A stretch of DNA of 64,000 nucleotides from Gammaproteobacteria bacterium (GTDB lineage: Bacteria; Pseudomonadota; Gammaproteobacteria; Eutrophobiales; Eutrophobiaceae). Each line of letters starts with the position of its first letter. Positions within the stretch are counted from its first letter, which is position 1. Shown here one piece after another: positions 1 to 64,000 of this stretch. The translations under genes and the position numbers were made by a program. The stretch covers positions 2,080,001-2,144,000 of the forward strand of contig OZ244905.1 of assembly GCA_965221695.1 (NCBI GenBank). Direction: 5' to 3'. The notes under the pieces are model-generated. The model was not told the origin of the DNA. It was given only the letters and a program-made list of their open reading frames with translations, and did no database searches.

Positions 1-166
1 AGGCAGCAGCCTCAGCGGGACGATCAAGATGAACAACCGTGTCCGCATGTCTGGCCGCGGTAGTCGTTTTTCCTGTTGCCCGTGGACCAACGATCAGCAA
101 GGACGGCAGCTCTGCCAACAGTTCTGCCAGTTGCGAGTCGATCAACCGGGTTCGATACTCATTCAT
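1..166 (-). CDS. AAA+ ATPase (COG1373/DUF4143-like), N-terminal part; runs off the window edge
   Basis: Manual translation from ATG at 166: MNEYRTRLIDSQLAELLAELPSLLIVGPRATGKTTTAARH, with Walker A GPRATGKT; not in the ORF track. Confidence 0.75.
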   Translation of the reverse strand, partial: MNEYRTRLIDSQLAELLAELPSLLIVGPRATGKTTTAARHADTVVHLDRPAEAAA

Positions 167-177
167 TACGGCCTATA

Positions 178-247
178 ATACCGTTTTCACGCGCTGTTGA
201 ATACCGTTTTCCCACACCCTTGAGTACCGTTTTCACGCGAACGCTGA
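178..247. repeat. Three tandem 23-24 bp direct repeats (core TACCGTTTTC) upstream of the AAA gene
   Basis: ataccgttttcacgcgctgttga / ataccgttttcccacacccttga / gtaccgttttcacgcgaacgctga. Confidence 0.75.
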
Positions 248-268
248 TAAGCGCCTTATAAGCAATTT

Positions 269-2023
269 CTAGACTGGCTTGTCGCGCTCTTTCTCCCCGG
301 CATACAAACGGGAATACATCCCGCCTTGAACGATTAGCTGCGAATGCGTGCCGGCTTCTACCAGTCTGCCGTTGTCGAGGACGGCTATCTGGTCCGCATT
401 CTCAATTGCGCTCAGGCGGTGGGCAATGACAATACAGGTTTTGTTCTCGCGGATGGATTCCAGCGCCTGTTGGATGCTGCGCTCGGATTCCGTATCCAGG
501 GCGGCGGTGGCCTCGTCCAGGATCAGGATGGGCGCGTCTTTCAACAGCGCCCGGGCCAGGGCGATGCGCTGCCGCTGCCCGCCCGACAAGCGCGAACCGT
601 CATTGCCGATGACCGTATCGAACCCGTCTTCCAGGGCTTCGATGAATCCCAGGGCATCGGCCAGGCGGGCGGCTTCCCTGACCCGTTCCGGCGGCGCGCC
701 CCGGTTGCCGCCATAGGCGATGTTATTGAACACGGTATCGTTGAACAGAACCACATGCTGGCTGACCAGGGCAATATTCTCCCGCAGCGCGGCCGGGGAA
801 AGATCGCGTATGTCATGTCCGTCCACCCGGATCTCGCCGCTGGTCATATCATAAAACCGGGCGATTAGGTCCACGAGGGAGGTCTTGCCGCTGCCGGAAG
901 GGCCGGCGATAGCGAGCATCTGTCCCGGCCGGGCCGTGACCGATATGTCCTGCAATACCGGCGCGTTTGCCGCGTCATAGGCAAAACCCAGATCGCGTAT
1001 TTCGATGTGCCCGGTCAGCGCCGCGGCGGTCTTGCCTGTGTCGGGTTCCGCTTCCTGGTCAATAAAGGCAAACACACTCTCACTGGCCGTCAGGCCTTTT
1101 TGCAAGTCCTCGTTGATGCGCGCCAGCCGCCGTAACGGGCTTAACAACATCAACAACGCGGCAAAAAAAGAATTGAATTCAGCCACGGATATCCGCTCGG
1201 CGCCCGCTTGTGCCGCAGCCGCGTAAACGATGACTCCCAGCGCCAGCGCGGTAACCACGTTGATCGCCGGCACGCCTGCCGCTGAGGCTGCGACAAATTT
1301 CATGTGCATGCGACGGTTGGCATTGGCTGTATCGCTGAACTTCTCACCCTCCTGATCCTGGCCCGCAAAAACCTTGATGATCCTGTGCGCGGCGATGGCC
1401 TCGTTCAACACATGATGCAATTCGGACATGGAATCCTGCACGCGCTGGCTTAACCTGCGCAAACGCCGGCGCAACGCCAACAGCACTGACAGGATAACCG
1501 GCCCGGCCGTTAACGCGATCAGGGTCAGCAGCCAGTCGATATAAGCCATCCACGCCACCAGGCCGATGATGCTCAATGTCTCTCTGCCCAGGGTGGTTAT
1601 GACGTTGGTGGCCGCCTCTTTCAGTTGGGTCGCATCAAACGTGAACCGGGAGACCAGGCTGCCGGTGGTATGCCGATCCAGCGCCGCGCAAGGCAGTGAT
1701 TGCAGGCGGTTGAACATCTGCACGCGCAAGTCCATGACCAGCCGCTCCGCGACCCAGGCAAGCGCATAACGGCTGATATATGACGACACCGCGGCAACCA
1801 GGAAGACCAGGATGACAGGCAGCGCCACCCCGGTAACCAGGTCGATCTCGGTAGTCTGAAAAACCCCTTCGGTAATCCTCTTGAACAATGCGGCAATAGC
1901 CGGACTGGTCAGCGCCAGAACCACCAGGGCAATCACGGCAATCAGAAAAATCCTCAGATGGGGTCTTACATGGGCCAACAAGCGCAAATAAAGCGCGAGA
2001 TCAGTGGGTTTGTTTCGCTGCAT
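269..2023 (-). CDS. msbA: Lipid A export ABC transporter MsbA-like
   Basis: N-terminal TM domain, Walker A GPSGSGKT, signature LSGGQRQR, Walker B ILILDEAT; 584 aa. Confidence 0.85.
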   Translation of the reverse strand: MQRNKPTDLALYLRLLAHVRPHLRIFLIAVIALVVLALTSPAIAALFKRITEGVFQTTEIDLVTGVALPVILVFLVAAVSSYISRYALAWVAERLVMDLRVQMFNRLQSLPCAALDRHTTGSLVSRFTFDATQLKEAATNVITTLGRETLSIIGLVAWMAYIDWLLTLIALTAGPVILSVLLALRRRLRRLSQRVQDSMSELHHVLNEAIAAHRIIKVFAGQDQEGEKFSDTANANRRMHMKFVAASAAGVPAINVVTALALGVIVYAAAAQAGAERISVAEFNSFFAALLMLLSPLRRLARINEDLQKGLTASESVFAFIDQEAEPDTGKTAAALTGHIEIRDLGFAYDAANAPVLQDISVTARPGQMLAIAGPSGSGKTSLVDLIARFYDMTSGEIRVDGHDIRDLSPAALRENIALVSQHVVLFNDTVFNNIAYGGNRGAPPERVREAARLADALGFIEALEDGFDTVIGNDGSRLSGGQRQRIALARALLKDAPILILDEATAALDTESERSIQQALESIRENKTCIVIAHRLSAIENADQIAVLDNGRLVEAGTHSQLIVQGGMYSRLYAGEKERDKPV

Positions 2024-2080
2024 GATGACAGAATGTAACAGAATTGGCCCTGGGCTAGATTATGGTTGCCATTAAGTACA

Positions 2081-2161
2081 GGAACCTCTGAGATTAAGTC
2101 CCAACGTTACAGGGATGAGCGCGCTCTGACAAGTCCTGGATGGACTTGTTCAGGGCTTTCT
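2081..2161. repeat. MITE/REPIN-like family A, inverted copy
   Basis: Reverse complement closely matches 27834-27921 (GGAA(G/C)CTCTGA ends; internal palindrome ctctgacaagtcc..ggacttgttcag). Confidence 0.75.
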
Positions 2162-2246
2162 ATAAAATAACAGTGTCTGTTATCCTTGCGCCGCCTGTTC
2201 CCGGGCGCAAGCGTTGACCCACACACGCCATTTTGCAAGGGGGAGC

Positions 2247-3128
2247 ATGTCAAAAAAACATCCCATTATCGCAGTAACCGGCTCATCGGGGGCAGGGACA
2301 ACCAATATCAAAGAGGCGTTCGAGAAGATATTCAATCGCCAGGGCATCAACGCCGCGGTGATAGAAGGCGACAGCTACCACCGCTACAACCGGGAGGAAA
2401 TGGAACAACTCTCCCGCGAGGCGATGCGCAAAGGGAAGCACATCACCCACTTTGGACCGGAAGGCAACCTGTTACAGGAACTTGAAGCCAGCTTCAGGGA
2501 GTACGCCGAGCACGGCGCCGGCAAGCAGCGTCATTATATCCACAACGACGCAGAAGCTGCCCGCCATGGCGGCGCTCCAGGCACGCTGACGCCGTGGAAA
2601 CCGCTGCCGGATAATACGGATTTAATGCTGTACGAGGGACTGCACGGCGGCTTGATCACCGACCAGGTTAACATCGCCCAATATGTGGACGTGCTCATTG
2701 GCATCACGCCCATCATCAACCTGGAGTGGATCCAGAAAATCCAGCGGGACAAGGCCGTGCGCGGCTACAGCATTGAAGACGCAACCGGCATGATCCTGGA
2801 GCGCATGTATGATTATGTCCACTACATCACGCCGCAATTCTCCCGCACTGATATCAACCTGCAACGCGTTCCCACCATCGACACCGCCAACCCGTTCGGC
2901 GCGGTGCATATCCCATCAAGCGACGAAAGTTTTACCGTCATCCACGTGCGCAACCGGGAGAAACTGGCGGTCGATTTCCTGTACTTGCTCGATATGCTGC
3001 ATGGCTCTTTCATGTCCACGCCGTACACGATCGTGATCCCCGCCGGCAAAACCAACTTTGCCATCCAGTTGATCATCGAACCGCTGATCAAACGCATCAT
3101 GGCCGTGAAGGAAACAGCGGAAGATTGA
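2247..3128 (+). CDS. prkB: Phosphoribulokinase
   Basis: MSKKHPIIAVTGSSGAGTT, YEGLHG, INLEWIQKI, YITPQFSRTDINLQRVP motifs; ATG 2247 preceded by GGAG. Confidence 0.92.
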   Translation: MSKKHPIIAVTGSSGAGTTNIKEAFEKIFNRQGINAAVIEGDSYHRYNREEMEQLSREAMRKGKHITHFGPEGNLLQELEASFREYAEHGAGKQRHYIHNDAEAARHGGAPGTLTPWKPLPDNTDLMLYEGLHGGLITDQVNIAQYVDVLIGITPIINLEWIQKIQRDKAVRGYSIEDATGMILERMYDYVHYITPQFSRTDINLQRVPTIDTANPFGAVHIPSSDESFTVIHVRNREKLAVDFLYLLDMLHGSFMSTPYTIVIPAGKTNFAIQLIIEPLIKRIMAVKETAED

Positions 3129-3136
3129 GAGAGGAT

Positions 3137-3172
3137 TAAGGAAACTCTCAGATTACGTCAGAGCTTCCTTAA
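3137..3172. repeat. Minimal family A element (two terminal repeats only)
   Basis: taaggaaactctcagattacgtcagagcttccttaa. Confidence 0.65.
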
Positions 3173-3186
3173 CCGGAAAGGGTACA

Positions 3187-3505
3187 AGCCCGAAAATCTC
3201 ACCAATTGATGCGATGATCGCTGAGGATTTTTTGATGCGCCCCATCCGTGGGGCGCCCCCTTCGGGCATCCTTCGGATGTCCAAATCCGCTCCAGGCGGA
3301 TTTGTGCGTCAGTACGCGGGCGCTCGTGACCGAAAGCATAGTGGTTCTTCTGGTTGAGGGAACATGTGCCCGCTAACGCAAAAAAGACCAGCGAGGGCGC
3401 ATCAAGCGCAGTGTGTAATGGCAACATACTCGACAGATTACCATAACTCATTGACAGCAAACATCTATCCGATGCTGACAAGCGAATTGGTGAGATTTTC
3501 GGGCT
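3187..3505. mobile_element. MITE-like family B, long copy
   Basis: 21-bp terminal inverted repeats agcccgaaaatctcaccaatt / aattggtgagattttcgggct; nested GC-rich hairpins inside; shorter copy at 15278-15415. Confidence 0.8.
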
Positions 3506-3506
3506 G

Positions 3507-4328
3507 TCAGCCCTGATACTGCGCCAGCGCGCGTGTTGTGGCGGCCTCGTGTGTGCCGGTTGCGATATTCAGGCCCTGCTGGTAATACTTTACGGCCGCG
3601 GCGCGGTCGCCTTGCTCATCCAGCAGGATAGCCAGTTCCTGGTATGCGGCCGGGCTGGGTTGCAATTGCAGGCTTTGTTCAAAATAGCTTCTGGCCTTTC
3701 CCCACAGTTGATTTTTTTTGCACAAGCGTCCGAGCGCCAACAGCAGGTGCGGGTCCTCGGGGCGCCGGCGCAGATACTCCTCCGCAAATTCCTGTTGCTG
3801 CTTCGGGTTCTTGCCTTCGACCAGGCCGAACAGGCGCACCAGTTCCGGTTCCCATTCTCGCTTGAGCGCTTGCCGCAGTACCGCCTCGCAATCGCTCCCG
3901 CCGCCGAATCGAAGCCGCTCATTTACATAAGCCCCTATCAGCGCGCTCTTTTTTTTCAGCTTCCGTGGTGTCTTCCGCCACGCGCTTTGCAGCGCCTTGG
4001 AGTCTTGCGCGCTTCCGGCCTGGCGCAGTAACCCTGCATAGGACGACAGTTGTTCAGCTTCGGTCTCCGCTGCGGACATCCGGCTGTCGCGCCGGTGTTC
4101 GGACCAGCGGCGCAGGCCGGACGGGATTCTCAGCAACTTTTCCAGCGTACGTAACAACAGATAACCCAGCAACAACAGGATGATGAACGCGATCGCAAAT
4201 ACGACCAGGCTGGTCTGGATGATCCATCCTCTGAAGCTGAACACCACCTCGCCCGGCGCTTGTTGCAGCGCATACCCCAAAGCGACGGCCAACAGCAGCA
4301 CGCCGAGTAATGTGAACAATAACCTCAT
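3507..4328 (-). CDS. hemY: HemY-family TPR protein (short form)
   Basis: Two N-terminal TM segments, C-terminal LLLALGRLC..QLWGKARSYFEQSL; follows hemX. Confidence 0.8.
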   Translation of the reverse strand: MRLLFTLLGVLLLAVALGYALQQAPGEVVFSFRGWIIQTSLVVFAIAFIILLLLGYLLLRTLEKLLRIPSGLRRWSEHRRDSRMSAAETEAEQLSSYAGLLRQAGSAQDSKALQSAWRKTPRKLKKKSALIGAYVNERLRFGGGSDCEAVLRQALKREWEPELVRLFGLVEGKNPKQQQEFAEEYLRRRPEDPHLLLALGRLCKKNQLWGKARSYFEQSLQLQPSPAAYQELAILLDEQGDRAAAVKYYQQGLNIATGTHEAATTRALAQYQG

Positions 4329-5476
4329 TACCGCGCTTCACCCGCGGCGGCCGGATTGCCCTGTTGCGCCAGGTACGCATCAAACGCATTCAATGTGGCA
4401 TTAATCGATGCTACCGGTCGCTCCAGATCGGCACTGGCTGCAGCGTCAAGAATTTCCAGCGCGTTGCGAACCCGATCATCGCCGGTATCAAAGAATTCAT
4501 TCAACCAATCCACGCCGGCGCTGGTGGATTCCCGGAGCTGGTCCCCGTCCCGGATTAACACCGCCAGGCGCGCCGCTTCCAGTTGCAGGCGCAGGTTTTG
4601 TTGCAGGAAGAAGCGCTCCCGGGGCGCAAGCAGCGCGACGGAACTCCGGTCGGTGCGGGATATTACGAGCAGCGATTTCAGTTCCTGCCACAGCGCGTGC
4701 GCGAGTTGGCGCCAGCGGCCTTCCGGCGCGACCGGGTCGACGGCCGGCACCGGCTCCTCTGCCGCGGAAGCGCTTAGATTGAGCGGCAGTTGTTCCACCC
4801 GTTCGGCCAGGTCGCCCAAGGCCAGGACAATACCCGTGATGTCTGTTCCGGCAAACGCTTCAAGCCGGTTGATATCGGCGATCAACTGTTCGCGCACGGG
4901 GATGAGCGTCGGGTCCGGGATTTCCTTCAACCCGGCATCCGCTGAGCGTAATATCGCCTGCACGGTATCAGTATCGCCGGCCAGCGCAAGTCGCTGCGCC
5001 GCGATCCGCAACAGGTACCTGATCTCTGCCAATTGCCAATCCACAGCGTCATGACTTTGACTCTGCGGTCTGTTGAGGTTGCGCAATATACCGCCAAGCT
5101 GTTCATCGATCCGGGCCAACCGGCTGTCACGCCGGCGCGCATTTTCCGTCAGTGACGCATGATCCTGTTGTAGCGCTTCCAGCCTGTCCTGCAGAAGCAA
5201 AATCTCAGCCTGTTGAGCTTCGCGGTGTTTGTTGATATCAAGAATATAATACCCGGATGCGACGGCGGCGCCGACAAGCAGGATAAAGAGCAACAAGGTA
5301 GTGAACCAGGACCTCCCGCCGGCGCTCCGCCTGTTCTGATCCACGGGTTCTGAAGTATCGGGCTGCTCAGCCGTATCGGACGCAGCAGCGTCCGTTACGT
5401 GCGCGTTCGCAGCAGTGTCTTCGGCGGTTTCTTCCAGGACTTTTTCCTGTGCCATGTCGTCACTCTTGTCGTTCAC
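4328..5476 (-). CDS. hemX: HemX-family protein
   Basis: TM anchor plus coiled coil, WQLAEIRYLLRIA and FLQQNLRLQLEAARLA; position in hemCDXY. Confidence 0.88.
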   Translation of the reverse strand: MNDKSDDMAQEKVLEETAEDTAANAHVTDAAASDTAEQPDTSEPVDQNRRSAGGRSWFTTLLLFILLVGAAVASGYYILDINKHREAQQAEILLLQDRLEALQQDHASLTENARRRDSRLARIDEQLGGILRNLNRPQSQSHDAVDWQLAEIRYLLRIAAQRLALAGDTDTVQAILRSADAGLKEIPDPTLIPVREQLIADINRLEAFAGTDITGIVLALGDLAERVEQLPLNLSASAAEEPVPAVDPVAPEGRWRQLAHALWQELKSLLVISRTDRSSVALLAPRERFFLQQNLRLQLEAARLAVLIRDGDQLRESTSAGVDWLNEFFDTGDDRVRNALEILDAAASADLERPVASINATLNAFDAYLAQQGNPAAAGEAR

Positions 5477-6255
5477 TTTATCACTCTCTCAGCTACCTCC
5501 AGCAAGGCATCCACCAGGCCCGCATCGGTATTATCCGTCGCCACGGCAATGTGCCTGAACCCCGACTCCTGCGCGTGTTCCCGGATGCGCTCGCTCATCA
5601 CCACCATCGGCGTTTCCATCAACCGGCGGTTCTCAGCGGCCGGAGTCAGTTCGACCAGGTTATCCAACCCCGCCAGGCTTGTGATGATGACCGCGCCCGG
5701 CTTCCGATCATGCCAGAATTCAGTCATTTCTGCCTGACTTATATCAGGTTTGTCCCGCCGGTATACTTCCAGGTAGTCCACCACCGCGCCGCGCGCCAGC
5801 AACTCGTCGCGCAACGCCTCTCGACCACCCTGTCCGCGCAGGATGACGACCCGTTTGTTGCTGATGGCCGCATCACTCAATACCGGCAACCGCAACAGCG
5901 CGTCACTGCCGCCGGCGCCGGCCTGCACGACCCGGTCAAACCCTGATGCGCTCAGGCTGCGGGCAGTGGCCTGACCGACGGCAAGCATGGTCTTGCCGCG
6001 TAATGTGACGGCCAGGTCCGGAAATTGCGCCAGCGCGTAACTGACAGCATTGCTGCTGATAAAAATGGCTGCGTCGGCATGTGCCAGCAGAGATTGATGC
6101 GCCGCTGCTTCCTGCAAGGGTTTTATCACCAGCGTAGGCAACAGCAGCGGCGCGCCGTTTCGTTGTTCGATCATCCCGCACAGATTACCCGCCTGGTTCT
6201 CGGGCCGGGTTACCCAGACAGTTAACCCCGACAGAGTCGTGTCATTATCTGCCAT
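5473..6255 (-). CDS. hemD: Uroporphyrinogen-III synthase
   Basis: VWVTRPENQA, FISSNAV, RGQGGREAL, EVYRR. Confidence 0.92.
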   Translation of the reverse strand: MADNDTTLSGLTVWVTRPENQAGNLCGMIEQRNGAPLLLPTLVIKPLQEAAAHQSLLAHADAAIFISSNAVSYALAQFPDLAVTLRGKTMLAVGQATARSLSASGFDRVVQAGAGGSDALLRLPVLSDAAISNKRVVILRGQGGREALRDELLARGAVVDYLEVYRRDKPDISQAEMTEFWHDRKPGAVIITSLAGLDNLVELTPAAENRRLMETPMVVMSERIREHAQESGFRHIAVATDNTDAGLVDALLEVAERVIK

Positions 6256-7180
6256 TGCCCATCACCTCCGCCAGAATTTCGTCCGCGCCCTGCCGCAGCA
6301 ACCCCTCGGCCAGATCATAACCGAGTTGTTCGGCGTGAGCCGCAGCGCCGCTGATGCGGTCTTTCACTATCCTGGAACCATCCGGACTGCCCACCAGCGC
6401 GGTCATAGACAGTGTCTCGCCTGAGATCTGCGCATAGCCGGCAAGCGGCAGGTGGCAGCCGCCATACAGTTTCCGGGACAACGCCCGTTCAGCGTCCACA
6501 CAGGTCTGTGTCGGCCTGTGGTTCAGCGGCTGCACCAACTGCTCCACTCGCGCGTCATTTTCTCTGATCTCAATCCCCAACGCGCCCTGGCCTATGGCCG
6601 GCAGCATATCTGCCACATCCAGGTACGCGCTGATCCGGTGTTCCCTGCCCAGCCGCTTGATCCCGGCCGCGGCAAGCGCCAGGGCATCATACTCACCGTT
6701 ATCCAACTTTTGCAGCCTGCTGTCCACGTTTCCGCGTATGTCCCGCAGGGCCAGTTTCGGGTAGGCTGCATTGAGCTGGCATTGCCTGCGTAAACTTGAC
6801 GTCCCTATGCGCCCGCCCGCCGGCATTTCTTCCGGGGACATGTAACGATTCGATATGAACACATCGCGCGCATCCTCTCTTTCCATGATTGCCCCCAGCG
6901 TCAGGCCCGCGGGCATGTCTACCGTGACATCCTTCATCGAATGCACCGCCAGGTCGGCCTCATGATTCAACAGCGCCTGTTCCAGTTCCTTCACAAATAC
7001 ACCCTTGCCTCCCATTTCAGACAGCGCCTTGTGCAAAAACCGGTCAGCCAAGGTCTTTACGGCACTGATCCGGACTTCCAGGCCGGGATGCGTTTCCTGC
7101 AGGCGCGCGCGCACGAACTGCGCCTGCCACATGGCAAGAGGACTTTCTCTCGAAACAATACGCAAACTTGAACTGCCCAT
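6245..7180 (-). CDS. hemC: Porphobilinogen deaminase
   Basis: SRESPLAMWQA, GGKGVFVKELE, AVHSMKD, GTSSLRR, GGCHLP. Confidence 0.96.
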   Translation of the reverse strand: MGSSSLRIVSRESPLAMWQAQFVRARLQETHPGLEVRISAVKTLADRFLHKALSEMGGKGVFVKELEQALLNHEADLAVHSMKDVTVDMPAGLTLGAIMEREDARDVFISNRYMSPEEMPAGGRIGTSSLRRQCQLNAAYPKLALRDIRGNVDSRLQKLDNGEYDALALAAAGIKRLGREHRISAYLDVADMLPAIGQGALGIEIRENDARVEQLVQPLNHRPTQTCVDAERALSRKLYGGCHLPLAGYAQISGETLSMTALVGSPDGSRIVKDRISGAAAHAEQLGYDLAEGLLRQGADEILAEVMGNGR

Positions 7181-7398
7181 AACTCCACCGTTTCCACATA
7201 AGACCCGGATATTCCCTGTTTTATCCGGCTCAGGCGCTTTGACCTGCCACACAATCCGGATACACTAACAGGCTAGCTGTTGTTTGGAAACCTCAGACTT
7301 ACCTTTCTTCAACTTGGACGGTAATATATTGCGTTAAGGAAACTCTGAAATTGCACCCATTCGCATGGGGCAAGACGACAAATTTTGCATACTGGCTA

Positions 7399-8355
7399 AT
7401 GATGAAACTGGGCGTAATCATGGATCCTATTGCCGGGATCACGGTCGAAAAAGACACGACCCTGGCGCTGCTGCTCGCGTCCCAGCACAGGGGATGGGAG
7501 ATCTATTACATGGAAATGAAGGATGTTTACCTTGCCGGCAACATCCCGCTGGCACGCGCCCGTATCCTGACGGTTGCCGATGACCCTTCCGATTGGTACC
7601 AATTTCATCGCCACACGGAACTGGCGCTGCCGGAACTGGACGTGATACTGATGCGCAAGGATCCGCCTTTCAATATGGAATACATTTACATGACTTATAT
7701 CCTGGAGCACGCGGCGGCGCAGGGCGCGCTGGTGGTCAATGCCCCGAACGCGCTGCGGGATGTCAATGAAAAGGCATTCATCACCCATTTCCCGCAGTGC
7801 ATACCGCCCACCTTGATCAGCCGTGACCCGCAGGACTTGCTCGCGTTCATCGAACAGCATGACCAGGTGGTATTCAAACCACTGGACGGTATGGGCGGCG
7901 CGTCGGTGTTCCGTACCGGCAGGGAGGATGTCAATACAAATACCATCATCGAAACCCTGACCCGAAATTCGCAAAGCTTTATCATGGCCCAACAGTATCT
8001 TCCGGCAATCGAACAAGGTGACAAGCGCATTCTGCTTATCGACGGGCAGCCCTATGAACATGCGCTGGCGCGCATTCCAAAGCGCGGCGAGCTACGTGCC
8101 AACCTGGCGGCGGGCGGTACCGGTAAGGGAGTGGACCTCAACGACAGGGATTACTGGATCTGTGAACAGGTCGGCCCGCAGCTCAGCGCGCTGGGGTTGG
8201 TCTTTGTCGGGCTGGACGTTATCGGTGACTATCTCACGGAGATCAACGTAACCAGTCCTACCTGCGTGAGGGAACTCGAACGTCTCTACGACAGCGACAT
8301 CGCCGGTAAGGTCATCGACTGCATTGCTGCGAAGACATGCCTGGAACCAGGGTAG
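7399..8355 (+). CDS. gshB: Glutathione synthetase
   Basis: MRKDPPFNMEYIY, KPLDGMGG, RANLAAGG, TEINVTSPT. Confidence 0.96.
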   Translation: MMKLGVIMDPIAGITVEKDTTLALLLASQHRGWEIYYMEMKDVYLAGNIPLARARILTVADDPSDWYQFHRHTELALPELDVILMRKDPPFNMEYIYMTYILEHAAAQGALVVNAPNALRDVNEKAFITHFPQCIPPTLISRDPQDLLAFIEQHDQVVFKPLDGMGGASVFRTGREDVNTNTIIETLTRNSQSFIMAQQYLPAIEQGDKRILLIDGQPYEHALARIPKRGELRANLAAGGTGKGVDLNDRDYWICEQVGPQLSALGLVFVGLDVIGDYLTEINVTSPTCVRELERLYDSDIAGKVIDCIAAKTCLEPG

Positions 8356-8378
8356 CCGTTTTGAGTAATACCACGGCG

Positions 8379-9317
8379 ATGCGCGCGGATTTGAATTGGG
8401 AGAAACCGGCTATAACGGCAGCAGCGGCTACTCGACCGCCGAAGCTGACACCTGATGACCGTCTGAGCCTGACATTCTGTCTGGCCATGATTTTCCATGC
8501 CCTGGTGGTTTTGGGTATCGTCTTTGTGCCGGAGGAAAAAGCAAACCCGCGCTATGAATACATGGATATCGTTCTGGTACGGCAATCCTCAGACACGGTG
8601 GACGAAGCCAATGTCCTGGCACAAACCAACCTCAGCGGTGGCGGGGATACCGACGCGCAGGCCGTCCCGGCCTCACCGCTGCCGCTGTTGCCGATTGCGG
8701 AACAAATGGAGCCGGTCGAACCTCCGGCGCCGCAGCAGGTTGAACCGGCGCCGGAGCCAGAGTTGCCCCAGCCTGCGCCGGCGCCTGTCAAGGAGACCGT
8801 TGAACAACTGGCGGTAACAACTGAAAGCCCGACTACAACCGTGGCAAAAGCCCAAGACGACGCGCAGACAACACTCCCCAGCGCGGCGGAACTGATGAGC
8901 AACAGCCTGAGGATGGCCGCCCTGATTTCAGAGGTTGAACGCAAACTGGAAACCAGGGCAAACCGCCCCAAGAGGAAATTTATATCCGCCAATACCCGCG
9001 AATATAAATACGCGGCCTACATGGAAGCCTGGCGCGCAAAGGTGGAGCGGGTGGGGAACCTCAATTATCCGGAGGAAGCCAGAAGACGAAAAATCTCCGG
9101 AGATCTGGTGCTCGACGTCGCATTGAACCCGGACGGGAAGATAAATCAAATCACCGTTCGCAGGTCCTCCGGGCATGAAGTACTCGACGAAGCGGCGATA
9201 AGAATCGTTGAACTGGCGGCCCCGTATGCGCCCTTCCCCGAGGCTATCCGCGAAGAAACCGATGTCCTGCATATCACCAGGACCTGGCAGTTCCTGGACC
9301 AGAGCGGCTTCAGATAG
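8379..9317 (+). CDS. TonB-family energy transducer (start uncertain; 8337 possible)
   Basis: TM anchor, Pro-rich linker, TonB C-terminal domain (NYPEEARR...SSGHEVLDEAA). Confidence 0.85.
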   Translation: MRADLNWEKPAITAAAATRPPKLTPDDRLSLTFCLAMIFHALVVLGIVFVPEEKANPRYEYMDIVLVRQSSDTVDEANVLAQTNLSGGGDTDAQAVPASPLPLLPIAEQMEPVEPPAPQQVEPAPEPELPQPAPAPVKETVEQLAVTTESPTTTVAKAQDDAQTTLPSAAELMSNSLRMAALISEVERKLETRANRPKRKFISANTREYKYAAYMEAWRAKVERVGNLNYPEEARRRKISGDLVLDVALNPDGKINQITVRRSSGHEVLDEAAIRIVELAAPYAPFPEAIREETDVLHITRTWQFLDQSGFR

Positions 9318-9383
9318 GCAGCGTTTAACTTCGCGGTGGCAATCCGGCGCAGTTAGGGATACTATTATGCACTGAGGTGACTA

Positions 9384-9944
9384 ATGCAAGCCAGTAACTT
9401 AACCAACCAGTTTCTCATTGCGATGCCCAGCCTGAGAGACCCCAATTTTTCTCAAACGGTAACCTATATCTGCGCGCATAACGAGGACGGCGCGATGGGG
9501 CTGGTCATCAACCGGCCGGCGAATTGCGCGCTGGGCGAAATCCTGGACCAGATGGAGATGACGCCGCATGATCAATCGATAGAGAAACTGCCAGTTTACC
9601 TGGGCGGGCCGGTGCACACCGACAGGGGGTTCGTGCTGCACGAACCGGGCAGCAAGTGGGATTCATCCATTGAGGTCAGCGACTCGCTGGGCATAACGAC
9701 TTCCAGAGATATCTTGCACGCGATTGCGGAAAGCACCGGGCCGGATAAATTCCTGGTCGCGCTGGGTTACGCTGGCTGGTCGGCGGGGCAACTGGAAGAG
9801 GAAATCAAGGAAAATGCGTGGCTTAACGTACCCGCAAACCAGGATATTATTTTCAATACCCCTTGTGAGTTGCGCTGGTCGTCCGCTACCGCGTTGTTAG
9901 GCATCGACCACAACCAGTTATCGACCGGTTTCGGGACCGCCTGA
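9384..9944 (+). CDS. yqgE: YqgE/AlgH family protein
   Basis: FLIAMPSL.DPNF, GAMGLVINRP, GGPV, LGYAGW..GQLE.E. Confidence 0.93.
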   Translation: MQASNLTNQFLIAMPSLRDPNFSQTVTYICAHNEDGAMGLVINRPANCALGEILDQMEMTPHDQSIEKLPVYLGGPVHTDRGFVLHEPGSKWDSSIEVSDSLGITTSRDILHAIAESTGPDKFLVALGYAGWSAGQLEEEIKENAWLNVPANQDIIFNTPCELRWSSATALLGIDHNQLSTGFGTA

Positions 9945-9960
9945 CCCCGAGTTCCTCCGT

Positions 9961-10371
9961 TTGTCACGCCCCGCCACCCTGCTGTGTTTCGACTTCGGCA
10001 CGAAACGAATCGGCGCGGCGGTGGGCCAGACGCTGACCGATACCGCAACACCGCTGGAAATCATCCCCGTGCGCAACAACCGCCCGGATTGGGACCGGAT
10101 CGGCGCGCTGATTGCCGAATGGCAACCCCAGGCGCTGGTCGTCGGCAACCCGTTGAACATTGACGGCAGCCGCCATCCGATCACCGATCGCGCCGATGCG
10201 TTTGCGCGCAAACTGCACGGGCGCTACCGCTTGCCGGTCAAGCGCGCCGATGAACGCCTGTCGACTGTCGAGGCCCACTCGCGGCAACAAAACGGTGATG
10301 CCGTTGATCATGTGGCTGCCCAGGTAATCCTGGAGGGCTGGCTGCGGGATGCCGGAGAAACCGGAAAATGA
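9961..10371 (+). CDS. yqgF: Pre-16S rRNA nuclease YqgF/RuvX
   Basis: FDFGTKRIGAAVG, DERLST, D..AA..IL. Confidence 0.93.
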   Translation: MSRPATLLCFDFGTKRIGAAVGQTLTDTATPLEIIPVRNNRPDWDRIGALIAEWQPQALVVGNPLNIDGSRHPITDRADAFARKLHGRYRLPVKRADERLSTVEAHSRQQNGDAVDHVAAQVILEGWLRDAGETGK

Positions 10372-10405
10372 TATACTGGCCGGCATACAGGATCAGATCC
10401 AGACT

Positions 10406-10915
10406 ATGCCGGCAAACAACCTCGATGTACAGCAACTGGTCCGGAACATGAAAACCGGTCTGGATCAGTATTTTCAGGATCACAACAGGACCAATCCATT
10501 ATTTGTCGGCATTCATACGGGCGGGGTCTGGATCGCCGAACAACTGCACAATCTGTACCGCTCCTCCCAGCCTCTCGGCAAACTCAATATTGCATTCTAT
10601 CGCGATGATTTCAGCCGTATCGGGCTGCACCCTCAGGTAACGCCTTCCAGCCTGCCCTTCGATGTGGATGCGCGTCACGTAATCCTGGTCGACGATGTGC
10701 TGTATACGGGCCGCACCGTGCGCGCGGCGATGAACGAATTATTCGATTACGGCAGGGCGGCGAGCATCTGCCTCGCGGTGCTGGTGGACCGCAGCGGCAG
10801 GGAACTGCCGATACAAGCGGATGTGTGCGGACAATACCTGGACATCGGGGCCGACCAGCAGGTCAAGCTCACCGGCCCGGAACCGCTTGCGCTGGAAATC
10901 ACGACAGCAGAATGA
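10406..10915 (+). CDS. pyrR: PyrR bifunctional regulator/UPRTase
   Basis: [35 protein letters not shown]. Confidence 0.93.
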
Positions 10916-11892
10916 CGGGTCACTCCATTCAACTGGATCAGCACGGGCGGCTTCAACATTTCCTGACGACTGAAGGACTCAGCCGGCAGATCCTGACCAA
11001 TATCCTGGATTACGCAGAATCCTTCGCCAATGTCGGCGGGCGGGCGGTAAAGAAAGTGCCCCTGTTGCGCGGCAAAACTGTAGCCAACCTGTTTTTTGAA
11101 TCCAGCACCCGCACCCGCACGACGTTCGAACTGGCGGCCAAACGCCTGTCCGCCGACGTATTGAATATCAACATCGCCACGTCCGCGACCAACAAGGGCG
11201 AAACACTGCAGGATACCCTGCACACATTGGAAGCCATGCACTGCGACCTGTTCGTGGTACGTCACGGCAACAGCGGCGCCGCACATTTCATTGCCGGCCA
11301 GGTAGCGGACAATGTCCATGTGATCAACGCCGGCGATGGCCGCCATGCCCATCCGACCCAGGCGATGCTGGACATGTTCACCATCCGCCGGCATAAACCG
11401 GATTTCGAGACCCTGCGCATCGCGATTGTCGGCGATATCGCCCACTCACGGGTCGCGCGCTCGAAGATCCACGCGCTGAACACGCTCGGAGTCAGTGATA
11501 TCCGCGTCATTGCCCCAAAAACCCTGATACCGGTTGATATCGAGAGCCTGGGGGTACAGGTCTTCCATGACCTGGATGAAGGGCTGCGCGAGGTGGACGT
11601 GATCTCCATGTTGCGCTTGCAACGGGAACGCATCAACAACGCCGTGCTCCCCAGCGAGGAGGAATATTTCCAGTGCTACGGCCTGACCGAAGCGCGCCTC
11701 AGTGCTGCCGACCGCGACGTTATCGTGATGCATCCGGGCCCGATAAACCGCGGAATTGAAATCGATTCACAGGTCGCGGACGGGGACAGGTCGGTGATCC
11801 TGCAACAGGTCAGTCACGGCATCGCCATACGCATGGCAGTGATGGCCATGGTCATGGGCGTCGCCGGCGGCGCCGATAAGGGCGAAGACTGA
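10912..11892 (+). CDS. pyrB: Aspartate carbamoyltransferase catalytic subunit
   Basis: [30 protein letters not shown]. Confidence 0.96.
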
Positions 11893-13175
11893 TGCGTATC
11901 CTCATCCGAAACGGACGCCTGGTCTGCCCCGCGCAACAGCTTGACGAGCCGGGCGACTTGTACATCTCTGACGGCAGGATCGCCGCCGCTGGCAGACCTG
12001 TTGACGGTTTCAACGCCGACCTGGAGATCGCGCTGCAAGGCCAATTCGTGTGCCCGGGGATTGTGGACCTGAGCGTGCATGTACGCGAGCCGGGGTTTGA
12101 GCACAAGGCAACCATCGCCTCCGAAACAGAGGCCGCGGTACGCTCGGGGGTGACCAGCATGATCGTCCCGCCGGACACGCGCCCGGTCACGGATAACCCG
12201 TCTGTCGTCGAACTTGTTCACCGACGCCAAGCTGAGATCGGCAAGACCCGCATCTACCCGCTGGGCGCGCTGACCAAGGGATTGGACGGGCGCCAATTAA
12301 CCGAAGTGGCCGCCCTCAAGCAGGCCGGCTGCATCGGCTTGTCCAATGCCGACAACGCGATCATCGATACGGAAGTGTTGCGCCGCGCATTTGAATACGC
12401 GGCCGGTTTTGACCTGCCCGTGTTCATACACCCGGAAGACAGTTACCTGAAAAACGGGGGTGTGATGCACGAGGGAAAAATCAGCACGCGCCTGGGCTTG
12501 CCCGGTATCCCGGAAACCGCGGAGACGATAGCCATCAGCCGCGCCTTGTTATTGATCGAACAGACCGGGGTGCGCGCGCATTTTTGCCGCCTGTCCTGCG
12601 CGCGCAGCGTGGAACTCATCGGCGCCGCGAAACAACAGGGGCTGCCGGTCAGCGCCGATGCCGGCATCAGCTACCTGTACCTGACCGAGATGAATGTTGA
12701 CGGGTTCAATGCCCAGTGCCGCCTGTGGCCGCCGTTGCGCACCGACCGTGACCGCCAAGCGCTGCTGGACGGGCTGCGTTCCGGCGTCATTGATGCGGTC
12801 TGTTCGGACCACCAACCGCATGATGAAGACGCGAAGGCCGCGCCGTTCAGCAGCACCGAGCCGGGCGCATCGACGTTGGAAGCGCTGGCGCCGCTGATGT
12901 TCGCGATGACCGCGCGCGGTTTCAGCCTGGAACAAATCGTCGGCGCGCTGACCTGCCGCCCCGCCGCCATCGCAGGCATCGCAGGCACGGGCGCCGGCAC
13001 CCTGGCCGAGGGCGCGCCCGCCGACCTGTTTGTTTTCGATGAAGGCAAGCACTGGACCGTGAATGCCGAAAAGCTGGCAAGCGCCGGAAAAAACACGCCA
13101 TTCGACGGCTGGGAGATGGGCGGTAAGGTGATCCATACCTTCATCGACGGCAAGCCGGCATTTCACGATGAATAG
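11892..13175 (+). CDS. pyrC: Dihydroorotase-like protein (PyrC', probably the non-catalytic ATCase-associated form)
   Basis: Amidohydrolase fold with SDHQPH and KNTPF; the first His of the usual metal-binding HxH is replaced (DLSVH), as in pseudomonad PyrC'. Confidence 0.85.
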   Translation: MRILIRNGRLVCPAQQLDEPGDLYISDGRIAAAGRPVDGFNADLEIALQGQFVCPGIVDLSVHVREPGFEHKATIASETEAAVRSGVTSMIVPPDTRPVTDNPSVVELVHRRQAEIGKTRIYPLGALTKGLDGRQLTEVAALKQAGCIGLSNADNAIIDTEVLRRAFEYAAGFDLPVFIHPEDSYLKNGGVMHEGKISTRLGLPGIPETAETIAISRALLLIEQTGVRAHFCRLSCARSVELIGAAKQQGLPVSADAGISYLYLTEMNVDGFNAQCRLWPPLRTDRDRQALLDGLRSGVIDAVCSDHQPHDEDAKAAPFSSTEPGASTLEALAPLMFAMTARGFSLEQIVGALTCRPAAIAGIAGTGAGTLAEGAPADLFVFDEGKHWTVNAEKLASAGKNTPFDGWEMGGKVIHTFIDGKPAFHDE

Positions 13176-14103
13176 CCCGGCGCAGCATCCGCATACCCGT
13201 GAGACGGTTTTCGTCGAAGATGCGACGATCCTGCAACACCAGGCGTTGCCAGCAGACCAGTATCTGGTGCGTCTGGCTGCCGGCGCGACCGCCGCGCAAG
13301 CACAGCCGGGGAACTTCGTCCACCTGCGCTGCGATGAAGACCTGCCGATGCGCCGTCCGATGTCGATCATGCGCACCAATGCGGACGCCGGCTGGATCGA
13401 CATCCTGTACAAGGTCCATGGACTAGGCACGAAGAAGCTGGCCGGCTCGAAGGTAGATGATTGCATCAACCTGCTCGGACCCATCGGCAACCCGTTCAAA
13501 CTGGGCGATTACCTCAAGTTTCCGCTATTGATCGGCGGTGGGGTGGGCATTCCTCCGATGGTCTTCCTGGCCGAACACATGATGAAACAGACACCTTCGG
13601 TAAAGCCGTTCGTGATCATGGGCTCTGAGATCCCGTTTCCTTTCAACCCCAAACCATCGAAGATCATCGTCGATGGTATTCCCGGCGACGCGATTGCCTG
13701 CATGCCGCTGCTGGAAGACTGGGGCATCCCCTCCCGTCTCACCAGCAAACAGGGTTATGCCGGCTGTTACGACGGTTTCGTCACCGACCTGGCGCGTACC
13801 TGGCTGACAGCGCTCGGCGCGAAGCAGCGGCAACAGGTCGAGATATTCAGTTGCGGACCGACCCCGATGCTGCGCGCGGTCGCCGATCTGGCGCGCGAAT
13901 TTTCCCTGCCCTGCCAGGTTTCACTGGAGGAACACATGCCCTGCGCAGTAGGCGGCTGCGCCGGTTGCGCCACCCCCGTTTACCGTAACGGCAAGATGTC
14001 CATGCAAAGAGTGTGCGTGGACGGACCGGTGTTCGAAGCAGAGGAAGTATTTCCGAAAATGGTTACCAGCAACCAGAAAAGTGAAGAATTACAACCAATT
14101 TGA
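13168..14103 (+). CDS. pyrK: Dihydroorotate dehydrogenase electron-transfer subunit
   Basis: RRPMS flavin motif, GGGVGIPP, CGPTPM, 2Fe-2S motif CAVGGCAGC...C. Confidence 0.88.
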   Translation: MNSPAQHPHTRETVFVEDATILQHQALPADQYLVRLAAGATAAQAQPGNFVHLRCDEDLPMRRPMSIMRTNADAGWIDILYKVHGLGTKKLAGSKVDDCINLLGPIGNPFKLGDYLKFPLLIGGGVGIPPMVFLAEHMMKQTPSVKPFVIMGSEIPFPFNPKPSKIIVDGIPGDAIACMPLLEDWGIPSRLTSKQGYAGCYDGFVTDLARTWLTALGAKQRQQVEIFSCGPTPMLRAVADLAREFSLPCQVSLEEHMPCAVGGCAGCATPVYRNGKMSMQRVCVDGPVFEAEEVFPKMVTSNQKSEELQPI

Positions 14104-14207
14104 TGATCCATGTTTCCGCCAGATATTTTTTCCCCGATCTCGGATGAATATCGTATCTAATTGAAATATAATAACTTTAAGGATTTATGCGGGTTTTTTC
14201 TTAAAGT

Positions 14208-14223
14208 TGGCACGGAACCTGCA
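14208..14223 (+). promoter_or_regulatory. Sigma-54 (-24/-12) promoter of pqqA
   Basis: TGGCACG-GAAC-CTGCA; GG at 14209-10 and GC at 14221-22 exactly 10 nt apart; AT-rich tract upstream. Confidence 0.8.
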
Positions 14224-14278
14224 ATATATTTGGCAAAGATGTTTTAACCCATAATATCAACCAATCGGAGAGACTATA

Positions 14279-14353
14279 ATGAACTGGCAAACTCCTGAAT
14301 ACAGCGACATCCGCTTCGGTTTCGAAGTTACGATGTACATCAACAACAAGTAA
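14279..14353 (+). CDS. pqqA: PQQ precursor peptide PqqA (24 aa)
   Basis: MNWQTPEYSDIRFGFEVTMYINNK with the conserved E-x3-Y core; RBS GGAG; too short for the ORF track. Confidence 0.95.
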   Translation: MNWQTPEYSDIRFGFEVTMYINNK

Positions 14354-14372
14354 TTCCAATATTACATGTTGT

Positions 14373-14403
14373 ATAAAAAAGGGTCACTACGACCCTTTTT
14401 TAT
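14373..14403. terminator. Bidirectional Rho-independent terminator
   Basis: ataaaaaagggtc-actac-gacccttttttat. Confidence 0.88.
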
Positions 14404-14428
14404 TGCCTGCAATTTGCCTCAGCAGCCC

Positions 14429-14515
14429 CGCCTCCGCCCCATTCCCGCGAAAGCGCCCCCCATCCCATTCCCACATAAGCGCCTCCGACCCATTCCCGCG
14501 AAAGCGGGAATCCAG
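14429..14515. repeat. REP-like element with tandem degenerate half-copies
   Basis: Three ~26-bp units cccattccc(g/a)c..aagcg, the last completing the palindrome attcccgcgaaagcgggaat. Confidence 0.7.
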
Positions 14516-14562
14516 TGAGACAAAGAGTCGCCCGAAGGACGACACCGTATTAAACTGGCCTG

Positions 14563-15249
14563 ATGAACAGCTTGAACAAAAACTTACAACAGGTGCGCCT
14601 GGAAATGTCGGCGGCGGAGCGGCAGTTCGGCCGGGAGCCTGGCAGTGTGAAATTGCTCGCGGTGAGCAAGACCCGGGCAGCCGATGATGTGCTCGCGCTG
14701 GCGCAGCTTGGGGTGACGGATTTCGGCGAGAACTACGTGCAGGAGGCGCTGGCCAAGATCGAACAGCTAAGCGGGTATTCGCTTACCTGGCATTTCATCG
14801 GCCCGATCCAGTCCAACAAGTGCCGGCAGATCGCAACGCATTTCGATTGGGTGCACTCGGTGGACCGTATCCGGGTTGCCGAGCGATTGAATGCGGCGCG
14901 CCCCCCGGAGCTGCCGCCGCTGAATATCTGCATACAGGTTAATGTGGATGCTGAACCCACGAAGTCAGGCGTCGCGCCGGATGAAGTGGAAGAACTCGCA
15001 GAACAGCTACGCCAATATCCGCGGCTGGCATTGAAGGGACTGATGGCATTGCCCGCGCCGGCAGACGATTTCAACACCCAGCGGCGCGCATTCAGGAAAC
15101 TGCGTAACCTGCACGAACAACTCATAACCAAGGGCTACCGCTTCGACACGTTGTCCATGGGCACAACCCATGACATGCAGGCCGCCATCGCCGAGGGAGC
15201 GACCATAATCCGGATCGGTACGGCGCTATTCGGACCCCGATCCTACTGA
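14563..15249 (+). CDS. yggS: PLP homeostasis protein YggS
   Basis: LLAVSKT, FGENYVQEA, WHFIGPIQSNK, LSMG, RIGTALFG. Confidence 0.95.
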   Translation: MNSLNKNLQQVRLEMSAAERQFGREPGSVKLLAVSKTRAADDVLALAQLGVTDFGENYVQEALAKIEQLSGYSLTWHFIGPIQSNKCRQIATHFDWVHSVDRIRVAERLNAARPPELPPLNICIQVNVDAEPTKSGVAPDEVEELAEQLRQYPRLALKGLMALPAPADDFNTQRRAFRKLRNLHEQLITKGYRFDTLSMGTTHDMQAAIAEGATIIRIGTALFGPRSY

Positions 15250-15277
15250 ACGGGACTATCCTGAAACTCCCAGGGTG

Positions 15278-15415
15278 AACCCGAAAATCTCATCACCAAT
15301 TCGCTTGTCAGGATAGATGTTTACTGTCAATGAGTCATGCTAATCTATCAACTATGCTGTCATTACACACCATGCTTGATGCGTTCATTGCATCAATAGG
15401 TGAGATTTTCGGGTT
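15278..15415. mobile_element. MITE-like family B, short inverted copy
   Basis: Ends aacccgaaaatctc / gagattttcgggtt; interior matches the reverse complement of the outer parts of 3187-3505. Confidence 0.78.
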
Positions 15416-15435
15416 AACTGCTATGATCCTATCCC

Positions 15436-16257
15436 ATGAAGGATGAAAAAATTACCTTTGTCGGTTGCGGCAACATGGGGATGAGCCTCATCAGCGGGCT
15501 TCTCGCGAATGGCCATCCTGCGTCGTCACTGGCCGGCATCGACCCGGATGAAACCCGGCGGCGCGAGCTGGCGCAACAGCACGCTATACGCGCCACGGCA
15601 ACGATAGCGGAAGGCGCACCCGGCGCAGACGTGCTGGTATTGGCCATAAAGCCGCAGATACTACCTGCCGCACTTGCCGAGATTAAATCCGCGCTGCATA
15701 GCGAACGCCCACTGGTCCTGTCCATCGCCGCCGGCGTGCGCAGCGAAACCATCAGCCGGGCGCTTGGCGACGCCTGCCCGGTAGTGCGCGCGATGCCCAA
15801 CACCCCTGCCCTGTTGGGCGCCGGCGCAACAGGCCTGTTCGCAGCAGCGGCTGTGAGCGCAGAACAACGCCGGCTGGCTATGCATATCATGCAGGCGGCT
15901 GGTGTTGCCGTGTGGTTGGACGATGAGGCGCTACTGGATGCCGTCACCGCAGTCTCGGGCAGTGGCCCTGCGTATTTTTTTCTGATCGTCGAGCTGCTGG
16001 AAAAAATAGGCGCTGAAATAGGCCTGTCTCCGCAACAGGCGCATTTGCTCAGCGTGGAAACTGCGCTGGGCGCGGCAAGAATGCTGAAGGAAACCGGCAC
16101 GGACGCGGCAACCCTGAGAAAGCGGGTCACATCCCCCGGCGGCACCACGGAGAGCGCATTGCAGGTATTTCAGGAAGGCGGGCTGGAGCCGTTGCTGCGG
16201 CGCGCGCTGACGGCATGCCGGGACCGTTCGGTGGAACTCGCACAACAGGCGGAGTGA
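15436..16257 (+). CDS. proC: Pyrroline-5-carboxylate reductase
   Basis: GCGNMG, RAMPNTP, SGSGPAY, VTSPGGTT. Confidence 0.96.
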   Translation: MKDEKITFVGCGNMGMSLISGLLANGHPASSLAGIDPDETRRRELAQQHAIRATATIAEGAPGADVLVLAIKPQILPAALAEIKSALHSERPLVLSIAAGVRSETISRALGDACPVVRAMPNTPALLGAGATGLFAAAAVSAEQRRLAMHIMQAAGVAVWLDDEALLDAVTAVSGSGPAYFFLIVELLEKIGAEIGLSPQQAHLLSVETALGAARMLKETGTDAATLRKRVTSPGGTTESALQVFQEGGLEPLLRRALTACRDRSVELAQQAE

Positions 16258-16260
16258 GAG

Positions 16261-16842
16261 ATGGAGAGTTCTTACCTGTCCGACGCCGTGCTGTACTTGA
16301 TCAATACGATCTTTTCCCTGTACATTTTGCTGGTGGCGCTGCGCTTTCTGCTGCAAATGGTCAGGGCCGACGCCCGCAGCCCCGTCTCGCAATTCCTGCT
16401 GGCGGCGACCAATCCACCGCTGCGCCCGTTGCGCCGCATCATTCCGGGATACGCCGGTGTTGACTGGTCGTGCATTATCCTTATGCTCGCGCTGCAGGCT
16501 ATTGAGCTGTTCCTGGTCTGCCTGATCGGTTTCGGTGTGTTCCTCGCGCTTCCCGGACTGATCCTGCTCAGCGCCGCCGAGCTGCTGAAACTGATCATCT
16601 ATATCTTCATGTTCGTGATTTTCGTACAGGTCATTCTCAGTTGGATCAGCCCGCGCACATACAACTCGGTAACGGCGCTCGTATACCAGTTGTCGGAACC
16701 CCTTTTGCAGCCTGCGCGCCGGTTATTGCCTGCGACCCACGGTATGGACTTCTCGCCGATACTGGTGTTTATTCTGTTGCAACTGTCATTGATGCTGCTG
16801 GTAAGGCCCCTGGCCGACCTGGGACGGGCCTTGGCCGTTTGA
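16261..16842 (+). CDS. yggT: YggT family membrane protein
   Basis: Two YGGT repeats (TNPPLRPLRRIIP; EPLLQPARRLLP..MDFSPI). Confidence 0.9.
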   Translation: MESSYLSDAVLYLINTIFSLYILLVALRFLLQMVRADARSPVSQFLLAATNPPLRPLRRIIPGYAGVDWSCIILMLALQAIELFLVCLIGFGVFLALPGLILLSAAELLKLIIYIFMFVIFVQVILSWISPRTYNSVTALVYQLSEPLLQPARRLLPATHGMDFSPILVFILLQLSLMLLVRPLADLGRALAV

Positions 16843-16991
16843 CCCGGCGCGGCCAGCGCATCCACTGGCGCAATATGCGGGTTCAAACCGTAGTTGCCAC
16901 ATCGGCACAGTGCGCGCAGGCTTCCACATCCCTGTTGCCAGTTTCGGGCCTGGTATAGTATTCTTGAACTTCCAGTAATAAGGAGCATCCG

Positions 16992-17435
16992 ATGTCCCGC
17001 ACTGCAACCGCTTTTATCGCATTTTTACTGATGGCAGCCGGCCTGGCCGCCAACGCAGAACAATCCAAGACCTTCGGTGATTACACCATCCACTATATCG
17101 CGTTTACCACGGACCTGTTATCGCCAGAGATAGCCCGCTTGTACAAAATCCGCCGCAGCAAGAACCGCGCCATCATCAATATCTCCGTGCTCAAAAAAGT
17201 GATGGGCACGACCGGTCAACCGGTCAAAGCACAGGTGGAAGCCACCGCGACGAATTTGAACCGGCAAATGAAAACCCTGAAAACCCGGGAGTTGAGCAGC
17301 AACGGCGCGCTCTACTATATCGCTGAAACGACCGTGAATAACGAAGAGACGCTCAATTTCGACCTGAATATTATCCCTGAAGGCGAGTCTGTCGCGCTGA
17401 GTTTCTCGTTTCAGCAGCAGTTTTTTACCGACTGA
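16992..17435 (+). CDS. DUF4426-like exported protein
   Basis: Signal peptide, FGDYTIHYIAF..L.PEIARLY.I.RSK, ALYYIA; usual neighbour of yggT. Confidence 0.75.
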   Translation: MSRTATAFIAFLLMAAGLAANAEQSKTFGDYTIHYIAFTTDLLSPEIARLYKIRRSKNRAIINISVLKKVMGTTGQPVKAQVEATATNLNRQMKTLKTRELSSNGALYYIAETTVNNEETLNFDLNIIPEGESVALSFSFQQQFFTD

Positions 17436-17555
17436 AGTCCCGACAGGGCCGGCGCGGCGACCGGCGCCTGGCTTAACACCGTGTCATCTGAGTAAGACTC
17501 CTGACCACATCTCAATGGGGGTGAAACCGCGACCGACGCCCGGTTCAACACCGGC

Positions 17556-18323
17556 TTATATATCGTATTCGATGGTCAGCGGGGCGTGATCCGAAAACCG
17601 CTGGTCCTTGTAGATGGAAACATCCTTGATGCTGTGCGCGAGGCCAGGCGTAACCACCTGGTAATCGATACGCCAACCCACGTTCTTTGCCCAAGACTGG
17701 CCGCGGTTTGACCACCAGGTATACTGTTCCGCCTCCTGGTTCACCACTCGGAACGCGTCGACCAAGCCCATCTCGCCGAAAATCTTGTCCATCCAGGCCC
17801 TTTCTTCGGGCAGGAAACCCGAATTTTTCTGATTGCTGCGCCAGTTCTTCAGGTCGATTTGCTTGTGGGCGATGTTCCAATCGCCGCAGATGATGAATTC
17901 TTTTCCCGATCGCAGGATGTCCGCCAACACCTGCTCGTAGCGCGCCAGGAAGTCATACTTGATGGCCTGGCGTTCGTCTCCTGACGTTCCGGACGGCATG
18001 TACAGGGACACGACGCTGACGTCGGGGTAATCCGCCTGCAGAAAACGGCCTTCCAAATCGGCCGTCTCCCAACCCAGGCGGCTGTCTACCCGGTCCGGTT
18101 CACGGCGGGAATACAGGGCAACGCCGCTGTATCCTTTTTTCTGCGCGCTGTTGAAATACCCGAAATACCCGTCCGGTTGCAGGACACTGTCGTCCAGTTG
18201 TTCGGTCATCGCCTTTATTTCCTGCAAACAGACGACATCGGCATCCTGTTGCAGCATCCAGTCAAGAAATCCCTTGTTACACGCGGAGCGGATGCCGTTG
18301 GCATTTAATGTAATTATCTTCAT
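17556..18323 (-). CDS. xth: Exodeoxyribonuclease III family (Xth/Crc-like)
   Basis: NANGIRS, CLQEIK, GDWNIAH, GWRIDY, SDHAP. Confidence 0.9.
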   Translation of the reverse strand: MKIITLNANGIRSACNKGFLDWMLQQDADVVCLQEIKAMTEQLDDSVLQPDGYFGYFNSAQKKGYSGVALYSRREPDRVDSRLGWETADLEGRFLQADYPDVSVVSLYMPSGTSGDERQAIKYDFLARYEQVLADILRSGKEFIICGDWNIAHKQIDLKNWRSNQKNSGFLPEERAWMDKIFGEMGLVDAFRVVNQEAEQYTWWSNRGQSWAKNVGWRIDYQVVTPGLAHSIKDVSIYKDQRFSDHAPLTIEYDI

Positions 18324-18393
18324 AGCTGGGGTATACTGAACGAAAATTCTCAAAAATCAATCGTATCTTCACAGTTTCCGCGGAGGGACTGAT

Positions 18394-19239
18394 ATGCCGA
18401 TCTTCGAGAACCCCGACCCTGACATCAAGTCGATGAAAGGGCTTCACTTGTACTATTACTTCATGTCCAACTGCGCCCAGCGACCCAGCCTCGCGCTGGA
18501 AGAAAAGGGGGTGGAGTGGACTCCTCATGCGGTAAACCTGTTCACCCAGGAAAACACGAAGGATGAATACTTCAGGATCAACCCCAAGGGGCTTGTGCCC
18601 GCGCTGGTGCACGACGGCCGGGTCGTCACCGAATCGATAGACATCCTGCGATATATCGAGGAGCAATTCCCGGAGCCCCCACTGTACCCGTCCGATCCGG
18701 ATCTGCGCCGGGAGGTGGACGAGTGGATCGATACCGCGACGGAAAGGCACCTGCCTGTGGTCAAGACCTACATGTATTCCACGGTGCTGGGCGCGTCGAA
18801 GAAACCCGAGATGATGGACCACTACCTGGAGAAACAGAAAGACCAGGAGCTGATCGACTTTCATCAGCAAACTCTGTCCGGATTCGATGAATCCAGGATC
18901 GCGCAAGCCGAACGCGACCTGTTTGCGTTCTACGACGACATTGAAAAAGCGCTCAGCCGGCATGAATGGCTGGTCGGCGACACCTTCAGCTATGCCGACA
19001 TCACCTGGTTCGTCACGTATTTCATGAACCGGCGCGTCGGCGCGGTCGATTTCCGGAATTACCCCAATATTCGCAACTGGGGCGATCGCATCAAACAACG
19101 GCCTTCTTTCAAGGGAGGCATAGCCCGGCTGCAGCCCTGGTATGCGCCACTTGTCTGCCTGATGTTGCGCGCCAAATCACGCATACAGCGCGGCGGGCCG
19201 GCGCCGGCGCGCCCGCGGGCGATCGCGCACAGCCCTTGA
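18394..19239 (+). CDS. Glutathione S-transferase family protein
   Basis: SNCAQR, INPKGLVPAL, ESIDILRY, GDTFSYADI. Confidence 0.88.
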   Translation: MPIFENPDPDIKSMKGLHLYYYFMSNCAQRPSLALEEKGVEWTPHAVNLFTQENTKDEYFRINPKGLVPALVHDGRVVTESIDILRYIEEQFPEPPLYPSDPDLRREVDEWIDTATERHLPVVKTYMYSTVLGASKKPEMMDHYLEKQKDQELIDFHQQTLSGFDESRIAQAERDLFAFYDDIEKALSRHEWLVGDTFSYADITWFVTYFMNRRVGAVDFRNYPNIRNWGDRIKQRPSFKGGIARLQPWYAPLVCLMLRAKSRIQRGGPAPARPRAIAHSP

Positions 19240-19249
19240 CGGGGAAACG

Positions 19250-19915
19250 GTGGAACACCACAAAGCCGCATTCATCGAGTTCGCAATCCGCAACAACGTA
19301 CTGCAATTCGGCGAATTTACGCTCAAGTCCGGACGCACCAGCCCTTATTTTTTCAACAGCGGCCTGTTTAACGACGGCAACAGCATCGGCCAACTGGGAA
19401 CCTTCTATCTGCAGGCCATTGAGCATGCCGGCCTGCAATTTGACATGTTGTTCGGGCCGGCGTACAAAGGCATCCCGTTGGTCACCGCGGTTGCCATTGC
19501 CTACGCACGCGAGCAGGGACGTTCATTGCCGTACAGTTTCAACCGCAAGGAGGAAAAGGACCACGGCGAAGGCGGCGTGGTTGCCGGCGCGCCGCTGCAA
19601 GGCGCGACACTGATTATCGACGATGTCATTACTGCCGGCACATCGGTCCATTATTCCATCGACCTGATCCGTCGCCATGGCGCCCGGCCCGCGGCCGTGG
19701 TCATCGCACTGGACCGCCAGGAACGGGGACTCGGCGATACGGGCAGCTCCGCCATCGAAGAGATAGAGAGTGATTACGGGGTGCCGGTGGTCCCGATTGT
19801 CTCGCTCGATGACCTGGCGCTATTCCTGGGCAAAGACCCGGCGTATTCAGGGCCGTACAACGATATCCTGAAATACCGGGCGGAATACGGGATCCGGAAC
19901 CGGCCTGAGGATTAA
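19250..19915 (+). CDS. pyrE: Orotate phosphoribosyltransferase
   Basis: FTLKSGRTSPYFFN, FGPAYKGIP, RKEEKDHGEGG, IDDVITAGT. Confidence 0.96.
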   Translation: MEHHKAAFIEFAIRNNVLQFGEFTLKSGRTSPYFFNSGLFNDGNSIGQLGTFYLQAIEHAGLQFDMLFGPAYKGIPLVTAVAIAYAREQGRSLPYSFNRKEEKDHGEGGVVAGAPLQGATLIIDDVITAGTSVHYSIDLIRRHGARPAAVVIALDRQERGLGDTGSSAIEEIESDYGVPVVPIVSLDDLALFLGKDPAYSGPYNDILKYRAEYGIRNRPED

Positions 19916-19955
19916 GCGGGGTCAGCGTTGACCCTGTGGCATTACCTGGATTTCA

Positions 19956-21347
19956 TCAAAACGACAACTGCAAACCTTTCTCCGCCGCCTGTAACCACTC
20001 GCGGAAGCGCTGTTGTATGGTTTCCAGCGCATCCTTGTCATCGGCTTCAAAGCGCACGGTAAGTACCGGAGAGGTGTTGGAGGCCCGCACCAGGCCCCAA
20101 CCATCGGGGAATTCCACCCGCACGCCGTCCGTATCGATGATCTGCGCGCCGGGGAATTCAGCGCTGTCCTTAAGTTTCTGCATACAGGTATGATGCGAGG
20201 CCTCCGGCAACCTGACCCGCAGTTCCGGTGTTGATACCCCTTCCGGCATCTCCGCAAACAAGGCTTCCGAACGTTGTCCATTGTTTACCAGGATTTCCAG
20301 CAGGCGCGCGCCGGCATAGATGGCATCATCGAACCCGTACCAGCGTTCCTTGAAAAAGATATGACCACTCAGCTCACCTGCCAGCGGCGCCTCCATCTCC
20401 TCCATTTTGCTCTTGATCAGGGAATGGCCGGTCTTCCACATTAGCGGCACGCCGCCGTTATTCTCGACAACGGTTTTCAGGTGGCGCGAACATTTCACAT
20501 CATAAATGATGGCGGCGCCTTGGTTGCGGGACAGCACATCCTTCGCAAATACCATCAACTGCCGGTCTGGCCAGATAATATGTCCGGCGCTGTCAACGAC
20601 TCCGAGCCGGTCGCCGTCACCGTCAAATGCCAGGCCGATATCGGCCCCACTGGATTGTACCCGCGCGATCAGCGCGTCGAGGTTTTCCGGCTGGCTGGGG
20701 TCCGGGTGGTGATTGGGAAACGCGCCGTCCACGTCGCAATACATTTCTTCCACATCATGCCCCAGGGCGCGGAACAGTTGCGGCGCGATCACGCCCGCGA
20801 CGCCGTTACCACAATCGACAATAATCTTCAGCGCCGCGCCCGGCGCTACGGGTGGGATATCGGCGGCTACCCGGGCGACATAATCGGCCTTCACATCAGA
20901 CGAAGACAGCTTCCCCCGGCCTTGCGTGAAATCCTCCGCAATGATGCGCCGGTAAATTTCCTGCAGGTCTTCCCCGTGCAGGGTTTTTCCGGCTATGATC
21001 AGTTTCATGCCGTTATATTCAGGGCCGTTATGACTGCCTGTCACCATTACCCCGCTGTTGGCCGGCAACCAGTGCGTGGCAAAGTACAGCAGCGGCGTCG
21101 GGACAATGCCGATGTCCACGACATCCCGGCCGCTGGCGCGCAAGCCCGCAATCAGCGCGTCTGACAATTCCGGGCTGGAGTCCCTGCCGTCCCGACCCAC
21201 GGCAATTTCCTGTTCTCCCCTTTCCGCAGCCTCGGTACCAATACCAAGGCCAATCAAGCGGGCAATGTCGGCCGTCAACGTCTGGCCGACAATTCCGCGA
21301 ATGTCGTAGGCGCGGAAGATGGATGCGGGGAGTTCTGAAACGGTCAC
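19956..21347 (-). CDS. algC: Phosphomannomutase/phosphoglucomutase
   Basis: FRAYDIRG, TGSHN, FDGDGDR, GELSGH, VRASNT. Confidence 0.95.
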   Translation of the reverse strand: MTVSELPASIFRAYDIRGIVGQTLTADIARLIGLGIGTEAAERGEQEIAVGRDGRDSSPELSDALIAGLRASGRDVVDIGIVPTPLLYFATHWLPANSGVMVTGSHNGPEYNGMKLIIAGKTLHGEDLQEIYRRIIAEDFTQGRGKLSSSDVKADYVARVAADIPPVAPGAALKIIVDCGNGVAGVIAPQLFRALGHDVEEMYCDVDGAFPNHHPDPSQPENLDALIARVQSSGADIGLAFDGDGDRLGVVDSAGHIIWPDRQLMVFAKDVLSRNQGAAIIYDVKCSRHLKTVVENNGGVPLMWKTGHSLIKSKMEEMEAPLAGELSGHIFFKERWYGFDDAIYAGARLLEILVNNGQRSEALFAEMPEGVSTPELRVRLPEASHHTCMQKLKDSAEFPGAQIIDTDGVRVEFPDGWGLVRASNTSPVLTVRFEADDKDALETIQQRFREWLQAAEKGLQLSF

Positions 21348-21354
21348 TTGGCGT

Positions 21355-22596
21355 TCAGTCCTGAACGTCTTTTACTTTGGGCTTTTGCGCTTGTCCGGAG
21401 GATTTTTCGCGATAGCGTTCGCTGATCAGTTCCACCAGTTGCCCGGCCAGCTTTTCCTTGGGCGCGGTTGCCAGCGAACTTGAGCCACCCGTCCAGAAAA
21501 CATCCAGCGCATTTTCTTCGTTATCAAAGCCCAGGCCGTCTCCCACCCGGTTCGCCGCGATCATGTCCAGGTTTTTGGCCTTCAATTTCTTCTTGGCATT
21601 GTCATGCAGGTTTTCCGTCTCCGCGGCAAAACCGACCGTGAACGGTGGGCTGTCCAGCGCCGCGACTTGCGCAAGAATGTCCGGCGTTTTCTCCAGGCGC
21701 AACAGCAGGTCCGACTCCTTTTTCTTCATCTTCTGCGGCGCCGCCCTGCCGGTACGGTAATCGGCCACCGCCGCGGCCGAAACGAAGATGTCACAAGCCG
21801 GCGCTGCGGCAAGAACTTCGGACTGCATCTGCTGCGCTGAAACCACATCAATAACCCTGACCCGCGCCGGCGCCGCGAGCGTAACAGGGCCGGACACCAG
21901 CGTAACCGTCGCGCCTGCCTCTTCGGCCGCACGGGCCACCGCATACCCCATCCGGCCCGAACTGCAGTTGCTGAGATAACGCACCGGATCGATAAACTCA
22001 CGGGTCGGCCCGGCACTGACCAGCACACTGACGCCGGCAAACCGGTTCGTCCTGCCGGCTGCAATGATCGCCTCAATCAGCTCCCCGGGTTCAAGCAGCC
22101 GCCCCGGGCCTGTCTCTCCGCAGGCCTGTGCGCCGCTGTCAGGGCCAAGCAACGCGACTCCCCGGGCCTGCAGGCGTTCAATGTTGTCCCGTGTCGCCGG
22201 GTTCTGCCACATCTGCCGGTTCATTGCCGGCGCAACCAGTAGCGGCGCAGCCGTTGCCAGGCACAGCGTCGATAACAGGTCGTCAGCCAGGCCGTTGCTC
22301 AGGCGCGCAATAAAGTTCGCGGTGGCCGGCGCAATCACGACCACATCTGCCCAACGGGCGAGTTCGATATGCCCCATCGCGGCTTCGGCTTCATGGTCCA
22401 GCAGGTCAGTATGCACCGGGTTCCCGGACAGCGCCTGCAAGGTCAGGGGCGTAATAAATTCGGTTGCTGCCGGGGTCATCACCACGCGCACCGCGGCGCC
22501 GTGATCGCGCAGCCGCCGGACCAGTTCGGCGCTCTTGTACGCGGCAATGCCTCCGGATATACCCACCAGGATGCGTTTGTCAGTCAACGATTGCAT
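21355..22596 (-). CDS. coaBC: Bifunctional PPC decarboxylase/PPC synthetase
   Basis: GGIAAYK, HIELARWAD, PAMN, DPVRYLSN.SSGRMG, VGFAAET. Confidence 0.96.
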   Translation of the reverse strand: MQSLTDKRILVGISGGIAAYKSAELVRRLRDHGAAVRVVMTPAATEFITPLTLQALSGNPVHTDLLDHEAEAAMGHIELARWADVVVIAPATANFIARLSNGLADDLLSTLCLATAAPLLVAPAMNRQMWQNPATRDNIERLQARGVALLGPDSGAQACGETGPGRLLEPGELIEAIIAAGRTNRFAGVSVLVSAGPTREFIDPVRYLSNCSSGRMGYAVARAAEEAGATVTLVSGPVTLAAPARVRVIDVVSAQQMQSEVLAAAPACDIFVSAAAVADYRTGRAAPQKMKKKESDLLLRLEKTPDILAQVAALDSPPFTVGFAAETENLHDNAKKKLKAKNLDMIAANRVGDGLGFDNEENALDVFWTGGSSSLATAPKEKLAGQLVELISERYREKSSGQAQKPKVKDVQD

Positions 22597-22730
22597 CGCG
22601 CAAGTTTAGCCGATAATCGGCGCCAGCGCATAGTTTCATTCCCTGTGTTCATTCCATGTTGTCACCCTGCGCTTAATCCTGTATGCTCTAGCCTTATCTT
22701 ACTCTTACCTACAGAACAAGGAGGTTCAAC

Positions 22731-23405
22731 ATGGCAATCCGCCACTGGCCGCAAACCGAACAACCCCGCTTCAAGCTTCTGAACAACGGCCCGCAAAGCC
22801 TGTCCGATGCGGAATTGATCGCGCTGTTCCTTGGTTCCGGCTACAGCGGCCACAGCGCCGTCGACATGGCCAGAGACATGCTGTCCAAGGCCCAGGGATT
22901 GCGCCCGTTGCTGGAACAGGACCGCAATAGCCTGCTGAAGACCAAGGGGCTGGGCGAGGCCAAGTGGGTGTTACTGCAAGCCGCGCTGGAACTGGGCCGC
23001 CGTTACCTGGAAGCGGAGGTACGCGCCAGGCCGGCGCTGAGCAACCCCGACAAGACCAAGACCTACGTCAAAGCCTGGTTATGCCGCTACCCCCACGAAG
23101 TGTTTGCCTGCCTGTTCCTGGACAACCGCCACCGCATCATCAACAGCGAAATCCTGTTTACCGGCACCATTGACGGCGCCAGCGTCTACCCGCGCGAAGT
23201 GGTCAAACGCTGCCTGGAACTGAACGCCGCCGCGATTATCTTTGCCCACAACCACCCCTCAGGCATAGCCGAACCCAGCCAGGCCGACCGCCAGATCACA
23301 CTAAAACTGACCCAAGCCCTGGCGTTGATGGACGTACGCGTCCTAGACCACCTGGTAGTCGGCGACAAACTGGTGACATCCATGGCTGAACGGGGGTTGT
23401 TGTGA
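22731..23405 (+). CDS. radC: RadC/JAB family protein
   Basis: LSDAELIAL, VYPREV, HNHPSG..EPS.AD, LDH; divergent from coaBC. Confidence 0.95.
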   Translation: MAIRHWPQTEQPRFKLLNNGPQSLSDAELIALFLGSGYSGHSAVDMARDMLSKAQGLRPLLEQDRNSLLKTKGLGEAKWVLLQAALELGRRYLEAEVRARPALSNPDKTKTYVKAWLCRYPHEVFACLFLDNRHRIINSEILFTGTIDGASVYPREVVKRCLELNAAAIIFAHNHPSGIAEPSQADRQITLKLTQALALMDVRVLDHLVVGDKLVTSMAERGLL

Positions 23406-23497
23406 GTCGAACACAGTCGTTAATTCACCATCACCCGAAGCAAATGGCCAACTGGTATAATCTTGAAAAACGATGGTCCAATTTTTGGAGAAAAAAG

Positions 23498-24556
23498 ATG
23501 ATTCACTTGAGTAGCTTCACGGCTGTTCGATACCGTGGCATTGATGGGCTGGTGGTACCTCACCTGACAAAGGCCAATTTGATCACGGGTATGAATGGCA
23601 TAGGGAAGACAGCGCTGCTCGAAGCCATATGGCTTTTTTCCGGGAGACACAACCCTGGGCTATTGTGGAATGCCAATGTCCAACGTTCTGGTTCCACCTC
23701 GCCGATCTTGGACCCTATATCCCGGCTGACAGATGACAAACTGGATCTTCAGGGAATGGTAAACGGAGAAGAGTATAGCGTGGCGTTTGTTTTTGAGAAA
23801 CTGAATGGCTCTGCCGAATGGGTGCCTTCGTCCCATCCAATACGGGAAGGCGCGCCGACTTTGCCGCCTATTGTAGGATTCATCCGTACTTACCTTGATG
23901 GTGCGCTAGTAGAAGAAGCTCCAAAAGGTGTTCATCTAACGTCGCATGGAACGGTGCTACACCAACCTACGACTGTATCGTTAGAGCATCTCAACTGCGT
24001 CATAGAAAACGCAAGATTCCAGAATGAGGTACCAGGCGAGTACTTAAAGAGGTACACCGATTTGCGCACGCAAGGCCAAAAGGCAGAGTTGGTGAGCGCA
24101 ATGAATATGGTTGTTGAAGAAATCAAAGATGTGGAAATACTGGCCGATGATAGCGAGAGTCCGTACATCTCGGTAGAAATGGAAGGCGGGAAGCTACTCC
24201 CAATTCAAGACCTTGGAGGCGGCGCGGTCAGGTTGTTCAGGTTGCTGCTTGGTTTCTCCGCAGCGCCGAACGGTATTTTTTTGTCGGATGAACTGGAGAA
24301 CGGCATCTATTACCGTGCTCATCGTGCAGTTTGGGATAGAGCGCGAGAATGGATGGCTCAGTGGAACGTGCAATTCATTGCTACCACCCACAGCGGCGAA
24401 CTCGTCGACGCAGCAATTGGCGCGTTTGAAGATGCGCCAGATGATCTTGCGATCCACCAGTTGTTCCGAAACGAGAATACGGGACAGTTGGAAGTTGCCA
24501 CCTTTACCGGAGAGTCTCTATTAGGCGCGCGTAACCTCAACCTGGAAGTGCGCTAA
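23498..24556 (+). CDS. ABC-type (AAA_15/AAA_21) ATPase
   Basis: Walker A GMNGIGKT, signature LGGGAVR, Walker B DELENG, TTHS; ATG 23498 with GGAG. Confidence 0.85.
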   Translation: MIHLSSFTAVRYRGIDGLVVPHLTKANLITGMNGIGKTALLEAIWLFSGRHNPGLLWNANVQRSGSTSPILDPISRLTDDKLDLQGMVNGEEYSVAFVFEKLNGSAEWVPSSHPIREGAPTLPPIVGFIRTYLDGALVEEAPKGVHLTSHGTVLHQPTTVSLEHLNCVIENARFQNEVPGEYLKRYTDLRTQGQKAELVSAMNMVVEEIKDVEILADDSESPYISVEMEGGKLLPIQDLGGGAVRLFRLLLGFSAAPNGIFLSDELENGIYYRAHRAVWDRAREWMAQWNVQFIATTHSGELVDAAIGAFEDAPDDLAIHQLFRNENTGQLEVATFTGESLLGARNLNLEVR

Positions 24557-25221
24557 TGCAGAATCATCGCGACGGAAACCCCCATTCCGAGGATAAACAT
24601 AGGATTGATAGCAAGCGGTTATTGCTGGTGGAGGGCCGGGATGAAGTCAACTTGTTTAAGGCATTGATTAAGAGGCAAATCGGCGATGATGCCGATATTC
24701 AAGTATTCGATGTTGGCGGAAAGGATCAATTCCCGTTAAACTTCTCTGCAGTAAATAAACAGGTGAAGACTCTTAAAGATTTTCGTTCCATCGGCGTCAT
24801 TCGGGACGCAGACGATGATGCCAAAGCTGCACTCGAGAGCGTCAGCGGTGCTCTTCGCAAAGCCGGATACAAGCCTCCAGACTCTCACGGCGCTTTTTCG
24901 AATGCATCTCCTTCGGTAGGCATTTTCATAGTACCCGACGGGCCCGACGGAGAGGAGGGGGGCGCTATCGAGACCTTGTGTCGACGGTCTGTGGAAGAAT
25001 CCGATGCGGGTCAGTGCGTCATGCAGTACCTGGAGTGTCTGGCCGAGCACAATGCGATGAAGTCAACAAACAAGGACAAGAGCTTTGCGCACGCCTACTT
25101 GGCTGCTATGCATAACCCAGTAGCCAGAGTTGGAGAAGGCGCATCGCAAGGTGTGTGGGACTTCGATTCGCCGGTGTTCAAGGAAATCGTGGATTTCATC
25201 CGCAAGCTGCAATCTGAGTAA
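24556..25221 (+). CDS. TOPRIM-like protein (DUF3226-like), partner of the upstream ATPase
   Basis: LLVEGRDE, GGK, IGVIRDAD, GAIETL; 1-bp overlap with the ATPase. Confidence 0.75.
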   Translation: MQNHRDGNPHSEDKHRIDSKRLLLVEGRDEVNLFKALIKRQIGDDADIQVFDVGGKDQFPLNFSAVNKQVKTLKDFRSIGVIRDADDDAKAALESVSGALRKAGYKPPDSHGAFSNASPSVGIFIVPDGPDGEEGGAIETLCRRSVEESDAGQCVMQYLECLAEHNAMKSTNKDKSFAHAYLAAMHNPVARVGEGASQGVWDFDSPVFKEIVDFIRKLQSE

Positions 25222-25488
25222 CCTGTATGCGGGCGAGACGCCCATGGCTCCCAGAGAAGGCTGGCGGCTGCTGTATATTGTTTATCGAACAATAGCTTTT
25301 CTGAGCTAAATCCCACGTTTTTGATAATCGCCCGGATCCGCAGGTTTTTGGAGTTTCCTATTTTGCTGCTTATTCTCTTGAGGCTTATTGTTTTTAGGCA
25401 TGCTTTTGTGAGAAGCAGGTATATTTTGTGATGTATGTTTAATAGGCGCTGTCCAAACAGAGCTGGGAGAGATTATTCTACTACCAAC

Positions 25489-25850
25489 TCGACACATCTG
25501 CGATGGCATAAGTCAGGGACCTCAAACACTATGTGGAGTGTACAAAGGGATGAGAAAATGATCACGAACACTATGAAAAAATCAAACCCGTGATAAAAAC
25601 AGAGTTTGACATCTTTCAAACCGGAACTACGAGATATTACTGAGAGAATAATGTTGTGGATGACCTCCCCGACTACTCCGTTGCCGGAGAGATCCCCTTG
25701 GGATCTTGTCATCGGGGAGGGACCTTTTTCTGTGCGGGCCTTTCCCTCTACCACCGTCAGAGAACACCCTTTGCTTGATATAAGAATATCATATCTGGAA
25801 AGCAGATTTAAATGAATTGGGGCAAAATAAGGAGCAACAGATCGACACAT
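25489..25850. mobile_element. Putative small non-autonomous element bounded by TCGACACAT direct repeats
   Basis: tcgacacat at 25489-25497 and 25842-25850; inner ends ATCTG/CAGAT; left end recurs at 28157-28226. Confidence 0.5.
25664..25720 (-). ncRNA. Putative three-way-junction RNA structure
   Basis: Outer stem cctccccga/tcggggagg enclosing agatccc/gggatct and ctccg-GCAA-cggag (GNRA loop on the minus strand). Confidence 0.4.
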
Positions 25851-25967
25851 TGGAATTACGGCCACCGCCCAAAATTAGCGCTCAAAGCAGCTTATACCAG
25901 GGACTGGTATGACTGTGTCGGTCGCCGCAACGGTCGCCTCGGTCCCTGATATTCAGCCGCATTGAGT

Positions 25968-26624
25968 TTATTTCAAGCCCTGTTGTAAAGTCGGTGAGAT
26001 TTCGTGGCTAAGCGGTGCCCCCTGGTTGCGGGGATTGTTCACACGGCTGCTGACGGGATACGCTTCCATCTTCCCTGTAAAAGGCCCGAGCAAACCTTGG
26101 CCACCGTCATTGAGCCATGCGTCGTAGTCAGTCGGCGTGATAATGGCCGGCATGCGGTCGTGGATCCCGGCCAGTGCCTCGCAGACTGTTGTCGTGATGA
26201 TGGCGAAGGTCTCAACCGGGCCGTCCGGCCCCTGCCAGCAGGACCAGAGTCCAGCAAGTGATAACAGGTCTGCACCTGCCAGGCGAATGAAGTACGGCTG
26301 CTTGCGGCCGTTTTGCTTGCGCCACTCGTAATAGCCGTTGACCGGCACCAGGCAGCGATTGCGCTTGAATGCATCCCGGAACCAGGGTTTATCAGCCAGG
26401 GTCTCGGCGCGGGCATTAATAGGTTTGACTGCGGGGTCCTTCGCCCAGCGGGGGATGAACCCCCAACGGCAGACGGCCGCTTCCCTGTCGGTCGCTTGAC
26501 GCACTACCGGTACCTGCGCCGACGGGGCGATATTGTAACCACCGTTGAAATCCGGGACCGTGTCCAGACCGTAGTGGTCTGCCAACCGGTCCGCATCGCT
26601 GCTCAGCACAAATCGTCCGCACAT
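25968..26624 (-). CDS. SOS response-associated peptidase (SRAP/YedK)
   Basis: MCGRF N-terminus, YNIAPS, INARAET, RCLVP.NGYYEW, IHDRMP, VSSRVN. Confidence 0.93.
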   Translation of the reverse strand: MCGRFVLSSDADRLADHYGLDTVPDFNGGYNIAPSAQVPVVRQATDREAAVCRWGFIPRWAKDPAVKPINARAETLADKPWFRDAFKRNRCLVPVNGYYEWRKQNGRKQPYFIRLAGADLLSLAGLWSCWQGPDGPVETFAIITTTVCEALAGIHDRMPAIITPTDYDAWLNDGGQGLLGPFTGKMEAYPVSSRVNNPRNQGAPLSHEISPTLQQGLK

Positions 26625-26644
26625 AATACACTGTCTCATGTGAA

Positions 26645-26761
26645 AACCGGCGCATAGACATGAGGACGGCGCCGGTTGTCAGGCATCGGAACCGACAGTC
26701 CTGACACCACAGCCGGTCCGTGTCAACAAATCCCGAACGGTTTATGTCTCACATCCGGCTG
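26645..26761 (-). other. Three abutting hairpins upstream of SRAP
   Basis: aaccggcgc/gcgccggtt, tgtcagg/cctgaca, cagccgg/ccggctg. Confidence 0.55.
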
Positions 26762-26895
26762 CCTAATCATCTGCATCTTGATTCATGAATTTATTAGATG
26801 ATAGATACGGACCAGATCAAGAGACAAAACCCTCAGACTGTCCATTATAACAAGCCGAAGGTGGCAGAACAGTCCGTTATATACGTCTTGGCATG

Positions 26896-26976
26896 ACTGG
26901 ACGCAAACCGAACAACCCCGCTTCAAGCTTCTGAACAACGGCCCGCAAAGCCTGTCCGATACGGAATTGATCGCGC
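26896..26976 (+). repeat. 81-bp copy of the radC 5' region (22744-22824)
   Basis: 79/81 identical by direct comparison. Confidence 0.92.
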
Positions 26977-27024
26977 CTGTCTGTCTTTGTAAAAGCACCT
27001 ATTGATCAATATACTTGGGGGGTT

Positions 27025-27831
27025 ATGGCTACTAAACTGAATATATTAGAGGTCTACAGATTTTCTTTTTCGTTGATGATCAAAATAATAGTTCCATATT
27101 TAGTTCCAGCAGCAGCCTTGAGTATTGGTTGGTACATTTTAGTGATGTTGATTGATGGAATGCAGCAACCGGGAACTGAGGATGCGTTTTTGTTCGCAGT
27201 TGAAGCGTCATTATATATATGTGCGGTGTTTTTCTATATTGTGCTGCCGGTCTTGATCATTAAGCTGCTATTTCATAGTGGAACGCAACAGGCCTTGGTA
27301 TTAGATAGCGACTTTACTATCAGGAAAATCGTAATAAGCCCAGGGTTCATCACATGTTTATTCAAATTTTTTTGTATGTCGATAATGTTCACAATAATAT
27401 TATCCCTGCCGATATCTTTTTCCTTCCTTCTATGGCCTGAAATCATTCAGCCAATTTCGATTACGGTTGTTATACGTGTATTGCTTCACACGTTACCGTT
27501 TATTTTATTGCTCTATATAGCATTGAGGCATTTACCAACATTTATGCTGGCATCGGCTGCTTCGGTAATTGATAATCTCAGCGTTGTGAACAGTGTTAAA
27601 CGTGGTTACTCCCTTTCTTCCTCTCACTGGTTTAAAATTTCGACAATGATATTAACTCCTCTGATCTTATTTCAGGAGGCGCTTAAGTCATCTGGGCTCT
27701 GGGTACTAAATTATCATTTTGATGATATAACCGGGATGTTGTTGGTGGTAGGTTTTGTCTTACTTGGATATATATTTACTCCAGTACTTTACGCTATATT
27801 ATTATCAAAATGTTATTTTGATCTGAAATAA
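27025..27831 (+). CDS. Hypothetical multi-TM membrane protein, low GC
   Basis: 268-aa ORF with about six hydrophobic segments. Confidence 0.7.
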   Translation: MATKLNILEVYRFSFSLMIKIIVPYLVPAAALSIGWYILVMLIDGMQQPGTEDAFLFAVEASLYICAVFFYIVLPVLIIKLLFHSGTQQALVLDSDFTIRKIVISPGFITCLFKFFCMSIMFTIILSLPISFSFLLWPEIIQPISITVVIRVLLHTLPFILLLYIALRHLPTFMLASAASVIDNLSVVNSVKRGYSLSSSHWFKISTMILTPLILFQEALKSSGLWVLNYHFDDITGMLLVVGFVLLGYIFTPVLYAILLSKCYFDLK

Positions 27832-27833
27832 TC

Positions 27834-27921
27834 TAAGGAAGCTCTGAACAAGTCCATCCAGGACTTGTCAGAGCACATCCCTGTACCGTTGGAACCTCTG
27901 ACTTAATCTCAGAGGTTCCCA
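27834..27921. repeat. MITE/REPIN-like family A
   Basis: taaggaagctctgaacaagtcc...ctcagaggttccc. Confidence 0.78.
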
Positions 27922-27964
27922 AATTGTGATTGATAATCCTGATATCGAATATCACTGAGAAGAA

Positions 27965-28163
27965 CGATAAAGGCCCTGCAATCCCCCCCCCCACACCCTG
28001 GTGGTATCGTGAAACGGCAATGCCTGGAACCGCTAGACCCTACCGTGACATGCGCAGCTAAGGGACTCGGGGTCACACGGCAAGCGCTGTCAGAGTTGGT
28101 AAATGAGCGAACGGAAATCTCGGTGGAGATGGCAATCCGGCTTTAAAAGCATTAGGCTCGACA
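27965..28163 (+). pseudogene. HigA-type antitoxin remnant
   Basis: PPHPGGIVKRQCLEPL..TVT.AAKGLGVTRQALSELVNERTEISVEMAIRL, then stop/frameshift; truncated after GST. Confidence 0.8.
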
Positions 28164-28280
28164 CATCTCCAATTGTTTAAGTCAAGAATATCAAACACTA
28201 TCTGAAGTGTAGAAGGGAGGAGAAATCGATCAATCGGCCAGAATAAGCCGTAATAAGCCAGAATGGGCCAACTATCTGTT

Positions 28281-29675
28281 TCATAATGCCTTCCAGCGGG
28301 CGCCGGGACCACGTCCCGTGGATTCGGCCAAACTCTTGGACTTCAGAATAGCAAGGTCTTCTCGCACGCGTCGCACGTTCATCTGCTGACCTAATAGAGC
28401 GCGTATTTCCCGGAGCGCAAGAGCATGGTGGGAACGACGCAACAGCGACAGGACCGCGTCCTGTTGTTCTGTCAAACCACTTGCGAATTGTTCATCTGCC
28501 ACATGGTCTGCCCGCCGGAAACGGACGGTGACAGAATCGCCACGTTCCTCAATTTCAGGGCAGGGCAAGCCAGCGGAGGTCGCCAAATCTGCCATTCTTA
28601 GGGTGCCCCGACCCCACTCCTCAATGATGCCGCGGCGGTAGAACGTGCGCGCAATCAGCGGGTTCCACGGACGAGACTCGTGCGGACTGAACAGAGCGTC
28701 CGGCGTCAGTCCGAAGTGCAGTGGGCCCGTGGAGGTCACCTCCAAGCGGTCATCGTAAACAGCGAGACCAATCGAGCCGCCACCCATTGCATAGTCGCGA
28801 TGGCACAGGGCGTTAGCGATCGCTTCACGCGTGGCAAGCGGCGGATATAGTGGCTCGTCGATACGCTGCATTCTGCCTGAGACGAAGCGGCTCGCGATCG
28901 GCAAAGTATCACGGAGGAATCGTTGGGCATTTGCAAGAAGCGTGAAAGCATTGCCGATGAATTGCCGGTTGTCCAAGAACTCTGATCTGTCGAAGCCCCG
29001 AAAGCGTGCTACGCGGAGCAGACATTGCGGCATATCACATTCCAGTCGCTCTGCCTTGCCAAACAGTGCTGCCGCCGCCCGGAAAAGGACTCCGTCTCGC
29101 ATGAGTCCCAAGCCGTGTAACAGATCTTTCGGGTCCCGGCTGCCCGGTTCGTTCAGGCGTCCATTTAACACCGCCTCAGCGACCGTGTTACGGAGTTCCG
29201 CCACATCCAAGTCATCGATAGTCCACCCAGCAGCAGGCTGGTTTTCCCAACGTAGATCATTGTGCATACGTTCGAAGAGCAGGCGGTTGTATTCATCGGT
29301 AGACATGCTCAGGGTTGTGTTTCCGACACGTCGGTAAGATACTCCCCGATACTGATACGGAAGAGATGAACCTGGACTGACGCGAATTGCTATCACCTCG
29401 CGTACCTCTGAGATTCGCACCCTCTCTATCTCAGGAAATGCCGGCGGATCGATCCGTTGTATCTCCGCGCTTACCTCCTCGAGCGTGCGATCACTTACCT
29501 GCTGGCCTTGCACATTGCCCTCCTGCGTGACACCAAAGAGCACATGTCCACCCCGATAATTGAGCATAGCGCAAATTGTCCTCGCGGCCTCGCGTCGGGT
29601 TCCCGTCGTGGCCTTGAACTCCAGCTTTTCAGATTCCCCGGACGCAACAAGCGCCATAACTTGCTCAGGTGTCAT
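28281..29675 (-). CDS. Schlafen/AlbA_2 + HATPase_c_4 + wHTH protein
   Basis: GESEKLEFK, ICAMLN..GG.VLFGV, REAIANALCHRDY, NPLIA..FYR.G.IE.WGRG. Confidence 0.85.
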   Translation of the reverse strand: MTPEQVMALVASGESEKLEFKATTGTRREAARTICAMLNYRGGHVLFGVTQEGNVQGQQVSDRTLEEVSAEIQRIDPPAFPEIERVRISEVREVIAIRVSPGSSLPYQYRGVSYRRVGNTTLSMSTDEYNRLLFERMHNDLRWENQPAAGWTIDDLDVAELRNTVAEAVLNGRLNEPGSRDPKDLLHGLGLMRDGVLFRAAAALFGKAERLECDMPQCLLRVARFRGFDRSEFLDNRQFIGNAFTLLANAQRFLRDTLPIASRFVSGRMQRIDEPLYPPLATREAIANALCHRDYAMGGGSIGLAVYDDRLEVTSTGPLHFGLTPDALFSPHESRPWNPLIARTFYRRGIIEEWGRGTLRMADLATSAGLPCPEIEERGDSVTVRFRRADHVADEQFASGLTEQQDAVLSLLRRSHHALALREIRALLGQQMNVRRVREDLAILKSKSLAESTGRGPGARWKAL

Positions 29676-29910
29676 CTATAGGATTACCGTCATCGATTCT
29701 ATGTCCGTTATTCTAGGCCTTGCCCGTCCTTCTCAATTTGTATTACTTGACTACCACATCATAGCATCAGTAAGAATACGCTACTACTCTCTCTCTCTTG
29801 CACTCTCTCTCTTGCAGTAGAGACCTCGTCACCATCTCCCCGCATATTGATTAATGTATATATTTCTTGCGCTATATAATATGCAAGAATAAAGCGTGTC
29901 GGAGGAGGTC

Positions 29911-30958
29911 ATGGCTCCACAACAAATAGGCAAGCGGATCAAAGCGCTTCGCGACAAGCGCGGACTTTCCCAGGACGAACTTGCGCGTGAGTTCGGCTTC
30001 AAAGACCGACAAACCCTATCCGCCATTGAGACCGGGGTTCGCCGCGTGACCGCAGAAGAACTTGTGCTTGCAGTCGAAATACTGGAAGCGGCACTCGGGA
30101 GTCGAACCAGCGAAACTCAATGAGTATGAACGCGATGCAAGCCGCTGGATAGCAGCATATCGCACGCTGGCACCATAGGTCGGACGTGATACTCCACTGA
30201 TGCGCCAGGCGCTGGGTCTGACCCGCCACTCGAGTTTTGAAGATGCCGCGTTTATCGGCGAACGGTTTGTAACCAAGTTCAAACTTGGCGACACGCCGGC
30301 AATGCGTCTTGCCGAAATCATGCAGCAGGAGCTGGACATCCTGGTACTCATGGTCGATACCTGCGAGGGTATTTCCGGCGCGGCTTGCCGCCTGCCTGAC
30401 CTGGATACCGTCCTGATTGCGCGCCATGAGATCGAGGGGCGCCGCCATTTCGATCTCGCGCACGAGTTGTTTCACATCCTCACCTGGGATGTTATGCCGC
30501 CTGAGCATTATGAAGAAATACTGGAAACCGGCGGCAATCGGGTGGAACAGCTTGCCAACAGCTTCGCTTCTGCGCTATTGATGCCAAGTGCGGTCTTGGA
30601 AAAATACGGGGATTGGTCGAGCTTGGCAGAAAACGAACTTATCGCAAAGCTCAACACCGTGGCGGACGAATTGCGCGTCACCTCTTCGGCACTACGCTGG
30701 CGACTGGTTACGCTCGGTAAACTGAAACCAGCCGTGGCGCGCGCCTTGCCAGACGCCGCTTTGCGCAACAATGGCCGCAAAGTCGCGGCGGACGAGCCTC
30801 CACCCCTGTTTTCCAAACCATTCACCGAAGTCCTGGGGCTTGCCATTCAGCAAGGAATTGTATCGGTGCGTCGCGTAGCCGGATTGCTAAATCTTACCGT
30901 GGACGATCTGGCGGATTTATTCGCCGCGCACGGCGTCGACTGTGCTATCGAGTTGTGA
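29911..30958 (+). pseudogene. XRE-HTH + ImmA/IrrE metallopeptidase fusion, frameshifted
   Basis: HTH (LSQDELA...TLSAIETG), frameshift near 30097, in-frame TAG near 30176, then AHELFH peptidase domain. Confidence 0.8.
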
Positions 30959-30964
30959 AACGTG

Positions 30965-31006
30965 ATGGCGCGACACCAGGGCACCGTACTCGCAGATACG
31001 AATGTC
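30965..31006 (+). pseudogene. PIN-domain N-terminal remnant
   Basis: MARHQGTVLADTNV, then abruptly ends; directly follows the ImmA pseudogene. Confidence 0.55.
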
Positions 31007-31023
31007 GATAACTTTAGTCTCAA

Positions 31024-31554
31024 CTAAGACAGTTTGAAGGATACGGGTTGGTCGGATGGATCAGTCGGTTTATAAATCTGAAGGCGATTTTGGATTTCTG
31101 AATCAGGCAATCGGCATCTTGAGTGAGCTGCGATCTTTTGCAGGCCAACATACAAATCGTCACCACCCACAATGCCTTGAGCCAACATCTGATCGAACAG
31201 CCACAAAACACCGTGGCAAGCGACATCCTCTTCCTTGGCGAGCTTGCGCAATCTTCCATCGCCGGAGAGCAATGTCCAAGAGTTAGTCTTTGCCAAGCTG
31301 AGAGCGAAGCTGTCGGGCAGGGAAAGTGTCGGATCATCACGACGGTAACTCATAGCGAGTGAAACCGCATTACCATCAAGTTCCTCAATCCGAAGTCCAA
31401 GTCCGAGCAGTTCCGGCCCACCATATTCTTTAAGTTCGCGTTCATAAAGCAAATCAGGAACGGCAAAGCCGAAATCCAGACGAAAAACTTGCCTCAGAAG
31501 TTCGCCACGCTCAAGGTCGATAAGAACCGAAGTATCCGACACCAGGACATTCAC
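31024..31554 (-). CDS. PIN-domain protein (DUF3368-like)
   Basis: VSDTSVLID, ERE, SLPDSFAL, LLSGDGRLR; 4-bp overlap with the upstream gene. Confidence 0.85.
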   Translation of the reverse strand: MNVLVSDTSVLIDLERGELLRQVFRLDFGFAVPDLLYERELKEYGGPELLGLGLRIEELDGNAVSLAMSYRRDDPTLSLPDSFALSLAKTNSWTLLSGDGRLRKLAKEEDVACHGVLWLFDQMLAQGIVGGDDLYVGLQKIAAHSRCRLPDSEIQNRLQIYKPTDPSDQPVSFKLS

Positions 31555-32648
31555 TGGGCATGGGCTTCGTCAGCAGCGGCCTTTATAGCGGGAGGCTCAT
31601 CCATCAGGCGATTCAACTCGCGTGCGGAGATACCGAGTAATTCGGCAGCCTTGGCTTCGGATATTGCACCTTCCGACAAGGCGCGAAAACACAGCCGTTC
31701 GAACCGCGAGGGTTGCTCTCCGGGCATGGCATACGGCTCCTGGTATGGAGGGTTGCGCCATCCAAGGCGATCGAATTCGTTGAACAGATGCCGAAAGAGG
31801 GAAGTGTCGAAGATCCCAAGATCCTTGCAACGGTAGGTCAGGGCCTGAACACTCACGCCAAATAACCTCTTGAGATCGAACAGCTCACCCCAGCCGATGG
31901 ACTTGCGGTGTTTGCCCATCTCAGCCCGCAACGTCTCAGCCGGCATTAAGAACGCGCCGGCGAAGCGATGCGCGGCTTTTTCTCCATCAACCTTCGGCGC
32001 TGGCTCAAGGGCCATATGGCCGAGTTCATGCGCGAGGGTGAAACGCTGACGCTCGCCCCAATCGTCCTGGTTCACAACCACAACCGACGCGACGCGCTTG
32101 TCTTCGCGGCGCACGCGCGCGGCAAGCCCCTCGATGTTGGGAAGACTCATTGTGAACACCTTGATTCCGCGCTCTTCCAGAAGTTCGACCAAGTTCGGGA
32201 TAGGATCAAGTCCGAGATTCCAATGAACTCGCATGCCATACGCAGCCTGCTCTGCTTCGGCGGGGTCGCGCAGCACCGGCCAGGGCGCATCACGTGGTAT
32301 ATCCCAGGCAACGGTAGGCAATCCCAAGATTTCCTCAACTGTCAGATAACGTTCCAGCAGACGCAGGATGTTAGCCTCGACCTGTGCCTCATCACGACGA
32401 CTGGTTAGCCGCTTCTTTCGGAAATCAACGGCTTCCAGGCGAATGTCACTACTGCTTATCAGGTAGTCAATGGGCACATTGAGCGCATCGGAAAGCGCGA
32501 TGAGCACGCCGGAACTCGGCACGGACTCATCATGCTCGTACTTGCTGATCGCCTGCGCCGTCACCCGGTTGCCAATTCTGGCTGACAAATCCCGAAGTGA
32601 CAAACCGGAAGCACGGCGTGAAACCATTATGCGTTGGCCTAAACTCAT
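31551..32648 (-). CDS. XRE-HTH + ImmA/IrrE Zn-metallopeptidase fusion
   Basis: GLSLRDL...AQAISKYE HTH; RQRFTLAHELGH; A.RFAGAFLMP; FGVS. Confidence 0.9.
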   Translation of the reverse strand: MSLGQRIMVSRRASGLSLRDLSARIGNRVTAQAISKYEHDESVPSSGVLIALSDALNVPIDYLISSSDIRLEAVDFRKKRLTSRRDEAQVEANILRLLERYLTVEEILGLPTVAWDIPRDAPWPVLRDPAEAEQAAYGMRVHWNLGLDPIPNLVELLEERGIKVFTMSLPNIEGLAARVRREDKRVASVVVVNQDDWGERQRFTLAHELGHMALEPAPKVDGEKAAHRFAGAFLMPAETLRAEMGKHRKSIGWGELFDLKRLFGVSVQALTYRCKDLGIFDTSLFRHLFNEFDRLGWRNPPYQEPYAMPGEQPSRFERLCFRALSEGAISEAKAAELLGISARELNRLMDEPPAIKAAADEAHAQ

Positions 32649-32665
32649 TATTCTCCCATACTTTA

Positions 32666-32705
32666 TAGTTGATAAATATCACATATGAGAAATATTTGTC
32701 AACTA
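32666..32705. promoter_or_regulatory. Palindromic operator in the divergent promoter region
   Basis: tagttgataaatat-N12-atatttgtcaacta (1 mismatch in 14 bp). Confidence 0.7.
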
Positions 32706-32777
32706 ACGGGTTGAAAACTGTTGCTACATCCCCATCATTTATGAAATGACATATATTACTTATTAGAGATTACTACC

Positions 32778-33938
32778 ATGACTGCTCAGATTTTGTTTTT
32801 TTCCGTCGGAAATGGCGATATGACCTTCATCAAGACAGAGGAAGGCCGAAGAATATTGATCGATATGAACATTCGGTCCGCCGCGGATGATCTCAATGAT
32901 GATACTCCCGACGTTGCAGCGAAGCTACGAAAAAACCTCGTGCGCGACGATGCGGGAAGGCTTTATATCGATGCGTTGCTTATCAGCCACCCTGACGAAG
33001 ACCATTGTCGCGGTTTGCGCAAGCACTTCCACCTCGGACCGCCTGGTAAATGGTCAAAATCAACGGATAAGATACTTATCAGGGAGGTATGGTCTTCGCC
33101 GATGGTATTCCGTAGAGCATCACGACAGCATATCCTATGCGACGATGCAAAAGCTTTTAACACCGAAGCAAAGCGTCGTGTAAGGGTATTTAGGGATACA
33201 CCTAATATAGTAGGAGGTGGCAACCGCATCCTCATACTTGGAGAGGACGAGGATGGCAAAACAGATGACCTCCGTCAGATTCTTGTGCCCTTGGATCATC
33301 CGTTCTCGCAAGTCAACGGGCAACATGACGAATCAATGACTGCCCTTTTGCTCGCTCCATTACCGGCCGACGATGACGATGAAGAAGAGGTCATGTCAAA
33401 GAACAATTCCAGCACGATATTGCGGTTTTCTCTTGTTGGAAACGGGAAAGCAGAGAAATGCCGTTTCCTTACTGGAGGAGATGCTGGGGTCGTGATCTGG
33501 GACAAGCTCTGGCTTCGCCATTCCAAGCATATAGACTCTTTGTCCTACGACATTCTGCTCTCCCCGCACCACTGCTCTTGGCATAGTTTGTCGCACGATA
33601 GCTGGAGCGAGTTGGGCGAAAACGCAAAGGTTTCCAACGATGCGCTCAATGCCCTCTCGCAAGCTCGCAGCGGAGCCACGATTGTCGCCAGCAGCAAACC
33701 GATCAAGAACGACAACAATGACCCACCATGCATTCGGGCCAAGCGCGAGTACGAAAAGATCGTGGAAAAAGTATCAGGACGATTCGAATGTGTCGGTGAA
33801 CACCAATCCGCAAGAACTTCGGGTGTCTTGGAATTCGAAGTCGGCGCAAACGGTATTCGCTTAGTGACCTCTATGATGGCCCCCCGCATAGTGTCAGGTT
33901 CCGGGACCATCGGTCGGCAGCCCCATTCGCACGGCTAG
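32778..33938 (+). CDS. Metallo-beta-lactamase-fold (ComEC-like) hydrolase with a Gly-terminated tail
   Basis: VGNGD, SHPDEDH, NNSS, GGDA, PHHCS; ends ...GSGTIGRQPHSHG*. Confidence 0.85.
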   Translation: MTAQILFFSVGNGDMTFIKTEEGRRILIDMNIRSAADDLNDDTPDVAAKLRKNLVRDDAGRLYIDALLISHPDEDHCRGLRKHFHLGPPGKWSKSTDKILIREVWSSPMVFRRASRQHILCDDAKAFNTEAKRRVRVFRDTPNIVGGGNRILILGEDEDGKTDDLRQILVPLDHPFSQVNGQHDESMTALLLAPLPADDDDEEEVMSKNNSSTILRFSLVGNGKAEKCRFLTGGDAGVVIWDKLWLRHSKHIDSLSYDILLSPHHCSWHSLSHDSWSELGENAKVSNDALNALSQARSGATIVASSKPIKNDNNDPPCIRAKREYEKIVEKVSGRFECVGEHQSARTSGVLEFEVGANGIRLVTSMMAPRIVSGSGTIGRQPHSHG

Positions 33939-33946
33939 CTCTGAAT

Positions 33947-36223
33947 ATGGCCCGGAGCGAAATTAAACAGGAGCTTCGGCGCGCTCTGGTCTTGATCCGC
34001 GCACACCCGGCTGTTAAAGCGTGTAGCGCACCAAAGACCAATGGGATGAGCGATACCATCACGGTCGATGTGACTTTCAACGTTGAACTACCCAGCGAGT
34101 GGCGGCGCCTAGGTAGAAGCCCTTTTGGTATCATGCTTCAAGAGGAAGTACGAATTGTGTTTCCAAATGGATTTCCCTTGGAGCCGCCTGAATTTTCGTT
34201 GCGAGCGGACTTCAATCGGAATCTCCCTCATATGCAACCGTGGTTGTCAGATGGCCGTCCTGTCCCTTGTATCTACCGCGGTGACCTGGCCGAGTTGCTA
34301 CAGCGAGAGGGACTGGCTGCTATTCTCAACCAGATGGCAATTTGGCTCGAACGCGCTGCCCTTGGTACTTTGATCGATCCGGATCAGGGTTGGGAACCGG
34401 TGCTTCGTGATTCGTTTGCGGACATCCTGGTCGCAGATGCAGCATTTTTACAGGACTTAGTAGACCGGCGAGGAGGTCATCGGTTCGTAAAGATGAAGTA
34501 TATTAAGTCGACTACTGACGATGGTTCACCGCTCCTGCAAGGGCAAATCATTAATGACATCGCTCCGGTGAATCGTCAGACAATTTGCGGTTATTTTAAT
34601 ACGATGGAGGTCACTAACGAGCGCATGGTGAGTTATGGCCAGTCGCTGGCGTTGGTAGTTTGGCCAGGCAAACATCCTTCGGGAAAGCCAGTCATCAATG
34701 ACACATATCTCCCTGAGACGGTGAAAAATGTTAAGGGTCTCAGGGTACGAGCTGAGGGGTACGCATGCAGACAACAACTAGATGCTGGTCTAAACCAATT
34801 GAGAACCTGCATGCCCGCGCTGCGATCGTCGGGACCACACACGTTGGCGGTCATCCTATTGGTGCGTCGGCCATTTCCCATCATTGGAAGCAAGAGCCCA
34901 ATTGAACTTTGTCCGTATGTTATGGAAGTTTGGTTCCCGCAACTGTTCGCCAACGGTGAAGCTACGGCTGTTCGCGCGGCTGCTCAACGCAATGCCATTT
35001 CCCAAGATTTGCTTGCCCAAATGGCAGGACTGAATTCGGGAGACGAAGCTCTCTCATGGACACTCGTCGGCGCGGGTAGTCTGGGCTCTAAAATCGCGCT
35101 TCATCTGGCGAGAACTGGAAACGGTCCGAATGTCGTCGTTGATAAGTCTATAATGTCGCCACACAACGCGGCTCGTCACGCTCTTGTGCCAACTCCCGAT
35201 GGATTACAGGTGACCTGGACCGATATGAAAGCGCGGATATTGTCGCAAGCGTTGCAAGGTCTTAACCAAACAGCTATCCCAATCTCGGAAGATGCGATGC
35301 AAATATTGACAACCGGAAAGAACACCCAAGGGGCTTGGTCGAAAAAGACCTGGGCGGTATTGAACGCGACAGCATCTCATGTGGTTCGTGAGGCTTTCGG
35401 AGCGAGCAACAACATACCCACACGGGTTATCGAGGTATCGTTATTCGCTGGCGGGAAGATAGGAATAGTTGCAGTAGAAGGCCCGCACCGGAATCCGTCT
35501 ACCATCGATCTGATAGCAGAGTTCTACGGTATTCTGAAAGAGCAGCCAAAGCTCGCATCGATCGTCTTCGACCGCGATGCTTCAGTATCACGCCAAGCCA
35601 CCGGACAAGGATGTGGTTCACTCACGATGAGCATGTCGGACGCAAGGCTCTCGCTGTTCGCAGCCGGAATGTCGGAATATCTCCTGTCCCGGCAGCAAAA
35701 AGGGCTACCGGAAGATGGAGGTGAAATCCTCATCGGCCAATTGACTCAAGACGGACTTGGTCTGACTTGGCATACCTACCGAACACCCGCAGTAGTCGTG
35801 GTTCAGACGGACAAAGGAGAAGCTTGGAGCATTCATATTCACCCTCGGGCACGCTTAAAGATACAGCAAGAGATGTCCCGCTGGCATGAAGTAGAAACAG
35901 GCGGCGTACTCATGGGAAGGCTTTCAGAGACAGCGCGGGTGGCGCATGTCGTGGATGTGTTAGAACCACCGGATGACAGTCGTCGTGCGACTGAAGAGTT
36001 TGTTCTAGGAAAGACAGGATTATCCAAAAGGCTACAGGAATACTCGGAGACTGTCGGCTGGTCGCTACACTGCCTCGGAACTTGGCACAGCCATGTCTCT
36101 GAGGGCGGACCGTCCAGAAAAGATCGAGCTACAGCAAAAGAAGTGGCATTCGCTCGGTTGACGCCCTCTTTTTTCCTGATCGTAACCCCTGCAGGCTTCC
36201 ACGCGATCATGGCCAGTGGATAA
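33947..36223 (+). CDS. E2 - E1(ThiF) - JAB fusion protein (Cap2/Cap3-like)
   Basis: E2: FP..PP, LPH, PCIY; E1: VGAGSLGS, D....HN.ARH, GQGCGS; JAB: ETGG, WHSH....PS..D. Confidence 0.9.
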   Translation: MARSEIKQELRRALVLIRAHPAVKACSAPKTNGMSDTITVDVTFNVELPSEWRRLGRSPFGIMLQEEVRIVFPNGFPLEPPEFSLRADFNRNLPHMQPWLSDGRPVPCIYRGDLAELLQREGLAAILNQMAIWLERAALGTLIDPDQGWEPVLRDSFADILVADAAFLQDLVDRRGGHRFVKMKYIKSTTDDGSPLLQGQIINDIAPVNRQTICGYFNTMEVTNERMVSYGQSLALVVWPGKHPSGKPVINDTYLPETVKNVKGLRVRAEGYACRQQLDAGLNQLRTCMPALRSSGPHTLAVILLVRRPFPIIGSKSPIELCPYVMEVWFPQLFANGEATAVRAAAQRNAISQDLLAQMAGLNSGDEALSWTLVGAGSLGSKIALHLARTGNGPNVVVDKSIMSPHNAARHALVPTPDGLQVTWTDMKARILSQALQGLNQTAIPISEDAMQILTTGKNTQGAWSKKTWAVLNATASHVVREAFGASNNIPTRVIEVSLFAGGKIGIVAVEGPHRNPSTIDLIAEFYGILKEQPKLASIVFDRDASVSRQATGQGCGSLTMSMSDARLSLFAAGMSEYLLSRQQKGLPEDGGEILIGQLTQDGLGLTWHTYRTPAVVVVQTDKGEAWSIHIHPRARLKIQQEMSRWHEVETGGVLMGRLSETARVAHVVDVLEPPDDSRRATEEFVLGKTGLSKRLQEYSETVGWSLHCLGTWHSHVSEGGPSRKDRATAKEVAFARLTPSFFLIVTPAGFHAIMASG

Positions 36224-37032
36224 GGGGACAGAGGGCCTGGGAATATGTTGAATGTGTTGACTTACCTGCTCGACCCATATGAGCGAAAGGCGAGGCACTA
36301 CCCTGCGCTGCTGTGTGGACTACCCTTATTGGTATCGGTCGTGCTGTTGATTCCCGAATTTGGCGCGGTGTGGGGAGCTATTGGTGGGTTCGCTATTTTT
36401 TGCGGCGGTACGACTTTTCTGGCCCAGATCACCCGGGACCGGGGAAAGACTATGGAGCCTAAACTGTATGCATTGTGGGGTGGCAAACCATCTGTAGCCA
36501 TGTTACGCCATGCCGACTCACGACTTAACCCGTCGACGAAGAACCGCTACAGAACATTCTTGCAACGGGTTGTGCCCGAATTGACGCTGGCTTCTGTCGA
36601 GGAGGAACAGGCAAACTCCAAAGGTGCTGATCAGGGATATGAAAGCACTATCTCGTGGCTACTGGCCAGGACGAGAGATCGTGAGCGCTTTGGACTCCTG
36701 TTTCGAGAAAACATCAACTATGGCTTTCGCCGAAATATCTGGGCACTCAAACCTTGGGCATTTGCCATGGAAGCGATCGCTTTGGTCATTATTGGGATAT
36801 CGGTCCTCGAATTGTGGACGGGAGAGTTCTTGGCTTCGATCCAGATGCTCGGTATGGAAACGTGGGCGAGTCTCATACTCACAATAATCCATGTATTGTT
36901 CTTCACATTCAGAATTAACAATGAGTGGGTTGCGTATTTCACTGAATCCTGCCACCCGTTTCACGTGAAGGCTGCCACCCGGAACGCAGCAAAGCTGCCA
37001 CCCCCCGGCGCGTGATGACGTGGGTATTGTCA

Positions 37033-37791
37033 TTATGACTCTGTTGGGGTCATGGCCGTCAATGTTTTTTTCTGTTTTCGCATGGATTCTCCCTTGAGGT
37101 TGATTTTATACGCATTGTGTACCAGGCGGTCGAGGATGGCATCGGCGAGTGTGGGGTCGCCGATCATGGCGTGCCATTTTTCGACCGGCAGTTGACTGGT
37201 TGCCAGAGTGGAGTGTGCGCCGTGGCGGTCTTCGAGGATTTCGAGCAGGTCGCGGCGATGTTCGGTGGTCAACTTGACCAGTCCCCAGTCATCAAGGATG
37301 AGGAGTTGTGTTCTGGCCAGGGTGTGGATGAGTTTGGGGTAGCGCCCATCGCCTTTGGCAATAGTGAGGTCCTGGAGGAGTCGGGGCAGGCGCAGGTAGA
37401 GGGCGGTGTAGCCGGTCCGGCAGGCGCTGTGCGCCAGGGCGCAGGCGAGCCAGGTTTTCCCGACGCCGGTGGGGCCGGTGATGAGGATATTGAGGTGGTC
37501 ACAGAGCCATTGGCAGGTGGCCAGGGATTGCATCAGGGCTTTATCCAGTCCGCGCGGGTGGAGGTAATCGATGTTCTCGATGGTGGCCTGGTGTTTGAGT
37601 CGGGCGCGTCGCAGTCGGCTGGCGGTGCGCCGGTTGTGGCGCTCGGTGAGTTCCCGGTCGACGAGCAGGCCGAGGCGTTCCTCGAAGGTCAGGGCGTCGA
37701 TATCGGGCAGGGCCATTTGCTCGGTGAGGGCGGCCGCCATCCCGGTGCATTTCAGGGTGTGGAGTTTGTCCAGGGTTGGATGTGTCAGCAT
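37033..37791 (-). CDS. istB: IS21 helper ATPase
   Basis: GPTGVGKT, LLILDDWG, ADAILDRLVH. Confidence 0.95.
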   Translation of the reverse strand: MLTHPTLDKLHTLKCTGMAAALTEQMALPDIDALTFEERLGLLVDRELTERHNRRTASRLRRARLKHQATIENIDYLHPRGLDKALMQSLATCQWLCDHLNILITGPTGVGKTWLACALAHSACRTGYTALYLRLPRLLQDLTIAKGDGRYPKLIHTLARTQLLILDDWGLVKLTTEHRRDLLEILEDRHGAHSTLATSQLPVEKWHAMIGDPTLADAILDRLVHNAYKINLKGESMRKQKKTLTAMTPTES

Positions 37792-37810
37792 AGCGCTCTC
37801 CTGTTGTGGG

Positions 37811-39352
37811 TTAGTGGTAATAGGTCGGACCACGGATATTGTCGTGCGCCGCGGGGAGCTCCATCTCGGTCTGCTCGGTCAGGGGTTGGTTGTCGAGGCC
37901 GTGGCGGAGGATGGATTCGATACTCTTGTAGCTGTGGCTGCCCAGGGTCAGAGCGCGTCGGCAGGCGGCGTTGAGCCGGTCATTGCCGTAGGTGTTACTC
38001 AGGCGCAGGATTCCCAGACAACTCCGGTAGGCTTGCTGGGGGTGTTTGCGGGCCGTCAGCCGCTGGCGGACCAGCCGTGCCGTGGCCGCACCGATACGGA
38101 CGGCCCAACGTTCCAGGCGTTGCGGGGACCACTCGCCGGCCTGCCGGTGTGCCTCGGGCATATGGGCCGGGACGGTGGTATGGCGGCCTTTATGGTGTGT
38201 GCGCCGATGGCTGGCGATGCGCTGGTTGCGGTAGAAGCACTCAATGGTGTTGGCGGTGATGCGCACCTCCACCTGTTTTTTAATAAACGCATGCGGCACT
38301 GAGTAGTAATGGCCGTGCACCTCGACGTGATAATCAATATGGACCCGGGCCTGCTTCCACTCGGCGTACTCATACGCATCGACCGGCAAGGGGCGCAGGG
38401 CCGGTTTATCCAGTTGCGCAAACAGGGCGCACCGACTGCCCGGCAGTTTCCTGAAGGGGCGCCGGTTGAGCCGCACCAGCAACTCGCCTATGGCCCGGTT
38501 CAACTCGGCCAGGGAGAAGCACTGACGGTGACGCAACGCAGCCAGGATCCAGCGCTCCACCACCTGCACCCCGACCTCGGCTTTCGCCTTATCCCGGGGC
38601 CGGCGCACCCGCGCCGGAATGATGGCCACCCCGTAATGCGTGGCCAGGTCCTGGTAGGTGGGGTTGATGTCCGGCTCATACCGATGCGCCTTACTCACCC
38701 CGGCGCGCAAATTGTCCGGCACCACCACCTCCGGCACACCGTCCAAGTAGGTAAAACAGCGTACATGCGCGCCGATCCAGTCTGCCAGACCCTGGGTCCA
38801 GGTGGCCTCAGCATAGGTGTAGTTCGATGCGCCCAGCACCGCCACGAAGATGTTTGCCTCTCGCACTGCCCCGGTTACCCGGTCGATAACCTGGGCATGC
38901 ATCCCGGCATAATCTACGAACAGCTTCTCACCGGCATGGTGGGTCTGGCGCATGACCAGGTCCAGCTTGCCGGCCCAGGCCCGGTACTGTTGGCAGAACC
39001 AGGTATACTGGTAGCCGTGCGGATGAGTCCGACGATATTCCTGCCACAGCAGCATCAACGTCACGCCCGGACGTTTCAGTTCCCGGTGCACAGCCGCCCA
39101 ATCGGGCACCCCGCGCGCCCTAGCCGGCTGGACCGGCGGGGGCGGAAACAGCAGGCGATCCAGTGCCCTGTCATCCAACTCAACCGGCAACGGCCAATGC
39201 AGCCCGGCCGCCTCAGCCCGGCGCAGGTATTCATTTACCGCCGGACGGGATATGCCACAACTCCTGGCCGTTTGGCGTTTGCTCAGGCCCTGGCCCCAGC
39301 ACAAGCGTAATACGTCTTTTATCTTTCTCATGGACAACCTCTTTGCAGGCAT
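37811..39352 (-). CDS. istA: IS21 DDE transposase
   Basis: N-terminal [22 protein letters not shown]. Confidence 0.95.
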
Positions 39353-39741
39353 CTGCGGTTCCTCCTTTCAATTGAAACAAGGACACAGGATACCTGTGGT
39401 TATCCACGTCAGACGCGCCGGCTATCTACCTCCTTGGGGGTGGCAGCTTTGCCGTGTAATGGGTGGCAGCTTTCGTGTGAAATGGGTGGCAGCTTTGCCG
39501 TGTAATCGGTGGCAGCTTTGCTGTGAAATACGCAAGTGGGTTCGGATCGCTGCTGAAACCTACGCTCGGCAGCTTCTTTCGACATGTGATTTGCTTGAGG
39601 ACGGTCATGAGGTTTGATCAGGTCAGTGCTCCCAGCAAAATCGGCAATGAAACAAACCTGAAACCAAACGACATTTTCTAGACGTTTTTCGTAATTGATG
39701 TGTAAGATTGATCTTATTTTGTAAATTAGGAGACCTCGTTA

Positions 39742-40533
39742 ATGATCTTGGTTGACGGCGCATATCTTTACGGCTTAGGTCTGTCTATACAGCCTTTGCA
39801 CACAATTAATCAGAAGGGAACATATGGTCAGGTATGGTACAACTGTTACGTTGCGAAAAACTATCTTGAAGGATTTATTACAGATAGCGATTATTCAGAT
39901 GCCGTCAGAATCATGGTAGAGCCAGCAAATTCTTTAATTTTCGCACTTGAAACAATATGTGAGGAAGCAATTAAACCAGAAAAAAAAGATAAAATACTAG
40001 ACCCGACACTTTTTTACAACTTAAGAACAGTATTGCGAGATTTTGAGTCTGTTTTCAAAGCTGAGTTCAGACATGGTAATTTATTTCTTGCTACTCAAAA
40101 GGGGGCATATGATCTTAGAACACTATTTGCGAAAGGTGAGTTACTATTCCCAGCAAATTTTACGGAATTGTTCCCAGAAGCAGTTAAAGATGTCCAAGAC
40201 GGAGCGCGCTGCTTGGTATTTGAGATGTATACCGCATCGGGATTCCACTTTCATCGTGCAAATGAAAGTGTGCTATTAAGGTATCTGAAATCAGTTCGCG
40301 CAAAACAACCTGATAATAGAAACATGGGCGCATACATCGAAGCCCTTAAGGACGTCGAAAATGTTCCCAAGGAAATAATTGTGTACTTGAAGAGTTTAAA
40401 AGATTTGCAACGAAATCCTTTAATGCATCCGGGAGAATCTATTGATAATGTAGACGATGCGCTTGCTCTACTAAATGCAGTTCACACTGCTATTACGGCG
40501 ATGATGAGAGAAATAGCCTCACAACATGATTAA
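39742..40533 (+). CDS. Hypothetical protein with a C-terminal HEPN-like domain
   Basis: HRANESVL and R-x4-H motif RNPLMH; low GC; AGGAG RBS. Confidence 0.6.
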   Translation: MILVDGAYLYGLGLSIQPLHTINQKGTYGQVWYNCYVAKNYLEGFITDSDYSDAVRIMVEPANSLIFALETICEEAIKPEKKDKILDPTLFYNLRTVLRDFESVFKAEFRHGNLFLATQKGAYDLRTLFAKGELLFPANFTELFPEAVKDVQDGARCLVFEMYTASGFHFHRANESVLLRYLKSVRAKQPDNRNMGAYIEALKDVENVPKEIIVYLKSLKDLQRNPLMHPGESIDNVDDALALLNAVHTAITAMMREIASQHD

Positions 40534-40656
40534 TCGCTAACGTGAATAAAATTCAACTTCCCGAATGTTGGCTATCAATCTCCATAACTATAAGGCCAAA
40601 TGTCGCCAGTGGTATTAAACTGACCGTGCTCAAGCTGCGATGCGCCCCCATCGAAC

Positions 40657-43600
40657 ATGACCGCCCAACACCAATCCTCCATCAGCTTCACATCCACCGA
40701 TGATGATTCGCAACCGGTAACCCCCGGCTTGCCGGCCAGCCGGGTTCACGCCGAGCTGCGCCGGTTGGCCGACAGCCATCACGCGCAGGGGAAACAGTTC
40801 GAGCGTGTGATGGTCCGTTATTTCCAGCAGTCGGTGCTGTACCGGGATAAACTCAAGAGCGTGCAGTTGTGGGACGAGTGGGCAGGCGCACACGGGATAG
40901 ACGGGCGCGATGTCGGCATCGATCTGGTGGCCCAGACCCATGACGGGGAGTACTGGGCCATACAATGCAAGTGTTACGCGAACACGCACACCCTGCAAAA
41001 ACGCGATATTGACTCCTTTCTCTCAGCTACCGGCAAGGAGTGGGGGGATAAGAATATCCCGTTCTCACAGGTGCTGGTGGTCTCCTCCACGGCGAACTGG
41101 TCGGTACATGCAGAGCGGGCCATTGAGAATCGCAAGCCGCCCTGTCATCGTCTGGACTTGGCTGAGCTGAGCGACGATGCGGGCACGGACTGGTCGGCGC
41201 TGCTGCCGGATTTGGAACTTGAAAAGGCCACGCCGCGCCAGTTACGCCCCCATCAAAGGACATCGGTGGACGATGTCACAGCAGGTTTCACCACAGCCGA
41301 CCGGGGCCAACTCATTATGGCCTGCGGCACTGGCAAGACCTACACGTCTCTTAAGATCGCTGAACGCCAGGCCGGCGCTGGCGGCCGTATATTGTTCCTG
41401 GTGCCTTCGCTGTCGTTGCTCTCACAATCCCTGCGCGAGTGGGCGGCTCATCACGAATGGGCCGGGCTCCGCACCTTTGCCGTGTGCTCGGACAGCAAGG
41501 TCGGACGCAACAATGAAGATATCAATGCTTACGACCTGGCCATCCCACCCACTACGGACGGGCGCAAACTGGCGGACGGTCTGCAAAGCGACCTGCCGGA
41601 CGGACACGCGCAACTGGTGTTTGCGACCTACCAGTCCATCGGGGTGGTGCATGAGGCTCAGCAGCAAGGCGCGTTGCCCTTTGATCTCGTGATCTGCGAT
41701 GAGGCCCACCGCACCACCGGCGTGGACCTCAAGGGCGAGGAAGCCTCTTACTTCACTCGAGTGCACGACGGCGATTACCTCAAAGCACACAAGCGTCTGT
41801 ACATGACCGCGACCCCACGCATCTACAAGGACAGCGCCAAGCAACGCGCCAGGGAGAAAGACCAGGTCGCGGAGATCTACTCCATGGACGATACGGACAA
41901 ATACGGCGATACCCTCCACCGGCTGGATTTTTCAGAGGCGGTAGCCAAGGACCTCTTGAGCGACTACAAGGTGCTGGTGTTGATGGTGAACCAGGATCAC
42001 GCCGACGCCGCGCTGCAACCGCTGCTTGGCGGCAGCGCCAATATCAACCTGGACGATGCGTCGAAGATTGTCGGTTGCTGGAACGGCCTGTCGAAACGCA
42101 TAGCCGATGAAGAGGCGCTGCCGCAAACAGACACTGCGCCCATGCGCCGGGCGGTGGCCTTCTGTCAGACCATCAATATGTCCAAGGCCGTGGCGCAGAC
42201 TTTCTCAGGAATTGTGAATCAATACCGGGAAAGCTCCCCTGACGATGAGGAAGCGCTGGGGTGTACCGTCGAACATGTTGACGGCACCCAAAATGCGCTG
42301 AAACGGAACCAGGCGCTGGAATGGCTCAAGGACGAGCCAGGTGAGAACGAATGCCGGATACTAAGCAACGTGCGCTGCCTGTCCGAAGGCGTGGATGTCC
42401 CGGCGCTGGACGCAGTACTGTTTTTAAGCCCCCGCAACTCACAGGTGGATGTCGTTCAGGCCGTGGGGCGTGTCATGCGCAAGGCAGAGGGCAAGGAATA
42501 CGGTTACGTGATTCTGCCGGTCTGCGTCAAACAGGACAGCTCACCCGAGCAGGCATTGCAGGATGAAAAGAACTACAAGGTGGTCTGGCAGGTGTTGCAA
42601 GCCCTGCGCGCCCACGATGACCGGTTCAATGCCGAGATCAACAAGATTGAACTCAACAAGCGGCGGCAGGGACGCATCAATGTCGTCGGGATCGGCTTCG
42701 GCGGCGATGGGGATGGCGACGACAGAGAGCGCGGTGGCGGAGAGGAAGAGATCCGCGAACCGTTGCAACTCCCGATAAACCTTAAGGACCTGAAAGAAGC
42801 CCTGTACGCCAGGCTGGTCCTGAAATGCGGCGACCGCCGCTACTGGGAGAGCTGGGCTAAGGATGTGGCCGATATTGCCGGACGCAATATCACCCGTATC
42901 ACCACGCTAGTCGGGCAGAGTGATGCCGATTACCGTGAGATCTTCGAGGAGTTCATGACGGAGTTGCGCCAGAACATCAACCCTCAAGTATCAGAAGCGG
43001 ACGCCATCGAAATGCTCGCCCAGCACCTGATTACCCGCCCGGTATTCGATGCGCTGTTCGAGGGCTATTCATTCATCAAGAACAACCCGGTTTCAAAGAC
43101 CATGCAGGCGATGCTGGAATTGCTTGATGAGCAGAACCTTGAGACCGAAACCAGGAGCCTGCAGGGCTTCTACGACAGCGTGCGCCGGCGCGCCAGCGGC
43201 ATCGACAACGCCGAAGGCCGGCAGAAGGTCGTGATCGAACTCTACGAGAAATTCTTCAAAGAAGCCTTCCCTAAGATGGCCGATAGCCTGGGGATTGTCT
43301 ACACACCGGTTGAGATTGTGGATTTCATCCTGAAAAGCGTCAACGACCTGCTGGTGCAGGAATTCGGTGGTGAACACCTCTCATCAGAAAATGTGCATGT
43401 GCTGGACCCGTTTACCGGCACCGGCACTTTCATCACGAGACTGCTGGCCTCCGACCTGATCACGGATACAGCGCTGGCGCGCAAGTACCGGCAGGAACTG
43501 CATGCCAACGAGATTGTCCTGCTAGCCTATTACATCGCTGCGGTGAACATTGAGGAGACCTACCACGAACGCTTGCGGGAGAAACTCAGAAAGGATGAAA

Positions 43601-45621
43601 AAGAAACAGACATCGACTACGAATCATTTCCCGGGATCGTGCTGACCGACACGTTCCATATCAACGAGCAAGACGGCGACATGCTGAACCAGATATTTCC
43701 GATTAACTCCGAACGGGTGATGAAACAGAAGGACACGCCTATCCGGGTAGTGTTGGGCAACCCGCCATATTCGGCAGGACAGAGCAGTGCCAATGACAAC
43801 AACGCCAACCTGCGTTATCCCGGACTGGATAAGAGCATTGCAAGAAGTTATGCCGCGCATTCCACGGCCACCCTGAAAAACAGCTTGTACGACTCCTATA
43901 TCCGGGCCTTCCGCTGGGCGTCAGACCGCATCGGCGATGAGGGCATCATTGCTTACGTGAGCAACGGTGGCTGGCTCGACGGTAACGCCATGGATGGATT
44001 CCGCCGCTGTTTGGCAGAGGAGTTTAACCGAATCTACTGTTTCAACTTGAGAGGAAACCAGCGCACTTCCGGTGAGTTATCTCGCAGGGAAGGCGGCAAG
44101 ATATTTGGGTCAGGCAGCCGCGCCGGCATCACACTGACGTTCCTTGTCAAAAAGAAGGATGCCAAAGGCGAATGCCAGATCCGCTACTACGACATCGGCG
44201 ATTACCTTGACAGGAATCAGAAACTGGACACCATCAGGGACTTTGTAAGCATCGGAAACATGGAGGACCTCTGGGAAACGATAACACCGAACAAACACCA
44301 TGACTGGATTAACCAGCGCAGTGAGGTGTTTCTGGACTACCTTCCACTGGGCGTTAAGGAAAACAAACGCAACAAGCGAACAGTGGACAGTGTATTTACC
44401 CTGTATAGTCGAGGTGTTGCGACAAGCCGTGACGCTTGGGTGTACAACTTCTGCAAAGAAACACTTTCAAATAACATGCAAAAAACCATTTCGTTTTACA
44501 ACAGTGAGGTGGAGCGTTATCGGCTGGCATGTGAAGAAAAAAGGGAGAACGAGCGACCAGAGATAAAGGATTTTATCCATTATGACGCGACCACAATGAG
44601 TTGGGATAGGGAAATTAGAAATGATCTCAGACTCCTTAAAACTGGCCAATACCATGATTCTAAGATAAGAACTGGAATCTATAGGCCATTCACAAAACAA
44701 CAGTTTTATTTTGACGACCAGTTTAACAACATGGTTTGTCTTCAGCCAAAATTTTTCCCGACCCCTAACACACAAAACCTCGCCATCTGTGTCTCCGGCA
44801 TCGGCGCCAGCAAGGACTTTTCTGCGCTGATGGTGGATACCATGCCTGATTTGAATTGTCTTGATGCTGGCACGCAGTGTTTTCCCCGCTACCACTATCT
44901 CTCAGCCGACGAACAGGAAAAGCAAGCCTCGCTGGACATGGGTGAGACGAAACACCCCCGGGTAGACAACATCCCCCAGGAGACGGTGACCCGGTTCCAG
45001 GAGCAGTACCGGAACAGCGCCATTGATGCCGATGCCATCTTCTATTACGTCTACGGCCTGCTGCACAGCCCCGACTACAAGACCCGGTTTGCCGCGGATC
45101 TCAAGAAGATGTTGCCCCGAATCCCTCTCGTCGACAGCCCAGAAGACTTCCGGCGGTTTTCCGAGGCCGGCAGGGCGCTGGCCGACCTCCATGTCGGCTA
45201 TGAGAACATAGAGCGTTGGCCACTGACCATCCGGATTGACAAGAACCAACAGGAAAAAGATAACCAGCACACAGAGCAGGGTAGTCAGGATGATGAGACA
45301 CTGTACCAGGTGAAAAAGATGACCTTCGGCGGCAGCGCCCGGCCCCCTGACAAGACGACCATCCGCTATAACGACCACATTACCATCGAAGCGATCCCGC
45401 CAGATGCCTACAGGTATATCGTCAACGGCAAGAGCGCCATTGAATGGATCATGGAGCGCTACCAGGTCACACAACACAAGGAAAGCAAAATCATCAACGA
45501 CCCGAACAAATGGTCCGATGATCCCCGATACATCTTGGAACTACTCGGAAAAGTGGTGACCGTCAGCATGAAGACGGTAGAGATTATATCCGGACTGCCC
45601 GAACTGGAAAAAGCTACATAA
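40657..45621 (+). CDS. Type ISP single-polypeptide restriction-modification enzyme (LlaGI/LlaBIII-like)
   Basis: Mrr-like nuclease D.GID...IQCK, helicase MACGTGKT/DEAH/QAVGRVMRK, MTase DPFTGTG and NPPY, C-terminal TRD; 1654 aa. Confidence 0.93.
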   Translation: MTAQHQSSISFTSTDDDSQPVTPGLPASRVHAELRRLADSHHAQGKQFERVMVRYFQQSVLYRDKLKSVQLWDEWAGAHGIDGRDVGIDLVAQTHDGEYWAIQCKCYANTHTLQKRDIDSFLSATGKEWGDKNIPFSQVLVVSSTANWSVHAERAIENRKPPCHRLDLAELSDDAGTDWSALLPDLELEKATPRQLRPHQRTSVDDVTAGFTTADRGQLIMACGTGKTYTSLKIAERQAGAGGRILFLVPSLSLLSQSLREWAAHHEWAGLRTFAVCSDSKVGRNNEDINAYDLAIPPTTDGRKLADGLQSDLPDGHAQLVFATYQSIGVVHEAQQQGALPFDLVICDEAHRTTGVDLKGEEASYFTRVHDGDYLKAHKRLYMTATPRIYKDSAKQRAREKDQVAEIYSMDDTDKYGDTLHRLDFSEAVAKDLLSDYKVLVLMVNQDHADAALQPLLGGSANINLDDASKIVGCWNGLSKRIADEEALPQTDTAPMRRAVAFCQTINMSKAVAQTFSGIVNQYRESSPDDEEALGCTVEHVDGTQNALKRNQALEWLKDEPGENECRILSNVRCLSEGVDVPALDAVLFLSPRNSQVDVVQAVGRVMRKAEGKEYGYVILPVCVKQDSSPEQALQDEKNYKVVWQVLQALRAHDDRFNAEINKIELNKRRQGRINVVGIGFGGDGDGDDRERGGGEEEIREPLQLPINLKDLKEALYARLVLKCGDRRYWESWAKDVADIAGRNITRITTLVGQSDADYREIFEEFMTELRQNINPQVSEADAIEMLAQHLITRPVFDALFEGYSFIKNNPVSKTMQAMLELLDEQNLETETRSLQGFYDSVRRRASGIDNAEGRQKVVIELYEKFFKEAFPKMADSLGIVYTPVEIVDFILKSVNDLLVQEFGGEHLSSENVHVLDPFTGTGTFITRLLASDLITDTALARKYRQELHANEIVLLAYYIAAVNIEETYHERLREKLRKDEKETDIDYESFPGIVLTDTFHINEQDGDMLNQIFPINSERVMKQKDTPIRVVLGNPPYSAGQSSANDNNANLRYPGLDKSIARSYAAHSTATLKNSLYDSYIRAFRWASDRIGDEGIIAYVSNGGWLDGNAMDGFRRCLAEEFNRIYCFNLRGNQRTSGELSRREGGKIFGSGSRAGITLTFLVKKKDAKGECQIRYYDIGDYLDRNQKLDTIRDFVSIGNMEDLWETITPNKHHDWINQRSEVFLDYLPLGVKENKRNKRTVDSVFTLYSRGVATSRDAWVYNFCKETLSNNMQKTISFYNSEVERYRLACEEKRENERPEIKDFIHYDATTMSWDREIRNDLRLLKTGQYHDSKIRTGIYRPFTKQQFYFDDQFNNMVCLQPKFFPTPNTQNLAICVSGIGASKDFSALMVDTMPDLNCLDAGTQCFPRYHYLSADEQEKQASLDMGETKHPRVDNIPQETVTRFQEQYRNSAIDADAIFYYVYGLLHSPDYKTRFAADLKKMLPRIPLVDSPEDFRRFSEAGRALADLHVGYENIERWPLTIRIDKNQQEKDNQHTEQGSQDDETLYQVKKMTFGGSARPPDKTTIRYNDHITIEAIPPDAYRYIVNGKSAIEWIMERYQVTQHKESKIINDPNKWSDDPRYILELLGKVVTVSMKTVEIISGLPELEKAT

Positions 45622-45624
45622 GAA

Positions 45625-46293
45625 ATGTCTGCTGTTACGAAACTGCTTATTCCGTATGAACAACACCGGGTTCTTCGTCCCTTAATCCAACTCATTCCCC
45701 TTGGGTTTGGCTCTGCTATTGACACCTTTATGATGCAAACACTGAGTAAAATCCGAGAGGAGCGTGTCAGCGAGTTTATTGATGAATTAGCCAAAGGGAA
45801 CCAGATAAATGACGAACAACTTCTGGAGTCTGAAGATTTTCTTCACTGTTACATCACAACTGTAGATCTAGCGCTTAAAACATATCAGCGTAAGAAAATT
45901 CGCATGTTTGCCAGTTTGCTAAAGAGTTCGCTAGGCGACTCCGGTCCGGCCGACATTGACGAATATGAATACTTTCTCAATATATTGGACAATCTGGGGT
46001 TCAAGGAAATTCAGGCTCTGACCATTCTCGACAGACTCGTTGATAGTTTTGGAGATGATACAGATAACCCTTATTGGGATAAAACCTTATGGGAGGGGTT
46101 TGAAAACAAGTTATATTTAGAACTGGGTATCCCACCAGAAAGGGCTGCTGATTTCATGAATGGAATAGTACGTACCGGGTGTTACGAAATATTTCCAGGC
46201 GCATCCATAAGACACACCAAGAGCCAAGGAAAGTTGACGCCAACTTTCAACCGCCTAAAGGAATTTGTGATAAAAAACGAGCCAGATGCCTAA
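45625..46293 (+). CDS. Hypothetical protein
   Basis: 222-aa ORF starting 3 bp after the Type ISP gene; lower GC. Confidence 0.7.
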   Translation: MSAVTKLLIPYEQHRVLRPLIQLIPLGFGSAIDTFMMQTLSKIREERVSEFIDELAKGNQINDEQLLESEDFLHCYITTVDLALKTYQRKKIRMFASLLKSSLGDSGPADIDEYEYFLNILDNLGFKEIQALTILDRLVDSFGDDTDNPYWDKTLWEGFENKLYLELGIPPERAADFMNGIVRTGCYEIFPGASIRHTKSQGKLTPTFNRLKEFVIKNEPDA

Positions 46294-46382
46294 TATCACC
46301 TGGGAATTTCAGGGAGATTCGTCAGCGTGACTGATGTGTGTATCGTTTATCATTGACATCTCTCCCTATAAGGTTATAAATC

Positions 46383-46643
46383 ATGACCATGAATGATACA
46401 CCTGTCACGCCTGGTGAAATTCTCCTGGAGGAATACCTGAAACCGATGGGAATTTCACAAAATGCAATGGCGCGCGCCATCGGTATGTCACCGCGTGCAA
46501 TCAATGAAATTGTTCGCGCCAAGCGTTTAATCACTTCTGAAGTGTCAATTCGTTTTGGTGTGTTCTTTGGACAATCAGACGAGTTTTGGCAGGGAATTCA
46601 GAGTGAGTGCGATTATCGCAAACTGGCAGAGAAGCAACAATAG
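46383..46643 (+). CDS. Orphan HigA-type antitoxin (possibly truncated)
   Basis: [26 protein letters not shown]...INEIV; no higB seen. Confidence 0.8.
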
Positions 46644-46856
46644 CTTACAGCCGGCATAAGTTCGGCTTCATCGCTTCAACAGGGAGCCTGATAAAACGCT
46701 TGAATTGTGGAAGTTCAGGTTTGATCCTACAGTTCCCGGATTGATGGTGTAAATTGATCTGCTCCACGAATACCACCCGAGTTCCAATAAAGTGATCGAT
46801 AGTCAGGAACAGTGATTTTGCCGAATTTGTAGACCTTGTGTTAGGTTCAAGAAACT

Positions 46857-47801
46857 ATGCCAGTGCATGATCTATATTCTTATCGTAAGCGTATCACTAA
46901 TGGTGATTTAACGGACGTATATGATTACGATGAGCTTCCCCTAGAGCTTCGTATTCAGATAGATTATATCTGGCGTGATGCAATTGGTCAGTTTAATAAA
47001 TTTACAGGACGAGAAAAGGTTCGTATTATCCAAAATAACGAAGCTTGGACATACATCCATAATGCTGTAGCTAGAGAACATGGCGTTTTCTCTTTGGATT
47101 ACCATGGCAATGAGTATGAACGTTGTAAAAACTTCCTGATTAAATCAGATACTGTAGATAAAGTACTGGATCTCATAGAACTCAGTTTCCGATACATTGA
47201 CAGGAAAGCACGGAAATTTTCTAGCCAAGATCGCAAACTTCGTGGAATTAGTCTAATTGCAAGCGAGGCAATCGCAGAACTGAATGAGCGTTTTCTCCGC
47301 AACAGTGTGGGATACAGATTTGAGAATGGGATGATTTTCCGCTTTGATTCTGATCTGATACACACAGAAGTTGTTATACCAGCGCTTCAATTCCTCCAAC
47401 AGCCTGGCTTTGAGGGGCCTCGTGATGAATTTCTACAGGCACATCGTCACTACCGCTCTGGCGATATGAAAGCCGCTATTGTCGATGCGAATAACGCATT
47501 TGAGAGCACTCTAAAATCGATATGCAAACAAAGAAATTGGCAATATGAACAAGGGGCTCGTGCTTCGGATCTTGTAAACCTGGTTCGAGAAAAAGGTCTT
47601 CTGCCGAACTATCTTAGCAAATCGTTTGAACAGCTAGCCGCTATATTGAAGTCTGGTCTCCCCAAAGTAAGAAACGAGGAAGGAGCACACGGGCAAGGTG
47701 CAACACCAAGCGAAACACCATATTATGTGGCAGCATATGCGCTTCATCTGGCCGCGGCGAAGATCCTGTTTCTTGCTGAGTCACATAAGACAATGGGTTG
47801 A
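46857..47801 (+). CDS. Abortive-infection-like protein (AbiJ-type N-terminus + HEPN/Abi_C C-terminus)
   Basis: LR.QI..IW, ELNERF....GY.F, AFESTLK.IC, RNEEGAHG. Confidence 0.75.
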   Translation: MPVHDLYSYRKRITNGDLTDVYDYDELPLELRIQIDYIWRDAIGQFNKFTGREKVRIIQNNEAWTYIHNAVAREHGVFSLDYHGNEYERCKNFLIKSDTVDKVLDLIELSFRYIDRKARKFSSQDRKLRGISLIASEAIAELNERFLRNSVGYRFENGMIFRFDSDLIHTEVVIPALQFLQQPGFEGPRDEFLQAHRHYRSGDMKAAIVDANNAFESTLKSICKQRNWQYEQGARASDLVNLVREKGLLPNYLSKSFEQLAAILKSGLPKVRNEEGAHGQGATPSETPYYVAAYALHLAAAKILFLAESHKTMG

Positions 47802-47837
47802 TTAAGTCTCAAGTTGAATGTCTTCTCTTGTAACGCG

Positions 47838-47910
47838 TGCGCAATCCGGCGAATGTGAACACTGATTGCGGTTGAACGTGAACAGTTGTTCCGGTTCATC
47901 GTAAACACCT
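47838..47910. mobile_element. Orphan IS21-family terminal sequence
   Basis: TGCGCAATCCGG followed by three ~20-bp-spaced GT(G/A)AACA repeats; no transposase follows. Confidence 0.6.
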
Positions 47911-47934
47911 GTTAGCGCAACGCATGTGAATGTC

Positions 47935-48078
47935 TATACCTCCACTTGATCTGCAGCAGTGATTCGTTGAAATAGTCGAATCTGCACGCGCCATATCAAG
48001 GTGGAGATGCGCGACTCACATTTGGCAGATACATTAACTGCATCGCTCTATTCCCTTTTTATTGAAGGAAGTGCATAA
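47935..48078 (+). pseudogene. Possible Type I R-M HsdS C-terminal remnant
   Basis: IPPLDLQQ*FVEIVESARA ... LADTLTASLYSLF. Confidence 0.45.
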
Positions 48079-48238
48079 TCGATATCTCTGATGGAAACCG
48101 ATGGACTGACAGCATGGTTTCGCGAGAAGGATACTAATCCTAACCGACCATCCGTTGCGGCGAATCAGTTTTTCATAATTCTTGTGAACACACGATTAGG
48201 TTGATCATTGAGATCAATCGGTTAAAGGGAGGATGTAG

Positions 48239-49036
48239 GTGACAGTTAGCACAGGAGAGATCGTCTACGAAATCGGTCATGCCCCCTGTTCAGGGGTCGG
48301 GCTACAATGGTCGGACGACGAGTTGAGTACAGCACTGAATGATCGGGTTGCGGCTTTGCTATTCGATGACGAAGGCATGGCAAACATTGAGGAGATTCTT
48401 GCGCCCATAGCGGACACGGATTTTGCCCGGGATGGGCTTCGCCGCGTACTGGATGGTCCTAGCGAGATCGAAGACTGGAAAGTGGGCGAAGCGATTGCGG
48501 AGACTTATTTGACAGGCCATCGCAACTGTAGCTTCCCATGGCCGGACGGACGTGACGAGAGAAAGGGAGGGTCCAGTCTGCCAGGCGCGGACCTGGTCGG
48601 ATTCGGGATCGACAACAAAGGCGATTGTCTGGCGTTCGGCGAAGTCAAGACCTCAAGCGAACATAGATACCCACCAGGAGCCATGTACGGGCGCACAGGC
48701 ATGAAACGGCAACTCGAAGATCTGCGCGATAATGAAAATATCCGTGACGATCTCGTGAAATATCTTAGTCACAGGGCGGGAACGGCGCATTGGCAAGCGC
48801 GTTTCAAGCGAGCGGCGAGAAGGTATCTCCACAATACATCCGATGTTCAACTTTACGGTTTTCTCGTTCGCGATGTGAAGCCCCATCAAAGTGATTTGCG
48901 GGCACGGGTCGATGCCCTTGGCACCAGATGTCCTGACACAACGCACATTGAGTTGCTCGCGCTTTACCTGCCGAAAGAAAGTCTGGAAAATATCGGAGAG
49001 AAGATGGTTGCACAGCGGGTGAGGGGGATACGATGA
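48239..49036 (+). CDS. PD-(D/E)xK nuclease, HamA-like
   Basis: VGEAIAE, GADLVG, FGEVK; 4-bp overlap with the helicase. Confidence 0.7.
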   Translation: MTVSTGEIVYEIGHAPCSGVGLQWSDDELSTALNDRVAALLFDDEGMANIEEILAPIADTDFARDGLRRVLDGPSEIEDWKVGEAIAETYLTGHRNCSFPWPDGRDERKGGSSLPGADLVGFGIDNKGDCLAFGEVKTSSEHRYPPGAMYGRTGMKRQLEDLRDNENIRDDLVKYLSHRAGTAHWQARFKRAARRYLHNTSDVQLYGFLVRDVKPHQSDLRARVDALGTRCPDTTHIELLALYLPKESLENIGEKMVAQRVRGIR

Positions 49037-52000
49037 GCCTTTCCAGTGGAGCATTTGAGTCGTTGAACGAACACTGGGCGATTGACGCCATCGGTTCGGA
49101 TGAGATCTTGCGCACGGATGCTCTCGTTCGCGAGCGTCTGGCACAGCGAGCGGTCGGCAGACAGATCAGCTTCTCGTTCACTGAGAACCAGGAAGATGAA
49201 GCAGTTCTGGAACGTGTCGCACTTGCTTATGAGTTGGCTGCCATCGAGGGTATTGATGAGCTGAGCCGTCCGGCTGGAGAGAACCAGCGTATTCGAGACC
49301 AAGCTGTGGCAGCTTCGTTCCGCGCTTTCGATATTCGCCGACTTCATCCCGTCCCGATGGAGACCCATGAGCGCCTGTTCTTTGTACTTCATCTTTCTGC
49401 CCTTGCTTATTGTGGGGATCGCTGGTCCGACTTGCGGCGCTGGTACAGAGATAATGGGCAATCGTTAAGCGCGCCGAGCGTTGCTGATACGGATTGGGAC
49501 CAGAGACTGCTCTACAGGCTGTTCGACTGCTGGGTGCGCTTGTTTCGCAAGGATGGTTGGGACGATCTTGATCAAATTCGCGAGATCATCGCCGGCTTGC
49601 GTAACGACCAGAAAATTTACGAAGAACGCCGTCTGAGCAACGGTTCTGAGGCGGTGGATAGAGCGATCGCCTTTCGCCTTGCGGCGCTTTACCATTGGGC
49701 CAAAGCTACTGAGACGCTCGCGGCATATATGTTACAAGGAGATAATGGCGATCCCTTCGGCATTCTGGACAAGCACTTCGAAGCGGGGATCAAGGCAGCG
49801 GCTGCGTCGAGGGATGCGCAACATGAGATGACGCTTCGGTGGCTGCACGCCACCGCGCGCATCATGGTAACGAATTCACTCTGGTGGGCGACGCGCGCGG
49901 TCAATTCACAGACTTCTGACTTTGTGCGCTATATCACTCACCGTGAGCGTCAACCGATGTTCGAGCTATTGCCACCACAACGGGTGGCGCTGGTTGAACA
50001 GGGGTTGCTCGATCAGGCAAAAACAGCAATCGTTATTGACATACCGACCTCCGGTGGGAAAACGCTGCTCGCGCAGTTCCGCATACTTCAAGCATTGAAT
50101 CAGTTTCAGGCTGAACAAGGCTGGGTGGTTTACGTTACACCAACTCGAGCGCTGTCAGCGCAAATCACGAGACGCTTGCGAATGGACTTTGAGCCAATCG
50201 GGTTGCGTGTCGAGCAGTTAACCGCAGCGGTCGAGGTGGACGCTTTTGAGGAAGAACTGCTCACCAACCAGAAACAGCCTTTTGATATTCTTGTCGCGAC
50301 GCCTGAGAAGTTGTCGTTGGTAATCCGAAACAAGAAGGTGGGCCGCCCACTTGCCCTGGTGGTAATGGACGAAGCTCACAATTTAGAAACTGAAAGCCGC
50401 GGGCTACGGATTGAGTTGCTTCTGGCAACGGTAAAGCGTGACTGCCCACAGGCAAATTTTCTCTTACTGATGCCTTATGTCGAGGGATCGGAGTCAGTCG
50501 CTCGCTGGCTGGCGCATGATATCAATGCGGGGCGTGCAATCAGTTTGGGTACCGTTCCGTGGAAACCCAATGAGCGGATTATTGGTCTGTACCGTGCGGT
50601 AGCTGATGATAGCGAACGCGCCGGTTGGCGGCTTGATTTCGAGACCCTGACCGCGACCGAGAAGGCCATGCCGCTTCATGGTACCCATAGAGTGGGAGGC
50701 GTGAAACCTCTCAAGGTGCCAAAGAGCCAGGTTCTCATAAAAGGCACGCAGACAGGATTTGGTTTACAGACGGCAGCGATCGGCGCAGTCATGTCAGCGC
50801 GGGGCACAAGCATCACAGTGGCCAATACTATTCCCACCGTATGGAAAATGGCAGAGGAAGCGGCGCGTAGTCTGCCCGATCTGGACGAAACGCCGGCAGA
50901 CATCCGGTTGGCCCAAGACTTTCTGCGCACGGAGATAAGCGCAGACTTCAAGTTGGTCGGTTTACTCGATAAGGGCGTGGGAGTCCATCACGCTGGACTA
51001 TCTGATGATATCCGGGCACTGATGGAATGGCTTGCGGAAACGGGTAGTCTTCGGATGTTGTGCGCGACATCAACCATCGCGCAAGGGATCAATTTCCCGG
51101 TTTCCTCCGTCTTTCTCTCATCGCGGTTTGTGCCCCAGGGACCGATGTCGGTAGAGGTTTCGCCTAGGGAGTTCTGGAATCTCGCGGGACGCGCAGGCCG
51201 TATCGACCACGATAGTGTCGGCGTGGTCGGTCTTTCTGAAGGGAAGGATCGCGATGCATTAATCGAATTCGTAAGTCGGAACACCGGCGCGCTCGTGTCC
51301 CGTCTCGTGGTGCTGCTGGACAGGCTCGCGGAACAAAAGGGCTTGGCGGGGTTATCGGATATTCTTTGGCAGGATCAGTGGGAGGACTTTCGTTGTTACA
51401 TCGCCCATCTGTGGGCAGAGAAGAAGAACCTAGATGAGGTGCTCGCGGACTCCGAGCAGCTTCTAAGGCAGACCTACGGATACACGTCCATGCGTAACGA
51501 TCCGGCGCAAAGACAAAAGGCGGAAGCATTGCTGGATGCGACGCAAAACTACGCGCGCAAGCTCGCAGAGATTCCCGAGGGCACAGTCGAGCTTGCGGAC
51601 TTGACGGGTTTCTCGCCTGAAGGTGTGCAGGCTGCGTTGGGGGGGATCAACAACCTCGAACGCAAGCTCACCGCTTCCGACTGGGTGCCGGAGAGCCTAT
51701 TCGGCAACGGTGGTAGATTGGCTGATTTGTTCGGTGTTATGTTGAAGGTGCCGCAACTCAAGCAGGATTTGGATAAACTGGCTGGAAAGGGAGTAGACCA
51801 AATCCGCATTTCTGAGATCACAAACGACTGGGTCAATGGAAAAGGACTGGAAGAAATCGCGAGGAAGTATTTCTCGCGTGAGAATAATGACGAGTCTGGG
51901 TTGGACGCTTTGACGGATGCTTGCAGAGCAATCTATCGCACTATCGTCAACAACGGCACATGGGGCGTTTCGGCACTGAGCCAGGTATCGGGGCTCGATT

Positions 52001-52311
52001 TCGACGCTCTGTCGGATGCGGACAATAGACGGATCAATGCGCTTCCTGCAATGATCTATCACGGCGTGAGCAGCGAGGATGCGGTGCTGATGCGCATGAA
52101 TTCCGCTCCGCGCAGCGTGGCAGAAGCACTGGGTAATTTATATCGGGAAATGACAGGCGGTAATGAAGAACGATACTCGGTGGGAGAGGCGCGAGGCTTC
52201 CTCAAGGAACTCGACACCGCCGACTGGGATAAGGTGAGACCGCAAGGCGCGCCGCTGTCGGGAACAGGATATCAGCGAGTGTGGGAGATTCTCTCAGGCG
52301 AGACGAAATGA
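49033..52311 (+). CDS. Ski2-like SF2 helicase, HamB-like
   Basis: PTSGGKT, PTRAL, TPEK, DEAH, HHAGL, TSTIAQGINFP, NLAGRAGR. Confidence 0.85.
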   Translation: MSLSSGAFESLNEHWAIDAIGSDEILRTDALVRERLAQRAVGRQISFSFTENQEDEAVLERVALAYELAAIEGIDELSRPAGENQRIRDQAVAASFRAFDIRRLHPVPMETHERLFFVLHLSALAYCGDRWSDLRRWYRDNGQSLSAPSVADTDWDQRLLYRLFDCWVRLFRKDGWDDLDQIREIIAGLRNDQKIYEERRLSNGSEAVDRAIAFRLAALYHWAKATETLAAYMLQGDNGDPFGILDKHFEAGIKAAAASRDAQHEMTLRWLHATARIMVTNSLWWATRAVNSQTSDFVRYITHRERQPMFELLPPQRVALVEQGLLDQAKTAIVIDIPTSGGKTLLAQFRILQALNQFQAEQGWVVYVTPTRALSAQITRRLRMDFEPIGLRVEQLTAAVEVDAFEEELLTNQKQPFDILVATPEKLSLVIRNKKVGRPLALVVMDEAHNLETESRGLRIELLLATVKRDCPQANFLLLMPYVEGSESVARWLAHDINAGRAISLGTVPWKPNERIIGLYRAVADDSERAGWRLDFETLTATEKAMPLHGTHRVGGVKPLKVPKSQVLIKGTQTGFGLQTAAIGAVMSARGTSITVANTIPTVWKMAEEAARSLPDLDETPADIRLAQDFLRTEISADFKLVGLLDKGVGVHHAGLSDDIRALMEWLAETGSLRMLCATSTIAQGINFPVSSVFLSSRFVPQGPMSVEVSPREFWNLAGRAGRIDHDSVGVVGLSEGKDRDALIEFVSRNTGALVSRLVVLLDRLAEQKGLAGLSDILWQDQWEDFRCYIAHLWAEKKNLDEVLADSEQLLRQTYGYTSMRNDPAQRQKAEALLDATQNYARKLAEIPEGTVELADLTGFSPEGVQAALGGINNLERKLTASDWVPESLFGNGGRLADLFGVMLKVPQLKQDLDKLAGKGVDQIRISEITNDWVNGKGLEEIARKYFSRENNDESGLDALTDACRAIYRTIVNNGTWGVSALSQVSGLDFDALSDADNRRINALPAMIYHGVSSEDAVLMRMNSAPRSVAEALGNLYREMTGGNEERYSVGEARGFLKELDTADWDKVRPQGAPLSGTGYQRVWEILSGETK

Positions 52312-52415
52312 TGGAAGGAGGAAAGCCCATTGCCAGGAAAAGTGTTGTGTTGGAAGAATTAATCTACAAATTTGACTCGGATTGAGCTGACAAAGCCCTG
52401 ATCCATACCTACCGA

Positions 52416-53114
52416 ATGACTATCAATATCAATAAATTGGTCCGTCCCATAGGTATCAAGAACGACAGAATCATCAATTTTGCGGGCTCTGCGTTTGGCT
52501 TGGAAAAGCCAGGACTGATGGTGACTGCTGCGCATATCGTAAGTGATGTGTCTTGCGATCGCATTTTTCTCGAACACGGTAGTGGCCGAAGGGGCAAATC
52601 CAACAGGTTCTGGCAGCCAATATCGGTGGTGGTCCATCCCACTGCAGATATCGCAGTCATGAATTTCGAAGCGGACAATGCTATTCCATTCTTCAAAATA
52701 GCGAAGCCACCCGACGATATCCAAGAGTTTCATTTAGGAACAGAGATCGTGTGCTATGGCTATCCGAGCCGCATTGAAGGACCCAACCTAGTCTCTCTTG
52801 AACCTCGTCTCTTGAGGGGTTACACAGAGAGACGCCTCCTGCCAAGGCAAGGATGGAGAGACAATCTCCATGAAGAGTATGAGCTGAGTTTCTCGTCACC
52901 GCAAGGTTACAGCGGTTCACCAGTTCTCTTGGTGGATGATATGACCACGGTGCTTGCGATGATAACCGGGAATTTAGGATCGGAAAAACTACTCGGCGAA
53001 TTCGAGGAGCATCTCGACAATGGTCATTTGGAAAAAACCATCCTCAAGGAAGTTGTCTCCCACGGTATGGGGCTGGCACTTTGGCCTTTCGCCGATTGGA
53101 TCAGATCACAGTAA
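52416..53114 (+). CDS. Trypsin-like serine protease
   Basis: Triad motifs TAAH, ADIAV, GYSGSP; no signal peptide evident. Confidence 0.85.
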   Translation: MTININKLVRPIGIKNDRIINFAGSAFGLEKPGLMVTAAHIVSDVSCDRIFLEHGSGRRGKSNRFWQPISVVVHPTADIAVMNFEADNAIPFFKIAKPPDDIQEFHLGTEIVCYGYPSRIEGPNLVSLEPRLLRGYTERRLLPRQGWRDNLHEEYELSFSSPQGYSGSPVLLVDDMTTVLAMITGNLGSEKLLGEFEEHLDNGHLEKTILKEVVSHGMGLALWPFADWIRSQ

Positions 53115-53229
53115 CGCGCAGCTCGCGACACAGTAGAAAAAGGACTGCCACTACAGTTTAAAATTGCGCCAGGATTGGGCGCAATTGCGTAAATTCAAGT
53201 TAACCAGAGCCTGGTGGGAAACGCCTTGA

Positions 53230-53500
53230 CTGGCGTGTATCCGGCATACTGATTTACTCGATAGGACTCTCTCAGCTAAACCTACAGCTACCTCGATTTG
53301 TGTTACATAGATTTCATAGTGTAAGCGTTTCCGGATTTCCTCTGTTGAAGTTGTTCGAAAAAAGTTCCAAAGCTTCCATGAGATTGCTGCGCGCCTCATC
53401 CGCTGGGCGCACCCTAGCTTGCGACATCCACCTCGGGACAGAGCGCAACATGACCGTTATCTTTACGCTTAAGAATTGCTGTCCGTTTGTTTGAGCTATT
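53230..53500 (-). pseudogene. Degenerate hicB-hicA TA pair
   Basis: GHVALCPEVDVAS*G...EARSNLMEALELF...EIYVTQIEVAVG, then RVLSSKSVCRI. Confidence 0.65.
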
Positions 53501-53524
53501 TCAATAAGAATAAATCAGGCCTAG

Positions 53525-53740
53525 ACATAGACAAAAAATTGTTGTATATTGCGATTAATATTTAATTTTTATGTTCTGATATCGGAGATATGTATAATTT
53601 CTGTCGCAGCCTCATGCCAAGAAAGATATCAATCGATAATTTCTTTTCGATTAGAGACAAATAGGTTCTTGATCTTGCGGTGCCCAGCAATGTGTCGGAT
53701 TTGCCCGCCTTTGGCACAAAAAAAATATCCGCAACCAGGA
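53525..53740 (+). pseudogene. Diverged copy of the promoter and 5' end of the 56011 ATPase gene
   Basis: Aligns with ~55922-56140; MPRKISIDNFFSIRDK*VLDLAVPSN vs MLRKISIENFYSIKDKQVLDLAVPSN. Confidence 0.85.
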
Positions 53741-53856
53741 TGACAGGCATAAATGAATGATTTATACATTATTATCAGTTTGCTGCCACTCACCTATCAG
53801 CAAATAGGTATTATTTATTCTCAATCGCCTTGTGTAATTATTATCAGGAATACATC

Positions 53857-55743
53857 ATGAAACTAAAGTCTTTTCAAGCATGGAATTACAAAAATATAGA
53901 CGACAGCAACAAAATTACAGTCGAGCCAGACGTAACTTGTTTTGTCGGAAAAAACGAAGCCGGAAAAACAGCACTTTTTCAGGCGCTGTATCGTTTAAAT
54001 CCTGTAACTAATGCTGACTATGACGAAGTGAGGGATTACCCCAGAAAACATCTTGTACAGTATCAACGCGATGTCGGTGCAAAAAAACAATGTATTGCTA
54101 GTGTAGCCGAAGCAATTTTTGAACTAGAAGCCCAAGATATTACTTTGATTACTGATAAATTTGGAGATTGTGTGAAAACAGGAACCCTATTATCAATTAA
54201 AAAAAATTATGCAGGTGAAAAATATATATCGTTCGTTGTAGATGAAACAAAATGGGTTGATCATTATACAAACAATACCCGATTGACTGGGAATGCCGCA
54301 CAGAATGCAAAGGCCGCAGGAAGTCTTGATTCTCTCTTAAATGCTCTTCAAGAATGTGATGATGACACACAAGCTCAAGAATGCTTGAGTTATTTAAATG
54401 AGGTATCAGAAAAAGGCATCTATTTTGAAATTTGGTCAAAATGCTTAGAGCAGCATCTCCCAAAAATATTCTTCTTTGACGATTATCGAATTATGAAAGG
54501 GAAAGCAATATTGAGCGATATTGACAACTCAGAAGATGAAGGTATTGAAACCTTGAGTGATTTACTCGGCCTTGCTGGCATAACACCAGAAGAACTGGAA
54601 GATGATGCAAATTATGATCACCATAAAGCGAAACTAGAAGCCATTGCAAATGAAATCACTGATGATGTATTTCGTTACTGGAAACAAAATTCCTCTCTGG
54701 AAGTCGAATTTGACGTACACAGGTCTGATGAAAATAACTCTCAGAGGGTTTTCCATGTTCGGATCAAGAACAATAAGCATCGTGTAACCGTTCCATTTGA
54801 TGAACGGTCACGTGGGTTTGTCTGGTTCTTCTCATTTATAACTGCCTTTAAAAAATTATCTGAAGATAACGAACACATGATAATCCTACTTGATGAACCT
54901 GGGTTGAATCTTCATGCCAGTGCACAAGCCGATTTGCTGAGATTTATTGATGATGTTCTAGCACCATCCCATCAAGTATTTTATACAACCCATTCACCCT
55001 TTATGGTTGATGCCAATCAGTTAGAGCGCGTGCGAATTGTTGAGGATATCGACAGTCAGGGCGTGAAAGTATCTTCTGAATATTTGAGTGCCGATGACAA
55101 TACAGCATTCCCGTTACAGGCTGCTTTGGGATATAGCTTGGCACAGACGCTGTTTCTAGGTCCAAACTGCCTGCTAGTGGAAGGCCCCTCGGACTTGATA
55201 TACCTGAAAACCATGTCGATGATATTAGCAGAATCTGGAAAAGAATCGCTGAATGAAAAATGGGTTATTACGCCGGTTGGCGGAGCAGACAAGCTGGCTA
55301 CTTTTGTGTCATTAATTGGAGCAAATCAATTAAATATTTGTGTGCTGTTAGATGTTTCTACTCACAGCGCACAACGAATTGGAAATCTCGTAAGAAACAA
55401 ATACTTAAATCCCAATAAAATTATACAGTTAAATAAATTTGTTGATAGAAATGAAGCAGATATTGAAGATTTGTTTACTGTTGAAGAATACCTGTCATTA
55501 GTCAAAATGGCCTATCCATTTACTGCAAAAAGTCTTTCTGAAGAGAGTCTAGAAAACATGCCGCGTATTATAAAAAGAGTTGAAAAATACTTTTTTGAAA
55601 ACTTTCCACAAAACAGATTCGACCATTTTAGCCCAGTGCGAAATGGGGCAACCGAGTTGGGCAAGAATATCAACATCAGTCCTGAAACAATTGACCGCTT
55701 TGAACAGTTGTTCAAACAGATAAATTTAGGAATTACATCATAA
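53857..55743 (+). CDS. OLD-family ATP-dependent nuclease (ABC ATPase + TOPRIM)
   Basis: VGKNEAGKT, RSRGF, LLDEPG..LH, TTHS, LVEGPSD, DIEDLF. Confidence 0.88.
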   Translation: MKLKSFQAWNYKNIDDSNKITVEPDVTCFVGKNEAGKTALFQALYRLNPVTNADYDEVRDYPRKHLVQYQRDVGAKKQCIASVAEAIFELEAQDITLITDKFGDCVKTGTLLSIKKNYAGEKYISFVVDETKWVDHYTNNTRLTGNAAQNAKAAGSLDSLLNALQECDDDTQAQECLSYLNEVSEKGIYFEIWSKCLEQHLPKIFFFDDYRIMKGKAILSDIDNSEDEGIETLSDLLGLAGITPEELEDDANYDHHKAKLEAIANEITDDVFRYWKQNSSLEVEFDVHRSDENNSQRVFHVRIKNNKHRVTVPFDERSRGFVWFFSFITAFKKLSEDNEHMIILLDEPGLNLHASAQADLLRFIDDVLAPSHQVFYTTHSPFMVDANQLERVRIVEDIDSQGVKVSSEYLSADDNTAFPLQAALGYSLAQTLFLGPNCLLVEGPSDLIYLKTMSMILAESGKESLNEKWVITPVGGADKLATFVSLIGANQLNICVLLDVSTHSAQRIGNLVRNKYLNPNKIIQLNKFVDRNEADIEDLFTVEEYLSLVKMAYPFTAKSLSEESLENMPRIIKRVEKYFFENFPQNRFDHFSPVRNGATELGKNINISPETIDRFEQLFKQINLGITS

Positions 55744-56010
55744 TTGACATTTCACTCCTGTACGGCGGGCGTCCAGTCAAATACCGTGCCAACTGAAGGC
55801 TTACCTCCATGAAAACGGGGGACGCCCCTTTGACCACAGGATTCCCCTTCCCCGCACTTACACCATACTGGAACTAGTTTTACGAGAATGGTACAGAGCG
55901 CAGGTTGGTTAACAAGCCTTGATATAGACAAAAAAAAGTCGTATTTGCCGATTAGTATTTAATTATATTATGCTAATATCTCGTGTAAGAATAATTTCTG
56001 TCTTAATGCC

Positions 56011-57231
56011 ATGCTAAGAAAGATATCAATCGAAAACTTCTATTCGATTAAGGACAAACAGGTTCTTGATCTTGCGGTACCTAGCAACGCACCGGATTTG
56101 TCTGCCTTTGGCATAGAAAAAGAAATATCCGCAACTCGGATTCCCAAGGTTGTTTCTATTTTTGGCGCAAATGCCTCGGGGAAAACGACCGTATTGCGTG
56201 CATTGGGGTTTATAAAGTGGTTTTTGACCCAGTCTTTTCATCTGACGCCCACAGATAAACTACCCTTGTTGCCGTTTGCCGATACTGAGGGACAGCATGG
56301 AATCTCGAGGTTTGAAGTAGAATTTGATGGTGATCTGATCGAAGGGGTAAAACCTTGCATATATCGCTACGCTTTGGAGATAAGATGCGGGCCGGGAAAC
56401 AAAAACCCGCTCGTACCAGAGTTTGGGCCGGTTGTTAAATCAGAAAGTTTATCTTTTGCGCCAGAGGGCAAATTCCGCAGGTTGTTCCATCGTACAGGGG
56501 AACAGATAAAGGACTCGCCTGAGTTTAAGGTGAAGGTAAAAGATTATCCGCTTCAAACCTTTCGGGATAATGCCAGCGTGATACCTACACTGGTTCAATA
56601 CGGCCATGTGGTCTCCGGCACCATCAATTCTATGTTGAATACAATTTTCACAAATGTATCCACGCTGCAAAAGTACGATTTCGATGAGAATACGGCTACT
56701 CAGTATTTTGCATCAAACGAAGATATCCTGGAACAATTGAATAGTAAATTAAGAATGTTGGACTTAGGCATCGAACAGGTTTCGATACGTGCGGACAAGA
56801 TTTCTGGAAACGAACTGATGCCCCATTTCAGGCATTCCGGGTTGAATGATGAACTGGCTCTGATTTTTGAATCACAAGGAACTCGAAAATTTTTTTCGCT
56901 GTTTCCCTTTATCAACTATGCGCTTAAAGAAGGAGGGTTAATGGTTCTGGATGAGATTGACAATGATATTCACCCTGTTTTGATGCCGGAGATCATAGGC
57001 TGGTTTCACGATGAACGCACCAATCCGCATAACGCGCAATTATTCATGGCCTGCCACAACGCATCTTTGCTTGACCACCTGGAGAAAGAGGAAATCTATT
57101 TCACTCAGAAAACACCAAATGGCAGAACCCAGGTGTACGGTTTAAAAGACATTGCCGGGGTCAGGAGAGTGGACAACTATTATAAAAAATACCTGGGCGG
57201 CGTGTTCGGCGCCGTGCCGAATATCGGTTGA
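56011..57231 (+). CDS. AAA_21 ATPase (RloA/AbiLi-like)
   Basis: GANASGKT, ESQGT, LDEID..IHP, YL.G.FGAVP C-terminus. Confidence 0.85.
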   Translation: MLRKISIENFYSIKDKQVLDLAVPSNAPDLSAFGIEKEISATRIPKVVSIFGANASGKTTVLRALGFIKWFLTQSFHLTPTDKLPLLPFADTEGQHGISRFEVEFDGDLIEGVKPCIYRYALEIRCGPGNKNPLVPEFGPVVKSESLSFAPEGKFRRLFHRTGEQIKDSPEFKVKVKDYPLQTFRDNASVIPTLVQYGHVVSGTINSMLNTIFTNVSTLQKYDFDENTATQYFASNEDILEQLNSKLRMLDLGIEQVSIRADKISGNELMPHFRHSGLNDELALIFESQGTRKFFSLFPFINYALKEGGLMVLDEIDNDIHPVLMPEIIGWFHDERTNPHNAQLFMACHNASLLDHLEKEEIYFTQKTPNGRTQVYGLKDIAGVRRVDNYYKKYLGGVFGAVPNIG

Positions 57232-57243
57232 GGTTTGCTACCC

Positions 57244-57813
57244 ATGCAGGGAAGAAAGACGCGAAAAAGGATTTTCCTGGGCGTTGAGGGTCTCAGCGAA
57301 AGAAGTTACGGACAATATCTGAGGATGATTGCAGACGAGCACAATTTGCCAATACATATTGATTGTAATTATGTGACCGGAGGAGGAGACCCGTTAAAGA
57401 TTGTCGAAGAATCCATCAAGCGAATGAAACGGAATTCGAAAGCCCGCGGGGGTTACTTTGTAAAAGCCATAATGCTGGATTCGGACAAATTAGGCCAGTC
57501 TATTTATAGAGACAACAAGATAAGACCGCTGGTTGCAAAACATAACGTGAAATTGATCTATAACGAACTGAAGATTGAGGCATTTCTGTTGAGACACTTT
57601 CCCGGATGTGAGAGTAAAAGACCTCCTGCTGATGCGTCCTTTTCCGAGTTGAAAAAAGTCTGGCCAGAGTATTTCAAAAGTATTGATGCCAAGTCGATTT
57701 ATCAATCGCTGGGGGAAGATGGCCTCCTACGGGCTTGTAAGGTAGAAAAAAGTTTGAAGGATTTTCTGGTCAGTATGGGTTTTGGCGGCATCTTTCCTGA
57801 ACTGAGGAATTGA
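57244..57813 (+). CDS. RloB-like TOPRIM-fold protein
   Basis: IFLGVEG.SE..Y, LDSD, IEAFLL.HF. Confidence 0.75.
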   Translation: MQGRKTRKRIFLGVEGLSERSYGQYLRMIADEHNLPIHIDCNYVTGGGDPLKIVEESIKRMKRNSKARGGYFVKAIMLDSDKLGQSIYRDNKIRPLVAKHNVKLIYNELKIEAFLLRHFPGCESKRPPADASFSELKKVWPEYFKSIDAKSIYQSLGEDGLLRACKVEKSLKDFLVSMGFGGIFPELRN

Positions 57814-57917
57814 ACCATTAACATCAAACAGTGTTAGCAACACACACACTACATTTGTCTCGCAAGCCCAATCCGTGTATAATCCGCGTCCCTTTATATT
57901 ATTTAGAGAACATTACC

Positions 57918-58154
57918 ATGTCGCGGGTTTGCCAGGTAACAGGAAAGAGGCCGATGTCGGGGAACAATGTGTCCCACGCCAACAATAAATCCAAGCGGCG
58001 CTTCCTGCCCAACCTGCATGAGCGCAAGTTCTGGGCGGAGAGTGAAAACCGCTGGGTTAAATTGCGGGTCAGCAGCAAGGGGCTGCGCATTATTGACAAG
58101 CTGGGGATTGACCAGGTGCTGGTTGATATTCGGGCGCGCGGCATAAAGGTATAG
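57918..58154 (+). CDS. rpmB: 50S ribosomal protein L28
   Basis: [24 protein letters not shown]. Confidence 0.97.
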
Positions 58155-58163
58155 GAGGACACG

Positions 58164-58331
58164 ATGGCTAACAGCGCGCGCGACAAGATTCGCCTGGTTT
58201 CGTCCGCCGGCACCGGACATTTCTACACCACGACAAAAAACAAGCGGAACATGCCGGACAAGATGGAGATCATGAAATTTGACCCCGTCATCCGCAAACA
58301 CGTGATCTACAAAGAAGGCAAGATCAAGTAG
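58164..58331 (+). CDS. rpmG: 50S ribosomal protein L33
   Basis: [55 protein letters not shown]; not in the ORF track. Confidence 0.97.
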
Positions 58332-58353
58332 TACCGTATACGCCCCCGGCGCC

Positions 58354-59127
58354 ATGCTGATTGTCATTTCACCTGCGAAGACGCTGGACTTCGAGACGCA
58401 GTCCCGGACGCTGCCGTTTACCATTCCCGATTTCCTTGATGATTCGGCGGAGCTGATCGACGAGCTGCGCGCCTTCGAACCTCACCGGCTGAGTGAGCTG
58501 ATGGGCATCAGCCCGAAGCTGGCCGACCTGAACTCGAATCGCTACCACAACTGGTCGCTGCCGTTTTCCGCCGGCAACGCCAGGCAATCCGTGCTGGCCT
58601 TCAAGGGCGATGTGTATGCCGGGCTGGATGCGGGCAGCCTCAGCGCTGAGGATTTGCAGTTTGCCCAGCAACACCTGCGGATACTCTCCGGCCTGTACGG
58701 CGTCTTGAAACCGCTTGACCTGATGCAGCCTTACCGGCTGGAAATGGGCACGAAACTCAAGACCCGCCGGGGAAAAGACCTGTATGACTTCTGGGACGAC
58801 CGGATAAACCAGACCCTGAACAGGGAGCTGGCCGAGCAGGCCAGCCCGGTGCTGGTGAACCTGGCGTCCAACGAGTATTTCAATTCGGTGCGGCCGAAAC
58901 AACTGGCGGCCCGCATTATCACGCCGGGTTTCAAGGAGGAGAGGAACGGCGAATACAAATTTATCTCGTTCAGCGCCAAAAAGGCGCGCGGCCTGATGAG
59001 CCGTTATATCATCCTGAACCGCCTGTCGGACCCGGAAGACCTCAGAGGTTTCGACCTGGAAGGCTACCGTTATAACGAGTCCCTGTCCGCGGCTGACGCG
59101 CCGGTGTTCACCCGGCGTCGCAATTAG
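58354..59127 (+). CDS. yaaA: Peroxide stress protein YaaA
   Basis: [18 protein letters not shown]...PYRLEMG, NLASNEY, AKKARG. Confidence 0.94.
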
Positions 59128-59255
59128 GCCGGCTGTTCCATCGGGGGCGGGCTTGAAGTTCGTCCGCGCTGCCGCTACAAACCAACCCGGCTTTTGTCCC
59201 GGCCTTTTCCAATGTCTATACCATGATTTGCATTGAAGCCCACACACCGTAAACC

Positions 59256-60071
59256 ATGCCGGAACTGCCAGAGGTTGAAACGACGCGCCGGGGCATCTCT
59301 CCGCACATTGTCGACAAACCGATATCTGCTATCACCATTCGGCAACAGCAGTTACGCTGGCCGCTTCCGGCAGACCTGGAGCGGCAGCTCGTCGGCAACC
59401 GCATCACTGCGGTCGGGCGGCGTGCAAAATACCTGATTTTATATCTGGCGCATGGTTGCGTTATCCTGCACCTGGGCATGTCCGGCAGCCTGCGCATTGT
59501 TCCCGCATCGGCGCCGGCTGACAAGCACGATCATGTCGATATCATTTTCAGCGACGGCGCGTGCTTGCGCCTGCGCGATCCGCGGCGTTTCGGCTCCATC
59601 CACTGGTCTGGCGCTGACCCCTTGCAACACCCGCTGTTGTGCGACCTGGGTCCGGAGCCGCTGGAACAGGATTTCAATGCCCGGTACCTGTATGGCCTGT
59701 CCCGTCACAGGATCCGGTCGGTCAAGACATTCATCATGGACAGCCGCACCGTGGTTGGCGTCGGCAACATTTATGCCAGTGAAGCCTTGTTCCGCAGCGG
59801 CATCCATCCGCTGCGCAAGGCGGGGAACATCTCACTGGCGCGCTATCATGCATTGGTCGCTTCCATCAGAGATGTGCTCAATGCGGCGCTGGCCAAGGGC
59901 GGCACCACGTTACGGGATTTTGTCGGCGGTGACGGCGCTCCCGGTTACTTCAGACTGGAGCTGGATGTTTACGGGCGCGCAGGGGAACGCTGCAGGAACT
60001 GCACGGGCAGCATCAGGCAGATCCGCCACGGGCAGCGCTCGACGTTTTATTGCCCGCAGTGCCAACGTTGA
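59256..60071 (+). CDS. mutM: Formamidopyrimidine-DNA glycosylase
   Basis: MPELPEVE, HLGMSG, GVGNIYA.E, C-terminal zinc finger. Confidence 0.97.
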   Translation: MPELPEVETTRRGISPHIVDKPISAITIRQQQLRWPLPADLERQLVGNRITAVGRRAKYLILYLAHGCVILHLGMSGSLRIVPASAPADKHDHVDIIFSDGACLRLRDPRRFGSIHWSGADPLQHPLLCDLGPEPLEQDFNARYLYGLSRHRIRSVKTFIMDSRTVVGVGNIYASEALFRSGIHPLRKAGNISLARYHALVASIRDVLNAALAKGGTTLRDFVGGDGAPGYFRLELDVYGRAGERCRNCTGSIRQIRHGQRSTFYCPQCQR

Positions 60072-60270
60072 TAATGTTTGTTTGTGCAGGCTGGGATCGC
60101 AGGCGCCTAATCTGCCTGCGGGCGGGCGGACGCCCGAAGTATCAACGTTGATATCGTTTACTTGCGCTGGCTGGGATCGCAGGCGTCCTGCGTGTTCCAG
60201 TAGCATCGCCAGCGGACGTGCAGCGATGGGGGAGGATAATTACACTCACGTAATGTCGATTCACCCAACC

Positions 60271-60427
60271 TAAGGAAGCTCTGAACAAGTCCATCCTGGA
60301 CTTGTCAGAGCACGCAAAACAAAAATGCGATTTTTGTTTTGCTCTCAAATTCAATGACTTATCGTCATTGAATTTGGCGATACATCCCTGTATCGCAGGA
60401 AACTCTGACTTAATCAGAGTTTCCCTA
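60271..60427. repeat. MITE/REPIN-like family A, long copy with extra hairpins
   Basis: taaggaagctctga...tcagagtttcccta with inserted palindromes gcaaaacaaaaat/atttttgttttgc and caaattcaatgac/gtcattgaatttg. Confidence 0.8.
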
Positions 60428-60514
60428 ATTTTCTTTTGAATACGGAATGGAACCGATATAAAATTCAACCCTCTATACTCCTGTGTAACGCTCTTCAATA
60501 ACCCGGAGATAATA

Positions 60515-60745
60515 ATGGAACAAATTGCCAACGTTCATGTCGAGAAACTGCCGGAGGGGGTGTACCTGGCTACCAGTGAGGACATCCCGGGCCTGGTTGC
60601 TCAGGGACGTACCATTACCGAAACACTGGAAATCGCCCGCGACGTAGCCAAGAAACTGCTGGAAGCAAAAGCGGAACGCCGCCAACACGCCAATTTGAAA
60701 CATGCTGAAGATTCGTTCGATTACCCACTGGTTCTCGGCGCCTGA
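60515..60745 (+). CDS. HicB-family antitoxin
   Basis: EGVYLATS.DIPGLVAQGRT..E. Confidence 0.85.
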   Translation: MEQIANVHVEKLPEGVYLATSEDIPGLVAQGRTITETLEIARDVAKKLLEAKAERRQHANLKHAEDSFDYPLVLGA

Positions 60746-60965
60746 TGGGCCGGTTGTCAGGATTTAAATACCGGCAGGTTATCAGGAAACTGAAAAAATT
60801 GGGATTTGAGTTTGACAGGCAGGCGGCAGCCATGAGATCTGGTTCAATCCCAATACTGGCAGATATACCACCATTCCCAATCATCCGCGCGATATGCCTG
60901 AAGGGACTCTGAGAGAGATTCTCAAGCAGGCAAAGGTCGAGGTAGACTCGTTTTTGGAAGCTTGA
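60745..60965 (+). pseudogene. HicA-family toxin, frameshifted
   Basis: MGRLSGFKYRQVIRKLKKLGFEFDRQAA / GSHEIWFNP...TTIPNH..D...GTL in a different frame. Confidence 0.8.
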
Positions 60966-61008
60966 TAATCAAGTAAGAAACTGGCGACGCTTGGGTTGCG
61001 CCGGTGTT

Positions 61009-62700
61009 TTATTCAATTGTGACAGCTTGGCCTTCGCCCCTGGGATCGCTGGCGCTGTGGACCTTGTTCTCGTTCATATCCCATAGAATAGCTTGCATGT
61101 TGCCGTAGCGGCGGTTGATCTGTTTTAATTCATGGCCCAGGTCGGCCAGGGTTTGCTGTTCGAATTCGTTAAGACCGTACTGTTCGAACTGGACCTGGTC
61201 CGGCTGGTACTGGTGGTGAAACCGCCGCAGGCTTACCCAGGAGTCGGGCAGCCGCTCGTCGGCAAAATCCAGCGCCGCCAGCAGCACCATGCTGATGATC
61301 CGGCTCCCTCCCGGCGTGCCGACAACACCCACCCGTCCGGGCGCTTCCAGGAATGTCGGGGTCATGCTTGAGAGCGGGCGTTTGCCTGGCGCAATCGCGT
61401 TGGCTTGAAGCCCGATTAAGCCATAGGCGTTAGGGGTATTGTCCTTCGCGGAGAAATCATCCATTTCATTATTGAACAGGATGCCGGTGCCTTCCGCGAC
61501 AAAACAGGCGCCGAACAAGGTATTCACGCTCAGCGTTCCCGCCACGAGGTTGCCTTCCTTGTCCATAACGGAAAAATGCGTGGTCTGGGTTCCGGTCTGG
61601 GTCAGTACCGGGCCGTTGCCGAGGACGTCACTGGGAGTCGCCTTGGCCGGGTCTATCGTCAGCGCCAGCCCCTCTAAGTAGGATTCATCCAGCAGGCGGT
61701 CAACGGGAATGTCCACGAAGTCGGGGTCGCCCAGGAACACGGCGCGATCCCGGAAGGCGCGCCGCATGGCTTCAATAATATAGTGTTTGCGCTGTACATT
61801 GCTCATCGCGTGCAGGTCGAACTGTTCGAGGATGCGCAAGGCCTGGGCCATCACAATCCCGCCCGAGGAAGGCGGTGGCGCGGAAATAATGCGCGTATCC
61901 CGGTAATGGGAGATGATCGGTTCGCGTTCCACTATCCGGTATGTATTGAGGTCTTCAAGGCTCCAGATGCCCCCGTGTTTGCGCGCTTCCCGCACCATCT
62001 GTTCGGCAACCGGACCGCGGTAAAACCCGTCCAGGCCATGCTCCGCGATAGATTCAATAGTCCGCGCCAGCGCCTCTTGCCGCACCAGGTAACCGATGCG
62101 CGGCGCGTTGCCGTTCTGCAGAAAAATCCTGGCCGCGGCCGGATACCGTTGCAACCTGTCCGTCACGTAGGCTGCCAGGCGGTGATAACGGGACGTCACC
62201 TTGAACCCTTGTTCAGCATAACGGATTGCCGGCTCCAAGGACCGGCGCAGCGGCAGGCGGCCATAGTGTTCCGCGAGGTGAACCAGGCCTGCCGGCATGC
62301 CCGGGATTCCCGCGGCCAACGGGCCGACTAACGAAGCGTCCTTGATCACGTTATCCTCCGCGTCGCGATACATGCGCTCATGTGCGAGCGCCGGCGCGGT
62401 TTCCCTGCCGTCTACCATTACCTGCTTGCCGTCGGCTGCGCGGTGCAGCAACCAGAAGCCGCCGCCACCGAAACCGGAACTGAACGGTTCCACCACACCC
62501 AACGCGGCGCTGACCGCGATCGCGGCGTCAAAAGCATTGCCGCCTGCGCGCAGAATTTCGACCCCTGCCTCGGTCGCCAACGGGTGGGCGCTGGCAACGG
62601 CATGGGCGGGCGCATCGTCCGCATAACACGGACCAGCGCTGAAAATCAGACAAGCTGTGAGCAGGGGTACGACATTTATCTTTATTCTTTTGATGTTCAT
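61009..62700 (-). CDS. ggt: Gamma-glutamyltransferase
   Basis: Signal peptide, GGNAFDAA, TTHFS, NNEMDDF, PLSSMTP, GTPGGSRI. Confidence 0.95.
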   Translation of the reverse strand: MNIKRIKINVVPLLTACLIFSAGPCYADDAPAHAVASAHPLATEAGVEILRAGGNAFDAAIAVSAALGVVEPFSSGFGGGGFWLLHRAADGKQVMVDGRETAPALAHERMYRDAEDNVIKDASLVGPLAAGIPGMPAGLVHLAEHYGRLPLRRSLEPAIRYAEQGFKVTSRYHRLAAYVTDRLQRYPAAARIFLQNGNAPRIGYLVRQEALARTIESIAEHGLDGFYRGPVAEQMVREARKHGGIWSLEDLNTYRIVEREPIISHYRDTRIISAPPPSSGGIVMAQALRILEQFDLHAMSNVQRKHYIIEAMRRAFRDRAVFLGDPDFVDIPVDRLLDESYLEGLALTIDPAKATPSDVLGNGPVLTQTGTQTTHFSVMDKEGNLVAGTLSVNTLFGACFVAEGTGILFNNEMDDFSAKDNTPNAYGLIGLQANAIAPGKRPLSSMTPTFLEAPGRVGVVGTPGGSRIISMVLLAALDFADERLPDSWVSLRRFHHQYQPDQVQFEQYGLNEFEQQTLADLGHELKQINRRYGNMQAILWDMNENKVHSASDPRGEGQAVTIE

Positions 62701-62709
62701 GACAACTGT

Positions 62710-63760
<1,051 letters not shown>

Positions 63761-63806
63761 GCAGGCTTGTCGCTGGTTATCGTACCGCGCCGGTTAATTT
63801 CAATAG

Positions 63807-64000
63807 TCAGTCCGACCCATTATCCTTGGAGACCGGCCCGACCATCACTGTTACGAACCGGTCCGGCTGCAGGCGGCGCCGGAACGCGTCACGGATTTGC
63901 TCGATCGTCACCGCATTGACCTTTTCAATGAACGTGTCGAGGTAATCCGGCGGCAGTTCATAGAACGCGATCATGGATATATAACCGAGGATTTCGCGGT
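63807..64000 (-). CDS. M16 (pitrilysin-family) peptidase, C-terminal part
   Basis: ...GYISMIAFYELPPDYLDTFIEKVNAVTIEQIRDAFRR...VMVG; usual position upstream of rsmD. Confidence 0.75.
   Translation of the reverse strand, partial: REILGYISMIAFYELPPDYLDTFIEKVNAVTIEQIRDAFRRRLQPDRFVTVMVGPVSKDNGSD

Follow-up and report, generated by a model that had tools for sequence, protein, structure and literature searches.

What can a ubiquitin-type ligase act on when its operon encodes neither a ubiquitin-like protein nor a CD-NTase? The question is raised by three genes on the plus strand of the window (the whole 64,000-nucleotide stretch of DNA that was analysed), and the explanation that we consider likely is that they form a 6A-MBL anti-phage defence operon within a defence island, in which the MBL enzyme is conjugated by its own tail. 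The three genes are as follows.

32778-33938, plus strand: gene 1, 6A-MBL enzyme, 386 aa, C-terminus ...GRQPHSHG (IGRQPHSHG)
33947-36223, plus strand: gene 2, Cap2_3 fusion (E2-E1-JAB), 758 aa
36245-37015, plus strand: gene 3, 4-TM partner, ORF as present, 256 aa

The initial annotation described a tight three-gene operon, and the ORF coordinates bear this out, with 8 nt between genes 1 and 2 (33939-33946) and 21 nt between genes 2 and 3 (36224-36244). Since these gaps leave no space, there is no ubiquitin-like gene inside the operon. Every motif quoted earlier from genes 1 and 2 is present in the translations, and the statement that no nucleotidyltransferase lies nearby also holds: none of the proteins scanned near the operon belongs to that family, and a search for a CD-NTase (Pfam SMODS) gave no match in the whole genome (3.54 Mb).

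The two core genes are the curated 6A-MBL pair. Both lie far over the thresholds, gene 1 reaching 420.2 bits with NCBIfam NF058524 (cut-off 220; residues 7-359 on model positions 1-346) and gene 2 reaching 564.6 bits with NF058523 (cut-off 320), the NCBI curated models (equivalogs) of the anti-phage 6A-MBL enzyme and the cap2_3 protein, respectively. The same gene pair is operon type 6a in row 6a of Table 1 of Iyer, Burroughs and Aravind 2006 (PMC1779556); 6A-MBL appears by name in a list of known jumbo-phage defences (10.1101/2025.09.30.679545), and a review attributes anti-phage 6A-MBL to van den Berg 2024 (PMC13276650). According to a 2024 preprint, "MBL pathways" conjugate their enzyme to unknown targets via a fused E2-E1 (PMC11601596). 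The MBL enzyme itself as the conjugated species is an already stated assumption of the field and not new here, and the core pair, which the initial annotation had called not wholly new, is simply a further instance of a defence system that already has a name. Our literature search on 6A-MBL, which covered main texts other than van den Berg 2024, returned passing mentions only, none of which comments on a third gene or on the MBL enzyme's terminal Gly. The distribution of the system is patchy: within the order, it occurs in four of 126 genomes. For comparison we used 80 related loci, which are biased to relatives of at least 49% identity because they were searched with a closer 22-sequence MBL alignment and not with the diverse 61-sequence one; in the window the MBL and ligase genes are adjacent and co-directional, and a ligase match lies downstream on the same strand in 76 of the 80.

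The ligase encoded by gene 2 comprises three catalytic parts.

~34061-34450, plus strand: E2 domain, residues 39-168, Cys108 (in PCIY)
~34985-35776, plus strand: E1 adenylation domain, GxGxxG 375-380 (GAGSLG, G375-G380), R410, Cys556 (in GQGCGS)
~35804-36196, plus strand: JAB/JAMM peptidase, E650, H714, H716, S723, D726 (WHSH..PS..D)

Pfam assigns Prok-E2_A to residues 39-168 and Prok-JAB to residues 636-745, with ThiF at 369-442 (25.3 bits) falling below its cut-off of 28.1; PADLOC recognizes both E1-E2 (2.5e-16) and JAB (4.9e-15). By sequence, the nearest solved relatives are Cap2 structures (7tsq, 7tsx and 7to3, E ~1e-10). C108, C556, the GxGxxG motif, R410, E650, H714, H716, S723 and D726 are invariant in two sets of 65 and 48 aligned ligases, and the window carries the consensus at each of them, as it does at the invariant MBL positions; every catalytic residue of the pair is in place. 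Because the E2 Cys, the E1 Cys and the JAMM residues are invariant in a single polypeptide, this protein may well be the writer and eraser in one chain that the initial annotation took it for.

The AlphaFold2 model of gene 1 (pLDDT 91.1) is an MBL alpha-beta/beta-alpha sandwich followed by a tail (~363-386) at ~50-70, which is predicted to be disordered, as expected of a flexible substrate arm. Its best solved fold match is the ComEC beta-lactamase-like domain (9ic4, E 9.6e-14, target-normalised TM-score 0.73), and the sequence profile likewise matches ComEC best; this closeness leaves the MBL substrate unfixed, the second-best fold match being a phosphorylcholine esterase. Across 61 diverse MBL proteins the invariant residues are D29, H71, D75, H76, E130, R133, R134, D235, H264 and H265, with HPDEDH spanning H71-H76. 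The model has no beta-grasp fold, and the MBL protein would work like a modifier without belonging to the ubiquitin-like family.

The tail itself has the properties of a modifier, namely a conserved C-terminal Gly/Ala, flexibility and an occasional precursor-like extension. Of 120 close homologues, 100 have HG as their C-terminus, 19 continue for 1-11 residues after HG and one is without the motif. The pattern extends to more distant proteins: when clusters at 50% identity were each represented by one full-length protein (83 in all), 53 ended in [HYF][GA] and 21 in that dipeptide plus 1-12 residues, and several of the nine distant representatives without it appear chimeric or truncated. In an unrelated control family, 2/120 have [HYF][GA] at the C-terminus. 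In the 80 genomic loci the tail is HG in 49, HG with an extension in 21, [YF]A in four, AG with or without an extension in five and a run-on frame in one. The terminal [H/Y/F][G/A] is thus kept across the family, which was the conservation that the proposal of a Gly-linked modifier called for. The type of tail also appears to change together with the type of ligase: 67 of the 70 HG loci have a ligase that matches over its full length at 31-67% identity, whereas the ligase is at most 25% identical or undetected by tblastn in all nine non-HG loci (which are mutual kin, so that the covariation rests on nine interrelated loci), and the identity of the MBL core is similar in both groups (52-60% for non-HG vs 51-75% for HG). 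Complex prediction with ligase residues 170-625 and the whole MBL protein gave a score of 0.00 in two runs carried out without controls, a result that we weigh on neither side of the binding question. The earlier suggestion that the MBL enzyme is the modifier, ligated via its terminal Gly, is favored by the conserved tail, by its covariation with the ligase and by its predicted disorder; the idea is not a new one and is already found in the preprint cited above. What the comparative data add are numbers for something that the literature we covered only asserts, the MBL enzyme's own tail being the ligated part: the conserved terminal [H/Y][G/A], the precursor-like extensions and the covariation with ligase type all support it.

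We propose a conjugation mechanism whose steps, taken together, seem to us fairly likely. A ComEC-like MBL phosphodiesterase would stand in the role of the CD-NTase of type II CBASS, or of ubiquitin in eukaryotes. Its disordered tail ending in His-Gly would be adenylated by the E1 domain (GxGxxG, R410), passed as a thioester first to Cys556 of the E1 and then to Cys108 of the E2, and linked to an amine of a target, so that the enzyme would be primed or relocated. The adduct would be stripped off by the JAB domain, which is part of the same chain and which, where the gene continues for 1-12 codons beyond the Gly (about one-fifth to one-quarter of the relatives), would also trim the extension to the bare Gly.

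The third gene was described as encoding a 4-TM protein, and four hydrophobic segments are indeed found (21-39, 41-59, 172-190 and 202-220). It has 201 relatives at E<=0.001, with a usual length of 253 aa, and no match in Pfam, PADLOC or NCBIfam; its model (pLDDT 88.8) has nothing significant in the PDB (best E 0.23; bestrophin and MotA at TM-scores of at most 0.31) and matches only unnamed clusters in the ESM Atlas. Co-occurrence of such a gene with the pair, on which the original proposal depended, is clear: a small multi-TM ORF lies directly downstream in 57 of 72 evaluable loci vs 6 of 89 controls, and in 69 of the 72 when upstream positions are included (the upstream counts having no matched control). 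The membrane family of the window takes downstream, upstream-divergent and upstream-codirectional positions. At least three families, mutually without detectable homology, occupy the membrane slot; in an hhalign comparison, clusters 2 and 13 join at 91% probability, and clusters 3 and 9 join to nothing. A small multi-pass membrane protein is therefore a near-constant third gene of these operons. As a universal Lys acceptor the membrane protein was down-weighted because no Lys of cluster 3 reaches 90% conservation; the missing Lys has no bearing on an effector role of the membrane protein.

In the window this gene is interrupted.

36245-36930, plus strand: gene 3 5' part, up to the insertion in codon 229; the ORF adds 27 codons inside the IS, to 37015
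36924-36930 and 39535-39541: 7-bp target duplication of the IS21-family element
36931-39534, minus strand: IS21-family element, 2604 bp, TG...CA ends, inverted terminal repeats with multiple internal repeats
37033-37833, within the element: istB, IstB_IS21, 5.9e-75 (Pfam)
37811-39352, within the element: istA, rve + Mu-transpos_C_2 (Pfam)
39542-39617, plus strand: gene 3 3' remainder, last base of codon 229, codons 230-253 (from 39543) and stop

The element has istA, istB, inverted repeats and a short target duplication, as an IS21-family member should, and a second copy, 100% identical, lies elsewhere in the genome. The remainder of gene 3 encodes the tail ...RIAAETYARQLLSTCDLLEDGHEV, which is identical to residues 230-253 of P0121, an intact 253-aa homologue near-identical to gene 3, and the displaced stretch holds the residues A233, Y236, A237, L240, L241, C244 and D245, each conserved at 90% or more. 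The stop at 39617 is also where the initial annotation ended the locus. A recent move of the IS21-family element has split gene 3 and taken away its conserved C-terminal helix. Because this last helix of the membrane protein is lost, the operon copy in the window is probably disabled, and the insertion would be an example of the natural switching-off of such systems.

Upstream of the operon, and divergent from it, lie two further genes and a short intergenic region.

31024-31554, minus strand: PIN-like gene, 176 aa, 4-nt overlap with the regulator stop; Pfam PIN 22.4 bits, below the cut-off of 23.6
31551-32648, minus strand: regulator, XRE-type HTH + ImmA/IrrE (Peptidase_M78) metallopeptidase, 365 aa
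32649-32777, no strand: divergent promoter region, 129 nt; inverted repeat arms 32667-32679 and 32692-32704, TTGAYA...TGTCAA half-sites

The locus, part of a defence island, has this fused HTH-ImmA/IrrE protein (HTH_3 at residues 10-62, 5.9e-14; Peptidase_M78 at 157-274, 5e-19) as its regulator. Among 38 upstream divergent ORFs, 37 of them from related loci and one from the window, 18 contain Peptidase_M78 (nine of them also HTH_3) and 19 contain WYL; single-linkage clustering had lumped the two classes together, and a Pfam scan told them apart. Homologues of the PIN-like gene were found in five of the 80 related loci by BLAST and in six by clustering, and it is possibly an accessory or toxin-antitoxin-like partner of the regulator. 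The "five-gene variant" of the initial annotation is therefore weak: a divergent regulator is a common partner, in two alternative classes, and the PIN-like gene is a rare one. In the intergenic region, the TTGACA-N22/23-TGTCAA (TTGAYA-N22/23-TGTCAA) arrangement recurs at two close loci (L003 and L011). We leave the inverted repeat as a remark and do not call it an operator; it coincides with divergent -35-like hexamers, and the number of promoter-like hexamers, counted on both strands of the 129 nt, is at shuffle level (five found vs 4.8 expected).

On balance we lean towards a joint reading in which the membrane protein is the executing effector (through membrane damage or abortive infection), the HTH-ImmA/IrrE protein a CapH/CapP-type stress-responsive switch and the present copy disabled. 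The effector role is suggested by gene position and family swapping, because unrelated families interchange in the membrane slot, as CBASS effectors do. The same interchange can be read in another way, which is possible but rather unlikely: the MBL enzyme would be a signal generator and not a phage-DNA nuclease, the membrane protein would sense its small phosphodiester-derived product through a soluble domain and then kill or arrest the cell, and conjugation would merely tune the enzyme, as Cap2 does with the CD-NTase. The label "signaling enzyme" is indeed given to the MBL protein in the Corbett-lab preprint (PMC11601596). The family of gene 3 has a ~110-residue soluble insert between TM2 and TM3 that holds nearly all of its invariant polar residues (R88, D91, R101, E121, E155, N156, R162, R163 and N164), and a soluble insert in which Arg, Asn and His are conserved is found in the unrelated cluster-3 family as well. 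Against a signal stand the lack of a recognisable ligand-binding fold in the membrane protein and of any significant PDB match to it, the absence of a common sensor domain among the swapped families, which is hard to square with a single signal, and the nearest solved relatives of the MBL enzyme, which are a DNA nuclease domain and a phosphorylcholine esterase and not a cyclase or synthase.

More doubtful still is that an Atg7/Atg3-like E2-E1 fixes the ComEC-type hydrolase via its C-terminal Gly at the inner membrane, on the membrane partner or a lipid amine, to give a split, inducible ComEC-like machine that degrades entering phage DNA. 6A-MBL would then be a three-part membrane machine with an essential membrane partner, which we consider improbable. 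ComEC does fuse the nuclease domain closest to the MBL enzyme to a membrane channel, a membrane-protein gene almost always adjoins the MBL pair, Cap2-type ligases are described as Atg7 relatives in the preprint (PMC11601596), and K68 and K99 are ~90% conserved in the membrane family of the window; but the cluster-3 family in the same slot offers no comparably conserved Lys, mutually unrelated membrane families fit effectors better than a specific docking site, and lipid conjugation is without any evidence in bacteria of this type. Non-conjugating E1 chemistry on the MBL tail (ThiS/MoaD-type thiocarboxylation or an MccB-like modification), with the E2 and JAB domains as scaffolds only, is very improbable: the ligase profile does match MccB (E 1.2e-4) and TcdA (~1e-3), with weak ThiF/MoeB matches in NCBIfam, but the Cap2 match is far better (1e-10 vs 1e-4), C108, C556 and the full JAMM set are invariant in 65 homologues, which is unexpected for scaffolds, and no sulfur-transfer or peptide-export genes were found near the operon.

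In its core the locus agrees with 6A-MBL, having an MBL-fold gene directly 5' of a single-chain E2-E1-JAB and lacking both a ubiquitin-like gene and a nucleotidyltransferase. However, the type described in 2006 has "usually two genes", in the wording of the survey (PMC1779556), and NCBIfam has models for two proteins only and none for the membrane gene, whereas the present locus and most of its relatives have a third, small membrane-protein gene, which is split by the IS21-family element in this copy. Because a small membrane protein goes with the pair in almost every related locus, two-gene definitions of 6A-MBL may miss a functional component, and two-gene reconstitutions could fail or mislead.

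The Bil and Bub systems, as the preprint describes them, likewise bring E1, E2 and JAB activities together in phage-defence-type islands, and their peptidase exposes a reactive C-terminus and reverses conjugation, a likeness to 6A-MBL; they differ in using a dedicated beta-grasp ubiquitin-like protein, in place of which the enzyme's own tail would serve here (PMC11601596). Type II CBASS (a CD-NTase, Cap2 as E2-E1, Cap3 as JAB, and an effector) is alike in several respects: of the solved structures, Cap2 comes closest to the E1 domain, there are weak Cap3-type matches for the JAB part, the partner enzyme has a conserved C-terminal Gly/Ala on a flexible tail, the regulators are of CapH/CapP type (HTH + M78) or WYL type, and swappable membrane proteins fill the effector slot. 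In contrast to type II CBASS, neither the operon nor the genome has a CD-NTase, a ComEC-like MBL hydrolase serves as the partner enzyme, one chain combines Cap2 with Cap3, and the third gene has no recognisable nucleotide-sensing domain. With the C-terminal MBL nuclease domain of ComEC/Rec2, finally, gene 1 shares a metal-binding motif of the same kind, but its motif 2 reads HxDxDH and not the canonical HxHxDH; it is a stand-alone, soluble protein without the OB fold or the competence channel domain, and it has the conserved [H/Y][G/A] tail, which ComEC has no reason to carry.

The operon comprises three co-directional ORFs, separated by gaps of 8 nt (gene 1/gene 2) and 21 nt (gene 2/gene 3), the last of which is interrupted by an insertion element:

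32778-33938, + strand: gene 1, MBL-fold protein, 386 aa, C-terminus ...IGRQPHSHG
33947-36223, + strand: gene 2, E2-E1-JAB ligase, 758 aa
36245-37015, + strand: gene 3, 4-TM membrane protein, a 256-aa ORF in its present, interrupted state
36931-39534, istA and istB on the - strand: IS21-family element of 2604 bp with TG...CA ends, multiple terminal repeats and a 7-bp target duplication

The tight spacing and every motif quoted in the initial annotation were borne out in the translations: HPDEDH in gene 1 (H71-H76) and, in gene 2, PCIY with C108, GAGSLG (375-380), GQGCGS with C556 and WHSH..PS..D (H714, H716, S723 and D726). Two NCBIfam equivalog models identify the first two genes, gene 1 matching NF058524, "anti-phage 6A-MBL system MBL-fold protein" (420.2 bits against a cut-off of 220), and gene 2 matching NF058523, "anti-phage 6A-MBL system cap2_3 protein" (564.6 bits against 320); the observation made at the outset is confirmed. 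In Pfam, gene 2 shows Prok-E2_A (39-168, 1.3e-26), Prok-JAB (636-745, 4.7e-8) and a ThiF match slightly below the cut-off (369-442, 25.3 bits); genes 1 and 3 have no Pfam match.

The ligase is complete in its catalytic residues. In two alignments, of 65 and then 48 homologues, the invariant residues of the E2 domain (C108, H95, P98 and P107), the E1 domain (G375, G377, S378, G380, S381, D399, R410, K428, G553 and C556) and the JAB domain (E650, H714, H716, S723 and D726) are all kept in the window. Among solved structures the ligase profile is best matched by type II CBASS Cap2 (7tsq, 7tsx and 7to3/7tqd; E ~1e-10), MccB and TcdA being far weaker matches, and the JAB part matches a 156-residue "Peptidase" (9ild). 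Because all three sets of residues are complete and the matches are of Cap2 and peptidase type, the earlier description of a single chain acting as both writer and eraser is fair. In the MBL protein, D29, H71, D75, H76, E130, R133, R134, P194, D235, H264, H265 and S267 are invariant across 61 diverse proteins. Among solved structures, its fold is closest to the ComEC beta-lactamase-like domain (9ic4; E 9.6e-14; TM-score 0.73, target-normalised), with the phosphorylcholine esterase Pce second, and its sequence profile matches ComEC proteins only, indicating a ComEC-type phosphodiesterase. The predicted activity is most likely that of a nuclease, with the substrate not fixed by these data.

The C-terminal tail of the MBL protein lies outside the curated definition, since the NF058524 model ends at residue 359, and it ranks with the best-conserved parts of these proteins. 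An AlphaFold2 model built from 61 diverse sequences (pLDDT 91.1, pTM 0.90) leaves residues ~363-386 disordered. Conservation of the terminal Gly was evident at both close and distant range. Among 120 close homologues (at least 66% identity), 100 end in ...HG, 19 carry HG followed by 1-11 extra residues (e.g. HGKGRP, HGNGKS) and one (P0020) has lost the motif. The distant set comprises the 83 proteins of 340-460 aa, with 30-62% identity, among 150 listed representatives of 50%-identity clusters. Of these 83, 53 terminate in [H/Y/F][G/A] (HG 24, YG 17, YA 11, FG 1), another 21 extend 1-12 residues beyond such a dipeptide, and the remaining nine lack both forms, several of them being partial query matches with a chimeric look. 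As a control, such a terminus occurs in 2 of 120 unrelated membrane proteins (P0121-P0240). Ubiquitin-type precursors, which are trimmed by a peptidase, show this same pattern of a short variable extension past a conserved Gly, and a passage of the Bub preprint (PMC11601596) gives JAB peptidases a precursor-trimming role in bacterial pathways.

Tail type was compared with ligase type in 80 related loci, the best 80 of the 387 relatives confirmed among 600 matched stretches and thus a biased sample, of at least 49% identity. Their MBL tails fall into HG (49), HG plus 1-8 residues (21), [Y/F]A (4), AG with or without an extension (5, including L073, assigned by hand beside its sister L081) and one run-on frame. 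In 67 of the 70 HG loci the ligase is matched over its full length, at 31-67% identity; at all nine non-HG loci the ligase is either missed by tblastn or matched over its E1-JAB part only, at 21-25% identity. Core MBL identity is 52-60% at the non-HG loci versus 51-75% at the HG loci, so that the former are no more diverged than many of the latter. The diverged ligase of one such locus, L045, nevertheless scores 634.6 bits on NF058523 and therefore represents a separate clade within that family. The covariation, seen in few and mutually related loci, is as expected if the ligase recognises the MBL tail. At L046, L075 and L080 an MBL protein ending in [Y/F]A is followed by a shorter E1-containing protein (578-676 aa), which reaches only 45-79 bits against the cap2_3 model at L046 and L075; these three may represent a sister system with the JAB domain separate or absent.

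The gene 3 product carries four hydrophobic segments (21-39, 41-59, 172-190 and 202-220), a conserved insert of ~110 residues between TM2 and TM3 holding most of the invariant polar residues, and a conserved helix at its C-terminal end. No match was found in Pfam, PADLOC or NCBIfam, and 201 relatives were recovered at E<=0.001, with a typical length of 253 aa. A model of the intact homologue is all-alpha (pLDDT 88.8) with no significant relative among solved structures (best E 0.23; TM-scores to bestrophin and MotA-type proteins <=0.31), and only unnamed clusters were found in the ESM Atlas. By tblastn the family is present in 43 of the 80 loci (the best 80 of 387 relatives), and its usual place is immediately 3' of the ligase; in seven loci it is upstream and oppositely oriented, and in one upstream and co-directional. 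The linkage outlasts rearrangement, which argues for a function. Where the family is missing, the slot is usually taken by another small multi-pass membrane ORF. We scored as slot proteins ORFs of 120-380 aa that begin immediately after the ligase and have at least two hydrophobic segments, in the 72 loci where the ligase ORF is at least 500 aa long and is followed by at least 700 nt (excluded were L029, L031, L034 and L051, with short sequence, and L033, L042, L053 and L062, without such a ligase ORF). A slot protein lies directly 3' of the ligase in 57 of the 72 loci, against 6 of 89 when the same downstream rule is applied to other flanking ORFs of at least 400 aa, and inclusion of upstream positions raises the count to 69; co-occurrence of a membrane gene with the MBL-ligase pair thus holds. 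Two of the three misses are near ones, L061 having a partial tblastn match to the gene 3 family near the locus end and L071 a 162-aa four-segment ORF slightly beyond the search range. The slot proteins form at least three groups without detectable mutual homology:

Membrane-protein families of the slot
Cluster 2, 38 loci: gene 3 family
Cluster 13, 3 loci: linked to cluster 2 by hhalign (91%)
Cluster 3, 14 loci: ~212 aa
Cluster 9, 4 loci: 174 aa
Singletons and unclustered proteins, 10 loci

Since unrelated membrane proteins swap in a fixed slot, as do CBASS-like effector modules, we lean slightly, by that analogy, towards the third gene being the effector. A role as membrane anchor or conjugation target is less likely, because the cluster 3 family lacks any Lys with >=90% conservation.

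The initial annotation held that the MBL protein is conjugated through its own tail. The comparative part of this proposal stands, in that the terminal Gly, the membrane gene and the covariation of tail and ligase all agree with it; from these two comparative tests and the covariation we infer ligation of the MBL protein by its tail as the probable mechanism.

In the window, gene 3 is broken at codon 229 by the IS21-family element, its remaining 24 codons and stop lying at 39543-39617. The N-terminal part differs from the intact 253-aa homologue at 2 of 229 positions, and the 3' remainder is identical to the tail of that homologue. The lost stretch is most of the last helix in the model and includes A233, Y236, A237, L240, L241, C244 and D245, each at least 90% conserved. 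A second copy of the element in the source genome (contig 1, 1958047-1960650, 2604 bp) is 100% identical, which suggests a recent insertion, and transposition is possibly ongoing. This copy of the operon is thus broken, with the MBL and ligase genes intact.

M78 and WYL proteins are the two known CBASS regulator classes, CapH/CapP and CapW/BrxR. Upstream of the operon lies a divergent gene encoding a 365-aa protein in which an XRE-type HTH is fused to ImmA/IrrE (Peptidase_M78). Among 38 such divergent ORFs, one being that of the window and 37 belonging to related loci, Peptidase_M78 is found in 18 (9 also with HTH_3) and a WYL domain in 19. A PIN-like gene lies behind the regulator; BLAST finds it again in only five related loci and clustering in six, so that to speak of a five-gene variant was an overstatement. 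A TTGAYA-N22/23-TGTCAA inverted repeat between the regulator and the MBL gene (32667-32704), which recurs in L003 and L011, may be an operator or merely two back-to-back -35 boxes. A second, shorter MBL-fold gene (~280-356 aa) is found at L009, L010, L067, L068, L071, L073, L077, L081 and L082, mostly just 3' of the ligase and in some loci between ligase and membrane gene; that of L009 weakly matches the Avs1a MBL and ComEC.

The surroundings are a defence island, which holds an SRAP peptidase and the following genes:

24556-25221: DUF3226/OLD-like TOPRIM
within 28281-30958, - strand: Schlafen/AlbA_2 + HATPase_c_4 protein, 464 aa
40657-45621, + strand: Type ISP restriction-modification enzyme, 1654 aa in a single chain
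46857-47801: AbiJ_NTD4 + DUF7014 protein (AbiJ-like)
49033-52311: DEAD-box helicase, 1092 aa
52416-53114: trypsin-like peptidase
53830-55743: OLD-like AAA_15 + TOPRIM ATPase/nuclease
56011-57231: AAA_21 ATPase

The Type ISP enzyme, directly after the operon, combines an Mrr-like nuclease, helicase, coupler, N6-methylase and Type_ISP_C. The AlbA_2 gene adjoins a separate pair encoding a 75-aa HTH and a 252-aa Peptidase_M78 protein (all within 28281-30958), possibly a second CapH/CapP-like regulator set controlling it. Four + strand ORFs of 222-268 aa (27025-27831, 39742-40533, 45625-46293 and 48239-49036) have no Pfam match, and G+C falls to 0.39-0.49 in parts of 24556-57231. The system is patchy: of 126 genomes in this order, 4 carry it, and these belong to a single genus; no CD-NTase was found in the source genome.

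The name 6A-MBL traces to row 6a of Table 1 in Iyer, Burroughs and Aravind 2006 (PMC1779556). A passage of a review (PMC13276650) credits the system to van den Berg et al. 2024, an entry of a defensome survey (PMC13700489) reads "6A_MBL", and in a statement on Pseudomonas aeruginosa it is cited among the known jumbo-phage defences (10.1101/2025.09.30.679545). What remains of modest interest is the membrane partner, which is near-universal, uncatalogued and drawn from interchangeable families, and the fact that the window holds a natural knock-out of it; the core of the operon is an ordinary copy of this already named system, with type II CBASS Cap2 as the nearest solved relative of its ligase.
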